From NCBI GenBank assembly GCA_948852945.1, contig CAQPBJ010000004.1:5070-69069 (forward strand): a DNA stretch of 64,000 nt. Reading direction: 5' to 3'. The stretch's first letter is position 1. The number at the start of each line of letters is the position of its first letter. Shown here one piece after another: positions 1 to 64,000 of this stretch. The position numbers were made by a program, and so were the translations under genes. The notes under the pieces were generated by a model. The model worked only from the letters and a program-made list of their open reading frames with translations. It did no database searches and was not told where the DNA came from. This stretch comes from an uncultured Clostridia bacterium. GTDB taxonomy: Bacteria; Bacillota; Clostridia; TANB77; CAG-508.

Positions 1-3000
1 ATTAATAGTTATACCATCTGTTTCGTCTACTTTTTCTGTAGTACTTTCATACTTTTCACTTGTATTTTCTTCAACAACTATATACGTGTATTTTTCAGTA
101 TTATTCTTCCATATAGGTACATTTTCAAAATTATATTGCCAATTGTTTTCTGCTGTTACTTCTTGACTTGCAAATACTATTTCATCTCGTAATAAGTTAA
201 TTTTTATTTTTTCAGGTCTTTTTCCTTTTTCATTATTGTCATCATTCCAAATTTTAGTTCCATTAACACTTGTATATAATTCATCTGCTTTTAATGTATT
301 TGTAAGTGTAAATTCTCTTTCATCTTCTGTTGTTTCAACTTTAGTTAATTCATATAAATTAACATTATCTATAACTGAATATTTATATTTTTCATTTGTA
401 TTATCGCTAATTGGAACATTTTCAAAAGTATATTCCCAATTATTTTCACTACTTATTGTTGCTGTTTGATATTCTATATCATTTTGTAATAATTTTATTT
501 CTATATTATCTGGTCTAACGCCTAAACTATTCGTGCTATCTTCCCATACTTTATTTACTTTTAAATTGAAAGTATCTTTTAATGAAATTTGCACTATATT
601 TGAATTTATTCCTGAAATAAAGTCTATTTCATTTCCTTTTTCATCTATAGCTGTCCATTCTGACCAACATCCATTATATGCAAAGGCCTCTTGATTTCCA
701 CTTGTAGTATCAGTTTCTGCTGGTGCTATCATTTTTATAGTTACGTATATATATGAACTACCTGGTAAAATCGCTTTATTTCCTTCACTATCTAAAAATT
801 CAAATGCTAAAGATTTTACTTTAGTTTTATCTACTGTTTCTGTATATTCTTTCCAACTTGTATCTTTTCCGAGTTCTTCAACTAATTCGTTTTCAGAATA
901 GTATGTTTTAACAGTATATCCTTGTGATTCTGCATATGATGTATCTATTCCTTCAAAATTACCTTTCCAATGTTCTTTGTTTCCATAAGCTTTTACAGTA
1001 TTACCTTCTTTGTCTTTAGCATATTCTTCAATAGAATCATATATTACTAGATTGGTCATAGCATTTATCCCTGAACGAGCTCTTAATTTATATGTATATT
1101 CTGCTTCATTTGAAACTTTTGCCAGTTTATCTGTATAATTGCTTTTATCAGTTTGTACAAATGCTTTAATATCTTGATGGGACGATACAACATGATTGAT
1201 AACATAATTTTGCATCTCATAATTAAACTTTTCTTCTATATCTCCATCTTCGTCAATATCTACAAAATCTTTATCTACTGTACCATCGTCTTTTCCCGAA
1301 TTTTTCCATCCATATTTAATAAATAGATTCTCATCTTGTATTATTGGTTGATAGTACATTCTTGAAGCATAGTTTACTCCATATATTTCAATATTGTCAT
1401 ATGAAATTGAAAGTGGAATAGAAAATTGAAAATATAAAGATTGTAGATAATTTTTATTTATGAATTCCTGTATATAAATTGGTTCATTTCTAAAATCAAT
1501 TATAAGTTCTATTTTGGTACGTCCTGTATTATTCCAATTTTGAATCGTATTTAATGTTAAGTGTTCTTTTAAAAAATTATTCAATTGTTCTTCATTTTGT
1601 ACATATTCGTTATTTATTTTCAAATATTCCCATTTGTTATAATGCTTACTTTTTGATATACTATTTTTTATGTACTCTTCTGTTCCATTGAATTCTACTC
1701 CTAATGGTAATAATTCATACAATTTAAATCCATATATGTTTTCAATATATGTTGTATCACTATTTAGAGCATTTAAATCCCAATTAACATCAAACTCTAC
1801 TTTTTCTTTTTCCAAATTTTCTTTAATTGATGAAACTGATAACTTATCAATATATGTATTATATGTATCATTATTCTTATATTTGTATTCTCCTTTGGCT
1901 CTGTGCATATAATGTCCATATTTTTCTATATCATAGTTTGCAATATCCTCTCCAATATTTCCTTGGTAATTTTCAAGAGATACATTGTTTACATATATAT
2001 ATTCTGCATTTTCTTGTTTTTCATATTTTTCCATAGCACTTATTGCATAAATACTACCTTCTTCTTTTAAATTTTCTGAACGGAAAACATCTATATATGC
2101 TCTCAAATAGTTTCCCTGTTCTTTTACCCATGCTCCTTCTCTTAAATCTTTATATAAAACATAATAAGCTACAACATTTTCATTTTCTTTAAATGTTATA
2201 TATTTCCCAGATGCACTAGTACTCCAAGAACTATATTTTACAAATTCTTCTTCATTTGCATGCCTTACATATAATTCTATTTCATATTTTCCATTTCCAT
2301 ATGTTACATTATTTGAGTTTACAATAGGTTGTATATCTATTGTATTAATTCTATATTCATTATCTAAAAGTTTAGAAAAGTTTCCAACTTCATCAGTAAT
2401 TCCAAAAATATCATTATATACTTTTAAATTATATGTTTTACCTGTATATTTTACATCAAAAATAGTGACGAATTGTGGCTTTGCTATACCTTTTTTTATT
2501 AGATTATATGTAGCTTTACCTAAATAACTTCTAATATTTAGTGAATCTAATTGTCCATCATAAGAAAAGTTGAAATCATCTAATATAATTCCATCTATCT
2601 TGAAACTTTTAAAACATTCTATATTTTCTTCTGAATTTTTAAATGCAATATTATCGCAATAATCTCCATATATGTCAAATGATTGAGAAATTGTTTGTCC
2701 TTCATAATTTTCTTTAGGATATCCTACATATACATATGTAGCCCATGGCATGCTTCCATTTCCCATTTTCCATGTTCTATCTGTTATATATAGTCCATTT
2801 TCATTGGGTTCTATTTTTTGCATTTCGTAATCTAATGCTATACCACCTGCTGGAATATTTATACTAAATAAATATTTTTTTACTAGTCTTATATTCTCTA
2901 GGTAGCTCCCCATATCAATTTTATATTTTACCCAAATATAATTTTGAGCATTTTCAGGTAGACCATCGTATGAAACTAAAGCTTCTTGTACACTAGCTTT

Positions 3001-3756
3001 AGCTTTTGAATATGGTGATTTGGGTGATGAAAATGAAAAATGAATTAAATCGCTATTTATCTCATTATTTAATTGTGCTTTTAATTCTGCTCTTTCTATT
3101 TGAAAGACATCTTCGCTGTCAATTCTATATGAAACTTGTATAGTCCCTTCTACATTCGTTCCTTGTTCTATTGCTATATTATTTGTAAGTATATATTCAT
3201 TAAAATATTTTACTTTTGAATCATAAATACTTTGTATTTCTTCTGTTTCTTGATAACTCCAATCATACTGTTTATTCTCTTGCTTCAGTTCATCTGCTGA
3301 TATTGCTTCAGCTTTCATTGGGTTTGCCCAATAGTCTTTGGTAGTAGAAGGTGAACTAGTATTTTTTTTGGTATTGGTCATATATTTTCCTAAGTTATCT
3401 ACTTTTATCTGTAATTGACCTGGTTCGTATGTAGTTACTACATTGGTATTTTTATAATTAATTTGCATTGTAATAACTCTAGTTTCATCTTTTGAAATGG
3501 CATCCCAGTCAATTTCAGTTAATGGTGTTTTTCCATTATCAACTGATGAGTCATAAAAAACTAAACCAAGTTCCCAATTATCTTTTTGTATTGTTTCTGA
3601 GTCTGCTAATGCTACTGTTTTTTCTACTTGTTTTATTTTTCTATCTTTTTTATTTTTTAAAAAAATTGTCGCACTGCTTGTTAATATAATTATAATAACA
3701 AGTAATATTGTTATTATAATATTTTCCTTAGTTAAAACTCCGTGTGCGTATGTGTG
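1..3756 (-). CDS. Large surface adhesin-like protein. The 3' end lies outside the window; it has an N-terminal membrane anchor and Cna-B-type repeats.
   Basis: The minus-strand frame is continuous from 3756 to base 1. It is absent from the ORF track because it has no stop in the window, and codon phase agrees at both ends. My translation gives a TM helix (ENIIITILLVIIIILTSS, about 3727-3675). It also gives two Cna-B-like units in 1-560 (VWEDSTNSLGVRPDNIEIKLLQND..NWEYTFENVP..KYKYSV and GTKIWNDDNNEKGKRPEKIKINLLRD..NWQYNFENVP..KYTYIV). The RBS-linked ATG is at 3826 in another frame (see findings). Confidence 0.75.
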
Positions 3757-3929
3757 CTACAGCGTCAGTGGTTTGCTGTCTTTGTTCTTTCTTCTTTTCT
3801 TTTGACTTTTTCTCTCTTGATAGCATTACAATATCTCCCTTATATATTTTTCTATTCTAATTTGTTTTTAAAATATTTATATATACGTGTCAAGGTAATA
3901 TAATTAGCATATTATATACTTTTAGACAA

Positions 3930-3972
3930 AATAAGACATAAACCGCTTTATTTATGCGATTTATGCCTTATT
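3930..3972 (-). terminator. Hairpin terminator downstream of the PBP gene
   Basis: AATAAGACATAAACCGC / GCGATTTATGCCTTATT is an imperfect 17-nt stem. On the minus strand it is followed by TTTTG. Confidence 0.45.
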
Positions 3973-4094
3973 ATTTTCTGAATGTTATAAAATTAATATC
4001 TTTTGTTTTACATTTTTTATTTTTTATTACGCTTATGCACTTTTGCAGTTATTTTTATATTTCTTTTCCACATTTTTTTCGCATAGTGTGTTAT

Positions 4095-6545
4095 TTATTC
4101 TGTTACCTCATTGCTTGATTCTGGTGTATTACTTTCTTCTGGTTCACTTGGCGTTGATTCTGGCGTTGTTTCAGGGCTTTCAGATGGTGTCTGACTAGGT
4201 GTTTGGCTTGGAGTTTGACTTACTGTAGGTGTTACGGTTTGTGATGGTGTTGGCGTTGTTGAAGTTGAAGGCACTGAAGTTCTTGTTTCTTCTTCTGGTG
4301 CTGTTATTTCATCTACTGGTGCTTGAATTGTTCCTGTAGAGCTATCGTCATAGTATGATTCATCTAATATCTCGCTTCCTCCATGTATTCCGCATATATC
4401 TGGTTTAGTACCTTTTAAGAAATTTTCTTTATGTGTATTTGTACATCCGCTTCTTGCTATTTTTCCTGTTTCATCACATATTGTTAATACTGCTATTTTA
4501 TTTGGTTTTTCAAATCTTTTTCCCTCTAAGCCCACATGTATTCTTGACATTACATTAGCCCATAATAACCCTGATGGGTTTCTTTTGTTGTAATCTATGC
4601 TTTCACATTGATCATATCCATACCAACAAATACAAGTATAATATGGTGAAAAACCACACAACCATCTATCAAAATTATCATCTGTTGTTCCTGTTTTTGC
4701 TGCAATATCTATTCCTTTTATTCCGCAATACTTTGCTGTTCCATGATTTCCTATTATTGGCTGTGTTAATAAGTCTTGCATTATGTATGCAACTTCTTCT
4801 GAGAATACTTTTCTTTTTTCTTGCTTGGTTTTTATTAGTGTTTTACCGTTATTTCTTTTTATTTCTGTATAAAAAGTTGGTTCTATGTATTTACCGTTAT
4901 TGGCTATTGTTGCGTATGCTCCTGCCATTTCTAATGGACTTATTCCTTTATCTAGTCCACCTAGTGCTAATGCTAAGCTTTCGTCTTTTTCTGTTAGTGT
5001 TGATATTCCCATTTTCTTTAAATATCTCATTGATGTTTTTGGCGTTAAATCTTCCATTATTTCTACAAATGGTACATTTTGTGATGACTCTATAGCTCTT
5101 CTTACTGTTATTTCTCCTAATGGTGATGTATAGTCTATTGGGTGATAACCTTCTGCAAAATCTCTTTCTGTATCGTCTACAATGGTTGCTGCTGTTATTA
5201 TTTTCTTATCTATTGCTGGCGCAACAACTGCTATTGGCTTTATGCTTGAGCCTGTTTGTCTTATACTTTGTGTTGCTCTATTTAGTGGTCTTGATTCTGT
5301 TTTTTCTCCTAAACCTCCTGTGCAACCTAATACTTCTCCTGTTTTATGGTCTAGTATTACCATTGCAGCTTGAGAATGATCGCCTCCAATATTTGAGGCT
5401 AGCTGATATTTTTCTTTTTCAAATTCTTCTTCAATGTTTTTTTGAATACTACTATTTTGTGTACTGTATATACTTGAACCTGATAATTCTAAATAATTTT
5501 GTGCAAATTGTTTTGATATTTTGTATTTTTTACTTATTTCTTCTACTACTTGATTTATTAATGCATCTGTATGATATGAATATACTCCATTTCCTGATTC
5601 TTGCTGTGCTTTTTCAAAATGTAATCCTTCGTTTACTTTTGCTATTGCTTCATCACATTCGGAACTTGAAATTTTATTTAGCTCTTCTAATTTATTTAAA
5701 ACTATTTTTGTTCTTTTTTTAATTTTTTCTGAATTATCTGCTTGTCCGTAAGGATTATAAGAATTTGGAGAATGATTTATTCCTGCTAAAAATGCGCATT
5801 CTTCTAGACTTAAATCTTTTGCTGATTTATTAAAATAATATTTTGCTCCTGCTTCTACTCCATATATATTTGGTCCAACATATATAGTATTTAAGTAGCA
5901 GGTTATTATTTCGTCTTTGCTGGCGCATCCTTCTAAGTTCCATGCTTTCCACCATTCTTTTACTTTTCTAGTAATACTTGTTTTTGAGTCTCCTGTCATA
6001 TTTTTAACTAATTGCTGTGTTATTGTACTTCCTCCAAAAGATGATTTCCCAAAGTGTATTAAATATGAACCTGTTGCTGCTATTGTTCTTTTTCCATCTA
6101 CTCCATGATGTTTATAAAATCTTTCGTCTTCAATTGCTATATATGCTTGTTTCAATACTTCTGGTATTTCTCCTGATGATACTGTTTGTTTTACTTTTGT
6201 ATCACCTATTTTAGCAATTTCTGTTCCTTCGGAATCAATTACTATAGAACACTCACTTATTAGCATGTCTTTAGCTAATTTTCTCCATCTTGCCGTAGAA
6301 ATAATTAAATTTATTATCATTACTACTAATAGTACTAATATTACTATTTTAATAAGTTTTTTTAGCTTGCTTTTTTTAGGTGGCTCTTCTTCTATTATTT
6401 CTTCTTTTTTCTTTTTCTTTGATTTAGTTGGTGATTTTCTTTTTTTTGGCTCTTCTGCCATGTGCTTATTTTTCTTCATTTTTGAGACTGATTTTGGTAT
6501 GTCTTCTTCATCTAATTCTTCTTCATATTTTCTTATTTTCATCAC
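4095..6545 (-). CDS. Class A (bifunctional) penicillin-binding protein, PBP1A family, with an S/T/P-rich C-terminal tail
   Basis: GT51 motifs: EDERFYKHHGVD and GGSTITQQLVKN. Transpeptidase motifs: SSIKP (SxxK), SQN (SxN) and KTGTT (KTG). An N-terminal TM helix is present. The tail reads TPTPSQTVTPTVSQTPSQTPSQTPSESPETTPESTPSEPEE. The start is GTG 6545 or ATG 6542. Confidence 0.92.
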   Translation of the reverse strand: MMKIRKYEEELDEEDIPKSVSKMKKNKHMAEEPKKRKSPTKSKKKKKEEIIEEEPPKKSKLKKLIKIVILVLLVVMIINLIISTARWRKLAKDMLISECSIVIDSEGTEIAKIGDTKVKQTVSSGEIPEVLKQAYIAIEDERFYKHHGVDGKRTIAATGSYLIHFGKSSFGGSTITQQLVKNMTGDSKTSITRKVKEWWKAWNLEGCASKDEIITCYLNTIYVGPNIYGVEAGAKYYFNKSAKDLSLEECAFLAGINHSPNSYNPYGQADNSEKIKKRTKIVLNKLEELNKISSSECDEAIAKVNEGLHFEKAQQESGNGVYSYHTDALINQVVEEISKKYKISKQFAQNYLELSGSSIYSTQNSSIQKNIEEEFEKEKYQLASNIGGDHSQAAMVILDHKTGEVLGCTGGLGEKTESRPLNRATQSIRQTGSSIKPIAVVAPAIDKKIITAATIVDDTERDFAEGYHPIDYTSPLGEITVRRAIESSQNVPFVEIMEDLTPKTSMRYLKKMGISTLTEKDESLALALGGLDKGISPLEMAGAYATIANNGKYIEPTFYTEIKRNNGKTLIKTKQEKRKVFSEEVAYIMQDLLTQPIIGNHGTAKYCGIKGIDIAAKTGTTDDNFDRWLCGFSPYYTCICWYGYDQCESIDYNKRNPSGLLWANVMSRIHVGLEGKRFEKPNKIAVLTICDETGKIARSGCTNTHKENFLKGTKPDICGIHGGSEILDESYYDDSSTGTIQAPVDEITAPEEETRTSVPSTSTTPTPSQTVTPTVSQTPSQTPSQTPSESPETTPESTPSEPEESNTPESSNEVTE

Positions 6546-6631
6546 CTTCTTTATTAATTTTTAGTTAGTATATCATAGTTTCTCTTAAACGTAAATTAAA
6601 CTACCTATAATGTAGATATTTAAAATATTAT

Positions 6632-6672
6632 AAAAAAAGACTCTACTTTTACGTTTTAAGTAGAGTCTTTTT
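6632..6672. terminator. Bidirectional hairpin terminator
   Basis: AGACTCTACT (6638-6647) pairs with AGTAGAGTCT (6659-6668). It is flanked by an A7 run on the left and a T5 run on the right, directly downstream of the small minus-strand gene ending at 6674. Confidence 0.7.
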
Positions 6673-6673
6673 C

Positions 6674-6968
6674 TTATAACACTTCTTTTAGCACATCTTG
6701 TAGTCCTATTGGTGTTACTGTATTTTTTCTTAATATGTATAATACATTATTGATTGTATTTTCATTTGTAGTTAAATTTGTTATGTTTTGCTTTTCTTCA
6801 CTTGTTTTCTCTCCGTGAGTATTCTTTTTTCACAATCTCTAATCCATATACTTTTGATTTTTTTACATCTTCATTTGATATCTTGTAATACTCTAATTCT
6901 ATTCTACTACTATCTGATTCTAACAGCTCTTCGCCATTTAATGTTACTCCTGAATAAAATTTTTTCAT
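6674..6968 (-). pseudogene. Small conserved-looking hypothetical gene (about 97 aa) split by a 1-nt frameshift in a homopolymer
   Basis: RBS GGAGGAAAAGCAA precedes ATG 6968. Frame 1 gives MKKFYSGVTLNGEELLESDSSRIELEYYKISNEDVKKSKVYGLEIVKKEYSRRENK*. The next frame continues NTHGEKTSEEKQNITNLTTNENTINNVLYILRKNTVTPIGLQDVLKEVL*. The total length of 295 nt is not a multiple of 3. The switch point is the T6 run at 6825-6830. Confidence 0.5.
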
Positions 6969-6989
6969 TTGCTTTTCCTCCGTTTTTTT

Positions 6990-7018
6990 ATATTAAAATG
7001 ATTTTACTTTATTGTCAA
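6990..7018 (-). promoter_or_regulatory. Sigma-A-type promoter for the 6968 gene
   Basis: On the minus strand: TTGACA (7018-7013), a 17-nt spacer, then TAATAT (6995-6990). Confidence 0.5.
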
Positions 7019-7125
7019 CAAATTTCGTCTCCCTCGCTTCGACGTTGTTCGACACCAGTTTCTGTATTACTTGATATAATAAGGCAACAAAAAAGGAGAA
7101 AATTATGCTTAGCAGATATAAATTT

Positions 7126-8133
7126 TTAATAACCTTTTTCATCTTTTATATCAATATGCAAATTTAAATCTTCCTCAGTTGGTAAAGCATCTACGAGCTC
7201 TTTTGGTAATATTTCAAATGAAGAAACACCTATTGGATTTTCAACATTGTTTAATGAATATTCAACAGTTAATCTTTTCTTACCTTTACATAATATTAAA
7301 CCAATAGTATCATTGTCTTTATCTGTTTTTAGTGAATGATTTACAGCATTTATGTAGAAGTTTATTTTTCCCGCATATTCAGGTTTAAACTCTCCAACTT
7401 TTAATTCAATTACGACATAGCATCTTAATTTCAAGTGATAAAATAACATATCCAAAAAGTAATCCTTATTATCTACTGTTATCTTATATTGATTTCCAAC
7501 AAAACTAAATCCCTTTCCGTAGTTCTATTAAACTATCAAAGCATTTTCTAGTTCTGTTTCAATATATTTTTCTTTTAGAAGTGGTAAATTAAATATGTAT
7601 GGATCCTTTTGCATACTATTCGCCATATCACTTAATGGAGATAATAGTTTTTTATTAAAATTATTATCTTTCACATTTTTCCCTTGTCTTTCATATAAAT
7701 TGGTTTCAATTTGTATTTGAAGAACATCAACTGACCAGCCATTTTCAAGACATTTATGCATATACCACAATCTTTCATCTTCATTTTTTATTTTATCTAA
7801 AATAAGCAAATTATGAGACCAAGGAATTTGTGCAGATGCCATCTGCACTTTTTCATTTGCACTTGATTCTAAATAAAATTTTTTCATATTTTTAATATTT
7901 CTAACTGAAAATCCCTTAATGTTAGGAAAATCGATTTTCATTTGCGTGCTTAAACTGTCAATAAATTTATTTCCCCAAGAAGATTTTTCATTTACTACTT
8001 TTCCAATATAAAAATATAATTCTAATAATCTTTTATTTGCATCACTCATAATCAAAGTTTGCGTTTTATAAATTTCATTTTTTATGCTTTCAAATATCTC
8101 TTTAAATTCTTTATCTAACATATTTTGTTCCAT
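7126..8133 (-). pseudogene. YhcG/DUF1016-type PDDEXK nuclease gene interrupted by two adjacent in-frame stops
   Basis: The N-terminal ORF 7528-8133 (ends ...ELENALIV) and the C-terminal ORF 7126-7455 are in the same phase. The C-terminal ORF has the PDDEXK core DMLFYHLKLRCYVVIELKVGEFKPEYAGKINFY. The sequence between them reads TAA TAG AAC TAC GGA AAG GGA TTT..., which gives **NYGKGFSFVGNQYKITVDNKDYFLD. Confidence 0.7.
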
Positions 8134-8312
8134 GTTAACCTCCTGTTTTTATTCTTTATTATTTCTTTTCTTCTAAAAATCAATTACAAATTAAAGAAAG
8201 TTAATATTTTGCACTTATTAAATATCATTATTTCTTTAGAATATCAATATAATCGCTATAAAACTTTAATAATTATAGACTCTTTTATATGTCAAATTTC
8301 TACTGTCACTAG

Positions 8313-8341
8313 ATAAAAAAATCGGGGGCGCATTCGCCCCC
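8313..8341 (-). terminator. GC-rich rho-independent terminator
   Basis: GGGGGCG-CATT-CGCCCCC hairpin. On the minus strand it is followed by ATTTTTTT. Confidence 0.8.
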
Positions 8342-8363
8342 TTTCTGTTTGAGGTTGTGTCGT

Positions 8364-8666
8364 TTAGATAGTTGTAGCTGTGCACTTCTTGGTGATGAAA
8401 TACAGTCCTACGCTCATCGCAAAGCAAAAGATTCCCACCAGGTTGATACAGCTAATAAAGCTCAGCACAAGGAAAATGAATATGAACCATTTGAAGAACT
8501 TGTGCTTGACCATGATTGTGGATGCGAAACAGCAGATTAAGGCTTCGATGAGAAGATACAAAAAGCCTTTGTTCGGCGTCATTCCCATTCCTGCCAAAAG
8601 TTTGCAGCCGATAATCCACACAGCTATCCATACTAACCACATTGCAGTCCGTTTCTTTACTCTCAT
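8364..8666 (-). CDS. Small 3-TM membrane protein of unknown function (higher-GC islet)
   Basis: RBS GGAGGTG sits 7 nt before ATG 8666. The product is MRVKKRTAMWLVWIAVWIIGCKLLAG... with three hydrophobic segments. Local G+C is visibly higher than the flanks. Confidence 0.6.
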   Translation of the reverse strand: MRVKKRTAMWLVWIAVWIIGCKLLAGMGMTPNKGFLYLLIEALICCFASTIMVKHKFFKWFIFIFLVLSFISCINLVGIFCFAMSVGLYFITKKCTATTI

Positions 8667-8762
8667 ATAGAGCACCTCCATGGTTTATTAAGACTTTTGT
8701 CTACATATTAATTATACCATTTTATCGAGCTTATGTAAACTTTTACATAAGTTAACTATATG

Positions 8763-9878
8763 CTATTGCAATTTTTCTAACTTAATTTTTACTTCAAAAT
8801 TCTTTTTGTTTCTTTTTATTTTTAATGTTACTTCATCTCCTATATTTTTTTCATAAATATATTTTTTTAAATCATTCATTGTTTCTACTTTTTTTCCGTC
8901 TATTTCTTCTAATATATCTCCTTTTATAATGTTACTGTTTTTTAATGGTCCATTTGTATCTATTTCTTCAATGTATATTCCTTTTTCTAGTTCTATATTT
9001 TGGCTTAGGTATGCTACAGCTTCTTTGTCATAACCATATATTCCGATATATGGTTCTTCAAATTTACCTGTTTCATTTAGTTTTTTTATTATTGGTTTTA
9101 TTATATTTATTGGTATTGCAAATCCTATTCCTTCACTTTCTTCTATTTTTAGTGTTGTTATTCCTAAAACTTCTCCATACTCATTTATTAGAGCTCCTCC
9201 ACTATTTCCTTCATTTATCGTTGCATCTGTTTGTAATAATCCTTCAAAATATGTTTTTTTGTCTCCATCTTCTACTTTTATTGTTCTATCTATTCCGCTT
9301 ATAATTCCTGAAGTTACTGTTCTTTGTAACTCATATCCTAATGGATTTCCTATTGCATATACTTTTGTTCCTAATCGTATCTTATCTGAATCTCCTAATT
9401 CTATCACTGGCAAGTTTTTTATATTTGTTTTTACTATTGCTAAATCTAAGTCATTATTTGACCATATGACTGTTCCGTTATCAGTTACACCATTTTTTAA
9501 AGTTATATAACATATACTATATACGTCTCCTGCTACATGTGCGTTTGTTAATATATATCCCTTTTCAGAAATTATTATCCCGCTTCCTAAATTTAAATTT
9601 TCTACACTATGTTCCAAAAATACTGTTGTTCCTATGTCTCTAACTTTTGATATTCCTACTGTGCTTTCTGTTATATCTTCTAATATGTCTTCTATGCTAC
9701 TTTCTTCACTTACTTTTTTTACTATTGTTTTGGCAACAATATTTGATGAATACTCATATTTTTTATTATCGAGTATTAGTGTATATGCAATTACTGTAAA
9801 AAAAGCTACTAAAGCCATAATTAAAAATAATAAATATATGTTTTTTGAATTTTTTGAATTTAACTCGTACATTTTCAC
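8763..9878 (-). CDS. htrA: HtrA/DegP-family serine protease with a PDZ domain
   Basis: N-terminal TM helix. Catalytic-triad contexts are TNAHV, DLAIVK and GNSGGALIN. A C-terminal PDZ-like segment is present (GIYIEEIDTNGPLKNSNIIKGDILEEIDGKKV). Confidence 0.88.
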   Translation of the reverse strand: MKMYELNSKNSKNIYLLFLIMALVAFFTVIAYTLILDNKKYEYSSNIVAKTIVKKVSEESSIEDILEDITESTVGISKVRDIGTTVFLEHSVENLNLGSGIIISEKGYILTNAHVAGDVYSICYITLKNGVTDNGTVIWSNNDLDLAIVKTNIKNLPVIELGDSDKIRLGTKVYAIGNPLGYELQRTVTSGIISGIDRTIKVEDGDKKTYFEGLLQTDATINEGNSGGALINEYGEVLGITTLKIEESEGIGFAIPINIIKPIIKKLNETGKFEEPYIGIYGYDKEAVAYLSQNIELEKGIYIEEIDTNGPLKNSNIIKGDILEEIDGKKVETMNDLKKYIYEKNIGDEVTLKIKRNKKNFEVKIKLEKLQ

Positions 9879-10060
9879 TCCTTTTTTTATTATTCACTTA
9901 TGTTTTAAAAATATACTTTCTGCTAATTTAAATACAAAAATCGTTCGACATATATAGCCTCAAAGTCAAAATATCTCTTTTTTGTTACATTTTTCGTTTT
10001 TTCTTTTATTCTTATTTTTTTTCTTATATAATGCTATAAAAAAAGTGGAGAGTTAGGTTT

Positions 10061-19871: not shown

Positions 19872-21302
19872 TTAAAATGTGTTGTCAGTATATTCATCAT
19901 AAAGCATTCTCAGCTGATTTATATATTCTTCTACTTCATCTACTGAAATTACCTTATCGGCAAACATACCAATTTTTTCTGGCGGTATTACTTTTGATAC
20001 TTCGCTGTCTAATCCTTTGATACGTTTTGAAATATAGCCTTCTCTATCGCCTGATTGGAAATAGTAATTCAAATACCATGCATAGCTATTGCCTCTGTAG
20101 TCTGCCTCTTGGCATACAATTTCCACCCTTGAACTGCTTAAAGCAGAAACCTCCACTAGTCTAGCTGTAAAATCTGCCTCTACATTTTCATTGGTTCTAT
20201 TTCTGCCATAATTTTGACCATATGCATTTTCTGTTTCTAAATCAGGAAGTTGCGCATATTTTTTATTTCCAATCCTAAGCATCGAAAAGTGCCTATTATA
20301 TCCGTCTTCATCTGGCATATAGATGCGTTCATCTTCTAATATCTCGTCTACATTTTCTGCTACTTTTGAAAACTTTATCCAAGGATTATTTAAGTCAGTA
20401 CAGTAATACACATTATAGCAGTCTCCGTCAACGCTTTGCAGATATTCATAGCTCCACTGTTTTACTTCGCCTCCATTAAAGTTTTCTGTATATATTTTTT
20501 CACTTAATCGATATAAAGAAAACTCTGAATCTTTTTGAACTAGTGTACATACGGAATCTAAGTATCGTACTTCGTCTATATCTTCTTCCTTGATACCTGT
20601 TCCATATAAGTCTACCAAACCATTGTCTAACCAGTCTGTCTTCATTTTTTCATTGTTCATAATATATCTTTCTATTTTTCTTCCATATTCTTGCCCATAA
20701 ATTACGAGCGTATCATCTCTTTTGTAGAAAGATATATATTGTTTTAATTCTTCTACTGACATTGAAGAATATGGAGAAATAGCTTCTCTGAAATAGACTT
20801 TGTAGCCGTTTTCTGCATTTTCGCAAGGCTCTATAACAACCTGATCTCTTGCATCATTGTAGTAGACTATACTTGCATCTTCGCCCATACTTAACATCTT
20901 GTCAATGTCTTTTTGGATTGCTTTTGGTACGTTGGATTGATAAGGAGATGCACTTATATCTTCAGGTTCATCATCCAGTTTATTTAATATCTCTGAATAA
21001 TGCCTTAAGATTACATCTTCCTTTTTGTCTTCCGGCCCTTTGTTCATGAGCCATAGCGTCGTTGCATAAATGCATATCAACAGCAGTATTGTTAAAATTC
21101 CTTTGCAGTTTTCGATAATTTTTACTTTCAAACTGCTTTGTACTGCTATTATAGATTGTCCGATGGCTTCTCTGCTTTCTACTGAATAATACGCTTTTTC
21201 AGATACCTTCGAACAATGCAGTTTTTGTGCTTTGGGTCTACTGTTTGGAATTTCTCTTACATTTCCCCGCCTCCCAAAGGTTTGTTGATGTTTCTTTCTC
21301 AT
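19872..21302 (-). CDS. Membrane-anchored protein of unknown function (higher-GC islet)
   Basis: RBS AGGAGG lies 8 nt before the ATG. The N-terminus is basic, followed by one TM helix (ILTILLLICIYATTLWL) and a large domain I do not recognise. Confidence 0.65.
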   Translation of the reverse strand: MRKKHQQTFGRRGNVREIPNSRPKAQKLHCSKVSEKAYYSVESREAIGQSIIAVQSSLKVKIIENCKGILTILLLICIYATTLWLMNKGPEDKKEDVILRHYSEILNKLDDEPEDISASPYQSNVPKAIQKDIDKMLSMGEDASIVYYNDARDQVVIEPCENAENGYKVYFREAISPYSSMSVEELKQYISFYKRDDTLVIYGQEYGRKIERYIMNNEKMKTDWLDNGLVDLYGTGIKEEDIDEVRYLDSVCTLVQKDSEFSLYRLSEKIYTENFNGGEVKQWSYEYLQSVDGDCYNVYYCTDLNNPWIKFSKVAENVDEILEDERIYMPDEDGYNRHFSMLRIGNKKYAQLPDLETENAYGQNYGRNRTNENVEADFTARLVEVSALSSSRVEIVCQEADYRGNSYAWYLNYYFQSGDREGYISKRIKGLDSEVSKVIPPEKIGMFADKVISVDEVEEYINQLRMLYDEYTDNTF

Positions 21303-21452
21303 GGATTTTGCCTCCTATGGTGATTTGTTTACGAGTTACAATATTAAGTTTTATTCTCTCCTTTCTGGGATACTGTTCTCCCATTATTTTTTAATTTAGT
21401 GCAGGCACTATTATAGCACGTTTTTATGAGATTGTTAATATGTAAACTAAAA

Positions 21453-21480
21453 GTTGCCAATAGGGATGTTCTTTTTGACA
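21453..21480 (+). repeat. Palindromic TTGNCAA..TTGACA box, copy A (inverted relative to B and C)
   Basis: GTTGCCAATAGGGATGTTCTTTTTGACA. It matches about 80% of the reverse complement of box B. Confidence 0.7.
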
Positions 21481-21503
21481 TAAATAGCCTTATAATATAT
21501 ATA

Positions 21504-21667
21504 CTAAATAAAATAAGATATAGTTTTAAAATTGCGCTAGCGACCAAACGAAGGTAAACAAAGTTTACCGAAGTGCGAAATTGAGCAATCTACAATATAA
21601 CAACGGAGTTGTTTATTCTGGAGATTGCGAAGAGCAAAATTTTAAAACTATATCTTATTTTATTTAG
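21504..21667 (+). repeat. Nested-palindrome repeat family, copy 2: 104-nt core (21534-21637) between perfect 30-nt inverted arms
   Basis: Arm 21504-21533 (CTAAATAAAATAAGATATAGTTTTAAAATT) is the exact reverse complement of 21638-21667. The arms are unrelated in sequence to those of copy 1. Confidence 0.85.
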
Positions 21668-21680
21668 AAATTATATTTAA

Positions 21681-21708
21681 GTTGTCAAAAAGAACGCCCC
21701 ATTGACAA
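21681..21708 (+). repeat. Palindromic TTGTCAA..TTGACAA box, copy B
   Basis: GTTGTCAAAAAGAACGCCCCATTGACAA, immediately 3' of the desulfoferrodoxin gene. Confidence 0.7.
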
Positions 21709-21709
21709 T

Positions 21710-22096
21710 TTATTTTATTTCTGTCATCCATAAACCATGTTTATTACAGTATGCATATATTTTTGTACCTTTTTCATAATGGCAACATCTTGCTACTGGC
21801 TCGTCTCCTGGTTTTAAATATGTTGTTATCTCTTTGTTTCCAAAAACAACACTTATCCATTCAATATAGTGGTCTTCATCCATTGCATGATTTACTTTTA
21901 CTACTAATTTATCATCTACAATTTCATATGTTGGCATATGTTTTTCTACTGCTGCATCTTCTGTGTTCGCCTTCATTTCTTTCATTGGTTCTCCGCAACA
22001 AACTATTCCACAACCATTACAGTTGCAGTCTTTTAATACTTTTACTGTTGCTCCACATTTTAAACATTTTTTTACTAAAATTTCTTGATTTTCCAT
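21710..22096 (-). CDS. dfx: Desulfoferrodoxin (2Fe superoxide reductase)
   Basis: The N-terminus has a desulforedoxin-like Cys cluster (CLKCGATV..CCGEPMKEM). The SOR centre shows EKHMPTYE, HAMDEDHYIEW and CNKHGLW. Confidence 0.88.
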   Translation of the reverse strand: MENQEILVKKCLKCGATVKVLKDCNCNGCGIVCCGEPMKEMKANTEDAAVEKHMPTYEIVDDKLVVKVNHAMDEDHYIEWISVVFGNKEITTYLKPGDEPVARCCHYEKGTKIYAYCNKHGLWMTEIK

Positions 22097-22134
22097 ACTT
22101 TTTTCTCCTTTTTATTTATATTTTTTGATATACA

Positions 22135-22163
22135 GTTGTCAAAAAGGTCGTCCCTATTGACAA
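22135..22163 (+). repeat. Palindromic TTGTCAA..TTGACAA box, copy C
   Basis: GTTGTCAAAAAGGTCGTCCCTATTGACAA. It lies about 40 nt upstream of the dfx start and just 3' of Tex. Confidence 0.7.
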
Positions 22164-22168
22164 GCTGT

Positions 22169-24331
22169 TTAATTATGCGTAATAGCGTCTTTCATAGATA
22201 AACTTACTTTTTGTTTTTCGGTGTCTATTCCAATTACTTTTACATCAACTATGTCTCCTACAGATACTACATCTGAAGGATTTTTAACAAAGTTATTTGA
22301 TAATTGTGATATATGTACTAATCCATCATGTTTTACACCAATATCTACAAATGCACCAAAATCTGTTACATTTCTTACTGTTCCTTTTAATATCATGTCT
22401 TCTCTTAAATCTTCAAATTTTAATACATCACTTCTTAAAATTTGTTTTGGCATATCGTCTCTTGGATCTCTTCCTGGTTTTGATAGTTCATTTATTATAT
22501 CTTGCAGTGTTAATTCTCCAACATCTAATTCTTTTGAAAGTTCTTTTACATTTACTCTTTTTAACTTCTCTCTTAATTCACTTAATTTATCATTTTTTAA
22601 TAAATCATCCACAGAATATCCCATTTTTGTTAATAAGTTTTCTGCTTTTTCATAACTTTCTGGATGAACACCTGTAACTTCTAATGGATTTTTTCCTCCA
22701 AATATTCTTAAGAACCCTGCACATTGTTCAAATGCGCTTTTACCTAGCTTTGGAACTTTTAATAATTCTTTTCTTTGTTTTAGACTTCCATTTGTATCTC
22801 TGTATTCTACAATGTTTTTGGCTATAGTTTTATTTATTCCTGACACATATGACAATAATGATGGTGTTGCTGTGTTAACATCAACCCCTACACTGTTTAC
22901 AGCATCTTCTACTACTCCTGTTAGGCTTTCTGACAATTTTTTCTGGTTTACGTCATGTTGATATTGTCCAACTCCTATTGCTTTTGGATCTATTTTTACG
23001 AGTTCTGCTAGTGGGTCTTGAAGTCTTCTTGCTATTGATATCGCTCCTCTTAGTGAAACATTTATATCTGGATATTCTTCTGTTGCAAGTTTTGATGCAG
23101 AATATACTGATGCTCCTGCTTCACTTACTATTGCATAATATAGTTCATTTTTATTTTTTGATATTAAGTCTGATATAAACATTTCTGATTCTCTTGAAGC
23201 TGTTCCATTTCCTATTGCTATCATGTTAACTTTATATTTTTCTATAAATCCTTCAATTACTTTTGTTGCGCCTACTATATCATTTTGTGGTTCTGTTGGA
23301 TATACTGTTGCCGTTTCTAACAATTTTCCATTTGAATCTATTACTGCTAATTTACATCCTGTTCTATATGCTGGGTCAAAACCTAGTACTGTTATATCTT
23401 TTATAGGTGCTTGTAATAATAGTTGTTTTGCATTTTTTCCGAATACTTTTATAGCTTTTTCTTCTGCTTTTTCTGTTAATTCTGCTCTTATTTCTCTATC
23501 TACTGATGGCTCAATTAGCCTTTTATAAGCATCTTCTATTGTTTCTGTTAATATCATATTATATTGGCTAGTTTTATCTTTTATAATATCGTTTTTAATG
23601 AAATCTATTACTTTATCATCTGGTTTTTCGATTTTTACTTTTAAAAATTCTTCTTTTTCTCCTCTGTTTATAGCTAATATTCTGTGGCTTGGTAAAGTCT
23701 TTACTAATTCATTGAATTCATAGTACATTTCATATGGTGATTTTTCTTCTTTAGCTGCTTTGGTTGTCATTACTGCTTCTCTGTTGCATAATATTTTCAT
23801 TTTCTTTCTATATTCTGCATTATCAGAAATTATTTCAGCTATTATATCTTTTGCCCCGTTTATTGCGTCATCTACTGTTTCTACACCTTTTTCGAGGTTA
23901 ATATATTCTTTAGCTATTTCTATAATATCTTTCTTTTCGTTTTGAAGATATATTATATTTGCTAATGGTTCTAAACCTTTTTCTTTAGCTATTGTTGCTC
24001 TTGTTCTTTTCTTTTGTTTATATGGTCTGTAAATATCTTCTAATTCTGATAATATTTCTGCTTTTGCTATTGCTTGAACTAGCTCGTCTGTTAATTTTCC
24101 TTGTTCATCTATTAATCTTGTTATTTCTTCTTTTCTTTCTTCTAAATTTCTTAAATATGTTAATCTTTCTCCAAACTCTCTAAGAGTCTCATCGCTTAGA
24201 TTTCCTGTTGCTTCTTTTCTATAACGTGCTATAAAAGGAATAGTGTTTCCATCGTCAATTAATTTTATAGTACTTTCTACTTGTGATTGTTTTATATTTA
24301 GCTCTGCTGCTATTTTTTCTGTTATGTTCAT
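22169..24331 (-). CDS. tex: Tex-family transcription accessory protein (S1 domain)
   Basis: 720 aa. N-terminal motif IPFIARYRKE. A YqgF/RuvC-like central region and a helix-hairpin-helix region are present. The C-terminal S1 domain reads GTVRNVTDFGAFVDIGVKHDGLVHIS. Confidence 0.9.
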   Translation of the reverse strand: MNITEKIAAELNIKQSQVESTIKLIDDGNTIPFIARYRKEATGNLSDETLREFGERLTYLRNLEERKEEITRLIDEQGKLTDELVQAIAKAEILSELEDIYRPYKQKKRTRATIAKEKGLEPLANIIYLQNEKKDIIEIAKEYINLEKGVETVDDAINGAKDIIAEIISDNAEYRKKMKILCNREAVMTTKAAKEEKSPYEMYYEFNELVKTLPSHRILAINRGEKEEFLKVKIEKPDDKVIDFIKNDIIKDKTSQYNMILTETIEDAYKRLIEPSVDREIRAELTEKAEEKAIKVFGKNAKQLLLQAPIKDITVLGFDPAYRTGCKLAVIDSNGKLLETATVYPTEPQNDIVGATKVIEGFIEKYKVNMIAIGNGTASRESEMFISDLISKNKNELYYAIVSEAGASVYSASKLATEEYPDINVSLRGAISIARRLQDPLAELVKIDPKAIGVGQYQHDVNQKKLSESLTGVVEDAVNSVGVDVNTATPSLLSYVSGINKTIAKNIVEYRDTNGSLKQRKELLKVPKLGKSAFEQCAGFLRIFGGKNPLEVTGVHPESYEKAENLLTKMGYSVDDLLKNDKLSELREKLKRVNVKELSKELDVGELTLQDIINELSKPGRDPRDDMPKQILRSDVLKFEDLREDMILKGTVRNVTDFGAFVDIGVKHDGLVHISQLSNNFVKNPSDVVSVGDIVDVKVIGIDTEKQKVSLSMKDAITHN

Positions 24332-24419
24332 AATTTCTCCTTTTCTTTTTTAAATCTTCGGTTATTATATCAAATATTTTTTTGTGTTTCAATTTGCATT
24401 TTTGTAATATTTTGTAGTA

Positions 24420-24448
24420 TTGTCACATTATGTAAAGTATGTTATAAT
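24420..24448 (+). promoter_or_regulatory. Sigma-A-type promoter
   Basis: TTGTCA (24420-24425), a 17-nt spacer, then TATAAT (24443-24448). Confidence 0.55.
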
Positions 24449-24498
24449 ATTAGCTAGCCTATAAACTTAATAACCCATACACAAGGAGGACTACAAAT

Positions 24499-24903
24499 AT
24501 GGTAGCTAACAATTTACGCTGGGTATTTTATGCGTGCCGTGGCAACGTAACCTATTTTCTTGCGGACGAAAACAACAAGCCACTTGGATTTCCTTTTCTC
24601 AGGCATCTTTCTACAGATGAGCGGAAGCTCTTAGAGAATTCAGGAATTCGATGCGTGGTGGATCCCAACAATTTTTATTATTATGATGTGGAGCTCAAGG
24701 AATATAGTGAAAGAGTGGCGATAACCGCTCCGCTTTACATCGAGGTGCGTAAAGGCAATGAGGTCGAGTTTCGAAGGGCTGGAACATACACCGATGAGTG
24801 GACTAATCTGAGGGATTATCAGTTTGTAAACGAAACTATTCTTGCAAATATTCCTGAGGGTAAAATCCATATTGCAGGTAATTATGTTCCTGTTTCTGAA
24901 TAG
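24499..24903 (+). CDS. Hypothetical protein (higher-GC islet)
   Basis: RBS AAGGAGG and a 134-aa product with no recognisable motif. It has its own promoter and a GC-rich terminator. Confidence 0.6.
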   Translation: MVANNLRWVFYACRGNVTYFLADENNKPLGFPFLRHLSTDERKLLENSGIRCVVDPNNFYYYDVELKEYSERVAITAPLYIEVRKGNEVEFRRAGTYTDEWTNLRDYQFVNETILANIPEGKIHIAGNYVPVSE

Positions 24904-24924
24904 GCTGAGGCATCAATGTTCTTT

Positions 24925-24958
24925 GGGAGCGATACGCTGTATCGCTCCCGCTTTTTTT
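24925..24958 (+). terminator. GC-rich terminator
   Basis: GGGAGCGATA / TATCGCTCCC stem followed by GCTTTTTTT. Confidence 0.85.
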
Positions 24959-25078
24959 ATATCTTAAAAATTTTACATATAAATTTATTTAATAGATTTG
25001 TTCTTTTTCCGCATAATATTTGAATTTTTTGCATAAATGTTGTATACTTATAACCAGTTTAATTTTAGGAGGTTTATA

Positions 25079-26665
25079 ATGTTAAATACTATAGGCGTTA
25101 CAGTTCGCTTTGGTAAAAGAGTATTATTCGAAGATGTTAATATTAAATTTGCTAAAGGAAATTGTTATGGAATTATCGGTGCTAATGGTGCTGGAAAATC
25201 TACTTTTTTAAAAGTTCTTTCTGGTGAATTAGAACCTAGTAAAGGTGAAGTTACATTAGACAAAGGTGAGCGTCTATCTGTTTTAAAACAAGACCACTTT
25301 GCATATGAAGATTTTAGGGTTCTTGATACTGTTATTATGGGTAATCATGAACTTTATAAGATAATGAAAGATAAAGATGAGCTTTATTCAAAGCCTGATT
25401 TTTCAGAAGAAGATGGTATGAAAGCTGCTAAGCTTGAAGAGCGTTTTGCTGAGCTTGATGGTTGGAATGCTGAATCTGACGCAGCTACTCTTTTAAATGA
25501 ATTAGGAATTGAAACTAGCTTACATGATAAATTAATGAAAGAAATTGACGCTAAAGACAAAGTTAAGGTTTTACTTGCACAAGCATTATTTGGCAATCCT
25601 GATGTATTATTACTTGACGAGCCTACTAATGACTTAGATATTAAAACTATTGACTGGCTTCAAGAATTTTTAATTAATTTTGATAATACTGTTTTAGTTG
25701 TATCTCACGATAGATATTTTTTAAATAAAGTTTGTACTCATATTGCTGATGTTGATTTTGGTAAAATTAAAGTTTATCCTGGAAACTATGATTTCTGGTA
25801 TGAATCTAGCCAACTTGCATTAAAACAAATGAGAGAACAAAATAAGAAAAAAGAGGAGAAAATCAAGGAATTACAGGAATTTATTGCTAGATTTAGTGCT
25901 AATGCTTCTAAATCTAAACAAGCTACTTCTAGAAAAAAATCTCTTGAAAAAATTGAACTTGATGAAATTAAACCTTCTAACAGAAAATATCCCTATATTG
26001 ATTTCAAACCAGATAGAGAACCTGGTAAAGAAATTTTAGAGGTTAAAAATATTTCTAAAACTCTTAATGGTGAAAAAGTTTTAGATAATATTTCTTTTAC
26101 TGTTAAAAAAGATGATAAAATTGCAATTTTATCTGATAGTGAAATTGCTAAAACAACTTTATTCCAAATTATTGCTGGAGAATTAGAACCAGATTCTGGC
26201 GAAATATCTTTTGGTACTACTATTTCTCATGATTATTTTCCAAAAGATAATAATTACTTATTTGAAGATGATATGATTTTGGTGGACTGGCTTCGTCAGT
26301 ATTCATGTGATCCTGATGAAACTTATGTTAGAAGCTTTTTAGGTAGAATGTTATTTTCTGGTGAAGAAGCTTTGAAAAATGTATCTGTTTTATCTGGTGG
26401 TGAAAAAGTTAGATGTGTTCTTTCTAAGCTTATGCTTTCTGGGGCTAATTTCTTAATTTTCGATGAACCTACTAACCATTTGGATATGGAAAGTATTACT
26501 GCTTTAAATGAGGGTATGACTAAATTTAAAGGTAATTTAATTTTTACTTCTCATGACCATCAATTGACTCAAACTGTTGCTAATAAAATTATTGATTTGA
26601 ATAATCATAAAGTTGTTGTTCGTGAATGTGAATATGACCAATATTTAGAGGAAATTAATAAATAA
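25079..26665 (+). CDS. ABC-F family ATPase (two fused ABC domains, no TM domain)
   Basis: RBS AGGAGG precedes ATG 25079. There are two Walker A motifs (GANGAGKST and a degenerate second site) and two signatures (the second is LSGGEKVR). The Walker B contexts are LLLDEPTNDLD and LIFDEPTNHLD. A charged linker (REQNKKKEEKIKELQEFI) joins the halves. Confidence 0.88.
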   Translation: MLNTIGVTVRFGKRVLFEDVNIKFAKGNCYGIIGANGAGKSTFLKVLSGELEPSKGEVTLDKGERLSVLKQDHFAYEDFRVLDTVIMGNHELYKIMKDKDELYSKPDFSEEDGMKAAKLEERFAELDGWNAESDAATLLNELGIETSLHDKLMKEIDAKDKVKVLLAQALFGNPDVLLLDEPTNDLDIKTIDWLQEFLINFDNTVLVVSHDRYFLNKVCTHIADVDFGKIKVYPGNYDFWYESSQLALKQMREQNKKKEEKIKELQEFIARFSANASKSKQATSRKKSLEKIELDEIKPSNRKYPYIDFKPDREPGKEILEVKNISKTLNGEKVLDNISFTVKKDDKIAILSDSEIAKTTLFQIIAGELEPDSGEISFGTTISHDYFPKDNNYLFEDDMILVDWLRQYSCDPDETYVRSFLGRMLFSGEEALKNVSVLSGGEKVRCVLSKLMLSGANFLIFDEPTNHLDMESITALNEGMTKFKGNLIFTSHDHQLTQTVANKIIDLNNHKVVVRECEYDQYLEEINK

Positions 26666-26692
26666 AATACTTTTTTGAATAAATTTTGTAAT

Positions 26693-26721
26693 TTGACATA
26701 TTATAGAAATTAAGCTATAAT
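26693..26721 (+). promoter_or_regulatory. Consensus sigma-A promoter with no downstream protein gene
   Basis: TTGACA (26693-26698), exactly 17 nt, then TATAAT (26716-26721). Confidence 0.65.
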
Positions 26722-26727
26722 GTATTT

Positions 26728-26796
26728 AGCTTAAGCAAATCAAAGGAACTCAAATGATTTGCACCGAGATTATGTGTCCGCATAATCTCTTTTTTA
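26728..26796 (+). ncRNA. Candidate small RNA of about 70 nt
   Basis: It lies between the consensus promoter and a terminator (GAGATTATG-TGTCCG-CATAATCTC plus T6, 26766-26796). An internal hairpin reads GCAAATCA-AAGGAACTCAAA-TGATTTGC. The next + strand gene is 16 kb away. Confidence 0.4.
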
Positions 26797-26825
26797 TTTT
26801 ACAATTACTTTTTATAAAAAATAAT

Positions 26826-26855
26826 GACGGAGAATTTTATTATTCTCCGTCTTTT
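26826..26855. terminator. Bidirectional terminator that serves the giant gene on the minus strand
   Basis: GACGGAGAAT / ATTCTCCGTC stem. It is followed by TTTTATTTT on the + strand and ATTATTTTTT on the minus strand. Confidence 0.75.
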
Positions 26856-26928
26856 ATTTTAGCTTTATTAATGAAGTTAAAACTTCGTTTTAACAAATGA
26901 TACTGTAACAAGCATAGCTTTAACAGTA

Positions 26929-29900
26929 TCATTTTTTCTTAATAATAACTGTTACTGTTATTCCTAAGATTGCAAATATAGCTAATATTGCAAGTTTTAC
27001 GATAGTATTATCATCTTCTGCACCTGTTTTTATTGAAATTACTAAATCTGCTTTTCCTTTGTTGTCTTCTATCGTTATTTCTTCAAATCCTGCTTCATTG
27101 TCTACTTTTACTATTTCTGCTATGTTTTCCTTCATTCCTAAGTTGTTCTCTGATGGTGTCCATCTCATTACAACATTGTAGCTTCTTTCTTGTCCTGGCT
27201 CTAAGTCTTCTACACTTAAGATGGCTGTATCTTCGTGTATTACCCAATCTTTGTTATCAAGCTCGTTCATTGTCATTCCGCTTGGAATGTTTTCAATAAG
27301 CTCTGCTCCACCTTTTAATTCTGCTGTATTTGTTACTTTTATTTCATATGTAACAACCATTTCTGTAGATGCTATTTTGTTTTTGTCTAGCTCTACTTTT
27401 CCTATATTACCGTTTATTGATAATACTTGTCCGTTGTAAGCTATTTCTTTTACTTGTTTTTCTACTTTTAGGTTAAAGTCTTTTTTCTTGTAATAGTAGT
27501 CAACTCTTGTATCTTCTGCTGTCATATTTCCTTTAGCATTTTGTGGCATTTCTACTAAGTTATAGTACTTAACTTCTTTTTCTACTGTTTCATATTCATT
27601 ACCTTCGTGTCCGTCTATTACTTCTTCTGCTGCTATTGTTTCTTTTGTATCTATATCATAGTAGTTTGCAATTACTTTTGCAGGTCTTATGTAGTAGTAA
27701 ATAACTTCAGTTATATCATCTGTCATTGTTCCTTCTTTATTTGTTGGAACTTCTACTAAGTCATATCCTGGTATTTCTTTTTCTTCTGCCTTATAGTTAT
27801 CACCTTTATGTCCGTTTATTACTTCTTCTTCAGCAATTTCTTCACCTGTTATTTTATCTACATATTTTACTTGTACTTGTGTTTTCTTACTGTAGTAGTA
27901 TGTTACTACTATTTGCTCTATTCCCATTTTTCCTGTAGCATTTTCTGGGTATCTATCTCTTACTAAGTCATATCCCGGTATTGTTTGTTCATGTGTTTCG
28001 TAAGGGTCTTCTGCATATCCATAATATTGTTTTTCTGCTACTAGAGCTTCGTTAGTTAGAACGTCTAAGTGTCTTTCTACTACTCCAAGTGTTTCTCGTA
28101 CATAATAATATGTTACTATGGTATCTTCTTTAGTCATATTACCATTACTATTTTCTGGTACTTGAACTAGTTTATAGCCTTCAAATACTTTATTTTCTGT
28201 TGTGTATGGATCATCTTCATGTCCATTTTCTACTACATCTGGTGTTATTTTTTCTCCTGTTGTCTTATCTATATATTGTGCTGTAACTTTAGCTCTATGG
28301 ATATAGTAATATGTTACTGTTATTGGGCTTACTGTCATGTATCCTTCGCTATTTGCTGGTAATCTATCTTCTACTAAGTCATATCCTGTAAATGTTTTTG
28401 ATGGAATATTATACTCGTCTCCTTCGTTTCCTTCGTGAGTTCCGTTGTATAATACATCTCCACTTATTACATCTATATGTTGCTCAATTACTCCTCCTGA
28501 TACGTGTAGATAGTAGTATTTTAGAACTATTTCATCTTTAGTCATGTTTACTGTTTTTTGTTCTGGTTCTTGTACTAAGATATAATCGTCGAATGTTTTT
28601 GTTTCTGTTACAAATTCATCTCCTACTAAACCTGTTTCTGTTCTTTCGTCTAGTATTTCACCTGTTGTTATATCTATATATTGAACTGTTGCTCTAGTAT
28701 TCTTTAAGTAGTAATAAATTACTGTTAGAGGTTCTACTTCAAGTTGTCCTGTAGTATTTCCACTATTTTCAACTAAAGTATATCCTTCAATTTCTTTAGC
28801 ATCTGTTCTATACATCTCTCCTACTTTACCAGTTTGTTTTTCTGGTTTAGCAAGTTCGATGTCTGTATCTTTTTCTAAGTAGTAAATATTTAACTCAGCA
28901 TCTTTTACTGCATAGTAATAAGTAACTTCAATTACTTCTTCTGTCATTATACCTGTAGCATTTGCTGGTGTTTCAACTAATATATACTTAATTGGTATGT
29001 CATCTGCTGAAGTTGTTGTATAAGTAGAATCAATTAATCCTTCAATTTCAACATCTTCGCTTAGTTTATTAGTTGTACCTTCTTCGTAGTGGTGAACAAT
29101 TACTTTAGTTGATTTTAATTTGTAATAGTAGATTACTTCAATAGTGTCCTCTGTCATAGTACCAGTGGCATTTACTGGTGCTTGAGCCAATTCGTATTTA
29201 CTTGGTAAGTCTTCTGCTATAGTTGTTTCATAGTCGTCTCCAACTTTACCTGTAACTGTTACATCATTTGCTACTTTTTCAGTTGTACCTTCTTTATAAT
29301 GATGAACTACAACAGTTGCATCTTTCTTAGTGTAATATAAGTTAATTACATTATCTTTTGTTGATATAACTAATTCATCGATATTAGCTGAATCATAGTT
29401 ATATCCATAAATATCAACTACTTCGTCTTCGCTATTTATAACATCTTCAAATGTTACATTATCAACTACCTTTTGGTCTTTCAATACTTTGTTTGTATCT
29501 TTTTCTAAGTAGTTAACTGTATAACTTAAGTCAGTACGCTTTGTGTAGTAGATATTAATTACGTTTTCACTTGTTGTAATTATTAAAGTTTCTTTATCTA
29601 CTGAATCATAATTATATCCATCGATTGTAATAATTTCATCACTTGATGTTATTACATCTTCAAATGTTACGTTATTAACTACTTTTTGTTCACTTAATAC
29701 TTTGTTTGTGTCTTTCTCTAAGTAATTTACTTTATAACTCAAATCATTACGTTTAGTATAGTAAATATTTATTGCGTTTTCTTCTGTTGTTATTACTAAC
29801 TCGTCTTTATCTACTGAATCATAGTTATATCCATCGATTGTGATTACTTCATCACTTGATGTTATAACATCTTCGAATATCATTCCATCTTGTACTTTTT

Positions 29901-32900
29901 GAGTACTTAATACTTTGTCGGTATCTTTTTCTAAGTAATTTACTTTATAGCTTAAATCATTACGTTTTGTATAGTAGATGTTTATTAAATTTTCTCCTGT
30001 CTGTATTACTAATTCATCTTTATCTACTGAATCATAATTGTATCCATCGATTTCTATTATTTCATCACTTGAAGTTATTACATCTTCGAATGTTACGTCA
30101 TTAACTACTTTTTGAGTACTTAATACTTTATCTGTATCTTTTTCTAGATAATTCACTTTGTAACTTAAATCGTTACGTTTTACATAGTAGATATTAATTA
30201 CATTTTCTTCAGTTGTAATAGTTAATGTTTCTTTATCTACTGAATCATAGTTATATCCGTCTATTGTGATGATTTCATCATTTGAAGTTATTACATCTTC
30301 GAATGTTACGTCATTAACTACTTTTTGAGTACTTAATACTTTATCTGTATTTTTTTCTAAGTAGTTTACTTTGTAAGATAAATCATTACGTTTTGTATAG
30401 TAAATATTTATTATGTTTTCTCCTGTTGTAATAGTTAGGTTATCCTTATCAACTGAATTATAGTTATATCCGTCTATTTCTATTACTTCATCACTTGAAG
30501 TTATCACATCTTCGAATGTTACATTATCAACTACTTTTTGAGGATTCAATACTTTATTAGTATCTTTCTCTAAGTAATTTACTTTGTAACTTAAATCATT
30601 ACGTTTTGTATAGTAGATGTTTATGACGTTTTCTTCTGTTGTAATAGTTAGTGTTTCTCTATCTACTGAATCGTAGTTATATCCGTCTATTTCAATTATT
30701 TCATTGCTTGCAGTTATTACATCTTCAAATGTCATATTATTAACTACTTTTTGTATATTTAATACTTGGTTTGTATCTTTTTCTAAGTAGTTAACCTTAT
30801 AAGATAAATCATTACGTTTTACATAGTAAATATTAAGTATATTTTCTCCTGTTGTTATTACTAAAAATGGTTTATCAACTGAATCATATGTATAACCATC
30901 AATATCAATTATTTCATTGCTTGATGTTATTACTTCTGCAAACTTCATTCCGTCTTGATCTTTTTGAGGATTTAATACTTTATTAGTATCTTTCTCTAAA
31001 TAGTTAACTTTATAGCTTAAGTCTGTACGTTTTGTATAATAGATATTTATTACATTTTCACCATTTGTTATTGTTAAAATTTCTTTATTAAATGAATCAA
31101 ATATATATCCATCTATATCTATTTTTTCTGTATTAGCATCTATTGTAGTCCCATACTCATAGTTTCCACCTTGTTTTTGCTCATGTAATACTTCATTTGT
31201 ATCTTTTTCTAAATAGTTTACTACATAGCTGTATTCTTTTAATTTGTAGTAATATGTTACAACTGTTTGTTCTACTGTCATTATTCCATTTTTATTTTCT
31301 GGCTCTTCTACTAATTCGTAATAATTTGGTATATCGTCAGCTTCTTCAGTTGTATACTCATCATCTACTTTACCTTCAATTAATGCGTCTTCTGAAATAC
31401 TTTCAGTTGTGCCTTCTTTGTAGTAATGAACTAGCACTGATGTATCTTTTAATCTGTAATAGTAAGTAACTATTATTTCGTCTTCTGTCATTTTTCCTTC
31501 ACTATTTGCAGGAATTGCTACTAATTCGTATTTGTTATCCACATTTGCTTTACTAGTTGTGTAATCATCTGTAACAAATCCATTAATTACTTCATCTTGT
31601 GCTAAACTTCCATCTCCTAATGGTACTTTATCTGTAGTTCCTTCTATATAGTGATGTACTGTTACTTTTGCTGGAATTGCTTGATAATAGTAAATTACTT
31701 CTATATTTCCTTCAATATAGTTACCGCTTGCATTTTCAGGTTCTTGAACTAATCTATATTTGTCTGTAATATCTTCTCTTGCTTTAGTTGCATACATATC
31801 TCCAACATAACCTGTACTGTTTTCATCTTGAGCTTCTGTTCCATCTTTTAAAGGTACTTTGTTTGTTGTTCCTTCTATATAATGATGTACTGTAACTGTT
31901 CCTTGTAGTTTTTCAAATTCTGCTATTACTTTTATATCTGTTATTACATTATTAAATTTATCTAATGTATATGTTTTAGTATTTTCCTCTAATGTAATCT
32001 CTTCTTCTGTAATTGTTCCTTCTGCATCTATCTTTTGAACTTTAATTGATTTTATTTTATATTTTTCATCTGCTTCAACAATTATGTCTTTAGTTGATGT
32101 TTCATCAACAATAACATTTTCATAAGTCTCTTGACCTTCGCCTGAAATAGTTCCGCCTTTTACTGTTATTGTTTCTCCTGCTTCATTTACTTCTTCATGT
32201 CCTACAACTTCTGTTGTAATATCGTAATTTTTAAGTTTATAGTAATATGTTACAGTTACTTCTGAATACTCGTACGTACCTTTTTTATTTTCAGGTTCTT
32301 TTACTAATTCATATTTCCAATCAATATCATTCTTACTTGAAGTTTCATACTCTTCACCTTCTTGACCAATATAAACCTCATCTTCTGCTAAACTTCCATC
32401 TTCTAATGGTACACTAGTTTCAGTTCCTTCAATATAATGTTTTACTGTTAAAGGTATTTCTTTTGGTACATAATAATATGTTACTTCAATATCTTCGACT
32501 GTATATGTTCCCATAGCATTTGTAGGAATTATATACTCACCATTTTCATCTTTTTCTAGTTCGTATTTTTCTAAATCTACCTTTGGTAAAGTTTTATATT
32601 CTTCATTTGGTCTACCCTCTAGCATTTCATCTTCTGCTAGTGGTGTAGTGGTATCTTTAATATAGTGATGAACTATTACTTTTGCTTTCTTTTCATTTTC
32701 AATATTAAACTCATGAATCCCATCTGCTCTAAACTCTATTATTACTGGTTCTTCAAGTGTCCAGTATCCTTCTGGTGTTTCTATTTCTGTTAATTCGTAT
32801 TTACCAAAAGGTATTTGTGTAATTGCTTGTCCGTCTGAATTTGTTTCTACTTCCGTATGATATAATTCTGAGTCATTTGTTGTTACATTTATGCTATTTA

Positions 32901-35900
32901 TAGTAAATTTATCTTCTCCAAAAGATGTACTTGCATTTTTATAATATCCTAGATGTAAATAATAAACTTTTCCACCATCTAATACAGTATTGTAATCTTT
33001 TGCTTTTTGTGTTCCTGATATGTAGATAAATCTTCCTGTTGATGAATTATACGCCGGTCTTGTTGTATTTTCTGTTACAGTCGCATATCCCATGTCATAA
33101 CCACTTTGACTTTCAATCTCTGCATTTACTGTTAAATTATATTTTCCTACGTATCCAGTTAAGTCTATTGGTATATATGAATTTGCTGTTCTATTATCTT
33201 GTCCTTGGTTATTTGACTCATATTTGCCTTCATTTTCTACAAAATTATATGTAAATTGTTTATCTTTATATAAGCTAACACCATTTATTGAAACATTAGT
33301 TGGTGTTCCTGAACTATGTGTATATCCTAAATGTAAATAATATTGCTTTCCTCCATCTACATATGTTACATAGTCTTTAGCTGTAGATGTACTTGTTATA
33401 TACATAAATCTTCCTGTACTTGTACTATATGTTGGAGCTATTACGCTTTCATTTAAAGTTGCATATAAATATCCGCTTCCGCCTGTATAATTTGTTTCAG
33501 CATTAACAACTATTGCATATCTACCTTCTTTATCAGTTAAATCTATTGGTATATATGAATTTGCTGTTGTATTTACTTCACTTAAATTATTTGGTATGTA
33601 TTTTCCCTCTGACTCTACAAAATTATAACTTGTAGTAGTTGTAGCATATACATTAATACTATTTATCACTATTTGGTCATCACCTGTATCCGTGCTTGCA
33701 CTTTTTCTATAACCTAAATGTAAGTAGTATATTTTTCCTCCATCTAGTACCTTTGATGTATAATTGCTAGATGCTTGTGTTCCTGATATATAAATAAATC
33801 TTCCTGTACTTGTACTATAACTTGGTGCTGTTGTTGTTTCTGTTATAGTTGCGTATCCATAATCATTACTACTTTGACTTATTACTTCTGCATTTATAGT
33901 AACTATGTATTTACCTTCTTTACCGGTTAAATCTATTGGTATATATGAGTTTGCTGTTGTACTGTGCTTTCCTGATGTTCCACCATTAGCTACTTGATAT
34001 GTTTTACTATTAGTTGGTACATATTTTCCGTCTTGCTTAATAAAGTAATATGTTCCATTGTTAGTTAATTCTCCTAAACTATCTGTTATGTCATTTGATT
34101 TATCCGCTATAACAGTTTCTTTTCCATTTGATGTTAATATTCCATCTATTGTTTCTTGATTTTCAGTATCAACTGTATCATATATCTGTCCATTAGCTGT
34201 TAGGTCTCCTATAACATTTTCTGGATTTGCTCTTTCTTCTAACTGATCTAATTTAAATTTAGCACCAGTTAATTTTTCTTTAGTAATACTATCTATTTTA
34301 TTAATAGTAATTTTATTTTCTTTATAACTATATGTAACTTCTATATGCTTGTCTTCAGTAATATTCTCAAACTGTGGCATATTATAGCTTCCATCTTCAT
34401 TTATTTCAAATGGATATTCTTCACCATTTATAGTAATACCAATAATTTCATAATTTTCATCAGGCGTCATAACGATTTCTTTTGTACCATTATCACCATA
34501 TTTTACTTTTTCGTACGGTGTCCAATCTTCACCTGAAATATTTCCTCCCTTAATGTTATCAATTTCATTAACATCAGTAGTAATCTTAAATTCTTTTCTA
34601 GTATTTTCAACCACTAATTCTTCAATATCAGGAATTCCCATCTCTTCAGCTATTTTAATAATCATTACGTCAGAACTTCCCTTCTTATTTAAGACTAATC
34701 CATTTTCTAAATCAATTGTACTACTATTAAACCAACCTCCTACTACATAGCTTCCATCTCTTGTTTCTATTACTGAATTTATATAATCAGAGCTACCTTT
34801 ACCACCTATTGCTTTTGCCCATTCTGTTTCTCCTTTACTACTATACTTTATTATCATCCCATCAGAGTAATAAGAAGTATCATTATTGTTTAAAATTATT
34901 TCATTTCCTAAGTCTATACTATTAGATTCAAAATAACCTCCAACAACATAACCTCCATCACTTGTCGTTGTTACTGCTTCTACATAATCGTTACTATTTT
35001 CCCCTATTGCTTTCGCCCATTCTATACTTCCTTCTGTATCATACTTTATTATCATTCCTTCAGAAGCTTTATTAGTAGAATTTTTATTTTTTAATACTAC
35101 CCCATTTTCTAAATTTACTTCAATACTACGAAAATTTCCTCCTGCTATTATTCCTCCATCTCTGTTTTCTGCTACTGATGTTATTTTATCATATCCACTA
35201 CCACCTATTGCTTTTCCCCATTCTACCTTTCCATCTGTTGTGTACTTTATTATTATCCCGTCACCATCACCCTTACTATTTAATATGACTCCTCTTCCTA
35301 AATCGATTGTACTATCAAAATCTCCTCCTACTATTATTCCTCCATCTCTTGTTTCTGTTACTACTTTTATATGGTCATTATTACTTCCACCTATTCCTTT
35401 TGCCCACTCTACTTCTCCTTCAGAATTGTATTTAATTATCATTCCGTCACAATGACCTTTATTATTTAATACTATTCCTTTTCCTAAATTAATATTATTT
35501 GAATAAAACCATCCTCCTACTATTATTCCTCCATCTCTCGTTTCTTTTAGTGACTCTATCACATCTTGCTTATTTCCACCTATTTCTTTTGCCCATTCTA
35601 CTTCTCCACTGCTATCTAACTTGATTATTACTCCGTCATCTTTACCATTACTATTTAGTACTACTTCATTTCCTAAATCTATTGTACTATCTCTAAACCA
35701 GCCTCCTATTATATATCCTCCATCTCTTGTTTCTATTACTGAATATATTTTTATGTTTATCACTTTAGTCCATTCTACGTTTCCATTTTTCTCATATTTG
35801 ATTATTCTTTGACAAGATAAATCGTTATTCAATACTTCTCCATTTCCTAAATCAATACTTGAGCCTCCAAAATATCCTGCTATCATATATCCTCCATCTT

Positions 35901-38900
35901 TTGTTGCAACTACTGACTCTATATTGTCTGACTCACTTCCTCCTATTCCTTTTGCTTGTTTTATTACTACTTCTGGAACTTGTACTTCATTGAATTTGAT
36001 TATCATTCCATCAGCATGTCGACCTTTTTTACTTAATACTACTTGACTTTCTAAATCGATACTATTTGAATTAAATAATCCTCCTACTATTATTCCTCCA
36101 TCCATTGTTTCTACTACTGCCTTTATCTCTTCACTTTCTGAACCACCAACTCCTTTTGCCCATTCAGTTTTACCCTCTTCATTATATTTTATTATTACTC
36201 CATCTCTATATCCCTTATTCTGCAATATTATATCATTTCCTAAATCTACTGTAGGTCTACTAAACTGTCCTACTGCTATGTAACCTTTATCTTTTGTTTC
36301 AATAACCTTATTTATTCTATCTTCAGTTGATTGTCCTGTTATCCCTTTTGCCCATTCTACTATCCCATTGTTATTATACTTTATTATCATTCCACTACAA
36401 GTTGTCTCAGAATTTAATATTATACCATTTCCTAAATCTAATGTTTTACTACTAAAATATCCTCCTACTATATAATCTCCGTCACTTGTTTCTGCTACTG
36501 AATACACAAATTCATTACTACTGCCATTTATTGCTTTTGCCCATTCTACTTCTCCTTCAGAACTGTACTTAATTATCATTCCATCTCTATAATTTCCATA
36601 ATTCTTTAATGTCACTCCATTTTCAAAGTCTATTATTTCGGAAGAAAATGATCCTCCTACAATGCACCCCCCGTCTGCTGTTTCTGATATTGACTCTATT
36701 CCATCTTGATCACTCCCACCTATTTCTTTTGCCCATTCTACTTTGCCTTCTGATGTATATTTTATTATCATTCCATCATAAGTTCCTTTATTATTTAGTA
36801 CAACTCCATCTCCTAAATCTACGCTTTTTGAATTAAAAGTTCCTCCTACTATATATCCTCCATCTGACATTGCTATTACTGAATTTATTTTATCATCACT
36901 ACTTCCTCCAATTACTTTTGCACATTCTACTTCTCCTTTAGAACTATACTTGATTATCATTCCATCATAATTACCTTTTGAGTTATTCTTTAACACTACT
37001 CCATTTTCTAAGTCTATTTTTTCGCTATAAAAAATTCCTCCTGCTATATAACTTCCATCGTTAGTTTCTATTACTGAATTTATATGTTCACCAGTATTTC
37101 CACTTATTGCTTTTGCCCATTCTACATTTTTTTCCGCATCATATTTGATTACTATTCCATCAGAACTATAAAGCTTATTATTTTTACTAGTTACTACTAT
37201 GCCATTTCCTAAATCTATACTATTTGATTCAATCCATCCTCCTGCTATTATTCCACCATCACTTGTTTCAGTTACTGAGTAAATATAGTCTCTACCACCA
37301 CTACCACCTATTCCTTTCGCCCATTCTGCTTCTATTTTTGTCTTTCCTTCTCTTGATGCTCCTATTCCAAAGTAGTATTCTGATTTATTTATATCATATT
37401 TATTGGGTGCTTCTACTTCTACTGCTTTATATAGTCCTTCTTGTAGATCTGCTGTTATTTCTCCATTTGCATCTGTTGATACTGTGTAATATCCTCTTCC
37501 ATTTATTGTTTCTTTTGTTCCTATTATTTCACCTTTACTGTTTCTAGCTGGCACTTCACCATTGTCTACATTGTAGATTGCAAATTTTACATTAGCTAAT
37601 AATTCTCCTGTTTCTGCGTCTTTCTTGATTAGCTTAAATGATGGGTTGTCTTCTACTGTTACTATTACTTTGTTTCCTTCTACTGTATATTGCTTTGCTG
37701 TTTGTCCTTCTACTAATTCTTCCACAAATTGTAATGTTCCATCTTTTGCTTCTACTTTAAAGTTTATATCTTTTACTTTTGCATATCCTTCTGGTGCTAA
37801 TACTTCTTTTAATACATATTGTGCCTTTTCTTGTTCTGCTTTTTCTTCTACATATTGATATAAATTAGGTATTGTTATTTTTCCATTTTCATCTGTTATA
37901 AATTCTCCTAATTCTTTTGTTCCTTTATATAGCTTAAATTTTGCTCCTGCTAAATATACCGTTTCTTCTGTGTTATCTGATGTTTCTTCTTCTGTTTCTG
38001 TCATGTTTACGTTTGTTTTCTTTTGTATTTTTACTAACTCTAAGTTATAAGTTGGTATTTTTTCATCTTCTAGTGTCATATTTACTGTTGGTATACTATC
38101 TTCTTCTATAATTAGGCTTTCTTTTACTGTTCCTTCTATGATTTCTATTGTATATGTTCCGTCTGTATTTACAACTTTAAATTTTATTTGGCTTGCTAAA
38201 TAATACCCGTCAGCTTTTACTTCTTCTAACGTGTATTCTTCGTTTATTTTTAGTCCTTTTAAGTTTATTTCTCCGTTTATATTTGTTGTTACTGTTTTTC
38301 CGTTTTCTGGGAAGCCATATCCTGTTAGCTTGTATCTAACTCTTGATACTCTTACATCTGTTCCTTGTTCTACTTTTGTTATTTTTAAGTTTGCTTTTGC
38401 TTCGTCTTCTACGTTTACTATTAATTTATAGTTTTCGCCTTCATTTTTTGTAACTGTTATTTCGTCTTTTGTTGTTCCTGATATTTTTTCTACTGTTAGT
38501 TCTCCTGTTGTTTTATTTACATGACTAATAAACCTGATAGTATCCCCATTTAATTCATACTCATCTGGTGATTTTATTTCTTTTATTTCATATGTTCTTT
38601 CTGCGTAAAGGTTTGTTAGTCTTAATATTCCTTCTAGGTTTGTTACTCCAGTTTTAGCTTCTCCTGCTATTTCTAGTCTTTCTTCATTTGTTGTTATTTC
38701 TCTGAAGCTATAAGTTGCTCCTGGTACTATTTTCTCTTTTCCTATTTGGTATTTATTTAATTCTAAGTCATATTTTTCTGCTATTCTAAATCCTAATTTA
38801 TTTGGTTCTGTTTGAGTTTTATATTTTCCGTTTTCTGTATCTAAGCTAAAATATACTCCATGGTGACTATATGCTACTTGGTTAAATTCAACTCCATTTG

Positions 38901-41685
38901 GTACTTTTACTGTATAGTTAAATACAAAGTCTTTTCCTGTTGGCATTACATAGTCGCCTAAGTCTATTAAAAATGTTTTGATATTATCCCAGCTTTCTAC
39001 TTCTTCAGCTGTTTTCCAGTTATTTTCTGTGTTTTCAAGATTTGTTGTTGGATTTTCATTTTCTGAATAATATATTGTTGCTACTGCTTGTAGTTCTTCT
39101 GGAACAACTATTCCTTGTTCTGTCATTTTAGTTGTAAAGCTTGAATTCAAGTTTGCTTTACTTATTATGTATGTGTTTCCTTCGAATGGTATTTTTCCTA
39201 ATATTTTAATATCACTTATTGTACTTGCATAATTATTTTTTATTTGTGTTCCTATTGTTGCTGTTTGTTCTTCTTGTTCTTGGTCTACTACTGCATATTG
39301 TGGACGTATATCTGCTACTTGTGGTGATATAACTACACTTTCTTTATCATCATAATTCGTTGCTACTTGGTTTGTTAATAAGCTATTAGGTGATACCATG
39401 CTTATACTTGCTGATGTGTGGTTTACAAATTCTGTTGTATTCAAGTTATTATTTACGTCATATGCATCTTCTGCTTTATAGTAATAGTCGCTTCCATTTT
39501 CATTTGTTGCGTATAGTTCTATCTGTCTTGTAGTTGTTGCAATTCTTGGGTCTGGTGATAAGTCTACGTCTAGTGTTATTGTAAATGTTTGTGGTGTATT
39601 ATTTTTTGTTACTATCTTTATAAATCTTTGTCCATTTTCTTCTATTACTTCGTAGCTTTCAATAGTTACACTACTATTGTTTACGTTTACTTCATTTAAT
39701 TGTACATCTATTATCTCTGTTGGTACTTTTACTAAAAATATTCCGTTTTGCCATTCTGTTTGGTTATTTGATGCTGATGTTTTTGTTGTTATTGTAATTT
39801 TGTCGTTTTTCTCTGTTTCTTGCGTTGATATTGTATTTTTGCTAATACTAATTGTTGCTACTGATACTGGTGCCTCGTAGTTTGCTGTATGTCTTGTTGT
39901 TGCTGTTCCATCTCCTACTATGCTTCCTGTTAATGTTGATTTTATATATTGTAGTTCATCAAATTGTTCTCTTTCATATTTTGTTGTTATTTTTTCATCA
40001 TCTATTTCTTTTATGTTATATACATAAAAGTTTACTTCTTTTTTAACAATCTCACTTGTTTCTATTCGTATATGTTTTACTGGTAATGCGTATTTATATG
40101 GATTACTTGATGTGTATTTATCCCAATTATCTTTTGTAAATGTTTCTATAAGTTCGTCTGTTTCGTTGTTATATACTTTTATCCATCCATCATCTCCTAG
40201 CATTTGACCTGCTCCGCTAAAGTATATTCCAACATTTTGTACTACATCGTCTGCACTTTCATTTTCTGAGTTTGTTTTAATAAATACATCTGTTACGCCT
40301 GTTTCTTCTTGCATTATCATTCCTGCTGTGCTTGCATTTGTTCCTACAAAACCTTTCCACATAACTGTGTAAGAGTCATTTTCCTCTTTTTCGCTTTCAC
40401 CATTGTATATTCTTAATGGCTTTTGTTTTGATACAACATATCTGTAAGATGGTTCATATACGTATTTTCCTACTTTTATTTCAAAGCTTGTAGATTTATC
40501 GTTATTTGGTATTGAGTAATATACTAAGATTGTTGATCTAGCTACATTTGATTTATATGGATTAGTAAATTCTGTATTTGGGTTATTATATCCTTCGTAG
40601 TATGTGCTTACTGGTACTCGTAATTGTACTGCTTCTGTTCCTAAACTTTGGTAAGCTTCTAGAGGATATATTACTTTTATTCCATAGTTGTTAGTTCTTG
40701 ATAAGCTTGTAGTTATTTTTCCGTCTTCTCCTGCTATTGCTTCTCTTTCTACTGTAAATGTTCTTGTTTCTTTGTCATAGCTAAATGTTGCATTAGTTCC
40801 TGTATATGTTACTTCTATTGGGTCAAAGCCATTTAGCTGTGGTATTGTTCCTTCTACATGATTTTTCTTTAGTATTAATGCGTTTGCTGTTTCTTCTGTG
40901 TATACTGTAAATCCTAGGTTTACTATTCCTTCTTCCTCATTTACAGCATTAGATATATTACCATTTTGGTTTGTTGTATATATTCTTGTTGATGTTTTTC
41001 CATACCAATCTATATTAAAATTTACTTGTTTTGTTACTGGGGTTTCATTTCCTGATTCGTCTACATATGTTCCTGTTAAAGCTACACTATTTACTTTGCT
41101 GTAGTTATTAGTATTATTTCCTATTGCAGATATTTTGCCTGAAGTGTAAGTGTAATCCCCACTTCTTACAACACCTGTTAATAACTTTTGTGTCCCGTTA
41201 CTTAAATTATTAAATTCAATTTCTTTTATGTTGTTACCTATGTAGTTTTGTTTTAATTCTTGGTCTTTAGGAAGAGTTGTTTGTAAGTAAAAGTTTTTAC
41301 CATCTATAGTTATTTTAGCGTCTTTTAAATATCCTTCTGTTTGAACATTTAATTCCATGTATAAAGTATCGCTTGTTCCTATTTCTTTACACGTTCCACG
41401 TAGGCTCTCTGCGTAGCCGTCTGCATCTAAATCACGCAAAAAGAACGCATCGAATTTAACATTATCTGTTCCTTCGATAGCGTTATCACCTTCTTGAACT
41501 TGAGCATATGTCATTGCTCGTGCAAATTCAGCGCTATTTACTTTTTGTTTTTTAGTAAAGTGTTCTTCTTTGAAAATAAAGCTACCTACAATTGCTATAA
41601 GTAATAATAAAATTATTGCAATTGATAGTACTTTAACTTTCTTATTTTTCAAAATTCCCCTAATTTTTTCTACTAAATTTCCCAT
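26929..41685 (-). CDS. Giant cell-surface adhesin (4918 aa) with multiple repeat classes
   Basis: Single uninterrupted ORF. The N-terminus has a signal-anchor (VLSIAIILLLLIAIVGSFIF). SpaA/Cna-B-like domains follow (for example GATYSFREI..TNLYAERTYEIKEIKSPDEYEL). Then come 14 WAKxIGGS..DGG..GG repeats, three 130-aa modules and many MucBP-like units (V.VHHYIEGT...YYY). The C-terminus has a hydrophobic helix and a KKK tail. Confidence 0.93.
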   Translation of the reverse strand: MGNLVEKIRGILKNKKVKVLSIAIILLLLIAIVGSFIFKEEHFTKKQKVNSAEFARAMTYAQVQEGDNAIEGTDNVKFDAFFLRDLDADGYAESLRGTCKEIGTSDTLYMELNVQTEGYLKDAKITIDGKNFYLQTTLPKDQELKQNYIGNNIKEIEFNNLSNGTQKLLTGVVRSGDYTYTSGKISAIGNNTNNYSKVNSVALTGTYVDESGNETPVTKQVNFNIDWYGKTSTRIYTTNQNGNISNAVNEEEGIVNLGFTVYTEETANALILKKNHVEGTIPQLNGFDPIEVTYTGTNATFSYDKETRTFTVEREAIAGEDGKITTSLSRTNNYGIKVIYPLEAYQSLGTEAVQLRVPVSTYYEGYNNPNTEFTNPYKSNVARSTILVYYSIPNNDKSTSFEIKVGKYVYEPSYRYVVSKQKPLRIYNGESEKEENDSYTVMWKGFVGTNASTAGMIMQEETGVTDVFIKTNSENESADDVVQNVGIYFSGAGQMLGDDGWIKVYNNETDELIETFTKDNWDKYTSSNPYKYALPVKHIRIETSEIVKKEVNFYVYNIKEIDDEKITTKYEREQFDELQYIKSTLTGSIVGDGTATTRHTANYEAPVSVATISISKNTISTQETEKNDKITITTKTSASNNQTEWQNGIFLVKVPTEIIDVQLNEVNVNNSSVTIESYEVIEENGQRFIKIVTKNNTPQTFTITLDVDLSPDPRIATTTRQIELYATNENGSDYYYKAEDAYDVNNNLNTTEFVNHTSASISMVSPNSLLTNQVATNYDDKESVVISPQVADIRPQYAVVDQEQEEQTATIGTQIKNNYASTISDIKILGKIPFEGNTYIISKANLNSSFTTKMTEQGIVVPEELQAVATIYYSENENPTTNLENTENNWKTAEEVESWDNIKTFLIDLGDYVMPTGKDFVFNYTVKVPNGVEFNQVAYSHHGVYFSLDTENGKYKTQTEPNKLGFRIAEKYDLELNKYQIGKEKIVPGATYSFREITTNEERLEIAGEAKTGVTNLEGILRLTNLYAERTYEIKEIKSPDEYELNGDTIRFISHVNKTTGELTVEKISGTTKDEITVTKNEGENYKLIVNVEDEAKANLKITKVEQGTDVRVSRVRYKLTGYGFPENGKTVTTNINGEINLKGLKINEEYTLEEVKADGYYLASQIKFKVVNTDGTYTIEIIEGTVKESLIIEEDSIPTVNMTLEDEKIPTYNLELVKIQKKTNVNMTETEEETSDNTEETVYLAGAKFKLYKGTKELGEFITDENGKITIPNLYQYVEEKAEQEKAQYVLKEVLAPEGYAKVKDINFKVEAKDGTLQFVEELVEGQTAKQYTVEGNKVIVTVEDNPSFKLIKKDAETGELLANVKFAIYNVDNGEVPARNSKGEIIGTKETINGRGYYTVSTDANGEITADLQEGLYKAVEVEAPNKYDINKSEYYFGIGASREGKTKIEAEWAKGIGGSGGRDYIYSVTETSDGGIIAGGWIESNSIDLGNGIVVTSKNNKLYSSDGIVIKYDAEKNVEWAKAISGNTGEHINSVIETNDGSYIAGGIFYSEKIDLENGVVLKNNSKGNYDGMIIKYSSKGEVECAKVIGGSSDDKINSVIAMSDGGYIVGGTFNSKSVDLGDGVVLNNKGTYDGMIIKYTSEGKVEWAKEIGGSDQDGIESISETADGGCIVGGSFSSEIIDFENGVTLKNYGNYRDGMIIKYSSEGEVEWAKAINGSSNEFVYSVAETSDGDYIVGGYFSSKTLDLGNGIILNSETTCSGMIIKYNNNGIVEWAKGITGQSTEDRINKVIETKDKGYIAVGQFSRPTVDLGNDIILQNKGYRDGVIIKYNEEGKTEWAKGVGGSESEEIKAVVETMDGGIIVGGLFNSNSIDLESQVVLSKKGRHADGMIIKFNEVQVPEVVIKQAKGIGGSESDNIESVVATKDGGYMIAGYFGGSSIDLGNGEVLNNDLSCQRIIKYEKNGNVEWTKVINIKIYSVIETRDGGYIIGGWFRDSTIDLGNEVVLNSNGKDDGVIIKLDSSGEVEWAKEIGGNKQDVIESLKETRDGGIIVGGWFYSNNINLGKGIVLNNKGHCDGMIIKYNSEGEVEWAKGIGGSNNDHIKVVTETRDGGIIVGGDFDSTIDLGRGVILNSKGDGDGIIIKYTTDGKVEWGKAIGGSGYDKITSVAENRDGGIIAGGNFRSIEVNLENGVVLKNKNSTNKASEGMIIKYDTEGSIEWAKAIGENSNDYVEAVTTTSDGGYVVGGYFESNSIDLGNEIILNNNDTSYYSDGMIIKYSSKGETEWAKAIGGKGSSDYINSVIETRDGSYVVGGWFNSSTIDLENGLVLNKKGSSDVMIIKIAEEMGIPDIEELVVENTRKEFKITTDVNEIDNIKGGNISGEDWTPYEKVKYGDNGTKEIVMTPDENYEIIGITINGEEYPFEINEDGSYNMPQFENITEDKHIEVTYSYKENKITINKIDSITKEKLTGAKFKLDQLEERANPENVIGDLTANGQIYDTVDTENQETIDGILTSNGKETVIADKSNDITDSLGELTNNGTYYFIKQDGKYVPTNSKTYQVANGGTSGKHSTTANSYIPIDLTGKEGKYIVTINAEVISQSSNDYGYATITETTTAPSYSTSTGRFIYISGTQASSNYTSKVLDGGKIYYLHLGYRKSASTDTGDDQIVINSINVYATTTTSYNFVESEGKYIPNNLSEVNTTANSYIPIDLTDKEGRYAIVVNAETNYTGGSGYLYATLNESVIAPTYSTSTGRFMYITSTSTAKDYVTYVDGGKQYYLHLGYTHSSGTPTNVSINGVSLYKDKQFTYNFVENEGKYESNNQGQDNRTANSYIPIDLTGYVGKYNLTVNAEIESQSGYDMGYATVTENTTRPAYNSSTGRFIYISGTQKAKDYNTVLDGGKVYYLHLGYYKNASTSFGEDKFTINSINVTTNDSELYHTEVETNSDGQAITQIPFGKYELTEIETPEGYWTLEEPVIIEFRADGIHEFNIENEKKAKVIVHHYIKDTTTPLAEDEMLEGRPNEEYKTLPKVDLEKYELEKDENGEYIIPTNAMGTYTVEDIEVTYYYVPKEIPLTVKHYIEGTETSVPLEDGSLAEDEVYIGQEGEEYETSSKNDIDWKYELVKEPENKKGTYEYSEVTVTYYYKLKNYDITTEVVGHEEVNEAGETITVKGGTISGEGQETYENVIVDETSTKDIIVEADEKYKIKSIKVQKIDAEGTITEEEITLEENTKTYTLDKFNNVITDIKVIAEFEKLQGTVTVHHYIEGTTNKVPLKDGTEAQDENSTGYVGDMYATKAREDITDKYRLVQEPENASGNYIEGNIEVIYYYQAIPAKVTVHHYIEGTTDKVPLGDGSLAQDEVINGFVTDDYTTSKANVDNKYELVAIPANSEGKMTEDEIIVTYYYRLKDTSVLVHYYKEGTTESISEDALIEGKVDDEYTTEEADDIPNYYELVEEPENKNGIMTVEQTVVTYYYKLKEYSYVVNYLEKDTNEVLHEQKQGGNYEYGTTIDANTEKIDIDGYIFDSFNKEILTITNGENVINIYYTKRTDLSYKVNYLEKDTNKVLNPQKDQDGMKFAEVITSSNEIIDIDGYTYDSVDKPFLVITTGENILNIYYVKRNDLSYKVNYLEKDTNQVLNIQKVVNNMTFEDVITASNEIIEIDGYNYDSVDRETLTITTEENVINIYYTKRNDLSYKVNYLEKDTNKVLNPQKVVDNVTFEDVITSSDEVIEIDGYNYNSVDKDNLTITTGENIINIYYTKRNDLSYKVNYLEKNTDKVLSTQKVVNDVTFEDVITSNDEIITIDGYNYDSVDKETLTITTEENVINIYYVKRNDLSYKVNYLEKDTDKVLSTQKVVNDVTFEDVITSSDEIIEIDGYNYDSVDKDELVIQTGENLINIYYTKRNDLSYKVNYLEKDTDKVLSTQKVQDGMIFEDVITSSDEVITIDGYNYDSVDKDELVITTEENAINIYYTKRNDLSYKVNYLEKDTNKVLSEQKVVNNVTFEDVITSSDEIITIDGYNYDSVDKETLIITTSENVINIYYTKRTDLSYTVNYLEKDTNKVLKDQKVVDNVTFEDVINSEDEVVDIYGYNYDSANIDELVISTKDNVINLYYTKKDATVVVHHYKEGTTEKVANDVTVTGKVGDDYETTIAEDLPSKYELAQAPVNATGTMTEDTIEVIYYYKLKSTKVIVHHYEEGTTNKLSEDVEIEGLIDSTYTTTSADDIPIKYILVETPANATGIMTEEVIEVTYYYAVKDAELNIYYLEKDTDIELAKPEKQTGKVGEMYRTDAKEIEGYTLVENSGNTTGQLEVEPLTVIYYYLKNTRATVQYIDITTGEILDERTETGLVGDEFVTETKTFDDYILVQEPEQKTVNMTKDEIVLKYYYLHVSGGVIEQHIDVISGDVLYNGTHEGNEGDEYNIPSKTFTGYDLVEDRLPANSEGYMTVSPITVTYYYIHRAKVTAQYIDKTTGEKITPDVVENGHEDDPYTTENKVFEGYKLVQVPENSNGNMTKEDTIVTYYYVRETLGVVERHLDVLTNEALVAEKQYYGYAEDPYETHEQTIPGYDLVRDRYPENATGKMGIEQIVVTYYYSKKTQVQVKYVDKITGEEIAEEEVINGHKGDNYKAEEKEIPGYDLVEVPTNKEGTMTDDITEVIYYYIRPAKVIANYYDIDTKETIAAEEVIDGHEGNEYETVEKEVKYYNLVEMPQNAKGNMTAEDTRVDYYYKKKDFNLKVEKQVKEIAYNGQVLSINGNIGKVELDKNKIASTEMVVTYEIKVTNTAELKGGAELIENIPSGMTMNELDNKDWVIHEDTAILSVEDLEPGQERSYNVVMRWTPSENNLGMKENIAEIVKVDNEAGFEEITIEDNKGKADLVISIKTGAEDDNTIVKLAILAIFAILGITVTVIIKKK
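29330..31245 (-). repeat. Nine tandem in-frame repeats of 213 nt (71 aa) inside the giant gene
   Basis: The units read DLSYKVNYLEKDTNKVL..QKVVNNVTFEDVITSSDEIIEIDGYNYDSVDK..LTITTEENVINIYYTKRN. A 213-nt periodicity of the antisense string CTTTTTCTAAGTAGTT is visible at about 29520, 29730, 29945, 30155, 30365, 30575, 30790, 31000 and 31210. Confidence 0.85.
32880..34080 (-). repeat. Three copies of a module of about 130 aa inside the giant gene
   Basis: TANSYIPIDLTGKEGKYIVTINAE..GYATITE..TAPSYSTSTGRFIYISGTQ..GGKIYYLHLGYRK occurs three times, with divergence between copies. Confidence 0.8.
34650..37335 (-). repeat. Fourteen repeats of about 64 aa, beta-propeller-type by pattern, inside the giant gene
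   Basis: Consensus: VEWAKxIGGSxxDxIxSVxETxDGGYIVGGxFxSxxIDLGNGVVLxNKGxxDGMIIKYxxxGE. I counted 14 WAK-type starts. Confidence 0.8.
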
Positions 41686-41985
41686 CTCTAAGTAACTCCT
41701 TTAAAACAAATACTAATATTTAAATAATCTTAGTTTTTATTTTAAATACTTATTAGGCTCTGTCAATGCCAGTTTTTTCAGTTATTTGATTTTAATTTGT
41801 AGGAAATTTTCTCTTTGTTTGCTATAACCCTTATAAACACTTCAAAAGCTACGTACCACTTATTTCCAATTAAAAATAAGTAAAAACTTAATATCCTTTA
41901 CTTTACAAATTTCAATTTTTTCTAGGGAAATCAAGAAATTCTTTAATTTTATTTACTATTTTAGCTTTAAAATTTTTTCATTATA

Positions 41986-42139
41986 AAAGAACAATAGTGG
42001 GCTGATAAAAATTTGCTAAACTTTAATAAGCAACGTTCAGCCCACGTTTAATTGTTCGTCCGCGAAAATTCTGAAAGAATTTTCTGTGGAATGTATTTAT
42101 ATTATAGGAAGTTCGGAGAACTTTCCTATAATATAAAAA
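41986..42139 (+). repeat. 154-bp direct repeat, copy A (three-hairpin element)
   Basis: Base-for-base identical to 48544-48697. Hairpin 1 is GAACAATAGTGGGCTGA..TCAGCCCACGTTTAATTGTTC. Hairpin 2 is GAAAATTCT-GAA-AGAATTTTC. Hairpin 3 is TATATTATAGGAAGTTC-GGA-GAACTTTCCTATAATATA. Confidence 0.95.
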
Positions 42140-42159
42140 AAGCAGGTTTATAAACCTGC
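42135..42159 (-). terminator. Terminator of the small peptide gene
   Basis: GCAGGTTTA/TAAACCTGC stem. On the minus strand it is followed by T7. Confidence 0.7.
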
Positions 42160-42179
42160 CTTAGTATATGTTTTATAAA

Positions 42180-42284
42180 TTATATCAACATTTCTTTATC
42201 AACTTTACCTGCGAAAATGCTTGGTAAATGTTCCATATCATAATTATTATTCATTTGTGCAAAATCGTAATTTTCAAAATCCAT
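42180..42284 (-). CDS. Small acidic 34-aa peptide
   Basis: RBS AAAGGAGATAGAAAAT precedes ATG 42284. The product is MDFENYDFAQMNNNYDMEHLPSIFAGKVDKEMLI. It sits between two terminators, so it is a separate transcription unit. Confidence 0.45.
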   Translation of the reverse strand: MDFENYDFAQMNNNYDMEHLPSIFAGKVDKEMLI

Positions 42285-42400
42285 ATTTTCTATCTCCTTT
42301 TGTTTAGTTTTTCCAACGACATATTTATTATACCACTTTTTTGTTTTTATGTAAATCTTTGTTAACAATTTTTTACTATTTTGTAATTTTTTTCTTAAAT

Positions 42401-42441
42401 AAAAAACGGGACACCGGAGAACAAATTTCGTTCTCCGGTGT
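42401..42441 (-). terminator. GC-rich terminator
   Basis: ACACCGGAGAAC / GTTCTCCGGTGT 12-bp stem. On the minus strand it is followed by CCCGTTTTTT. Confidence 0.85.
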
Positions 42442-42470
42442 TTAATCATTGCATACTTAGATTCGGTGGC

Positions 42471-42833
42471 TCAGGAGTCACCTTCCTCTTTTTTCTGCAT
42501 CTCCGCCATGGTTATTCTTTCTCCATTCTTGCACACGATGTACACTTTTGCCGGATGATCGCTCATATATTTTAACATTTCGTCAATAAATATATCAGTT
42601 TTTCCGGCCAGTGCCACCCTGTTTAAGAAATTGTCGTATGCCGACGCGGAGCAGTATAATGTGATGTTGTTGACTGTAAGTGTTTGCCTTAATCTGTTGT
42701 AGGCCTCTTTTTCATGCTCCATGAACATGCCATAATAGTATTCCTGCATCAGTTTCACTTCTTCATCTTCGCAACACATTACATGACGTGTTTCTTCTTT
42801 TGGCTTCCGCCATTTTTTGAAAATATCTAACAT
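42471..42833 (-). CDS. Hypothetical protein (higher-GC islet)
   Basis: 120 aa with no recognisable motif. I counted 27/60 G+C at 42481-42540, against 13/60 at 43801-43860. Confidence 0.6.
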   Translation of the reverse strand: MLDIFKKWRKPKEETRHVMCCEDEEVKLMQEYYYGMFMEHEKEAYNRLRQTLTVNNITLYCSASAYDNFLNRVALAGKTDIFIDEMLKYMSDHPAKVYIVCKNGERITMAEMQKKEEGDS

Positions 42834-42983
42834 GATTTTCTCCCTTCGTGCTAATGTTGTTATGTAACCTATTGTTTATTATACTCTAATTCTCGCTTTT
42901 TGTAAACTTTTGTACTTTCTAATCTAAAATAATTTCTTGACTTTTCCTTATATAGGTATTATAATTTTATCGTTATCTAAATC

Positions 42984-43059
42984 GGGCCATTAGCTCAGCT
43001 GGTAGAGCAGCAGACTCTTAATCTGAAGGTCCGGGGTTCGATCCCCCGATGGCTCACCA
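42984..43059 (+). tRNA. tRNA-Lys (anticodon CUU)
   Basis: Sequence GGGCCATTAGCTCAGCTGGTAGAGCAGCAGACTCTTAATCTGAAGGTCCGGGGTTCGATCCCCCGATGGCTCACCA. It folds as a cloverleaf with anticodon loop CT-CTT-AA and an encoded CCA end. Confidence 0.93.
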
Positions 43060-43081
43060 AAACGTTCCAAAAACCAAATGA

Positions 43082-43112
43082 AAACTCACTGATTTTACAA
43101 GTGAGTTTTTTT
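43082..43112 (+). terminator. Terminator after tRNA-Lys
   Basis: AAACTCAC / GTGAGTTT stem followed by a T run. Confidence 0.65.
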
Positions 43113-43166
43113 CATTGTACAAATATAGAATAATTTCACATTTTATTATAGAAAGAGGTGATATTT

Positions 43167-43439
43167 ATGGCTCAAACATTAGTTAATTTTAGAATAGATG
43201 AATCAACAAAAAAACAAATGGAACAAATATGTAGTGAATTAGGAATAACAATGTCTACTGCATTTAATATATTTGCTAAAAAAGTAATTCGTGAAAAGAG
43301 AATACCTTTTGATGTTTCTATTGACCCATTTTACTCTGAAAGTAATATGAAAGCATTATCAAAATCAATAAAAGAATTAGAACAAGGCAAAGTAGTTGTA
43401 AAATCAATGGCAGAATTAGAGGCGATGGCAGATGAATAA
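43167..43439 (+). CDS. relB: RelB/DinJ-family type II antitoxin
   Basis: RBS AGAGGTG. The product is MAQTLVNFRIDESTKKQMEQICSELGITMSTAFNIFAKKVIREKRIPFDVS..., which has a ribbon-helix-helix N-terminus. Confidence 0.8.
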   Translation: MAQTLVNFRIDESTKKQMEQICSELGITMSTAFNIFAKKVIREKRIPFDVSIDPFYSESNMKALSKSIKELEQGKVVVKSMAELEAMADE

Positions 43440-43440
43440 T

Positions 43441-43579
43441 TTATCATTTACAAAAGCCTTTAAAAGAAAATTTAAGTGGCTATTGGAGTAGAAGAATTGA
43501 TGAAGCTAATAGATTAGTTTATAGAATAGTAAATAGTCAAATAGAAATAGTACAATGTAAAGGGCATTATAACAACTAA
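43441..43579 (+). pseudogene. 5'-truncated YoeB/Txe-family toxin remnant
   Basis: Only the C-terminal part survives: ..LKENLSGYWSRRIDEANRLVYRIVNSQIEIVQCKGHYNN*. The ATG that overlaps the antitoxin stop is in another frame and terminates after 19 codons. Confidence 0.65.
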
Positions 43580-43814
43580 TAAGTTTAGTAGTAATTCTGA
43601 GCAAATAATAAAAGCACCACATTACGCTTCGCCAAGCTATGTGGTGTTTGTCATATTTATATGGTAGCACACATTTCTGTGGCTCTCATTTTCTATTTAT
43701 ATTATACAAAGATAATAAGACTTTGTCAAAAATGCTTTATTCTAAAATATAATCTTATGCTTGAATATTACTTCTATTATGTATACAATTATAAAAAAAT
43801 ATGGAGTAAAAAAT

Positions 43815-46800
43815 ATGTCTGAAACTAAAGATAATATTAGAAGAATTATAAGTAATAACGAATTTTTAGATTATAAAAAAGTTCTTGGTAAAGATAACCT
43901 AGAAACTGTAGAATTTACTTTAGTATTATTAAAACAATATTATGGTTTTTCCACTACAGAAATCAGCTCGATTTATGACTATTCCGAAGAAGATTTTGTT
44001 TCTGAACTTAATGAGTCTAATATTGATTTTTTCCAATTATCAGAAGAACAATTCTTTTCTAAGCTATCTGATAATAAAAAAGAAATTTTTAAACAATTAG
44101 CTCATAATATTGTTTCACGTGTAAAACCAGAAAAATTAAAAGAACTTATTTCTTCTGATGAATTACTATCTGTTGATATAGATTCGTTTAATAACTATTT
44201 AGATGAACTCGAAAAAGAAAAACAAGAAATATTTAAAATATTGAGTACTAGTGATTTAAGTCAAATTTTACCTAAGAGTTTTTTCGATTGTGATTTTTTA
44301 GATAAAATTAATTTAGAAAATTCTGGTGCTCGTTTGGATATGGAAAATTTCAACTATGATGCCAGAGTTTCTGGTTCATTAAAAGGTTGCGAATTACTTT
44401 CTTTTTCTATAAATCACTATATTGATCCTGATGCGTCGGAACTTTTATCTATGTGGTCTCATATTAGTGCTGATTGTTTAGATGAAAGTCAATATATAGC
44501 TGTAGCTCAATATTATCTTTTACATGGTTTGATTTTATCTGAAAAAGAACATTTTTTATTTCAAGCTCCTAATATTCAAGATGAGCTTCAATTATTATAT
44601 GAAAAAGTCTTAAAAGACAATAAGTATTCAGCATATGGATATCTAAATTTATATAATTGTATGACTCCTGAAGCACAAGCTAAAAATAGCGCATATATTG
44701 ATAGAATAATTACTTTAGCTAAAAATAGTGATGATAAATATTCTATTGAAAAGTCTATACAATATATGAGTCTTTCTCAATTTGATAAATATTTTCCTGA
44801 CATTTTAAAATTATATACTAATGCTGATGGAACAATGAATTTAGACAATTTTATTTCAATGGTTTGGGGTTATTGTAATTCAGAAGTTCAACTTAATTAC
44901 TTTGAGAAATTTAAAGATATTATTAATCAAACAGCTACTAACAATAATAAGGATTTTTATGTTTATAGGCTATTAGAATCTTCTAGTGAAGAAGCTCAAA
45001 AAGTCTTTTTGCAAAATCTTTTGGAAGAAAGTCGTACTAATGGTGGAGCTTTAAGTTTAAGTAAAGTTGATGATATTTTGTCTCATACTTCAAAAAATGT
45101 AGATATTTCTGATGATTATTTTGAAGAAATTTTAAGCTTAGTTAATCCCGAAAAATATTCTTCAGTTGTTAAATTTTATAATGTATGGCAGAATATTGGT
45201 TTACATGCTCAACAAAAATATTTGCCTACAATGCTTAACCATCTTGAAATTTTTAATTTTGTTGAGTTGTGGAATCGAACTGATTTGGAAGCTCAAAAAA
45301 ATTTATATAATGAATTAATTCCTATTATAGAAAAAGACTATCCTTCTTTAGAACATCAATTTAAAGGCGATATTTATATTTCTCTTTTAAAAAATATGCC
45401 TGAAAAAGATGCTTCTGAATGGATACATAATGATGTACCTAAATTTATTGATGCTTTTAGAAAAAAATATAATGATAATGAAAAAGATTTTATAGATTAT
45501 AGCAAGTATACTGATTTTGAATTAGCTAATATTCTTTTACAATTAGAAAATAGTGGTGATTTAAATGATTCTAATATTAATTCTATTTTAAATAATTTGC
45601 CTACTTTGGGTAAACAAATTATTTATAGAGTTATTAATTGTAATTCTAAAATGATTCAAAATGAAGCTTCAAAAATTTTATCAAAACTGGCACAAAATCC
45701 TAAAAATGCTGGTCAGCTTTTGACTGAAATTGAAAATATTTTTGCCCAAAGAAATTTACCTGATTTTGTGAAATTTTATAAGTATTTTGAGCTTTTACAA
45801 TATGATGATAAAATAAATTTTTCATCTTCCTATCTTTCTCCTGCTTTAGCTAATACTCAGAGTAAAACTTTAAGTAAAAGAATTATTTTTTCAGATTTAA
45901 TGCGAATATCTATGGATTCAAATAATAAATCGATGAAAAATTTTGTGGATACTTTAGAACGCGGTAATGCTTTATATGTAAAAGTAATGAACAATCAACT
46001 TGATGTTCAAGATTTTTCTAATGAAGATAGGTTTTTAGCACAAGAATATACTAAAACTTTATATTTTTTATATGAATTATCAGATGCTAGTGTAGTAGAT
46101 AAAAAAGATGGTAGAAAGCTTTCGTTAACTGGTGATATAAAACAGGATTTTGAGTCTTTAGGTAGAAGATATTCACATGATGGCCTTATTAAAAATTTAC
46201 CTGACCAAATTTTAAGAAGTATTATTGGTCCATATCAAGAACTCTTTGAAGGCATTGATTCCGTAGAAAAAATCAAAGAATATATGCATCAAAAAATTGA
46301 AACTTCGAATAAAAGACATTTTGAACTTGCTGATAGTAAAATTGATTTGAAACCTGGTGATTTAGTTAAAGGTATTAAAGATAGCTCTAGAGTTTCCCCT
46401 TCTCTTGTATCAGATGGTATAAGGGCTGGTGAATTTTTAGGTGTTGACAGTCATTCTGACCTTACTCCTTTGGATACTGATTTTAGCGCAATATTACCTG
46501 GAAATGAGGGTCAAGGATTTATTGGTAAGCTTAATAATACTATGTCTGCTAGCTATGGAGATATGTTTTTTGTAGTAAAATATAATCCAACTAAAATGGA
46601 GTATTCTAGACAAAATGATGATTTAAATGTTCTGTCTCAAGAAATAAAAATGAGTGATAAAATATCGTCAAGAAATGAACCTGATACTATTATAAAAAGG
46701 ATTAATGATAGGTCTAGAAATGAATATGATGCTAAAAAATTAGAAATATTTTCTAGCAAATTTTCTGGTGAACACTATGGTATTAGAACAGGTGTAGGTA

Positions 46801-48080
46801 TTACTGATATTGATTATATTGTTTTGACAAGTGGCTATAATAAACGTTTAGGTTTTGAATTAGCTATGAATGGAACTTATATTCCTGTTTTTGATGCTAA
46901 ATCTGAAGAATTGTTATTTTCTCCTGAAGATTATGAATCAATTAGAAGTCAAATGCAAGGTTTATCTTTTTATGATGCTGGTAATTTTGTGGTTGATGAG
47001 TCAGCTAAAACTGCTCAAGCAAAAGAAATTGTAGATGAATTATTTTCTACTGGTGATGTTGACGAATCTATTAGTGAAAAAGAGGCTAAGTCTAAAAGAA
47101 GTGCTATACAATATCAAGTTGTAAAAGCTTTGTCTGAAAATATGGGAATAGGTCTTGAAAATCATGTTACTGGTAATATGACTGAAGGATTTGTTGAATT
47201 TATAGATACCGGTTCTACTGGCCGTGGTACTAATGTTCCTGGTAGCGGTGATTTTGATTTCATGATGAAAGTTGATAAAAATATTATAGATAATCCTTCT
47301 AGAATGGAAGAATTTAAAACTCATTTAAGAAAAGTATTAGCTATTCCTTCAAATGACCCAGAAACTTCTACAGAAGAATTAGGCGGAAACTTTAGATATA
47401 AAAAGGTCTCTATTGAAGGTATAGCAGAACCTGTAGATATTGACGTTACTTTTGCTCCTAAAAATGAAGAAATTACTTATTCAACTGATATGTGTGTTAA
47501 AGATAGATTAAATCATCTTAAAACTTCAGACCCTGAGGGGTATAAGTATACAGTTGCGAATATAGTTCTTGCTAAAAGATTACTTAAAAAAGAAGGTTTG
47601 TATAAGAAACATAACAGTGATGGTGCAACGCAATATGGCGGTTTTGGTGGTGTTGGCGTAGAAAATTGGATTCTTCAAAATGGCGGTTCTTTAATAACTG
47701 CTATGGATAGCTTTTTAGAAGCTTCAGCAAAAACTAAAGAATTTGATGAATTTAAGGAACTTTATCCAATTTTTGATTTTGGTGAAAATCATGCTTCAAA
47801 AGGTTCTTATCCTCATGATACTTTCATAAATGGCTTGACTCAAGAAGGATATTTGCAGATGAAAACTAGATTTAGAGAATTGAAAAACGAATTAACGTCT
47901 ATTGAAGTAGTTTCAGATAAAACTCGTTTAGCTGAAACTATTATAGAAGACACAGAAAACTTGGCTAAAGATGCTAGAAAAGGTTCTGTTTTGGCTACAA
48001 TGTCTGAACTTACAAATTTATATAATGAAATTGAAAATCCATCGATTACTAATAAAGAGGTTAATGATTATGACAAATGA
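43815..48080 (+). CDS. Large (1421 aa) protein with helical repeats and a C-terminal Pol-beta-superfamily nucleotidyltransferase-like domain
   Basis: GGAG lies 9 nt before ATG 43815. NTase signature GSTGRGTNVPGSGDFDFMMKV is at 47211-47270. Downstream, KKHNSDGATQYGGFGGVGVENWILQNGGS resembles the neck of class I CCA/poly(A)-type enzymes. The N-terminal half has recurring W/L-x(5-7)-EAQ helical units at 44640-45330. Confidence 0.75.
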   Translation: MSETKDNIRRIISNNEFLDYKKVLGKDNLETVEFTLVLLKQYYGFSTTEISSIYDYSEEDFVSELNESNIDFFQLSEEQFFSKLSDNKKEIFKQLAHNIVSRVKPEKLKELISSDELLSVDIDSFNNYLDELEKEKQEIFKILSTSDLSQILPKSFFDCDFLDKINLENSGARLDMENFNYDARVSGSLKGCELLSFSINHYIDPDASELLSMWSHISADCLDESQYIAVAQYYLLHGLILSEKEHFLFQAPNIQDELQLLYEKVLKDNKYSAYGYLNLYNCMTPEAQAKNSAYIDRIITLAKNSDDKYSIEKSIQYMSLSQFDKYFPDILKLYTNADGTMNLDNFISMVWGYCNSEVQLNYFEKFKDIINQTATNNNKDFYVYRLLESSSEEAQKVFLQNLLEESRTNGGALSLSKVDDILSHTSKNVDISDDYFEEILSLVNPEKYSSVVKFYNVWQNIGLHAQQKYLPTMLNHLEIFNFVELWNRTDLEAQKNLYNELIPIIEKDYPSLEHQFKGDIYISLLKNMPEKDASEWIHNDVPKFIDAFRKKYNDNEKDFIDYSKYTDFELANILLQLENSGDLNDSNINSILNNLPTLGKQIIYRVINCNSKMIQNEASKILSKLAQNPKNAGQLLTEIENIFAQRNLPDFVKFYKYFELLQYDDKINFSSSYLSPALANTQSKTLSKRIIFSDLMRISMDSNNKSMKNFVDTLERGNALYVKVMNNQLDVQDFSNEDRFLAQEYTKTLYFLYELSDASVVDKKDGRKLSLTGDIKQDFESLGRRYSHDGLIKNLPDQILRSIIGPYQELFEGIDSVEKIKEYMHQKIETSNKRHFELADSKIDLKPGDLVKGIKDSSRVSPSLVSDGIRAGEFLGVDSHSDLTPLDTDFSAILPGNEGQGFIGKLNNTMSASYGDMFFVVKYNPTKMEYSRQNDDLNVLSQEIKMSDKISSRNEPDTIIKRINDRSRNEYDAKKLEIFSSKFSGEHYGIRTGVGITDIDYIVLTSGYNKRLGFELAMNGTYIPVFDAKSEELLFSPEDYESIRSQMQGLSFYDAGNFVVDESAKTAQAKEIVDELFSTGDVDESISEKEAKSKRSAIQYQVVKALSENMGIGLENHVTGNMTEGFVEFIDTGSTGRGTNVPGSGDFDFMMKVDKNIIDNPSRMEEFKTHLRKVLAIPSNDPETSTEELGGNFRYKKVSIEGIAEPVDIDVTFAPKNEEITYSTDMCVKDRLNHLKTSDPEGYKYTVANIVLAKRLLKKEGLYKKHNSDGATQYGGFGGVGVENWILQNGGSLITAMDSFLEASAKTKEFDEFKELYPIFDFGENHASKGSYPHDTFINGLTQEGYLQMKTRFRELKNELTSIEVVSDKTRLAETIIEDTENLAKDARKGSVLATMSELTNLYNEIENPSITNKEVNDYDK

Positions 48081-48516
48081 AATGGCTTTTGCAATAGCTG
48101 AAATTAACGAAATATTAAACTATTTATCTATCCAGCAAGTGAATAAAATCCCTTTAAAATTAAGGAATATGTTCACTTTAGTTTCACATGCCAATTATAT
48201 TCCTCATATTGATCCTAATAAAAGCATATTAGAGCAGGATATTAGTACAAAAACTAAGGATATTTTAGTATTATTTTATAGAAATTATTGGTCTGATAGT
48301 GATAATAAAAATGAGATTGATAAGATTTTAGACGAAAATGAGAATAGATACCAACTTGAACTTAGTCAAAAGTATAGTACCTATAATATTTTTAATTCTT
48401 CTAATAGCGCTATGACTCTTCCAGAGAATGATGTTCAGGATAATAAACTTATTGTTAAGAAGGATAACTTTATTACCAAGATTATAAATAAATTAAAATC
48501 TTGGTTTAGTCATTAA
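48070..48516 (+). CDS. Small protein (about 148 aa) translationally coupled to the large NTase-domain gene
   Basis: GAGG is followed by ATGATTATG (starts at 48064, 48070 or 48082). These overlap the upstream TGA at 48078-48080. I recognise no motif in the product. Confidence 0.6.
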   Translation: MTNEMAFAIAEINEILNYLSIQQVNKIPLKLRNMFTLVSHANYIPHIDPNKSILEQDISTKTKDILVLFYRNYWSDSDNKNEIDKILDENENRYQLELSQKYSTYNIFNSSNSAMTLPENDVQDNKLIVKKDNFITKIINKLKSWFSH

Positions 48517-48543
48517 AATTGTTTATTATAATGCTATTTTAAC

Positions 48544-48697
48544 AAAGAACAATAGTGGGCTGATAAAAATTTGCTAAACTTTAATAAGCAACGTTCAGCC
48601 CACGTTTAATTGTTCGTCCGCGAAAATTCTGAAAGAATTTTCTGTGGAATGTATTTATATTATAGGAAGTTCGGAGAACTTTCCTATAATATAAAAA
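48544..48697 (+). repeat. 154-bp direct repeat, copy B
   Basis: Identical to 41986-42139. It lies between the stop of the small ORF and its terminator. Confidence 0.95.
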
Positions 48698-48699
48698 TA

Positions 48700-48729
48700 G
48701 ACGTTCTATTTAAGAACGTCTTCTTTTTT
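48700..48729 (+). terminator. Terminator of the + strand two-gene unit
   Basis: GACGTTCT / AGAACGTC stem followed by TTCTTTTTT. It overlaps the last codons of the convergent gene. Confidence 0.6.
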
Positions 48730-50214
48730 GTTTATTTTAAAGTTTGATATATGTATTGATGTTATTGGTATTAATGCTATTATATATGGAATTATATATC
48801 TTGATTTTGCTTCCCATAAGATATGAAATGCAAATCCTCCTATAAAAATTGTTAATAAAAATATTACTTCTAATGAAAGTTTTTTTCTATTTTGTATTAT
48901 GATTATTAAACTGCTGGATGTTATTAATAAAAGTGTTACTTTTTGATAAAATGTTACTGGATTTTCAGCATTTTTTAATATTTTATTTTCTCCGATGTTA
49001 TTATTCCAAAATGCTGAATATGTATTTTCTCCCCACATTGATGCTAGCTTTTTAGTGTAAAAATCTGCTGTGTATTTTATATTTTTTGATAAATATTTTA
49101 CTCTTTCTTTTATCTTTTCTTTATATTCATTTTCTATATTTTCTTTTTGGTGTAGTGCTGGTTCGGCTATAGGTTCGTTGTACCATCCGTTTCCTCTCCA
49201 TGATTCTTCCATTGCCATTAAAATAAAACTTGCTTTTGGATATCCTTTATTTTTATCTAAATTATATTTTTGAAAATAATAGTTTTCTACTAAATTCGCT
49301 GGAACGAATGAGATTATTAAATATATTGCTATTATTATTAAGTTTATCGCACTTTTCTTCCATTCTGTTTTATTAAATTCTTTTATTAAATTTAATATTA
49401 AATATACTACTGTTGCTATTATAAATATTAAACTATTCATTCGCATCATATATGCAAAAGCTGTTAGTATTGCTGCTATTACTATGTGTTTTATTTTTTT
49501 GCTTTGTGTATATTTCATTATATAATATACTGCAAATAGTGATAGCCCTAAGCTTGGAATGTCTCCATATATAAATGTTGTTAGCATTAATAATGGTGCA
49601 CATGTTAATATTAATATTATTGGTAAGGTTGTACTTGTTTTGTATTGTTTAGATAGTTGATTACATATCTTGTATATTGCAAAAATAATGGCTAAATTTC
49701 CAATTATATTTACTACTCTTAGTATTGCTATTACATCAAAATATGTCATTTTAAAGGCTAATTTATATACATATGCTAAGTGTATTTGTTGAGGATATTT
49801 TTCTATATATTCTTTTAGTGTTATTCCTGCATACGTTTTATTGTTTAGAAATTCATTATCGTCTCCTCTATAAAAGGTTTGTGCTAGGTTTGCTACATGT
49901 ATTGAGTCACCGCCTATTCCTGGTCTTACTAAAATTATCCATAATATACTTAATATAATGTATATTACTAATGCTGCTATAAATATATTTTTTCTAATCT
50001 TTTTTTCTTTTTCGCTTTTTTCTAACTTTTTGTCTAATTTTCTTGTTATAAAATATATTAATATCCCTACTAATATAATTGAAATTATGTAAAATATATT
50101 ATTATAATTTATTATTACATGTTCTGATAAGTCTAGTTTGGCTGTAAATATTAAGTTTATTCCTGTTACAATTAATAGTGAAATTATTCCTATTATATAT
50201 ATGATTTTTTTCAT
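48706..50214 (-). CDS. Polytopic membrane protein, probably a GT-C-fold glycosyltransferase (GT39/ArnT-like)
   Basis: 502 aa with about 11 hydrophobic segments. The first external loop carries acidic motifs (GGDSIHV, RGDDNEF). The call rests on overall resemblance only. Confidence 0.45.
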   Translation of the reverse strand: MKKIIYIIGIISLLIVTGINLIFTAKLDLSEHVIINYNNIFYIISIILVGILIYFITRKLDKKLEKSEKEKKIRKNIFIAALVIYIILSILWIILVRPGIGGDSIHVANLAQTFYRGDDNEFLNNKTYAGITLKEYIEKYPQQIHLAYVYKLAFKMTYFDVIAILRVVNIIGNLAIIFAIYKICNQLSKQYKTSTTLPIILILTCAPLLMLTTFIYGDIPSLGLSLFAVYYIMKYTQSKKIKHIVIAAILTAFAYMMRMNSLIFIIATVVYLILNLIKEFNKTEWKKSAINLIIIAIYLIISFVPANLVENYYFQKYNLDKNKGYPKASFILMAMEESWRGNGWYNEPIAEPALHQKENIENEYKEKIKERVKYLSKNIKYTADFYTKKLASMWGENTYSAFWNNNIGENKILKNAENPVTFYQKVTLLLITSSSLIIIIQNRKKLSLEVIFLLTIFIGGFAFHILWEAKSRYIIPYIIALIPITSIHISNFKINKKEDVLK

Positions 50215-50347
50215 TTTTTCTCCCTTTATCTTAATGTTTATCCTAATAAATTATATTATATTTTTTATATTTTTCAACTTTTTGAGCAAAAAAAAACTCA
50301 CAAATGAGTGAGAAAAAAAATAATGATTTTTATTTTTTAGTTTGGTG

Positions 50348-51025
50348 TTACAAATGGGTTACTCCGCCGCCGCTCATGAATCTTCCGAATTTGGTGTCAT
50401 ACCTGAACCCGGATATGTTATTTTTGAAGCCATAGCTCTCTTCTTTCAGTTTGTCACTGTCATACTCATACTTATAACTTTTGTACGAAACAATTTCATC
50501 CTGAAAGTAGATGGCTTCTCCGGCATCGATGTGAGATGGCTCACTTTCGTGCTGAAAACAACCGATGTTCTCCGGTGCACCGAACTCTTCGACCTGGATA
50601 TATGGCCGGAATACCACAAATTCTTGCCTACAGGAAAGACTTGCGATATAGATGGGTGATTTGATATGTGAATGCTCTACTTCCAGCTTGTACGCATCAT
50701 AATTTATTCCATCTACCATCATGCATCCGTACTCCTCAAGGGAGTTAATCTGCACACCTCCTGTTTTTGCAAGTTTTTGGATTCTCTCGGCCAGCCACTC
50801 GAAATTCACGTCGGTTCGTGAATGAAATCCGTTTGGATATTTCTTCCGGATCTCTTCCAGTAGCTCCTCTTTGTCGGGGATCTCTGTGAAATACGGTGCT
50901 CCATCAAGGCCTCTTACACTTGGCTTACTGTCCTTATCAAATAGTATCTCGATAAGTCCACAACCAGGCGTGAGGTATTGAAGTTTGTTTTGCACGCAAT
51001 CACATTCTTCGTACGTCCACTTCAT
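50348..51025 (-). CDS. Hypothetical cytoplasmic protein (higher-GC islet)
   Basis: RBS AAAGGTGGTG precedes ATG 51025. The 225-aa product has no recognisable motif. Confidence 0.6.
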   Translation of the reverse strand: MKWTYEECDCVQNKLQYLTPGCGLIEILFDKDSKPSVRGLDGAPYFTEIPDKEELLEEIRKKYPNGFHSRTDVNFEWLAERIQKLAKTGGVQINSLEEYGCMMVDGINYDAYKLEVEHSHIKSPIYIASLSCRQEFVVFRPYIQVEEFGAPENIGCFQHESEPSHIDAGEAIYFQDEIVSYKSYKYEYDSDKLKEESYGFKNNISGFRYDTKFGRFMSGGGVTHL

Positions 51026-51161
51026 GTTGTCACCACCTTTTTTTCTGCCAACAGTTTGGCGATACAAGTTAATTAGTTGCCAATATATATTATATCATGT
51101 TTACATAATGTTGTAAATATTTGGCATAAAAAAACTAGCATATATTATGCTAGTTTTAAAT

Positions 51162-53030
51162 TTATGGATTTGTTTGTTCTGGTGGTGTTGGTTCTACTAC
51201 TGGTATGCTTGGAGTAGGTGTTGGTTCTGTAGGTGTTGGTGTTGGTTCTTCAGATGGTGTTGGTTCTACTACTGGTATACTTGGAGTAGGTGTTGGTGTA
51301 ACTACTGGAGCAACTGCTTTTTTGGTTCCTACTCTTACAACTTTTGTTATTGTTGCATATGTATCTGTAGATAGTTGAACTTTATCTACTCTTCCATCTG
51401 GATAATATAAATATTTATATGTTACGCTTCTATATCCATTCATTCCTGCTGTTGTTACTTCTTGTCTTCCTTCTTCCATATTTGGATCTTCTATTGTGTT
51501 TACTGGACATGGTATTGTTGCTGTTGTTGTTGCTACTATTGATACTCGTGGCTCATTTTCTTCTTTTATTCCTGATATTGATACTGTAGCTACTCCACCG
51601 TTTATATATGCTGTTATTTTTACTGGATATTTTCTTGGATTTTTAAATTTAAAATCTAAGGCTCCATATGATACTGTAGCATCTCTTCCTGGGTCAACAT
51701 ATCCTGCTCCATATGAATGGTTATGTCTTTCTACTATATCTAAGTTTGCTAATACTACTGTATTGTAAAGTGTTGATGATATTTGGCAGATTCCGCCACC
51801 TAAACCATCTTCTACTCCTGAACTTGTAAATATATGTGCTTCTCTAAATCCGTTTTCTATTGATCTTTTTCCTACAGTTTGATTATATGAAAATGTTTCG
51901 CCTGGTTGTAATACATAATTATTTATTTTTTTGCAGGCTATTGCTAAGTTTGTACTTCTGTTTGAGTTTCCTGCATCATATCTTGTTGTAAATGTTGCTA
52001 ATACATCTGGAAATGCTCTTGAACCTAGGTCTGCAACAGTAATTCCTGCTTTTGTTACTTTTAATGGAATTATATATTCTTCTTTATCTTCTTTTAATAA
52101 ATTTTTAATTTCATCCATTGTTATAGCAAAGTCAATTCCGTCTTTATCTACTACTACTTGGAATGGATCTTCTACTATATATGCGTCTTGTGGTTCTGTA
52201 TGTACTTGATTATAAATATCATCAATATCAATTTCTTTTGCTTTTTGATCTTTTACTTCTATTTCTTTTTCTTTTGGAAAACTTTTAGATATATTAGTTA
52301 TTGATTCTTTGATATCTTTTTCCATTTTTTCTTTATTTAGTATAATTCCATCTGTTCCTTTTGTTATTATTAATTCCTCTTCTTCTACGCTATAGGCATA
52401 TTCTTTTACTACTCCTGGTAACTCTAAATTTGTATCTGTTAAGAATTTATCTAAATTTTCTTCATTTAAATTTACTGCTAAATCAATGTCTTCTTTTTTA
52501 AATTTTCTTTTTATAACTTCAAAATTATTTTGAAAAATGTTTCCGTTTCTGCCCTTACTTACTGCTTTATCTACTGCTTCTTGGATATTTGCTTCTATCT
52601 CTAGTTGCTCCATCGGAAATTCTTTTGTATATTCTTTATACTTTAGTAGTATCGTTGATTCTTGCCTTTCTTTTACACTTTTTTCTATTAATTTATATGC
52701 TTCTTCTTTATTTAAACCAGAAACATCAATTCCGTCTATTGTTATTCCTTTAATTATTTTTGAGTTTGTCATACTAGTAAAGGCAAATCCTGTAAACAAT
52801 AGTAAAAAAAGTACAATTGCTACTATTGCTATTATAGATATTTTTATAGTTCTTTTTCTTTTTTCTACCATTTGTTCAATATATTCTTTTGAATTTGATG
52901 GTACTTTTGGTGCGTTTGGCTTTTTTTGAGCGTGCTCTGTTCTTCTTTTTCTTGGTGTTTTTGATGTGTCTGATGTGTTTACTACTTTTTTATTTCCGCT
53001 TTTTACTATATCTTTTCTATCTTCTTTCAT
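51162..53030 (-). CDS. VanW-family protein with a G5-like domain and a T/P-rich C-terminal tail
   Basis: VanW core motifs: FSYNQTVGKRS..GF and GGGICQISSTLYN. An N-terminal TM helix is present. The tail reads PVVTPTPTPSIPVVEPTPSEEPTPTPTEPTPTPSIPVVEPTPPEQ. GGAGGGG precedes ATG 53030, and GTG 53042 is the alternative start. Confidence 0.85.
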   Translation of the reverse strand: MKEDRKDIVKSGNKKVVNTSDTSKTPRKRRTEHAQKKPNAPKVPSNSKEYIEQMVEKRKRTIKISIIAIVAIVLFLLLFTGFAFTSMTNSKIIKGITIDGIDVSGLNKEEAYKLIEKSVKERQESTILLKYKEYTKEFPMEQLEIEANIQEAVDKAVSKGRNGNIFQNNFEVIKRKFKKEDIDLAVNLNEENLDKFLTDTNLELPGVVKEYAYSVEEEELIITKGTDGIILNKEKMEKDIKESITNISKSFPKEKEIEVKDQKAKEIDIDDIYNQVHTEPQDAYIVEDPFQVVVDKDGIDFAITMDEIKNLLKEDKEEYIIPLKVTKAGITVADLGSRAFPDVLATFTTRYDAGNSNRSTNLAIACKKINNYVLQPGETFSYNQTVGKRSIENGFREAHIFTSSGVEDGLGGGICQISSTLYNTVVLANLDIVERHNHSYGAGYVDPGRDATVSYGALDFKFKNPRKYPVKITAYINGGVATVSISGIKEENEPRVSIVATTTATIPCPVNTIEDPNMEEGRQEVTTAGMNGYRSVTYKYLYYPDGRVDKVQLSTDTYATITKVVRVGTKKAVAPVVTPTPTPSIPVVEPTPSEEPTPTPTEPTPTPSIPVVEPTPPEQTNP

Positions 53031-53088
53031 TTTCCCCTCCACTACTTTTTAGCACTTCTATCATAGCATATTGATTTTTTTTATTCAA

Positions 53089-53108
53089 TAGTTTAAATTT
53101 CTAAACTA
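53089..53108. promoter_or_regulatory. Candidate operator palindrome in the divergent intergenic region
   Basis: TAGTTTA-AATTTC-TAAACTA, located 65 nt upstream of the XRE-family repressor gene. Confidence 0.3.
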
Positions 53109-53173
53109 TCTTTACTAGACATTTTATTTTTTTATATATATAATATACATAAATATTATTAAGGAGTGGTATT

Positions 53174-53746
53174 ATGTTAGGGAATTTACTTTCAAATATT
53201 AGAGAAAAGAAAGGTTTATCAAAAACTAGTATATCTGAGGTAACTGGAATTAATGTTGGTCATTTAACTCATATTGAAAAGGGTGAGCGTAATCCAAGTC
53301 AAAAAGCTTTAAGAGATATTTGTAGAGCTTTGGATATACCATATCAACCTGTTTCATACACATATGACAAAGAACTAACAGAAGAACAAAAACGTTTTAA
53401 TTTAATCGATTCTGTGCCTTATAACACTGTGCCTTTAGTTACTGGAGTTATGGATATGGTTATTTGTCCTTCATCTATACCTGATGCTTCAATGGCTTTT
53501 ATTATGCCTGATGATACGATGAAAGCGTCTGTTCCTAGAGGATCTGTTGTTTTTGTTGAATTAAATACTATTCCAGCTCATCGTGAATTAGGATTATTTA
53601 AATATCAAGATTCTATTGTAGTTAGAAGAGCAATTTATAGAAAATATAAAATTATCTTAAAAGCTGATAATTTACTTACTAAAGATATTATTATTGAAGA
53701 TGGATCACAACTTACTATTATTGGTAAAATTCATGTCGAAAATTAA
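53174..53746 (+). CDS. XRE-family HTH repressor fused to an S24 (LexA/CI-like) domain with a substituted catalytic dyad
   Basis: HTH region: KKGLSKTSISEVTGINVGHLTHIEKGERNPS. The C-terminal S24-like fold has DDTM where GDSM is expected and VVRR where VKRL is expected. Confidence 0.75.
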   Translation: MLGNLLSNIREKKGLSKTSISEVTGINVGHLTHIEKGERNPSQKALRDICRALDIPYQPVSYTYDKELTEEQKRFNLIDSVPYNTVPLVTGVMDMVICPSSIPDASMAFIMPDDTMKASVPRGSVVFVELNTIPAHRELGLFKYQDSIVVRRAIYRKYKIILKADNLLTKDIIIEDGSQLTIIGKIHVEN

Positions 53747-53866
53747 CATTTATTTTACAATAATATAACATTTAAATGTTTTTTAACCTTTTGAGTATAA
53801 AATGTATTGAAACTATTTTTTATTATGTTTATAATATTTTTAGCAAATGATAAGGAGTTATTAATT

Positions 53867-54340
53867 ATGGAATTAGTTAAAAATATATTTTTCAATACAG
53901 ATAAATTGACACCAAATTCAAACATAAAAATCTCATATACTGGGAAATTTTTTCAAGACAATTCAAATGAAGTTTATCTTCATTTTGGTTTTGGTTCTGA
54001 TTGGGAAAACGTTTCAGATGTAAAAATGGAAAAATCTGAACTTGGTTTTCAAATTGAAATAAACCTTCCTGAAAATGATTCTTTACGTTTTTGCTTAAAA
54101 AATGAAAATGGAGAATGGGATAATAATAATGGAGAAAATTATATTTTTCCTATCGAACATATTGAAACTAGTTTAGTAGTTCACGATGAAAATGCTTTTA
54201 ATTTAGCTTCTCCTAGAAAACTTAGACGTTCTTATATTATTTCAAAGAAAATTAAATTAGCTATATATAAGATTATTCATTACTTACCAAAACTTGTTTC
54301 AGGAAATTATAAAAAGAAATCTGAAAATGAAAATATTTAA
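53867..54340 (+). CDS. Small protein with a starch-binding-type (CBM25/53-like) domain
   Basis: RBS AAGGAG. The motif YLHFGFGSDWENV..LRFCLKNENGEWDNNNGENYIF is the basis, and the family call is by pattern only. Confidence 0.45.
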   Translation: MELVKNIFFNTDKLTPNSNIKISYTGKFFQDNSNEVYLHFGFGSDWENVSDVKMEKSELGFQIEINLPENDSLRFCLKNENGEWDNNNGENYIFPIEHIETSLVVHDENAFNLASPRKLRRSYIISKKIKLAIYKIIHYLPKLVSGNYKKKSENENI

Positions 54341-54381
54341 TTAAACAGCAGAGCAAAGTTTAATACCTTGCTCTGCTATTT

Positions 54382-55113
54382 TTATGTTATTATCCAGCCT
54401 CCATTTGGAGATATTACTTGTCCTGTTGTGAATTCATCTTCTATTAGCCATTTTGCTGTTTTTGCTATATCTAGTGGTTTTCCTATTTTTCCTAAAGGTG
54501 TTTGGTTTTCTATTTCTTTTATCTCTTCTTTAGTAAAATCGGAAATCATTTCTGTATCAATTAATCCTGGTGCTATCGAGTTAACTCTTATATTTGATGG
54601 TCCAAGTTCTTTAGCTAATCCTTTTGTTAATCCATCTATTCCTGCTTTTGTTATTGAATATGCTACTTCGCAAGATGCACCTACTAATCCCCATATTGAA
54701 GAAATGTTTATTATACATCCAGATTTTTCTTGTATCATATATTTTGATACTTCTTGTGACATTGCTATTGCTGAATAAAGATTAGTTTCTATTATTTCTT
54801 TTATTTGTTCATCTTTTAAATCTGTAAATGGTCCCCATACTGAAATTCCAGCATTATTAATTAGTACATCTATTTTTTTATATTTATCTATAGTATATTT
54901 AACTAGACTTTGACATTCTTCTCTTTTCGATACATCTGCTTGAAATATATCTATTTCTATATTTTCTTTTTTTAGCTCTTCTTGTAATTCTTTAGCTTTT
55001 TCTTCTGATTTGTTGTAATTTGCTATTATTTTGTTTCCTTGTCTTGCTAAATATTCTGCCATGCTTCTTCCTATTCCTCTTGATGCTCCTGTTATAATAA
55101 TTACTTTTGACAT
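54382..55113 (-). CDS. Short-chain dehydrogenase/reductase, FabG-like
   Basis: Motifs ITGASRGIGRS (TGxxxGxG), NNAG and YSITKAG (YxxxK). Confidence 0.85.
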   Translation of the reverse strand: MSKVIIITGASRGIGRSMAEYLARQGNKIIANYNKSEEKAKELQEELKKENIEIDIFQADVSKREECQSLVKYTIDKYKKIDVLINNAGISVWGPFTDLKDEQIKEIIETNLYSAIAMSQEVSKYMIQEKSGCIINISSIWGLVGASCEVAYSITKAGIDGLTKGLAKELGPSNIRVNSIAPGLIDTEMISDFTKEEIKEIENQTPLGKIGKPLDIAKTAKWLIEDEFTTGQVISPNGGWIIT

Positions 55114-55233
55114 TTTTTCTCCTATACTTGTACTTATTATTTTTTTCTATTATACACTGATTTGAGTTATTTGTATATCTATTTATCTTTGATATGTACT
55201 ATTTTGTCTAAAAAACTCGCTCTTTCTATATGT

Positions 55234-55276
55234 AAAAAAAAGCCAACAATTAAGAGATTATCTCAAAACTGTTGAC
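55234..55276 (-). terminator. Terminator of the tRNA operon
   Basis: On the minus strand, GTCAACA..TGTTGGC stem followed by T8. Confidence 0.6.
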
Positions 55277-55283
55277 TTTAAGA

Positions 55284-55359
<76 letters not shown>

Positions 55360-55368
55360 ATATTTAAT

Positions 55369-55443
55369 TGGTGACCCCTACGGGAATCGAACCCATGTCT
55401 CCGCCGTGAAAGGGCGATGTCTTAACCGCTTGACCAAGGGGCC
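55369..55443 (-). tRNA. tRNA-Glu (anticodon UUC)
   Basis: The reverse complement is GGCCCCTTGGTCAAGCGGTTAAGACATCGCCCTTTCACGGCGGAGACATGGGTTCGATTCCCGTAGGGGTCACCA. The anticodon loop is CT-TTC-AC. Confidence 0.9.
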
Positions 55444-55469
55444 ATAAATCTCAGATTTCCATCTGAGAT

Positions 55470-55545
55470 TGGTGAGCTATCCGCGACTCGAACGCGGGAC
55501 AACTTGATTAAAAGTCAAGTGCTCTACCACCTGAGCTAATAGCCC
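55470..55545 (-). tRNA. tRNA-Lys (anticodon UUU)
   Basis: The reverse complement is GGGCTATTAGCTCAGGTGGTAGAGCACTTGACTTTTAATCAAGTTGTCCCGCGTTCGAGTCGCGGATAGCTCACCA. The anticodon loop is CT-TTT-AA. Confidence 0.9.
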
Positions 55546-55577
55546 ATTAACAGTTGCTTTTATGCAACTGCTTTTAT

Positions 55578-55606
55578 ATGATACAACACTTTTCTTTACT
55601 TGTCAA
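55578..55606 (-). promoter_or_regulatory. Promoter of the tRNA-Lys/Glu/Thr operon
   Basis: On the minus strand: TTGACA (55606-55601), 17 nt, then TATCAT (55583-55578). Confidence 0.6.
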
Positions 55607-55649
55607 CATTTTTTCAATATTTTTTAAAATATTTTTTCACTTTTTATAC

Positions 55650-57530
55650 TTATAATACTATTTTTTTGTAGGTAATATTTTCTTTTTCTAAAATTTCACT
55701 TTCTCTATCTGAACATGTGAATATTAAAACTTGTCTATTTTCTTGGTTTGATAAATATTTTAAGCTTTCTGTCATTCTTTCATTGTCATAATATGAAAAG
55801 CTTTCATCCATTATTATTGGCATATTTTCTTCTGATATTTCTTTTGTAGCACTTATTCTTAATGCTAAGTATATTAGATCTATGGTTCCTGTACTTAATC
55901 TTTCTATAGGCATATATTGTCCATTTTCTACTTCTATTTGCAAATTATTTTCGCTATCTAGATATAGTTTTGAATATTTTCCTTTTGTTACTTGAACTAA
56001 AATATTTTTTAGCTCTTCTATAAAATCTGGCGTTATATTTTCTTTCATTTCTTGATATGCATTTTCTATTTCTTGTTTTACCATTTCATATATCTGATTA
56101 AGTTCAACTAATTCTTTTTTTTGCTCATATAGGTTTTCTAATTTTTCGTCTATTTCTACTAAGTAATCTAATTGTTTTAATATATTTTGGTTATCTACTT
56201 CTATTGTTTTTTCTGTTATTTTATATTCTGTTAATTCTTTTTCTTTTTCACCTATGAATTCCACAATGTTTTCATATTTTGTGGATAATATATCATCTAT
56301 TATTTCTTCGTCTATTTCTTCAATAAATTCTTGTTTTATTTCTTGTTCTGCTGTTTGTTCTTGTATTTTTATTTTTTCTTCTTTTTCTTCTATCTCTAAC
56401 TTTTTCTCTTTGTATTCATCTTCTATTTTTGATAGTTCTTCTTCTAATAAATTTTTTTCTTGATATCTTTTTCTATTATTCTTTTTAATTTGTTGTTTTA
56501 TTTTTTGTTTTTTATTAAATATGATTCCAAATATTAATAGTGGAATTATATTTAACAAAATAGCCATATATTTCTTTAAATAGATGCTTAAACTTGTTAT
56601 AGCAATAATTATTAATATTATTGCTAAATATCCAAATTTGGAGCTTTTAAATGCTTCTTGCTTACTTTCTTCTAGGTTGCTTATCTTTTCTTCTAATTCT
56701 TTTTTTCTGTTTTCATTTTTTAGTAGATTTTCTTTAGAAATTTTAATTTTTTCTTTTTCTAACTGATTTTTTTCTAAATTTATTTTTTGTTTTCTTAATA
56801 TTTCTAAAACTGTTTTACTTTCTTCTAAATCTATTTGTAGATTTTCTTTTTGTGTTGCCATATCATATTTTTGGTCTTCATATATTGATATTTCTTTTCT
56901 TTTTGCTTCATTTTCTTCTATTGATGTTTCTACTATATTTAGTGGTCTTCCTGTGCTTCTATTGTTTCCAATTTTCTCTAATTGCTCTTTATTTAATTTT
57001 TCAATTGCTTTTTTATAGGATGTTGTTTCACTACCTGTTGAAACTATATTGCTTAATCTTTGAATTATGTTGTTTTTCATTGTGTTGGATAATTTTACAT
57101 TTTCTTGTTCTGATACACAGCTTGCTAAAAAATTATCTTCTGTTATTCCTGTTTGTTCGTAGAAAAATAAGCTTTCTTTACTTTTATCTATACCATATTG
57201 TTTGGTTACATCATTTTTGTCTTTATCATATATTGTAGGCATTTTTTTCTTGAATTCTCTGTATATTTCGTATTCATTATTATTATCTAAAGTATATGTT
57301 AATTTTCCTGAGTATTCGTCTTTTTCCCATGGTTTATATTTATCAAAGTCTGGTATTGTTTTTCCATTTTTGTTTTTTGATATTCCATAAAACATTGATA
57401 CTATGAATTTTAACAAGGTTGATTTTCCTGACTCATTTTTTCCTGAAATTATATTTATATTGTCGGAAAACTCTATTTCTGTATTTTCTAATTTTCCAAA
57501 ACTATTTATTTTCAGTTTTTTTATTTTCAT
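55650..57530 (-). CDS. SbcC/Rad50-like AAA ATPase (YhaN-type) with a central membrane hairpin
   Basis: Walker A: GKNESGKST. Long charged coiled-coil segments flank two hydrophobic helices (FGYLAIILIIIAITSLSIYL and AILLNIIPLLIFGIIF). The signature is LSTGT and the Walker B is PIIMDESFSYYD. The start overlaps the sbcD-like stop (TAATG). Confidence 0.8.
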   Translation of the reverse strand: MKIKKLKINSFGKLENTEIEFSDNINIISGKNESGKSTLLKFIVSMFYGISKNKNGKTIPDFDKYKPWEKDEYSGKLTYTLDNNNEYEIYREFKKKMPTIYDKDKNDVTKQYGIDKSKESLFFYEQTGITEDNFLASCVSEQENVKLSNTMKNNIIQRLSNIVSTGSETTSYKKAIEKLNKEQLEKIGNNRSTGRPLNIVETSIEENEAKRKEISIYEDQKYDMATQKENLQIDLEESKTVLEILRKQKINLEKNQLEKEKIKISKENLLKNENRKKELEEKISNLEESKQEAFKSSKFGYLAIILIIIAITSLSIYLKKYMAILLNIIPLLIFGIIFNKKQKIKQQIKKNNRKRYQEKNLLEEELSKIEDEYKEKKLEIEEKEEKIKIQEQTAEQEIKQEFIEEIDEEIIDDILSTKYENIVEFIGEKEKELTEYKITEKTIEVDNQNILKQLDYLVEIDEKLENLYEQKKELVELNQIYEMVKQEIENAYQEMKENITPDFIEELKNILVQVTKGKYSKLYLDSENNLQIEVENGQYMPIERLSTGTIDLIYLALRISATKEISEENMPIIMDESFSYYDNERMTESLKYLSNQENRQVLIFTCSDRESEILEKENITYKKIVL

Positions 57531-58603
57531 TATAATACCTCTAATCCTATCTCAATTGCCTTTTCAATAAACTCTTTATCTAAATTTTCATCTTCTTGTT
57601 TTTTTAGCATTTTTCTTACAAATATACCTTTTATGTTGTTTTCTTTTTGCAGGCTTTCTATGTCTATTCCTATTTTTGTTTTGTCTTTTATTTTTATAAT
57701 ATTTTCTATTTGCAAAGTCTTTTTTATTTCGTCTATATCTATTTTAAAAAATCTTTTTCCTGTTATTATTATTTTATAAAAATTTTCTTCTTTTAATTCT
57801 AATTCTTCTATTTGTGTTATTATATCTTCATTTGAACTAAAATTTGTTATGTCGATTTCTTTTTCTTCAAATTCTCTTTTATCTACTGGAATAAATTCTA
57901 CTTCTAATGAGTTTTTTTCTAGTTTTCCTACTAGCATACCTCTTTGTCCAAGTTCGTCAAATCCTAGACTTACAATTGATCCAGGATAAAAAATTTCTTG
58001 ATTTTTTTCTTCATTATAATATGGTTTATGTATGTGTCCTAATGCTATATAATCAAATCCAAGTTTTTTTAATTTGTGGCTTTTTAGTGGGTTATATTCT
58101 CTTTCTTCTGTGCTTCCTTCAAGTGCTCCGTGTGTTAATAATATATTTATGTCTTTTTTATCTTCTATTTTAATTTCTTCTATTTCTGATTCTTTACAAT
58201 AGAAATCTGTAAATCCATATCCATAAATATGAGTTTTTTCATCTATGTCTATTTTTTCAATTTTTTCTTTAAATATATGTACATTTTCTGCCCAATTATA
58301 TGTTGCATAAAAAGAATTTTGTATATATGGATCGTGATTTCCTGGTGATATAAATATTTGTGTATTGGGTATTTCTAAAAATAGATTGTTAATGTATTCT
58401 ATACTAGATTTTTTTATATAATTTTGTTCATATAAATCTCCTGCTATTAGCAATATTTCGATATTATTTTCTTTTACATAATTAATAATATCTCTCATAG
58501 CTTTTCTTTGTTCAATTCTTCTTTTGGTTGGTAATCCTTCTATTTGTCCTAGGTTATCAAATTTTGCGTCTAAATGAAGGTCTGCTATATGTACAAATTT
58601 CAT
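57530..58603 (-). CDS. SbcD/Mre11-like metallophosphoesterase nuclease (YhaO-type)
   Basis: Motifs FVHIADLHLD, IAGDLYE, GNHD, LTHG and GHIH. Confidence 0.85.
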   Translation of the reverse strand: MKFVHIADLHLDAKFDNLGQIEGLPTKRRIEQRKAMRDIINYVKENNIEILLIAGDLYEQNYIKKSSIEYINNLFLEIPNTQIFISPGNHDPYIQNSFYATYNWAENVHIFKEKIEKIDIDEKTHIYGYGFTDFYCKESEIEEIKIEDKKDINILLTHGALEGSTEEREYNPLKSHKLKKLGFDYIALGHIHKPYYNEEKNQEIFYPGSIVSLGFDELGQRGMLVGKLEKNSLEVEFIPVDKREFEEKEIDITNFSSNEDIITQIEELELKEENFYKIIITGKRFFKIDIDEIKKTLQIENIIKIKDKTKIGIDIESLQKENNIKGIFVRKMLKKQEDENLDKEFIEKAIEIGLEVL

Positions 58604-58658
58604 TTTTTCTCCTTAACTATTTTATACTAGTATCTAAATTAATGATAATTGCTTTTAT

Positions 58659-58691
58659 AAATTTTGCTCTTCGCAATCTCCGAATAAAAAA
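58659..58691 (-). repeat. Nested-palindrome repeat family, copy 3 (3' half only)
   Basis: The reverse complement TTTTTTATTCGGAGATTGCGAAGAGCAAAATTT matches the right end of the cores at 17595-17630 and 21608-21642. The left half is absent. Confidence 0.75.
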
Positions 58692-58720
58692 ATATCGCTT
58701 TGATTATATCAAAACGATAT
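58685..58720 (-). terminator. Terminator after the coupling-protein pseudogene
   Basis: On the minus strand, ATATCGTTTTGAT-ATA-ATCAAAGCGATAT followed by T7. Confidence 0.7.
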
Positions 58721-58750
58721 TTTATAGTCAATATTTTTCAAACATTTGTT

Positions 58751-60810
58751 TTAGTTATTTACATCATTTAAACTTCCAAATAATTCATCAAATTTTGCTT
58801 CTAATTCTTTTTGTATATCTACTACTTCTTTTTTAGGTTCTTCTTTTGGTGTTTCTACTGGTTCTAATGGTAGTTCCATAGGTATATCAAAAGGATCTGT
58901 AGTTTTATTTTCTTCTTGTTTTGGTGCTTCTGATTTTATTTCTTTTGGTACCTCTGTTTTTGATGCTTCTTCTTTTGGTTCATCATCACTAAATAAATCA
59001 TCTAATTGTTCTATTTTTGTTACTTCTTTTTTCTCCTCATCTTCTACATAAGGGTTATATGGATTATATTTTCTCCATTTTCCTCTATCTACGTCTTCTC
59101 TAGTGTTATGATCTACTTGGTAAGGCTTAATAGTTTTTTCTGTTGAGTATTTATAGTAATAGTACTTTTGAGCTTTTATTGGTTTTATTCCTTTTTCATA
59201 TATAATACACTCATCTACGTCCATTCTACGTAGTTCGTCTGCTGTTAGTAATGCTCTTGCCATGTTTTGATCTGATACGCTTTTTCCTTGTTTCCAGTCT
59301 TCTCTATCTTTATTTACTGATTCGCTTTCTCTGAATATTGTTTTTTCTCCTAAAGCCTTAGAGAAATATTCAACTGTTTTTTGTGAGTTACTTCCTAAGA
59401 AAAGGTGAGTATCACAGTTACCCATGATTGTTTCATAAGATTTATCATAAACCGCTTCTAATTGGTCTAAGTTTTGTAATATAACGCTAAATGAAATTTT
59501 TCTACTTCTTGATGTTGATATTTTTTTATCGAAGTCTGGTATTTTACCGATGTTAGCAAACTCGTCTAGTATGAAATATGTAGGTACTGGAAGTGCTCCT
59601 CCGCATTCATCTGCATAGTCATATAATTGTTGTATCATTTGTGAGAAGAATATTGTTAATAAGAAATCATATGCAGCGTGTGTATCTGATGATATAACAT
59701 ATACTGCTGTTTTTTCTTTTCCTATTTCTTCGAAATCTATTGTATTTGTTGATGTTAATTCTGCTATTTCTCTTGAATCGAATTTACCTAGTTTTGATTG
59801 TAATGATGATAGAATTGATCCATATGTTTTTTCTGGAGCAATTTCTATAGATTTATAGTTCATTCTAGCTGGGTGGTCAAATGGTAATTGATTCATTAGG
59901 TTTGTTAATAAGTTATCTCCACCATTGTTATTTGCAGCTCTTACTAGCTCTGCACAGCTTGATAGGTTTTGCTCTTCTACAGGTCTTACTGCTTTTAGAT
60001 AATATATTAATGCTTTTAATAGCATTTCTGCCATATCATCCCAATAAGGGTCAGAAGATTTTACTGATTCTCCTTGTCCTTTAACTATTGTATTTGCTAC
60101 AACGTCAACGTCTATTTCGTTTTTTATATGTAATAAAGGGTTATATCCGTCACTTTTTTGCGGTCTTACTAAGTTTAATACTTTTATTTTATATCCTTTT
60201 TCTTTTAAATATCCTGCTGTTTTGTCGTATAGCTCGCCTTTAGGGTCTGTAAACACGTATGATCCTAGTAATTGGCATGCGTTTGGAATAACGTATGATG
60301 CAGATTTACCAGCACCAGATCCGTCCAACAACTAATACGTTTACGTTTCCTCTTTTATCTACTGGTAAATAATTTTTTTCTGCTAATATTATTCCTTCTT
60401 TATTACTTAATACTTTATATTGTTCTCCATTTGTGCACCAATCGCTTGAACCATTTTCTATTCCGTCATATTCGTGTTTTGGTAATGCTTTAGATATTCC
60501 CATTATTACTGCTAACAAGTATACAAGTGTGAATTTCCAAAGTACTCCGAAGAATTGTCCTTCTGATTCTCCTACTATACATAGCCCTGTGCTTTGAAGT
60601 GGTGTAACTATGTATTCGCCTAATGCTGGGAAAAATACTTCCCAACTTTTATCTCCGCCATGAGCCATTTCCAGCTTCTAATCCTTCTTTTATTGACATT
60701 CCCATAGGCGCAACAAATACTATGACCAATATTAGCCATAGTATGAACGATACGATTAATTTTCCTTTTATTTTTTTGATGGCTTTAGCAATTTTTTCAC
60801 CGAATGTCAT
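58751..60810 (-). pseudogene. VirD4/TraG-type type IV coupling protein gene carrying two frameshifts
   Basis: The gene falls into three consecutive frames. Segment 60810-60649 gives MTFGEKIAKAIKKIKGKLIVSFILWLILVIVFV.. (TM). Segment 60668-60306 ends ..NVNVLVVG. Segment 60331-58751 starts at the Walker A, GSGAGKSASYVIPN. The junctions are at the T3 run 60668-60670 and at an extra base near 60323. Confidence 0.75.
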
Positions 60811-60853
60811 GTTACTTCACCCTTTTCTTTAGTTATTATTTCAATTTTTCGTT

Positions 60854-61258
60854 CTATCTGTCGCCTTCGTTATTTTGTTCGTATTTCTCTGCAGCACTTT
60901 TTTCTACTGCTGCTTGTTCTCTAGAAGCTCTTTGAGTTTCATTTTCTGGTACTACAGTTGCTCTTTGTGCTCTTCCAACTTGTCTATCAACTACTATTGT
61001 TACTCCATTTTCATGTAATTCTGCAGCTGTAACTGGAATTAGTGAATCTCCTTGTTCCCCTGGTTTGATTCCTTCTCTAATTTCTGGTGCTGGTACTACT
61101 GTTGCACTTGTAACGTCTTTTCTTGTTGTTTCAAATCCAACTGGTGCTACTTCACGTGCATTTGTAGCTATTACTCTACACTCTTCAGTTTTACTCATTA
61201 ATAATTTAGCTTCTTCTGGAGTTAAGCGATCTTTACTTTGAGTATTATTCATTTCCAT
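60854..61258 (-). CDS. Hypothetical protein in the conjugative-element remnant
   Basis: 134 aa with an RBS AAGGGG. The product is charged and rich in A, E, Q and R. No motif recognised. Confidence 0.5.
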   Translation of the reverse strand: MEMNNTQSKDRLTPEEAKLLMSKTEECRVIATNAREVAPVGFETTRKDVTSATVVPAPEIREGIKPGEQGDSLIPVTAAELHENGVTIVVDRQVGRAQRATVVPENETQRASREQAAVEKSAAEKYEQNNEGDR

Positions 61259-61277
61259 TTTCCCCTTTCGCTAGTTT

Positions 61278-61805
61278 CTATCCTTGTTTATCTGTAATTT
61301 CGAACATTACGTATGTTTTATTGGCCTGTAATGTGCATTTTCCTTTTACTTCATTTGTTTTTTCATCAAAGTATAGCTTTGGTTTTACTTCATCTGTAGT
61401 ATCAGGATCTATTATTGTGATAGGCCTTTTTAAATTTGGTGTATATTCAAATTCTCTAAATTCTGTTTCATTTTCATTGTATAGTGTTTCAAATTTCATT
61501 GGAACTGGAGTGTTAGAAACTCTAACTATATTTGTACGCGTTTCTAAAAAGCCATTATTTACAACAACTCGGTCTTTTCCGAATGAGAATATGACTAGTT
61601 CGTTTCCTTCTGGTGCAGGATCCATTAAAAAGAAGGTTTTCTTTTTATTTTTTCCTATATATTCCTCAGAATATTTTAGTCTTTCTATTGTAAATTTTGG
61701 TGATTTGTCTAAAAATTCTTTTTCTGTTTTATTTACCTTATATATTACAGTGTTTATTGCCTCTGGCTCTGTAATACTAAAGTGTTTTCCGAAAATTTCT
61801 TCCAT
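61278..61805 (-). CDS. Hypothetical protein
   Basis: 175 aa with an RBS GAAGGGG. No motif recognised. Confidence 0.5.
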   Translation of the reverse strand: MEEIFGKHFSITEPEAINTVIYKVNKTEKEFLDKSPKFTIERLKYSEEYIGKNKKKTFFLMDPAPEGNELVIFSFGKDRVVVNNGFLETRTNIVRVSNTPVPMKFETLYNENETEFREFEYTPNLKRPITIIDPDTTDEVKPKLYFDEKTNEVKGKCTLQANKTYVMFEITDKQG

Positions 61806-61899
61806 TTTACACCCCTTCTATACAAAAAAATTGTATTTTATCCTTCGTATAATTAACGTACCTCTCAATTATACTACTTTTTAGTTATTATGTCAACAA

Positions 61900-62793
61900 T
61901 TATATACTCTTGATTCTTCTTGGATTAAATTTACTTATTTCGTTTAATTTTTTGAATAATTTTAGTTCTTCTTCAGTGGTTGATTTTGGCATCATGATTT
62001 TTACCACTGCTATTAAATTTCCTCTGCCACCTTTTCCGTCTTTGTAGCCTTTTCCTTTTATTGTTATTTTATCTCCGCTTTGAATTCCTTTTGGAATTTC
62101 GACTTCTATTTCTTCATCTATACTTATTACATTTACTTTAGTACTTAAGGCTGATTCCCATGGTGTTATTAATAAATCTGTGTATAAATCTATTCCTTGT
62201 AATTTTAAGTTTGGATTGTCTTTTATTTTTACTTTTATAAATAGGTCTCCATTTTTACCGCCGTTTTTTCCTTGCTTTCCTTGACCTATTATTCGTACTT
62301 TTTCGTTATTTCTAATTCCTGCTGGAATTTTTATATCTATTTTTTTGCTTCCATTACCTATAGTTTTAAATTCTAGACTTTTTGTTGCTCCAAAAAAGCT
62401 TTCTGCTATAGTAATAGTTATTTCTGTATTTATGTCTTCGCCTCTTAATATATTATTTTTTTGAACAGTTTCTTTTTCTGTTTTACTTTTTTTCTCTCCA
62501 AAAAATAGTCCAAAAAAGTCTTTAATTTTAGCATTTTGATATTTTGCACTTTGTTTTTTTCTTCTTCCTATATAGTAGTTCCATAATCTATCATATTTTC
62601 TTCTTTGTTTATCATTAGATAATATATTATAGGCTTCTCCTATGTCTTTAAATCTTTCTTCTGCTTTTGGATTATTGCTGTTGACGTCTGGATGGTATTT
62701 TTTTGCTAAATCTCTATAAGCATTTTTTATTTCTTCTATGTGTACTTTATTGCTTTCAAATCCTAATATTTTGTAATAATCCTTGATTATCAT
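61900..62793 (-). CDS. J-domain protein of the CbpA/DnaJ class II type (no zinc finger)
   Basis: J domain: DYYKILGFESNKVHIEEIKNAYRDLAKKYHPDVN. A DnaJ C-terminal beta-sandwich region follows. No CxxCxGxG repeats are present. Confidence 0.85.
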   Translation of the reverse strand: MIIKDYYKILGFESNKVHIEEIKNAYRDLAKKYHPDVNSNNPKAEERFKDIGEAYNILSNDKQRRKYDRLWNYYIGRRKKQSAKYQNAKIKDFFGLFFGEKKSKTEKETVQKNNILRGEDINTEITITIAESFFGATKSLEFKTIGNGSKKIDIKIPAGIRNNEKVRIIGQGKQGKNGGKNGDLFIKVKIKDNPNLKLQGIDLYTDLLITPWESALSTKVNVISIDEEIEVEIPKGIQSGDKITIKGKGYKDGKGGRGNLIAVVKIMMPKSTTEEELKLFKKLNEISKFNPRRIKSI

Positions 62794-62925
62794 TTAACAT
62801 CCTCCAAGATTGGCTAATTTCGTTTGCATTATATCACAGTTTTTTTTAATTTGAAACAGCTTTTTACTCTTTTTTCGGACTTTTTTTACTTTATTTATTT
62901 TTTGTTGTTTTTCTATTTTTGCAAA

Positions 62926-62956
62926 TGCAAAAAGCAGAGGAGGCCCTCTACTTTTT
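62926..62956 (-). terminator. Terminator
   Basis: On the minus strand, GTAGAGG-GCCT-CCTCTGC followed by TTTTTG. Confidence 0.6.
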
Positions 62957-62957
62957 G

Positions 62958-64000: not shown

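What the first reader, a model, noticed from the sequence alone, without database searches (positions are those of the whole stretch)
41986..48697. Perfect 154-bp direct repeats bracket a 6.4-kb cassette that has no recombinase
Positions 41986-42139 and 48544-48697 are identical at every base. Between them lie a 34-aa peptide gene, a higher-GC hypothetical gene, tRNA-Lys(CUU), relB plus a yoeB remnant, and the NTase two-gene module. No integrase or transposase is present.

The repeat unit is not simple sequence. It folds on paper into three strong hairpins:
- a 17-19 bp interrupted stem that encloses a smaller TTGCT/AGCAA hairpin
- a 9-bp stem
- a 17-bp stem with one bulged U

None of these hairpins is followed by a U run, so they are not ordinary terminators. 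Copy A sits about 300 nt upstream of the giant adhesin gene. Copy B lies in the 3' UTR of the NTase operon.

Possible explanations are att-like scars of an integrated element, a dispersed structured element or ncRNA, or a substrate for RecA-mediated loss or amplification of the cassette.
Basis: seen in the sequence. Interest (0 to 1): 0.65.

Follow-up and report, generated by a model that had tools for sequence, protein, structure and literature searches.

The report
Mobile hairpin repeat landing behind terminators
The two identical 154-base repeats are not the ends of a gene cassette; they are two of at least ten copies of a small, three-hairpin mobile DNA element that uncultured gut Clostridia carry directly behind transcription terminators, and the enzyme that moves it is unknown.

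Summary
Window 41986-42139 and 48544-48697 are identical at all 154 bases and fold into three strong hairpins.

The cassette reading does not hold:
- The same unit occurs 10 times at 98-100% identity on 9 contigs of this 1.6-Mb assembly, plus fragments.
- Modular relatives occur in 16 of 40 related genomes.
- The hairpin-3 motif scan found 118 or more stretches, all listed ones in uncultured gut Clostridia assemblies.

Every copy has the same setting: gene, locus-specific terminator hairpin, T-run, then the element in one fixed orientation.

Other strains of this species give exact empty and filled alleles at copy A. The insert is 145 nt (41989-42133), placed at T(n)A^T, with no terminal inverted repeats and no target duplication. 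Four contigs carry copy B and the NTase island but lack copy A, so the two copies arrived independently.

All three hairpins show compensatory base changes. Head-to-tail tandem copies exist.

I found no partner enzyme. Y1, Y2 and IS110 transposases and reverse transcriptase do not track the element.

Best reading: a non-autonomous mobile repeat aimed at terminators, probably moved in trans through single-stranded DNA. It is a new variant of small dispersed repeats such as BOX, REP and IS200-derived elements.

The parts
41989..42133 (+). Element copy A, 145 nt (+/-1): GAACAATAG...CCTATAATA. Hairpin modules are A (41989-42057), B (42059-42090) and C (42096-42137, whose outermost pairs use flank bases).
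   Evidence: The boundaries come from exact empty and filled alleles in other strains, from the sharp edges of the 10-copy alignment and from tandem junctions. Copy A is polymorphic among strains.
42134..42162 (-). Target of copy A: the intrinsic terminator of the 34-aa ORF (hairpin 42142-42159/42162) with its T-run. On the - strand it reads hairpin-TTTTTTTA, then the element.
   Evidence: The terminator scan finds it on the - strand, with a tail that runs into the element. The same hairpin sits in the empty alleles and in G004 without the element.
48547..48691 (+). Element copy B, identical to copy A. It lies between the stop of the 148/181-aa gene and the terminator of the PMT_2 glycosyltransferase gene.
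   Evidence: It is present in all 10 public contigs that carry the 148-aa gene.
48692..48721 (-). Target of copy B: the bidirectional terminator hairpin (48699-48721) of the converging PMT_2 gene (48706-50214, - strand) with its T-run.
   Evidence: The terminator scan finds it on both strands.
43063..48546 (.). Strain-variable island next to the 3' end of tRNA-Lys(CTT): relB, yoeB remnant, 1439-aa NTase-like gene and 148/181-aa gene. It is not part of the repeat element. It is listed because it is the real variable segment inside the supposed cassette.
   Evidence: It is absent from G004, where tRNA-Lys is followed directly by the PMT_2 terminator. Some strains carry other cargo there, for example DUF4314 in L116. 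Others have a 166-nt relB deletion.
42134..43062 (.). Conserved backbone inside the supposed cassette: 34-aa ORF, 120-aa ORF and tRNA-Lys(CTT).
   Evidence: It is 85% identical and syntenic in G004.

Best explanation
**What it is.** The 154-bp repeat is a 145-nt non-coding, non-autonomous mobile DNA element. CCTATAATA-3'. It is built from three hairpin modules, A, B and C. It belongs to a modular repeat family of uncultured low-GC gut Clostridia.

**Shown here**
- It is dispersed and nearly identical across the genome.
- It sits in one fixed orientation immediately after the T-run of an intrinsic terminator. Read in the sense of the terminated gene, the order is gene, hairpin, T(5-8)A, then TATTATAGG...CTATTGTTC, then T.
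- It inserts precisely, with no terminal inverted repeats and no target duplication.
- It is present or absent among strains of one species, so it has moved recently.
- It also occurs as head-to-tail tandems with the same exact junction.
- Its three hairpins are kept by compensatory substitutions.

**Inferred mechanism.** A trans-acting enzyme recognises the folded terminal hairpins on one DNA strand. It pastes the element into single-stranded DNA exposed at a folded terminator plus T-run, most plausibly on the lagging-strand template. This would be an IS200/IS605-like 'peel and paste' route or a related strand-specific one. I put about 0.3-0.35 on that route specifically, because no matching enzyme was found. 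I put about 0.85 on the element being mobile DNA aimed at terminators.

**The two window copies.** Copies A and B are independent insertions behind two different terminators. They do not delimit a cassette.
For: - **Copy number.** There are 10 full copies at 98-100% identity on 9 contigs, plus truncated, deleted and diverged pieces. The repeat is 7-10 times deeper than its flanks in four DNA runs.
- **Setting.** In 10 of 10 copies the gene on the element's 3' side converges on it, and a different, locus-specific hairpin lies between.
- **Flank hairpins.** In 55-nt 3' flanks, 10 of 10 copies in this genome fold at -9.3 kcal/mol or better and 8 of 10 at -12 or better. In G014 and G023, 26 of 31 non-tandem copies fold at -11.8 or better. 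Only 8.3% of 2000 random intergenic 55-mers reach -12.
- **Exact alleles at copy A.** The filled form is CCTGC-TTTTTTTA-[145 nt]-TTTTATAATG. The empty forms are CCTGC-TCTTTTTTTA-TTTTAGAATG and CCTGC-CTATTTTTA-TTTTAGAATAG. The flanks are otherwise about 99% identical. Contigs of two metatranscriptome runs show the same joint.
- **Empty orthologous sites.** G004 keeps the terminator and A/T-run at the C10 and C32 loci without the element.
- **Independence of A and B.** Copy B is present and copy A absent in L297, L298, L299 and L304.
- **Covariation.** Across 38 distinct copies from four genomes, at least 10 base pairs in the three hairpins show double compensatory changes, for example AU/CG/UA/GC at one pair. 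The bulged T of hairpin C is kept.
- **Tandems.** Six head-to-tail junctions read CCTATAATA|GAACAA, which fits repeated insertion at the same T(n)A^T point.
- **Distribution.** 16 of 40 relatives match, with A+B+C, B+C and C-only forms and at least three variants of the inner hairpin of module A. The C-module pattern hits 118 or more stretches. All 80 listed are in uncultured gut Clostridia assemblies from mouse, human, rabbit and goat.
Against: - **No mobilising enzyme found.** Y1_Tnp is absent from this 74%-complete assembly and does not track element load in 24 relatives. The one IS200-type copy in G014 has unrelated end hairpins.
- **Other enzyme classes do not track it either.** IS110-type DEDD transposase occurs only in G002, which lacks the element. 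Y2 transposase clears its cut-off in 3 of 25 genomes, full-length only in G022, and is absent from this genome, G014 and G023. Reverse transcriptase is absent from this genome, from complete G014 and from G023, the three genomes with many full-length copies.
- **No autonomous copy found.** There is no IS-sized repeat in this assembly and no long A...cargo...C composite in 80 loci. Nothing matches in phage, plasmid or IMG/VR collections.
- **Geometry differs from IS608-type ends.** The hairpins reach the very termini, and the two end hairpins are unlike each other.
- **Part of the terminator association could be selection** against insertions elsewhere, not targeting.
- **Only one locus gives a strain-level exact empty site.** The cross-species empty sites are blurred by divergence, with 16-26 extra nt beside the element at two loci.
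- **RNA could not be judged.** The metatranscriptome contigs do not show whether the element is transcribed.
Confidence: 0.8

Rival explanations
1. The two copies are att-like scars or cassette ends. On this reading a 6.4-kb element carrying the peptide gene, tRNA-Lys, relB/yoeB and the NTase pair integrated as one unit and is bracketed by its duplicated attachment site.
For: - The two copies are perfect direct repeats 6558 bp apart.
- The interior holds a toxin-antitoxin remnant and a defence-like NTase pair, both typical island cargo.
- Part of the interior really is strain-variable.
Against: - Eight more full copies lie elsewhere, none bracketing a comparable unit.
- Four contigs carry the island and copy B but not copy A.
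- The variable segment starts at the tRNA-Lys 3' end (43063), about 930 bp to the right of copy A. The 42134-43062 stretch is conserved backbone in G004.
- No integrase is present.
Confidence: 0.03
2. It is a multi-copy small RNA gene, or a cis-acting RNA structure in 3' or 5' untranslated regions, that the host keeps for a function such as transcript stabilisation, back-up termination or insulation. On this reading the copies spread by duplication or recombination, not by transposition.
For: - The folds are very stable and the stems covary.
- Copy B lies between a stop codon and a bidirectional terminator, so it should be transcribed as a 3' UTR.
- Contigs of RNA libraries contain the element.
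Against: - No Rfam family matches. The best hit scores 28 bits against a threshold of 47.
- There is no conserved promoter: the sequence upstream of the sharp 5' edge differs at every locus, and no + strand promoter lies inside the unit.
- Most copies lie after the terminator of the gene they follow, so they would rarely be transcribed in that sense.
- Insertions are not conserved between species at orthologous loci and are polymorphic within the species. Copies are 98-100% identical. This is the pattern of recent spread, not of an old conserved gene.
- Covariation is equally expected for hairpins read on single-stranded DNA.
Confidence: 0.1
3. It is a retro-element-like repeat. An RNA copy ending in an A-run anneals to the terminator T-run and is reverse-transcribed into the chromosome, either by SINE-like target-primed reverse transcription or by a class C group II intron machinery acting in trans.
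For: - The junction is always an A/T-run of variable length, 5-8 nt.
- There is no target duplication and no inverted repeat.
- Class C group II introns are known to insert after intrinsic terminators by reading structure more than sequence (PMC7306698).
Against: - No RVT_1 reverse transcriptase occurs in this genome, in complete G014 (32 matches to the element) or in G023 (31 matches).
- No group II intron RNA domains are detected.
- The empty alleles already hold the T-run, so the run belongs to the target and is not a tail of the element.
Confidence: 0.04
4. The duplication is an assembly artefact: a repeat collapsed or mis-joined in a metagenome-assembled genome.
For: - The repeat is longer than common assembly k-mers.
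- Contigs in public runs break at it.
- One JGI contig joins the left flank of the C10 copy to the right flank of copy A.
Against: - Flank contigs enter the repeat from both sides in four DNA runs.
- Empty alleles in other strains join the same two flanks of copy A directly, so that neighbourhood is real.
- Ten independent assemblies show the same layout at copy B.
Confidence: 0.01

Closest known systems
Non-autonomous derivatives of IS200/IS605 elements (palindrome-associated transposable elements), moved by Y1 HUH transposase TnpA through single-stranded DNA
   Same: - It has no terminal inverted repeats and no target duplication.
- Both ends are imperfect hairpins, one with a conserved bulged T.
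- Insertion is orientation-specific, next to a short target.
- Head-to-tail junctions are exact.
- The size is 100-200 nt.
   Different: - No cognate Y1 transposase was found, and Y1 presence does not track copy number.
- The end hairpins reach the termini instead of lying subterminally, and they are unlike each other.
- The target is a T-run next to a hairpin, not a fixed tetra- or pentanucleotide.
Bacterial class C (IIC) group II introns
   Same: Both insert just downstream of Rho-independent terminators, in one orientation, reading structure more than sequence (PMC7306698). Both use the same 'hide behind a terminator' strategy.
   Different: - This element is 145 nt with no ribozyme domains and no intron-encoded protein.
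- No reverse transcriptase is present in three element-rich genomes.
BOX, RUP and SPRITE repeats of Streptococcus pneumoniae (PMC3049150)
   Same: - Both are small, AT-rich, strongly folded intergenic repeats.
- BOX is likewise modular (boxA-boxB-boxC), with modules missing or repeated.
- Both are enriched near 3' ends of genes, are clustered or nested, and have an unknown or uncertain mobilising enzyme.
   Different: - BOX and RUP have terminal inverted repeats and make target duplications. This element has neither.
- SPRITE itself looks like a terminator. This element sits beside the host's own terminator in a fixed register.
REP/BIME sequences and REPINs with their RAYT (TnpA-REP) transposases (PMC3116915, PMC3333891)
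   Same: Both are extragenic palindromic repeats found behind genes in many copies per genome, with conserved hairpins, and both are thought to move through single-stranded DNA.
   Different: - REPs are 20-40 nt units with a GTAG or CGTC head and occur as inverted doublets.
- A single-copy RAYT gene flanked by REPs is expected, and none is found here.
IS1272 / TnSha1 of staphylococci (IS1182 family) (PMC4923244)
   Same: Both choose hairpin structures, often terminators, with little primary-sequence specificity and no target duplication.
   Different: - IS1272 is an autonomous DDE element with inverted repeats.
- IS1272 cuts into the stem and deletes part of the hairpin, in either orientation. 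This element leaves the hairpin intact and inserts after the T-run in one orientation.

Membership tests
IS200/IS605-derived non-autonomous element (PATE) | No terminal inverted repeats and no target-site duplication | tested here: met
   The ends are GAACAATAG... and ...CCTATAATA and are not inverted copies of each other. Exact empty and filled alleles show 0-1 nt of ambiguity and no duplication.
IS200/IS605-derived non-autonomous element (PATE) | Imperfect hairpins at both ends that the transposase reads on one strand | tested here: inconclusive
   Hairpins are present at both ends and kept by covariation, with a conserved bulged T. However, they are terminal instead of subterminal and are unlike each other. 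Which strand is read was not resolved.
IS200/IS605-derived non-autonomous element (PATE) | Insertion 3' of a fixed 4-5 nt target that abuts the left end | tested here: inconclusive
   The left junction is T(5-8) followed by A in 8 of 10 copies, G in 1 and nothing in 1. This is a T-run beside a hairpin, not a defined tetranucleotide.
IS200/IS605-derived non-autonomous element (PATE) | A Y1 (TnpA) transposase in the genome whose own element has matching ends | tested here: not met
   There is no PF01797 match in this assembly, which is 74% complete. Y1 presence does not track element load in 24 relatives. The G014 IS200-type copy has CCCCAG...CTGGGG end hairpins unrelated to this element.
REP/REPIN with RAYT | 20-40 nt palindromes with a conserved GTAG or CGTC head, in inverted doublets, plus a RAYT gene flanked by them | tested here: not met
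   The unit is 145 nt with three different hairpins and no such head. No Y1/RAYT gene was found.
Classical MITE (DDE-transposon derivative; BOX, RUP, Correia, bcr1 type) | Terminal inverted repeats and a fixed-length target-site duplication | tested here: not met
   neither feature is present.
Class C group II intron or fragment of one | Group II ribozyme domains and an intron-encoded reverse transcriptase (insertion after terminators is shared) | tested here: not met
   No Rfam group II match at gathering or E-value thresholds. RVT_1 is absent from this genome, G014 and G023. The position after terminators is met.
att sites or direct-repeat scars of an integrated island, or integron-type cassette boundaries | The two repeats bound one unit that is present or absent as a whole, with a recombinase nearby or in trans | tested here: not met
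   Copy A is absent while the island and copy B are present in four contigs. Ten dispersed copies exist. The edge of the variable segment is the tRNA-Lys 3' end, not copy A. No recombinase domain lies in the interval.
Any curated RNA family (Rfam 15) | A score at or above the family's gathering threshold | tested here: not met
   Only tRNAs pass in the window. The best sub-threshold hit on the unit is STnc430 at 28.1 bits against a threshold of 47, aligned mostly over the neighbouring terminator.

The most novel reading that the evidence does not exclude
The element family is moved by an enzyme class not yet linked to transposition, or by a host function, and not by Y1 or Y2 HUH transposases, IS110-type recombinases or reverse transcriptases. 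That machinery would read a generic intrinsic terminator (hairpin plus T-run) as its landing pad and paste a 145-nt hairpin cassette precisely at T(n)A^T. This would be a new transposition system, specific to a clade of uncultured gut Clostridia, that gives small DNA elements the terminator-hiding strategy so far known for class C group II introns.
Probability: 0.2. Interest if true: 0.8.

Novelty: new variant of a known kind. Interest (0 to 1): 0.55.

Why it matters
**For this window.** The apparent recombinase-less cassette dissolves. The repeats say nothing about how the relB/NTase island or the giant adhesin gene arrived. Annotators should not treat them as island borders.

**More generally.**
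- The family is a clean, recently active case of structure-directed targeting of intrinsic terminators by a tiny DNA element. It has exact empty and filled alleles, no inverted repeats, no target duplication and no recognisable transposase.
- If the enzyme can be found, it would add a terminator-seeking, strand-specific insertion system from the gut microbiome. Such an insertion site is nearly harmless to the host.
- The repeats also matter in practice. At about 150 bp and 98-100% identity they break or mis-join short-read assemblies of these genomes.
- They place strong hairpins, and occasionally promoter-like hexamers, next to genes such as the 4918-aa adhesin.

Tried and rejected
**Known RNA**
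- Rfam at gathering and E-value thresholds found no family.

**Candidate enzymes**
- Y1 transposase or RAYT as partner: absent from this genome, uncorrelated in relatives, and the one IS200-type copy has unrelated ends.
- IS110/bridge-RNA type: a real match only in G002, which lacks the element.
- Reverse transcriptase (target-primed or group II in trans): absent from three element-rich genomes.
- IS91-type Y2 transposase: over its cut-off in 3 of 25 genomes, full-length only in G022, and absent from this genome, G014 and G023.

**An autonomous copy**
- Self-BLAST of the assembly for IS-sized repeats found only adhesin paralogues.
- A scan of 80 loci (640 kb) for module A and module C ends separated by cargo gave two candidates, both ordinary genes.
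- Phage, plasmid and IMG/VR collections gave no match.

**Transcription**
- Metatranscriptome runs hold the element. Depth behaves like collapsed multi-copy DNA and the contigs carry no strand, so this is uninformative.

**More evidence of mobility or bias**
- A second polymorphic copy: the C10 locus is filled in the two DNA runs that cover it. Look-ups by exact protein for two flanking genes failed, probably because my start codons differ from the called genes.
- Replication-strand bias: the one complete chromosome reached has a single copy, so this was not testable.

**Ideas dropped**
- A possible 217-aa gene spanning the 120-aa and 34-aa ORFs, as called in one JGI contig. All strains keep the in-frame TGA, so this is a gene-calling difference and not an intact variant.
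- Extra unique bases of 16-26 nt beside the element at two loci, compared with G004, made me consider a variable 'guide' segment. The strain-level alleles at copy A show no such extra bases, so I attribute these to divergence between species.

Full report
**1. The observation**

Window 41986-42139 and 48544-48697 are identical at all 154 positions. The bases on either side differ, so 154 nt is the longest exact match.

- Hairpin 1 (41989-42057) is an interrupted outer stem, GAACAAT/ATTGTTC plus TGGGCTGA/TCAGCCCA, enclosing a TTGCT/AGCAA hairpin.
- Hairpin 2 is at 42059-42090.
- Hairpin 3 is at 42096-42137 and has one bulged T.

Together with the neighbouring terminator the fold energy is -65.9 kcal/mol, against -30.2 +/- 3.8 for shuffles (z = -9.4). 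The opposite strand folds just as well, so folding alone cannot say which strand matters, or whether RNA or DNA does.

- tRNA-Lys(CTT) lies at 42984-43059.
- RelB matches Pfam at 2.3e-16.
- A C-terminal YoeB remnant reads ...LSGYWSRRIDEANRLVYRIVNSQIEIVQCKGHY.
- The 1439-aa protein has a weak match to an oligonucleotide-cyclase-type NTase (PADLOC, E = 0.001).
- No recombinase domain is present.

**2. It is a dispersed repeat, not a pair**

The window's own assembly is 1.64 Mb in 49 contigs, 27.7% G+C and 74% complete. It holds 10 full-length copies at 98-100% identity on 9 contigs. It also holds:
- one copy cut by a contig end;
- a roughly 95-nt internal-deletion derivative that keeps both ends;
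- diverged single modules.

In Logan contigs of four mouse-gut DNA runs, the flank contigs run into the repeat from both sides. The repeat is 7-10 times deeper than its flanks. The copies are therefore real, and the copy number is about right.

**3. Anatomy and setting**

When the ten copies are lined up, similarity starts sharply at (A)GAACAATAG and ends at CCTATAATA followed by T and a run of 5-8 A. The ends are not inverted repeats of each other, and the flanks share no duplicated bases.

Immediately after the A-run, every copy has a different, locus-specific G+C-rich hairpin. In 10 of 10 cases the gene on that side points toward the element. Read in that gene's sense, the order is always gene, terminator hairpin, T-run, element.

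The terminator scan calls these hairpins at both window copies:
- 42162-42139 on the - strand;
- 48699-48721 on both strands.

Fold energies of the 55 nt next to the element:

| Set | Result |
|---|---|
| This genome, 10 copies | all 10 at -9.3 kcal/mol or better; 8 at -12 or better |
| G014 and G023, 31 non-tandem copies | 26 at -11.8 or better |
| 2000 random intergenic 55-mers | 8.3% at -12 or better |

A pooled rank test gave p of about 5e-28. That pool still contained some reverse-strand palindrome hits, so I rely on the cleaned counts in the table.

**4. Mobility: exact empty and filled alleles**

Contigs from other strains were found through the neighbouring 120-aa protein. They give copy A in three allelic states with otherwise about 99% identical flanks, including the adhesin gene's upstream region and start. 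Read in the sense of the peptide gene:

| Allele | Contigs | Sequence |
|---|---|---|
| Filled | window, L110, L112, L118 and L119 (the last two cut by their contig ends inside the element) | ...GGCAGGTTTATAAACCTGC-TTTTTTTA-[TATTATAGG...CTATTGTTC]-TTTTATAATG... |
| Empty 1 | L111, L114 | ...CCTGC-TCTTTTTTTA-TTTTAGAATG... |
| Empty 2 | L113, L115, L116, L117 | ...CCTGC-CTATTTTTA-TTTTAGAATAG... |

The insert is therefore 145 nt (window 41989-42133, give or take one T). It sits at T(n)A^T directly after the terminator's T-run, with no target duplication.

Contigs of two metatranscriptome runs show the same joint, reported as 'skips 144'.

The closest related species, G004 (84-88% identical in the flanks), lacks the element at the orthologous C10 and C32 loci but keeps the terminator and its A/T-run. 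Its peptide-gene terminator resembles empty allele 2. The filled state is thus the derived one.

Copies within this genome differ by 0-3 bases, which points to recent spread.

**5. The cassette idea, tested directly**

Contigs spanning both positions were found through the 148-aa protein.
- Copy B is present in all ten, at 100% identity.
- Copy A is absent from L297, L298, L299 and L304. These contigs nevertheless carry the 34-aa and 120-aa genes (the 120-aa gene is not among the genes called in L304), the 1421-aa and 148-aa genes, and relB where it was called.

A and B are therefore independent insertions.

Synteny with G004 shows what is really variable:
- Window 26666-42133 (the 4918-aa adhesin gene plus copy A) is missing between the ABC-F gene and the peptide gene.
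- Window 43063-48721 (relB through the 148-aa gene, plus copy B and a different terminator) is missing between the 3' end of tRNA-Lys(CTT) and the PMT_2 gene.
- Window 42134-43062, inside the supposed cassette, is conserved backbone.

Other strains carry different cargo next to the tRNA, for example a DUF4314 gene in L116, or a 166-nt deletion in relB. There is a variable island, but it hangs on the tRNA gene. The 154-bp repeats are not its borders.

**6. The family**

The 154-mer matches 16 of 40 relatives: 15 of 21 genomes of the genus and one sister genus. The forms are modular:
- A+B+C in G004, G014 and G023;
- B+C, the commonest form, in G007, G021, G006, G017 and G020;
- C alone in G015 and G021.

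Module A comes in at least three versions. They share the outer stem GAACAA(T/A)...(A/T)TTGTTC but have unrelated inner hairpins.

An alignment of 38 distinct full copies from four genomes gives a consensus structure with the same three hairpins.
- At least ten base pairs show double compensatory changes. Examples are CG/GC, AU/UA and UA/CG in hairpin B, and AU/CG/UA/GC and UA/AU in hairpin C.
- The bulged T of hairpin C is kept.
This is largely due to one nearly invariant G.U, so it is only a weak hint about which strand folds.

Six copies in G014 and G023 are followed directly by another copy, with the junction CCTATAATA|GAACAA. Repeated insertion at the same T(n)A^T point would produce exactly that junction.

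All 80 listed are in uncultured Clostridia, 'Clostridium sp.' or 'Lachnospiraceae' assemblies from mouse, human, rabbit and goat guts.

**7. How it probably works, and what is missing**

The shown features are the hallmarks of strand-specific transposition through single-stranded DNA, as in IS200/IS605:
- no inverted repeats;
- no duplication;
- hairpin ends kept by covariation;
- one orientation relative to an asymmetric target;
- exact head-to-tail junctions.

The terminator-adjacent position is the one used by class C group II introns, which read structure more than sequence (PMC7306698).

My best mechanistic guess is as follows. A trans-acting enzyme reads the folded ends. It pastes the element next to a terminator that has folded on single-stranded DNA, most likely the lagging-strand template. 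I rate this at about 0.3-0.35.

The enzyme is the gap:

| Candidate | Result |
|---|---|
| Y1 transposase | absent from this assembly; does not track element load; G014's IS200-type copy has unrelated ends |
| IS110-type transposase | a real match only in element-free G002 |
| Y2 transposase | over its cut-off in 3 of 25 genomes, full-length only in G022; absent from this genome, G014 and G023 |
| Reverse transcriptase | absent from this genome, complete G014 and G023 |
| IS-sized repeat in this assembly | none |
| Cargo-bearing version of the element | none in 640 kb of related loci |
| Phage, plasmid or IMG/VR copies | none |

Metagenome bins often lose insertion sequences, so absence here is weak evidence. 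The lack of any correlation across 25 genomes is stronger.

Part of the terminator association could also reflect selection against insertions elsewhere.

**8. RNA**

- No Rfam family matches.
- The upstream sequence differs at every locus, and no + strand promoter lies inside the unit. An independent RNA gene is therefore unlikely.
- Copy B should be transcribed passively as part of the 3' end of the NTase operon, because the next terminator is bidirectional.
- Public metatranscriptome contigs contain the element but carry no strand. Their depth pattern looks like multi-copy DNA, so they settle nothing.

**9. Comparison with known systems, and novelty**

| Known system | Shared | Different |
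|---|---|---|
| Pneumococcal BOX (PMC3049150) | modular build | BOX has inverted repeats and target duplications |
| SPRITE (PMC3049150) | lies near 3' ends of genes | SPRITE itself looks like a terminator |
| REP/REPIN (PMC3116915, PMC3333891) | extragenic palindromic repeats behind genes | short, GTAG/CGTC-headed, tied to a RAYT gene |
| IS1272/TnSha1 (PMC4923244) | targets hairpins | cuts into the stem, either orientation, and is an autonomous DDE element |
| IS200/IS605 derivatives | closest in logic | the defining transposase test fails here |
| Class C group II introns (PMC7306698) | same landing site | no ribozyme or reverse transcriptase here |

I therefore file it as a new variant of the known kind 'small dispersed non-autonomous repeats'. 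It is distinguished by precise, oriented insertion behind intrinsic terminators and by an unknown mobilising enzyme.

An earlier agent of this scan reached the same picture for a related family in another genome (e1-1099027). I reached it independently before reading that note. This report adds the strain-level alleles, the test showing that A and B are independent, and the enzyme co-occurrence tests.

**10. Verdict**

Interest is moderate: the thing the finding proposed is not there, but the element itself is a neat, recently active, terminator-seeking mobile repeat with no known enzyme.

Noticed in passing
window 26666-42133: The whole 4918-aa adhesin gene, with its upstream region and copy A, is absent from the closest relative G004. 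There the ABC-F gene (98.8% identical) is followed within about 55 nt by the peptide-gene terminator. The adhesin is a lineage-specific insertion or loss between conserved neighbours.
   Followed up: partly
window 43063-48721: The relB/yoeB-remnant/NTase segment starts right at the 3' end of tRNA-Lys(CTT) and is missing in G004. Other strains carry different genes there (L116: 221-aa, 73-aa and DUF4314 genes) or a 166-nt deletion removing the 5' half of relB (L295, L296). No repeat of the tRNA 3' end and no integrase was seen.
   Followed up: partly
window 41980-42008, - strand: There is a promoter-like site, TTATCA-17 nt-TATAAT. Its -35 hexamer lies inside module A of copy A and its -10 lies in the flank, pointing toward the adhesin gene about 300 nt away. 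Empty alleles read TAGAAT where the filled allele reads TATAAT. The insertion may have created an extra outward promoter. A stronger native-looking promoter (TTGACA-16-TAAAAT) lies at 41766-41739.
   Followed up: no
L303 (JGI metagenome contig), positions 1-2741: This contig joins the left flank of the C10 copy (aldose epimerase, ValRS) to the right flank of copy A through one element copy. It is either a chimeric assembly across the 150-bp repeat or a real recombination between two copies.
   Followed up: partly
G000 contig C12:22614-22664 (L013): A roughly 95-nt derivative keeps both element ends but has lost the inside of hairpin A and most of hairpins B and C. It is still followed by a terminator hairpin. 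This suggests the ends are what matter.
   Followed up: no
G014 loci L134-L139; G023 locus L143: Module A exists in at least three versions. They share the outer stem GAACAA./.TTGTTC but have unrelated inner hairpins: GGGCTGA..., CTGAAAAAATC..., GCGGACATTAATAA.... The element appears to swap or tolerate any inner hairpin.
   Followed up: partly
G000 contig C2:117417-117483 (L003): The C2 copy is preceded directly by a diverged lone C-type module (CATATTATAGAAATTTCC...CTTTCTTATAAT). An older remnant seems to have been pushed away from the terminator by the newer full copy.
   Followed up: no
window 42180-42833, - strand: The 120-aa ORF and the 89/34-aa ORF are in the same frame, separated by one TGA that all strains keep. 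One JGI record calls them as a single 217-aa gene, apparently a gene-calling difference. A 14-bp-stem terminator-like hairpin lies between them (42411-42441).
   Followed up: partly
The genome search PF01548, e.g. G000:C7:30743-31003: Nearly every genome of the clade has a weak (22-29 bit) match to the first 80 positions of the IS110 DEDD domain inside a roughly 1450-aa open frame. It is probably an RNase-H-like fold in a housekeeping protein and not a transposase.
   Followed up: no

Follow-up and report, generated by a model that had tools for sequence, protein, structure and literature searches.

The systems closest to the locus studied here each resemble a part of it. The CCA-adding enzyme 1UEU and the nucleotidyltransferases (NTases) Cid1, TUT4, TUT7, Trf4 and GLD-2 are built from the same two lobes as the C-terminal part of our large protein, a Pol-beta lobe with a GS..DxD motif and a third Asp, and then a helical lobe. 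DarT, Tpt1/KptA and phage ADP-ribosyltransferase (ART) domains, including the DUF3626/SopF type, exemplify the fold that matches its middle domain almost exclusively, with weak scores; DarT and Tpt1/KptA act on DNA or RNA in known systems, which would fit a neighbouring RNA-type NTase. SepF and FtsA acting on the FtsZ tail, and the flagellar proteins FliS, FlgN and FliT, provide a purely functional analogy to the small protein, namely a protein of ~120-150 aa that recognises a short conserved C-terminal peptide of its client. An amphipathic helix targets SepF and FtsA to the membrane. NTase-containing type II toxin-antitoxin systems (MenT/AbiEii, MNT-HEPN) likewise consist of two adjacent, translationally coupled genes, one of which encodes an NTase, and PanA is likewise a small partner common to unrelated large partners.

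We analysed a two-gene module in a 64,000-nucleotide stretch of DNA from an uncultured Clostridia bacterium, called the window below. The large protein differs from the CCA-adding and TUTase enzymes in that sequence identity is only 11-17%, with neither Pfam NTP_transf_2 nor tRNA_NucTransf2 matching at threshold, and in that its NTase forms the C-terminal end of a protein of 1,400 aa that also has an ART-like domain; the body and tail domains with which CCA-adding enzymes bind tRNA are missing as well. Unlike known ARTs, it has no ART Pfam match, and its motifs GD, D-x-T-P-L-D-T-D, E-x-F and H-Y-G-I-R-T-G could not be mapped at the sequence level to H-Y-E, R-S-E or R-H-R-R. An ART fused to a CCA/TUTase-like NTase is not found in a survey of the ART literature (PMC9503650). 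The small protein has no sequence relationship or demonstrated structural relationship to SepF/FtsA or FliS/FlgN/FliT; the presumed clients of its family number at least 24 enzymes unrelated to each other, not a single cytoskeletal or flagellar protein, and its gene is always next to the client gene. In contrast to MenT/AbiEii and MNT-HEPN, the NTase here is of the CCA/TUTase type and not DUF1814 or a minimal MNT, and in contrast to type II toxin-antitoxin pairs in general, most homologues of the large protein have no partner and the linkage runs through a C-terminal tail.

Arrangement of the gene pair

The pair and its surroundings contain the following features.

43815-48080, + strand: large gene, an ORF of 1421 aa with its stop codon TGA at 48078-48080
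48070-48516, + strand: small gene, 148 aa, tail-associated family with homologues in all close loci
48055-48060, + strand: Shine-Dalgarno-like AAGAGG for the small gene, within the end of the large gene; the same element is kept in L002
41981-42151, + strand: left copy of a 171-nt direct repeat, species-specific context outside the module
48539-48709, + strand: right copy of the 171-nt direct repeat, species-specific context outside the module
42984-43059: tRNA-Lys(ctt)
43158-43439: orphan RelB antitoxin gene
48699-48721, no strand assigned: terminator-like hairpin, common to the module and a convergent PMT_2 gene

The large ORF runs from 43761 or 43815 to 48080 on the + strand. The ATG at 43815 is preceded by GGAG and is identical to the start of the database protein P0001. 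The end of the large gene and the start of the small gene lie within ATGATTATGACAAATGA (48064-48080), and small-gene homologues begin at the second ATG (48070), 9 nt past GAGG (48057-48060). The two genes overlap by 11 nt, between the start at 48070 and the TGA at 48078-48080, as anticipated by the initial annotation, which had described a downstream ORF of about 148 aa starting inside the large gene. The AAGAGG inside the end of the large gene suggests that the small gene is translationally coupled to it.

The repeat bracket, tRNA and toxin-antitoxin remnant that had been recognised nearby are all present, as the 171-nt repeat (two copies, 96% alike), tRNA-Lys(ctt) and the orphan RelB gene. 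The repeat bracket was rejected as a marker of the module because the repeat is species-specific and the sister species L002 lacks it. The pair had also been credited with a promoter and a terminator of its own. Promoter-like matches are at chance level (46 versus 39 +/- 7), and the terminator exists as the hairpin at 48699-48721 but is shared with the convergent PMT_2 gene.

Domain architecture of the large protein

The large protein is divided as follows, before its C-terminal tail.

43815-45626, + strand: N-terminal lineage-specific helical region (aa 1-604), conserved in the nearest relatives only
45627-46331, + strand: all-helical domain of the family core (aa 605-839), aligned in 60 homologues and helical in the AF2 model (pLDDT ~80-95)
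46332-47066, + strand: alpha/beta middle domain with a predicted ADP-ribosyltransferase-like fold (aa 840-1084), from invariant columns, a model with pLDDT 77 and fold matches
47067-47909, + strand: predicted Pol-beta nucleotidyltransferase, catalytic and helical lobes, from conserved motifs, a confident model and Foldseek

The AlphaFold model of the large protein is confident (pLDDT 85.7). No signal peptide or transmembrane segment is present in the window's protein, in agreement with the initial annotation, and none of 216 family members has an N-terminal hydrophobic segment. The large protein is predicted to be a cytoplasmic multi-domain enzyme. The conserved core is C-terminal in the 216 family proteins examined, and the N-terminal extensions (median 602 aa) are not alignable between clades. 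At least five degenerate helical units had been reported in the N-terminal half; they are found at aa 279, 350, 386, 457 and 485, and a degenerate duplication of ~107 aa covers aa 279-385 and 386-492. When aa 268-384 and 385-505 are compared by hhalign, a D[KD]YFxxIL motif aligns in register with a score of 25.3, versus at most 16.1 in 20 column shuffles, which lends modest statistical support to repetition in this region.

The NTase domain contains the catalytic residues GS (aa 1133-1134), DFD (aa 1146-1148) and a third Asp (aa 1210, in VDIDVTF), and its helical lobe starts around GGFGGVGVENWIL. Conservation of the GS pair, D1146/D1148 and D1210 is complete or at least 98% in 60 diverse homologues, in which the GGFGGVG..ENW segment is also nearly invariant. 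The Gly-rich G-G-[FL]-G-G-x-G..E motif that opens the helical lobe presumably corresponds to RGFSGYLCELL of the Archaeoglobus fulgidus CCA-adding enzyme. Foldseek matches of the region are exclusively Pol-beta NTases. The top PDB match is 1UEU, an archaeal class I CCA-adding enzyme (E = 3.5e-4, TM by target 0.37), and Cid1, TUT4, TUT7, Trf4, GLD-2 and CdnE are found at E = 1e-3 to 1e-1 (CdnE at E = 7e-3). Pfam gives weak NTP_transf_2 and SMODS matches, none at threshold. The GS..DxD motif, the third carboxylate and the catalytic fold of the Pol-beta superfamily are all found in the large protein. The clean C-terminal GS..DxD signature and the following segment resembling the neck of class I CCA-adding enzymes, both noticed earlier, are borne out by this conservation, by the best PDB match and by structure prediction, in which the GS..DxD region does adopt an NTase fold. 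The model and the motifs point to a genuine Pol-beta NTase of the CCA-adding/poly(A)/TUTase type, which is apparently active.

Two narrower assignments of this domain were rejected. A class I CCA-adding enzyme would be more than what is found, which is the equivalent of head and neck only (~280 aa), followed by the tail peptide, with no Pfam match at threshold. For an MNT-HEPN toxin-antitoxin system, HEPN_RiboL-PSP matches occur in 12 of 60 members, all sub-gathering (best 26.1 versus 28.4); the two that include a significant stretch map onto the helical lobe of the NTase itself, and no Arg of an Rx4-6H arrangement is conserved in the 60 homologues, the window having KGSYPH.

The middle domain, which is absent from the initial annotation, contains nearly all invariant columns of the family. 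Its motifs are GD, SDxTPLDTDxS, TR, ExF, HYGIRTG and ExAxNGxYIP, and the residues invariant across the 60 homologues are D849, D882, T884, D887, D889, E977, H987, Y988, R991 and T992 (protein numbering). Among the 50 PDB matches listed, more than two thirds have an ART fold, including DarT, PltA, exotoxin A/cholix, CT/LT, Tpt1 and CteC, with weak scores (E at least 0.27, TM 0.2-0.35); the best by probability among those listed is Tpt1 (prob 0.44, TM by target 0.60). In BFVD the matches are phage proteins (E down to ~1e-3, prob 0.97-0.99), including a DUF3626 (SopF-family) protein and a polyvalent-associated-domain protein, and ART-fold matches predominate in both structure libraries. Canonical H-Y-E, R-S-E or Tpt1 R-H-R-R signatures could not be assigned to the conserved residues at the sequence level. 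The matches suggest, on weak fold scores, that the middle domain has an ART-like fold.

Size and distribution of the large-protein family

The 800-aa core, consisting of the helical, ART-like and NTase domains, marks out a family without a name, which numbers at least 1,244 clusters at 50% identity and is covered by no model of Pfam, NCBIfam or PADLOC. Searches of Pfam, PHROG and PADLOC likewise give no match for the small protein, so the earlier statement that neither protein can be placed in a described family still holds. The true size of the large-protein family had been missed. Some of its members are embedded in proteins of 3,000-6,000 aa, and the family shows paralogues, giant fusions and patchy presence.

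The pair had been described as sitting in a setting typical of defence or accessory islands. The neighbours in 60 large-gene loci are instead housekeeping genes (enolase, purA, TIM, gyrB, aminoacyl-tRNA synthetases, polA, clpB, greA, rpsF and the str operon), and across these loci there is neither a recurrent neighbour nor a PADLOC signal, by which we rejected residence in defence islands. In a Pfam scan of 196 flanking genes, the families found are largely housekeeping ones; Resolvase and ResIII turn up in 2 genes each. No copies of the large gene were found on sequenced phages, plasmids or IMG/VR contigs, and in the window itself the orphan relB and the tRNA are the sole island-like context. 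The large gene evolves like its syntenic neighbours (74.6% versus 62-99%). An NTase-based defence or conflict system had been proposed for the pair; the NTase part of this proposal stands, as the domain appears to be a genuine NTase of the CCA-adding/poly(A)/TUTase type, but the loci do not lie in defence islands.

The gene pair is kept in every close relative (L001-L007) and recurs in the distant clades L051, L055, L058, L070, L081, L115, L128, L158 and L159, so that the pair is conserved across genomes when co-occurrence is checked as the initial annotation had suggested. Of 70 large-gene loci, 59 have neither the small gene nor the tail.

A C-terminal tail shared by unrelated partners of the small protein

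The small-protein family comprises at least 1,789 proteins (E <= 1e-3) of ~150 aa each. Its genes always adjoin genes for tail-bearing proteins, with a median gap of 11 nt from the upstream gene across the family, and arrays occur in which several tail-bearing genes surround one small gene. The upstream partners belong to at least 24 unrelated classes (the NTase core, PHP, HD, a zincin-like protein and many unknowns), their bodies also include a GH10+PHP protein and an mTERF-like protein, and comparison of partner bodies with the large-family core by hhalign gives probabilities below 1%. The upstream partners in L070, L072, L074 and L076 are alike in their last ~40 aa only. All 64 matches of the commoner tail, type A, among 815 ORFs scanned are C-terminal and next to a small gene. 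Within the large family, type-A tails occur only together with a small gene (L051, L055; L070, L115 and L128 in the metagenome set).

47916-48035, + strand: putative type-B docking tail (aa 1368-1407), ...LAKDARKGSVLATMSELTNLYNEIENP..., 12.6 bits against the type-B profile

The tail of the window's clade does not match type A. Against a type-B profile built from L081, L076a/b and L113, with the window left out, the window's tail scores 12.6 bits, which is reached by 0 of 1,000 shuffles (shuffle maximum 7.2). Similar tails adjoin small genes in L079, L080 and L082, and the model of the window's tail consists of low-confidence helices. The presence of a partner, forecast from the tail score alone, was borne out in 2 of 2 cases (P0016, P0026). 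Co-variation of small-protein subfamily with tail type (3/8 versus 1/35) is only suggestive. The window thus has both elements of a tail-plus-small-partner module, a tail of ~40 aa and a small gene within a few nucleotides.

Because 59 of 70 large-gene loci do without the small gene and at least 24 unrelated partners share only the tail, the small protein is linked to the tail and not to the NTase. It is not a specific immunity protein, and the same counts speak against its former description as the NTase's partner or immunity protein. No DNA-binding domain is present in the small protein, whose C-terminus is predicted to form a cationic amphipathic helix, with a calculated hydrophobic moment of 0.78 versus 0.47 for the remainder.

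A +1 frameshift arrangement in sister species

47949-47957, + strand: position matching the +1 frameshift site of sister species by DNA alignment; GAC ACA GAA in the window, in frame

At this position, L001, L002, L003, L005 and L006 have GAT TCA CGG A, with one extra base, and their tails are open in the +1 frame, past the conserved UCA-CGG-A. The site GATTCACGGA is identical in these five species, which differ by 25-40% in protein sequence. The CGG at the site is the sole CGG codon of each frameshifted gene, and the window's gene has none. The frameshift arrangement is ancestral by phylogeny. We note that the scores of the frameshifted tails with the type-B profile, which is distant from them, are only 3.6-7.9 bits, and that the synonymous and non-synonymous counts behind the frameshift case are small.

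A +1 shift at a rare CGG_A beside GGA has been described in glass-sponge mitochondrial genes (PMC5009743), and the extra base of the sister species likewise lies 5' of GGA at an otherwise unused CGG. The site differs from known programmed +1 sites in that neither a stimulatory Shine-Dalgarno-like element nor a slippery P-site codon is obvious, and the case differs from prfB, Ty1/Ty3 and the sponge CGG_A sites in that the window itself is in frame and the shift of the sister species is predicted from sequence. These observations suggest that ribosomes may actually shift frame in the sister species.

Discussion

Quite possibly, though we hold this at slightly less than even confidence, the module consists of an enzyme with a docking tail and an adaptor protein. 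The fast-evolving N-terminal helical array would recognise a target or substrate. The ART-like domain may bind NAD+ or an ADP-ribose-type ligand, or, like Tpt1 and DarT, may act on the end of a nucleic acid. The template-independent NTase of the CCA-adding/terminal-uridylyltransferase type, which appears catalytically intact, would add nucleotides to an RNA 3' end or another hydroxyl acceptor. The last ~40 residues would be a separate, portable tail, most probably bound by the small protein, whose predicted cationic amphipathic helix would then most probably bring the enzyme to the membrane, or the small protein would otherwise escort or regulate the enzyme; the membrane role is suggested by the hydrophobic-moment calculation. 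Relatives of the small protein would do likewise for many unrelated tail-bearing enzymes. Since most large-family members work without tail or partner, the partner would be accessory to the enzymology. In the sister species the tail would be reached only by a +1 frameshift at the unique rare CGG, and tail-less and tail-bearing forms would coexist; the window's lineage has lost the extra base and would therefore make the tail-bearing form only.

The tail could also be a signal for secretion, translocation or packaging, with the small protein as a cognate chaperone handing diverse enzymes (NTase/ART-like, zincin-like, PHP, HD and others) to a delivery machine and the large protein being injected into or released onto other cells. 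Flagellar chaperones (FliS, FlgN, FliT) are small and helical and bind their substrates by ~40 C-terminal residues, and the C-terminal signals of type IV secretion effectors are Glu-rich, both of which would be in keeping with such a role. As in effector repertoires, the bodies of the partners vary widely, resemble enzymes and mostly have no known function, and several tail-bearing genes can surround a single small gene; a Mob_Pre/resolvase element carries one pair, and another has Macro, PIN_12 and NUDIX genes as neighbours. The best middle-domain matches include phage proteins labelled minor capsid protein or large polyvalent-protein-associated domain, and the occurrence of some family members within proteins of 3,000-6,000 aa would also fit. 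We nevertheless consider export unlikely: secretion-system genes do not recur near the pairs, the large-gene neighbourhoods are housekeeping, phage, plasmid and IMG/VR collections contain no copies, most family members have no tail or partner, and no immunity-like gene accompanies the enzyme. It is also doubtful that a toxic NTase, with or without the ART-like domain, is held in check by the small protein as a promiscuous antitoxin or immunity protein that grips a common handle. Precedents exist in NTase toxins (MenT, AbiEii) and in PanA, a hyperpromiscuous antitoxin domain; the genes overlap tightly and stay paired in the clade, toxin-like enzymes are among the partner bodies, and one pair is on a mobile element beside AbiEii. 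Yet the catalytic motifs are intact in the 59 of 70 loci without the small gene, partners include the GH10+PHP and mTERF-like proteins, the small protein lacks a DNA-binding domain, the gene evolves at the rate of its syntenic neighbours (74.6% versus 62-99%), and PADLOC gives nothing for the small protein and a weak sub-threshold cyclase match (E = 0.001) for the large one. The tail moreover needs a frameshift in five species, so most enzyme molecules would escape a tail-dependent antitoxin. An obligate, toxin-specific partner, as in type II toxin-antitoxin or polymorphic toxin-immunity pairs, is therefore not what the 59 of 70 loci and the at least 24 unrelated partners display, and we rejected that class.

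The housekeeping surroundings (including the str operon and rpsF-ssb-rpsR) and the chromosomal location of a gene that evolves like its neighbours would suit a lineage-specific enzyme of RNA processing or repair that restores or tails 3' ends of tRNA or other RNA, with the Tpt1-like domain cleaning the ends, as part of core metabolism in reduced-genome gut bacteria in which the small protein is dispensable. For the NTase the top match is a CCA-adding enzyme; for the middle domain, Tpt1 has the highest probability among the PDB matches listed (prob 0.44, TM by target 0.60), and KptA/Tpt1 has been described as an RNA-repair ART (PMC9503650). This role seems improbable to us against a hypervariable N-terminal half, paralogues, giant fusions and patchy presence, the lack of the body and tail domains by which CCA-adding enzymes bind tRNA, an unmatched Tpt1 Pfam model and an R-H-R-R tetrad that could not be assigned. 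CBASS-like signalling, in which the N-terminal array would sense phage and the NTase would make a nucleotide second messenger that activates an effector, is very improbable. In its favour, the GS..DxD segment weakly matches SMODS (E = 0.005-0.08) and a CBASS cyclase model of PADLOC (E = 0.001), and CdnE is one of the Foldseek matches (E = 7e-3), but all of these sequence matches are below family thresholds (SMODS 13.6-17.5 bits versus a cut-off of 26.5; the PADLOC cyclase over 47 aa), the fold search ranks RNA-tailing enzymes above CD-NTases, the 60 loci show neither an adjacent nor a recurrent effector gene, and the loci lie outside defence islands. With SMODS below its cut-off and no recurrent neighbour in the 60 loci, CBASS/CD-NTase membership was rejected.

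Returning to the enzyme with a docking tail and its adaptor, we consider it conceivable, although we would not call it probable, that the small protein and the tail represent a previously unrecognised general docking system of gut Firmicutes, in which membrane-associating adaptors of ~150 residues and a portable tail of ~40 residues would bring dozens of enzymes, unrelated to one another, to the membrane or a delivery apparatus, and in which a programmed +1 frameshift at the unique CGG would set the tail-bearing fraction in some lineages. If so, the clients of this system would include a new nucleic-acid-modifying enzyme that is both ART-like and CCA/TUTase-like.

Gene pair and distribution of the large-protein family

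ORF analysis of the window defines a large gene and a small gene that overlap at their junction.

43815-48080, plus strand: large gene, start ATG at 43815 and stop TGA at 48078-48080, 1421 aa
48070-48516, plus strand: small gene, 148 aa

The string at the gene junction, 48064-48080, is ATGATTATGACAAATGA. Comparison with homologues places the start of the small gene at the second ATG (48070), with GAGG 9 nt before it; from this start the overlap with the large gene is 11 nt. The five helical units quoted in the initial annotation are present in the large protein, at residues 279, 350, 386, 457, and 485. With modest confidence, the N-terminal helical region can be read as a degenerate duplication of ~107 aa: in a profile-profile comparison, D[KD]YFxxIL is in register between the two halves of the helical-unit region, with a score of 25.3 versus a maximum of 16.1 over 20 column shuffles.

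The large protein found nothing significant in Pfam, NCBIfam, PADLOC, or PDB sequences, either as a single sequence or as a 60-sequence profile. A word-indexed search returned six relatives, which understated the size of the family; the idea of a family of only six proteins was overturned by the genome scan and exhaustive HMMER searches, which gave at least 1,244 core-family clusters at 50% identity (821 at E <= 1e-30). A pattern scan of species-representative genomes located 62 large-family loci, and most of their hosts are gut MAGs labelled uncultured Bacilli, with some Clostridia, Tenericutes, or Saccharibacteria. The conserved part of the family is the C-terminal ~800 aa, and the N-terminal extensions have a median length of 602 aa and depend on the clade. 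An N-terminal hydrophobic segment was found in 0 of 216 members. Seven of the 216 (P0007, P0094, P0101, P0128, P0142, P0156, and P0171) carry a transmembrane tail anchor at the C-terminus, which may be an alternative membrane route to a docking tail with a small partner. We note that the core is also embedded in giant proteins of 3,000-6,000 aa (L063:80-15382; P0165, 6114 aa; P0168, 4932 aa; P0111, P0125, and P0126), in which extra Pfam domains are almost absent (Transglut_core in 2 of 16 giant members). In an uncultured Bacilli MAG, two or three paralogous large-family genes share a single locus (L008:182-4828 and 10023-12995).

Structure of the conserved core

The AlphaFold2 model of the window core (residues 605-1421, pLDDT 85.7, pTM 0.83) contains a helical domain, an alpha/beta middle domain, and a two-lobed NTase, followed by low-confidence terminal helices. 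The best Foldseek match of the NTase is the archaeal CCA-adding enzyme 1UEU (E = 3.5e-4), and the next matches are Cid1, TUT4, TUT7, Trf4, GLD-2, and CdnE. The GS and DxD motifs and the third Asp show little or no variation across the family, and the NTase therefore looks active as judged from its motifs. Sub-threshold matches to HEPN_RiboL-PSP occur in 12 of 60 members; a separate HEPN domain was rejected because the significant matches fall on the NTase helical lobe and there is no conserved Rx4-6H motif.

The middle domain contains nearly every residue that is strictly invariant in the family. Modelled alone (pLDDT 77), this domain gave weak matches in the PDB (E >= 0.27), and among the 50 matches listed, over two thirds were ADP-ribosyltransferase (ART) folds, including DarT, PltA, exotoxin A/cholix, cholera and LT toxins, Tpt1, and CteC. 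Matches to predicted viral structures were stronger (E ~1e-3, probability 0.97-0.99) and include a DUF3626 protein, DUF3626 being the SopF domain, and a polyvalent-associated-domain protein. No canonical ART catalytic triad could be assigned among the middle-domain residues. The fold matches make an ART-like middle domain a well-motivated lead. A HAD phosphatase, considered from a DTDxS motif, was ruled out, as there are no HAD structures among the fold matches. The enzyme is probably a nucleic-acid-directed nucleotidyltransferase that works with an NAD+/ADP-ribose-type domain.

Small-gene partners and their C-terminal tails

In every close relative the large gene is followed by the small gene (56-67% identity), as it is in three further loci (L051, L055, and L058). 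In 59 of 70 large-gene loci the small gene is missing, also when a broad profile is used. The small family itself contains 1,789 proteins at E <= 1e-3, all of ~150 aa and unnamed, and the window small protein has no match in Pfam, PHROGs, or PADLOC. Distant small-family genes always start a few nucleotides after another gene, and the upstream proteins vary.

Upstream partners of distant small-family genes
L070: split large-family protein
L072/L073: PHP-domain protein
L074: uncharacterised 326-aa protein on a Mob_Pre/resolvase element
L076: two zincin-like (HEWSH) paralogues beside Macro, PIN_12, and NUDIX genes

At L074:5744-8459, the 326-aa tail-bearing protein and its small-family gene directly follow the Mob_Pre relaxase, and the element carries a resolvase/recombinase gene and AbiEii. 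At L076:4705-10741, the small-family gene clusters with the zincin-like pair and the Macro, PIN_12, and NUDIX genes in an arrangement that is conflict-system-like, unlike that of the window.

A metagenome scan added 80 small-family loci; its 61 adjacent pairs include at least 24 unrelated upstream classes, among them GH10+PHP, HD, and mTERF-like proteins, and most classes have no known domain. Between the partner stop codon and the start of the small gene, the median gap is 11 nt. The other tail-bearing proteins showed no homology to the large-protein core (hhalign probability <1%), and the upstream partners at L070, L072/L073, L074, and L076 have in common only their last ~40 residues. A profile of this tail, type A (...K[ST].Q.LG[KR]E[TS]L.EQ.D...LD.IEQAQ...), matched 64 of 815 ORFs, and all 64 matches were at a protein C-terminus with an adjoining small gene: 39 were directly upstream of it, and the rest were mostly directly downstream or in tandem.

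The window tail is of another kind. By eye, its LAETII segment had been taken for the type-A LGKETL motif, which is ruled out by the score of the window clade against the type-A profile (-1.2 bits, no better than shuffles). The window small protein belongs to a distinct subfamily, and the small proteins closest to it are encoded after proteins that bear a different tail. A type-B profile was built from four such tails with the window excluded, namely a large-family protein (L081), the two zincin-like proteins of L076, and an HD protein (L113). The last residues of the window protein score 12.6 bits against it, a value reached by none of 1,000 shuffles (maximum 7.2), so the window tail is classed as type B. 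The profile also finds more tails adjoining small genes, such as ...SELKSNYREIENP... in L079, compared with ...SELTNLYNEIENP... in the window. For two distant large-family proteins whose C-termini score as a tail, P0016 and P0026, an accompanying small protein was predicted in a prospective test, and both predictions were correct (E = 6e-39 and 2e-35). The evidence that small-protein subfamily and tail type co-vary is no more than suggestive (3 of 8 versus 1 of 35).

A candidate frameshift in the closest relatives

In the closest homologues, the large gene apparently ends 36 aa earlier, with a spacer of ~104-129 nt, and the tail is encoded there in the +1 frame.

+1-frame tail regions
L001: 4332-4460
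L002: 8102-8252
L003: 4826-4973
L005: 7637-7784
L006: 4312-4459
Window equivalent of the frameshift site, in frame: 47949-47957

The sequence GAT TCA CGG A is identical in all five of these sister species and has one base more than GAC ACA GAA of the window. Its CGG is the sole CGG among the ~1,390 codons of each frameshifted gene, and the window gene has none. The window and L002, a syntenic sister species, are sisters (75% identity), and the other clade is 60-63% identical to both, so the frameshifted state is ancestral and disappeared in the window lineage. In the +1 frame the numbers of synonymous and non-synonymous differences are similar, a pattern suggestive of purifying selection. In glass-sponge mitochondria, +1 shifting is described at CGG_A, a very rarely used codon, where the additional base is on the 5' side of GGA (PMC5009743). 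The UCA-CGG-A arrangement is a candidate for programmed +1 ribosomal frameshifting in a chromosomal gene.

Genomic neighbourhood

Elements around the pair
41981-42151 and 48539-48709: 171-nt direct repeat, 96% identity
42180-42449, minus strand: ORF of 89 aa, no family match
42471-42833, minus strand: ORF of 120 aa, no family match
42984-43059: tRNA-Lys(ctt)
43158-43439: orphan RelB antitoxin gene
48699-48721: terminator-like hairpin
26929-41685, minus strand: ORF of 4,918 aa

The repeat bracket, tRNA, toxin-antitoxin remnant, and terminator described in the initial annotation are thus present, and the promoter-like element assigned to the pair finds no support, as matches in a promoter scan are at chance level. 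The repeat occurs in the same-species contigs L007 and L078 and not in L002. An Rfam search of 41600-48900 found the tRNA only, and therefore the repeat is not a known RNA. It carries hairpins and is located immediately 3' of two genes on the minus strand. The relB gene is polymorphic: 159 nt (window 43145-43303) are missing in L007 and L078, which removes its N-terminal half, and no RelE-like ORF follows relB in the window. The 89-aa and 120-aa ORFs, on the other side of the tRNA/relB segment, are syntenic in L002 (85% and 73% identity). The 4,918-aa ORF has N- and C-terminal hydrophobic segments and long tandem-repeat arrays with units of ~75-95 aa, and it resembles a giant surface protein.

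When the genes of 70 large-gene loci were clustered, no recurrent neighbour was found except the small gene in part of the family. A Pfam scan of 196 flanking genes gave mainly housekeeping families, and one distant family member sits after rpsL-rpsG-fusA-tuf. No homologue of the large protein was found in sequenced phages, plasmids, or IMG/VR contigs. Between the window and L002, the large protein is 74.6% identical and the flanking genes are 62-99% identical. The neighbourhood, mobility, divergence, and repeat data therefore show that the module is a stable chromosomal feature rather than a defence-island cassette. The proposal of a defence-island NTase with an immunity partner is rejected.

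Proposed mechanism and alternatives

The genetic evidence fits a small protein that would bind the tail. Its last 14 residues are predicted to form a strongly amphipathic cationic helix with a net charge of +3 to +6, and their mean hydrophobic moment is 0.78, versus 0.47 for the 95th percentile in the rest of the small protein. This helix is similar to those that target FtsA, MinD, and SepF to the membrane. In the seven anchored family members, the transmembrane anchor stands in place of the docking tail. From the coupling of tail and small gene, the amphipathic helix, and the tail anchors, we infer the function of the module and favour an enzyme-tail-adaptor arrangement that would localise or escort the enzyme.

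Other readings were weighed against this one. The small protein may instead be an export chaperone, which stands as a rival account of its pairing with tail-bearing proteins. A promiscuous antitoxin would also pair with varied upstream proteins, but this reading is weakened because most homologues of the large protein have no partner and because of the frameshift in the sister species. For the large protein, an RNA-repair housekeeping enzyme is a rival. CBASS-like signalling fails on the tests for membership in such systems.

The Pol-beta NTase and ART folds are already known, and on a conservative view the module is a Pol-beta NTase enzyme that carries accessory domains and has a partner. In the libraries and literature searched, we found no counterpart of the family, of an ART-like domain fused to a CCA/TUTase-like NTase, of a tail-adaptor linkage that spans many unrelated proteins, or of the CGG frameshift arrangement. 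There is a fair chance, though below even, that the docking system represents a new kind of organisation.

For the candidate recoding event in these bacteria, the window gene provides a natural in-frame control. Where a C-terminal tail can be recognised, a small-family gene is expected next to it, and this reusable genomic rule links at least 24 unrelated, mostly uncharacterised classes into what may be one functional network. Within a single invariant core of 800 residues, the large family appears to combine two folds that modify nucleic acids; the family occurs in reduced-genome gut lineages and has no curated model or name. Once known, the substrate of the core would provide annotation for more than 1,000 proteins.
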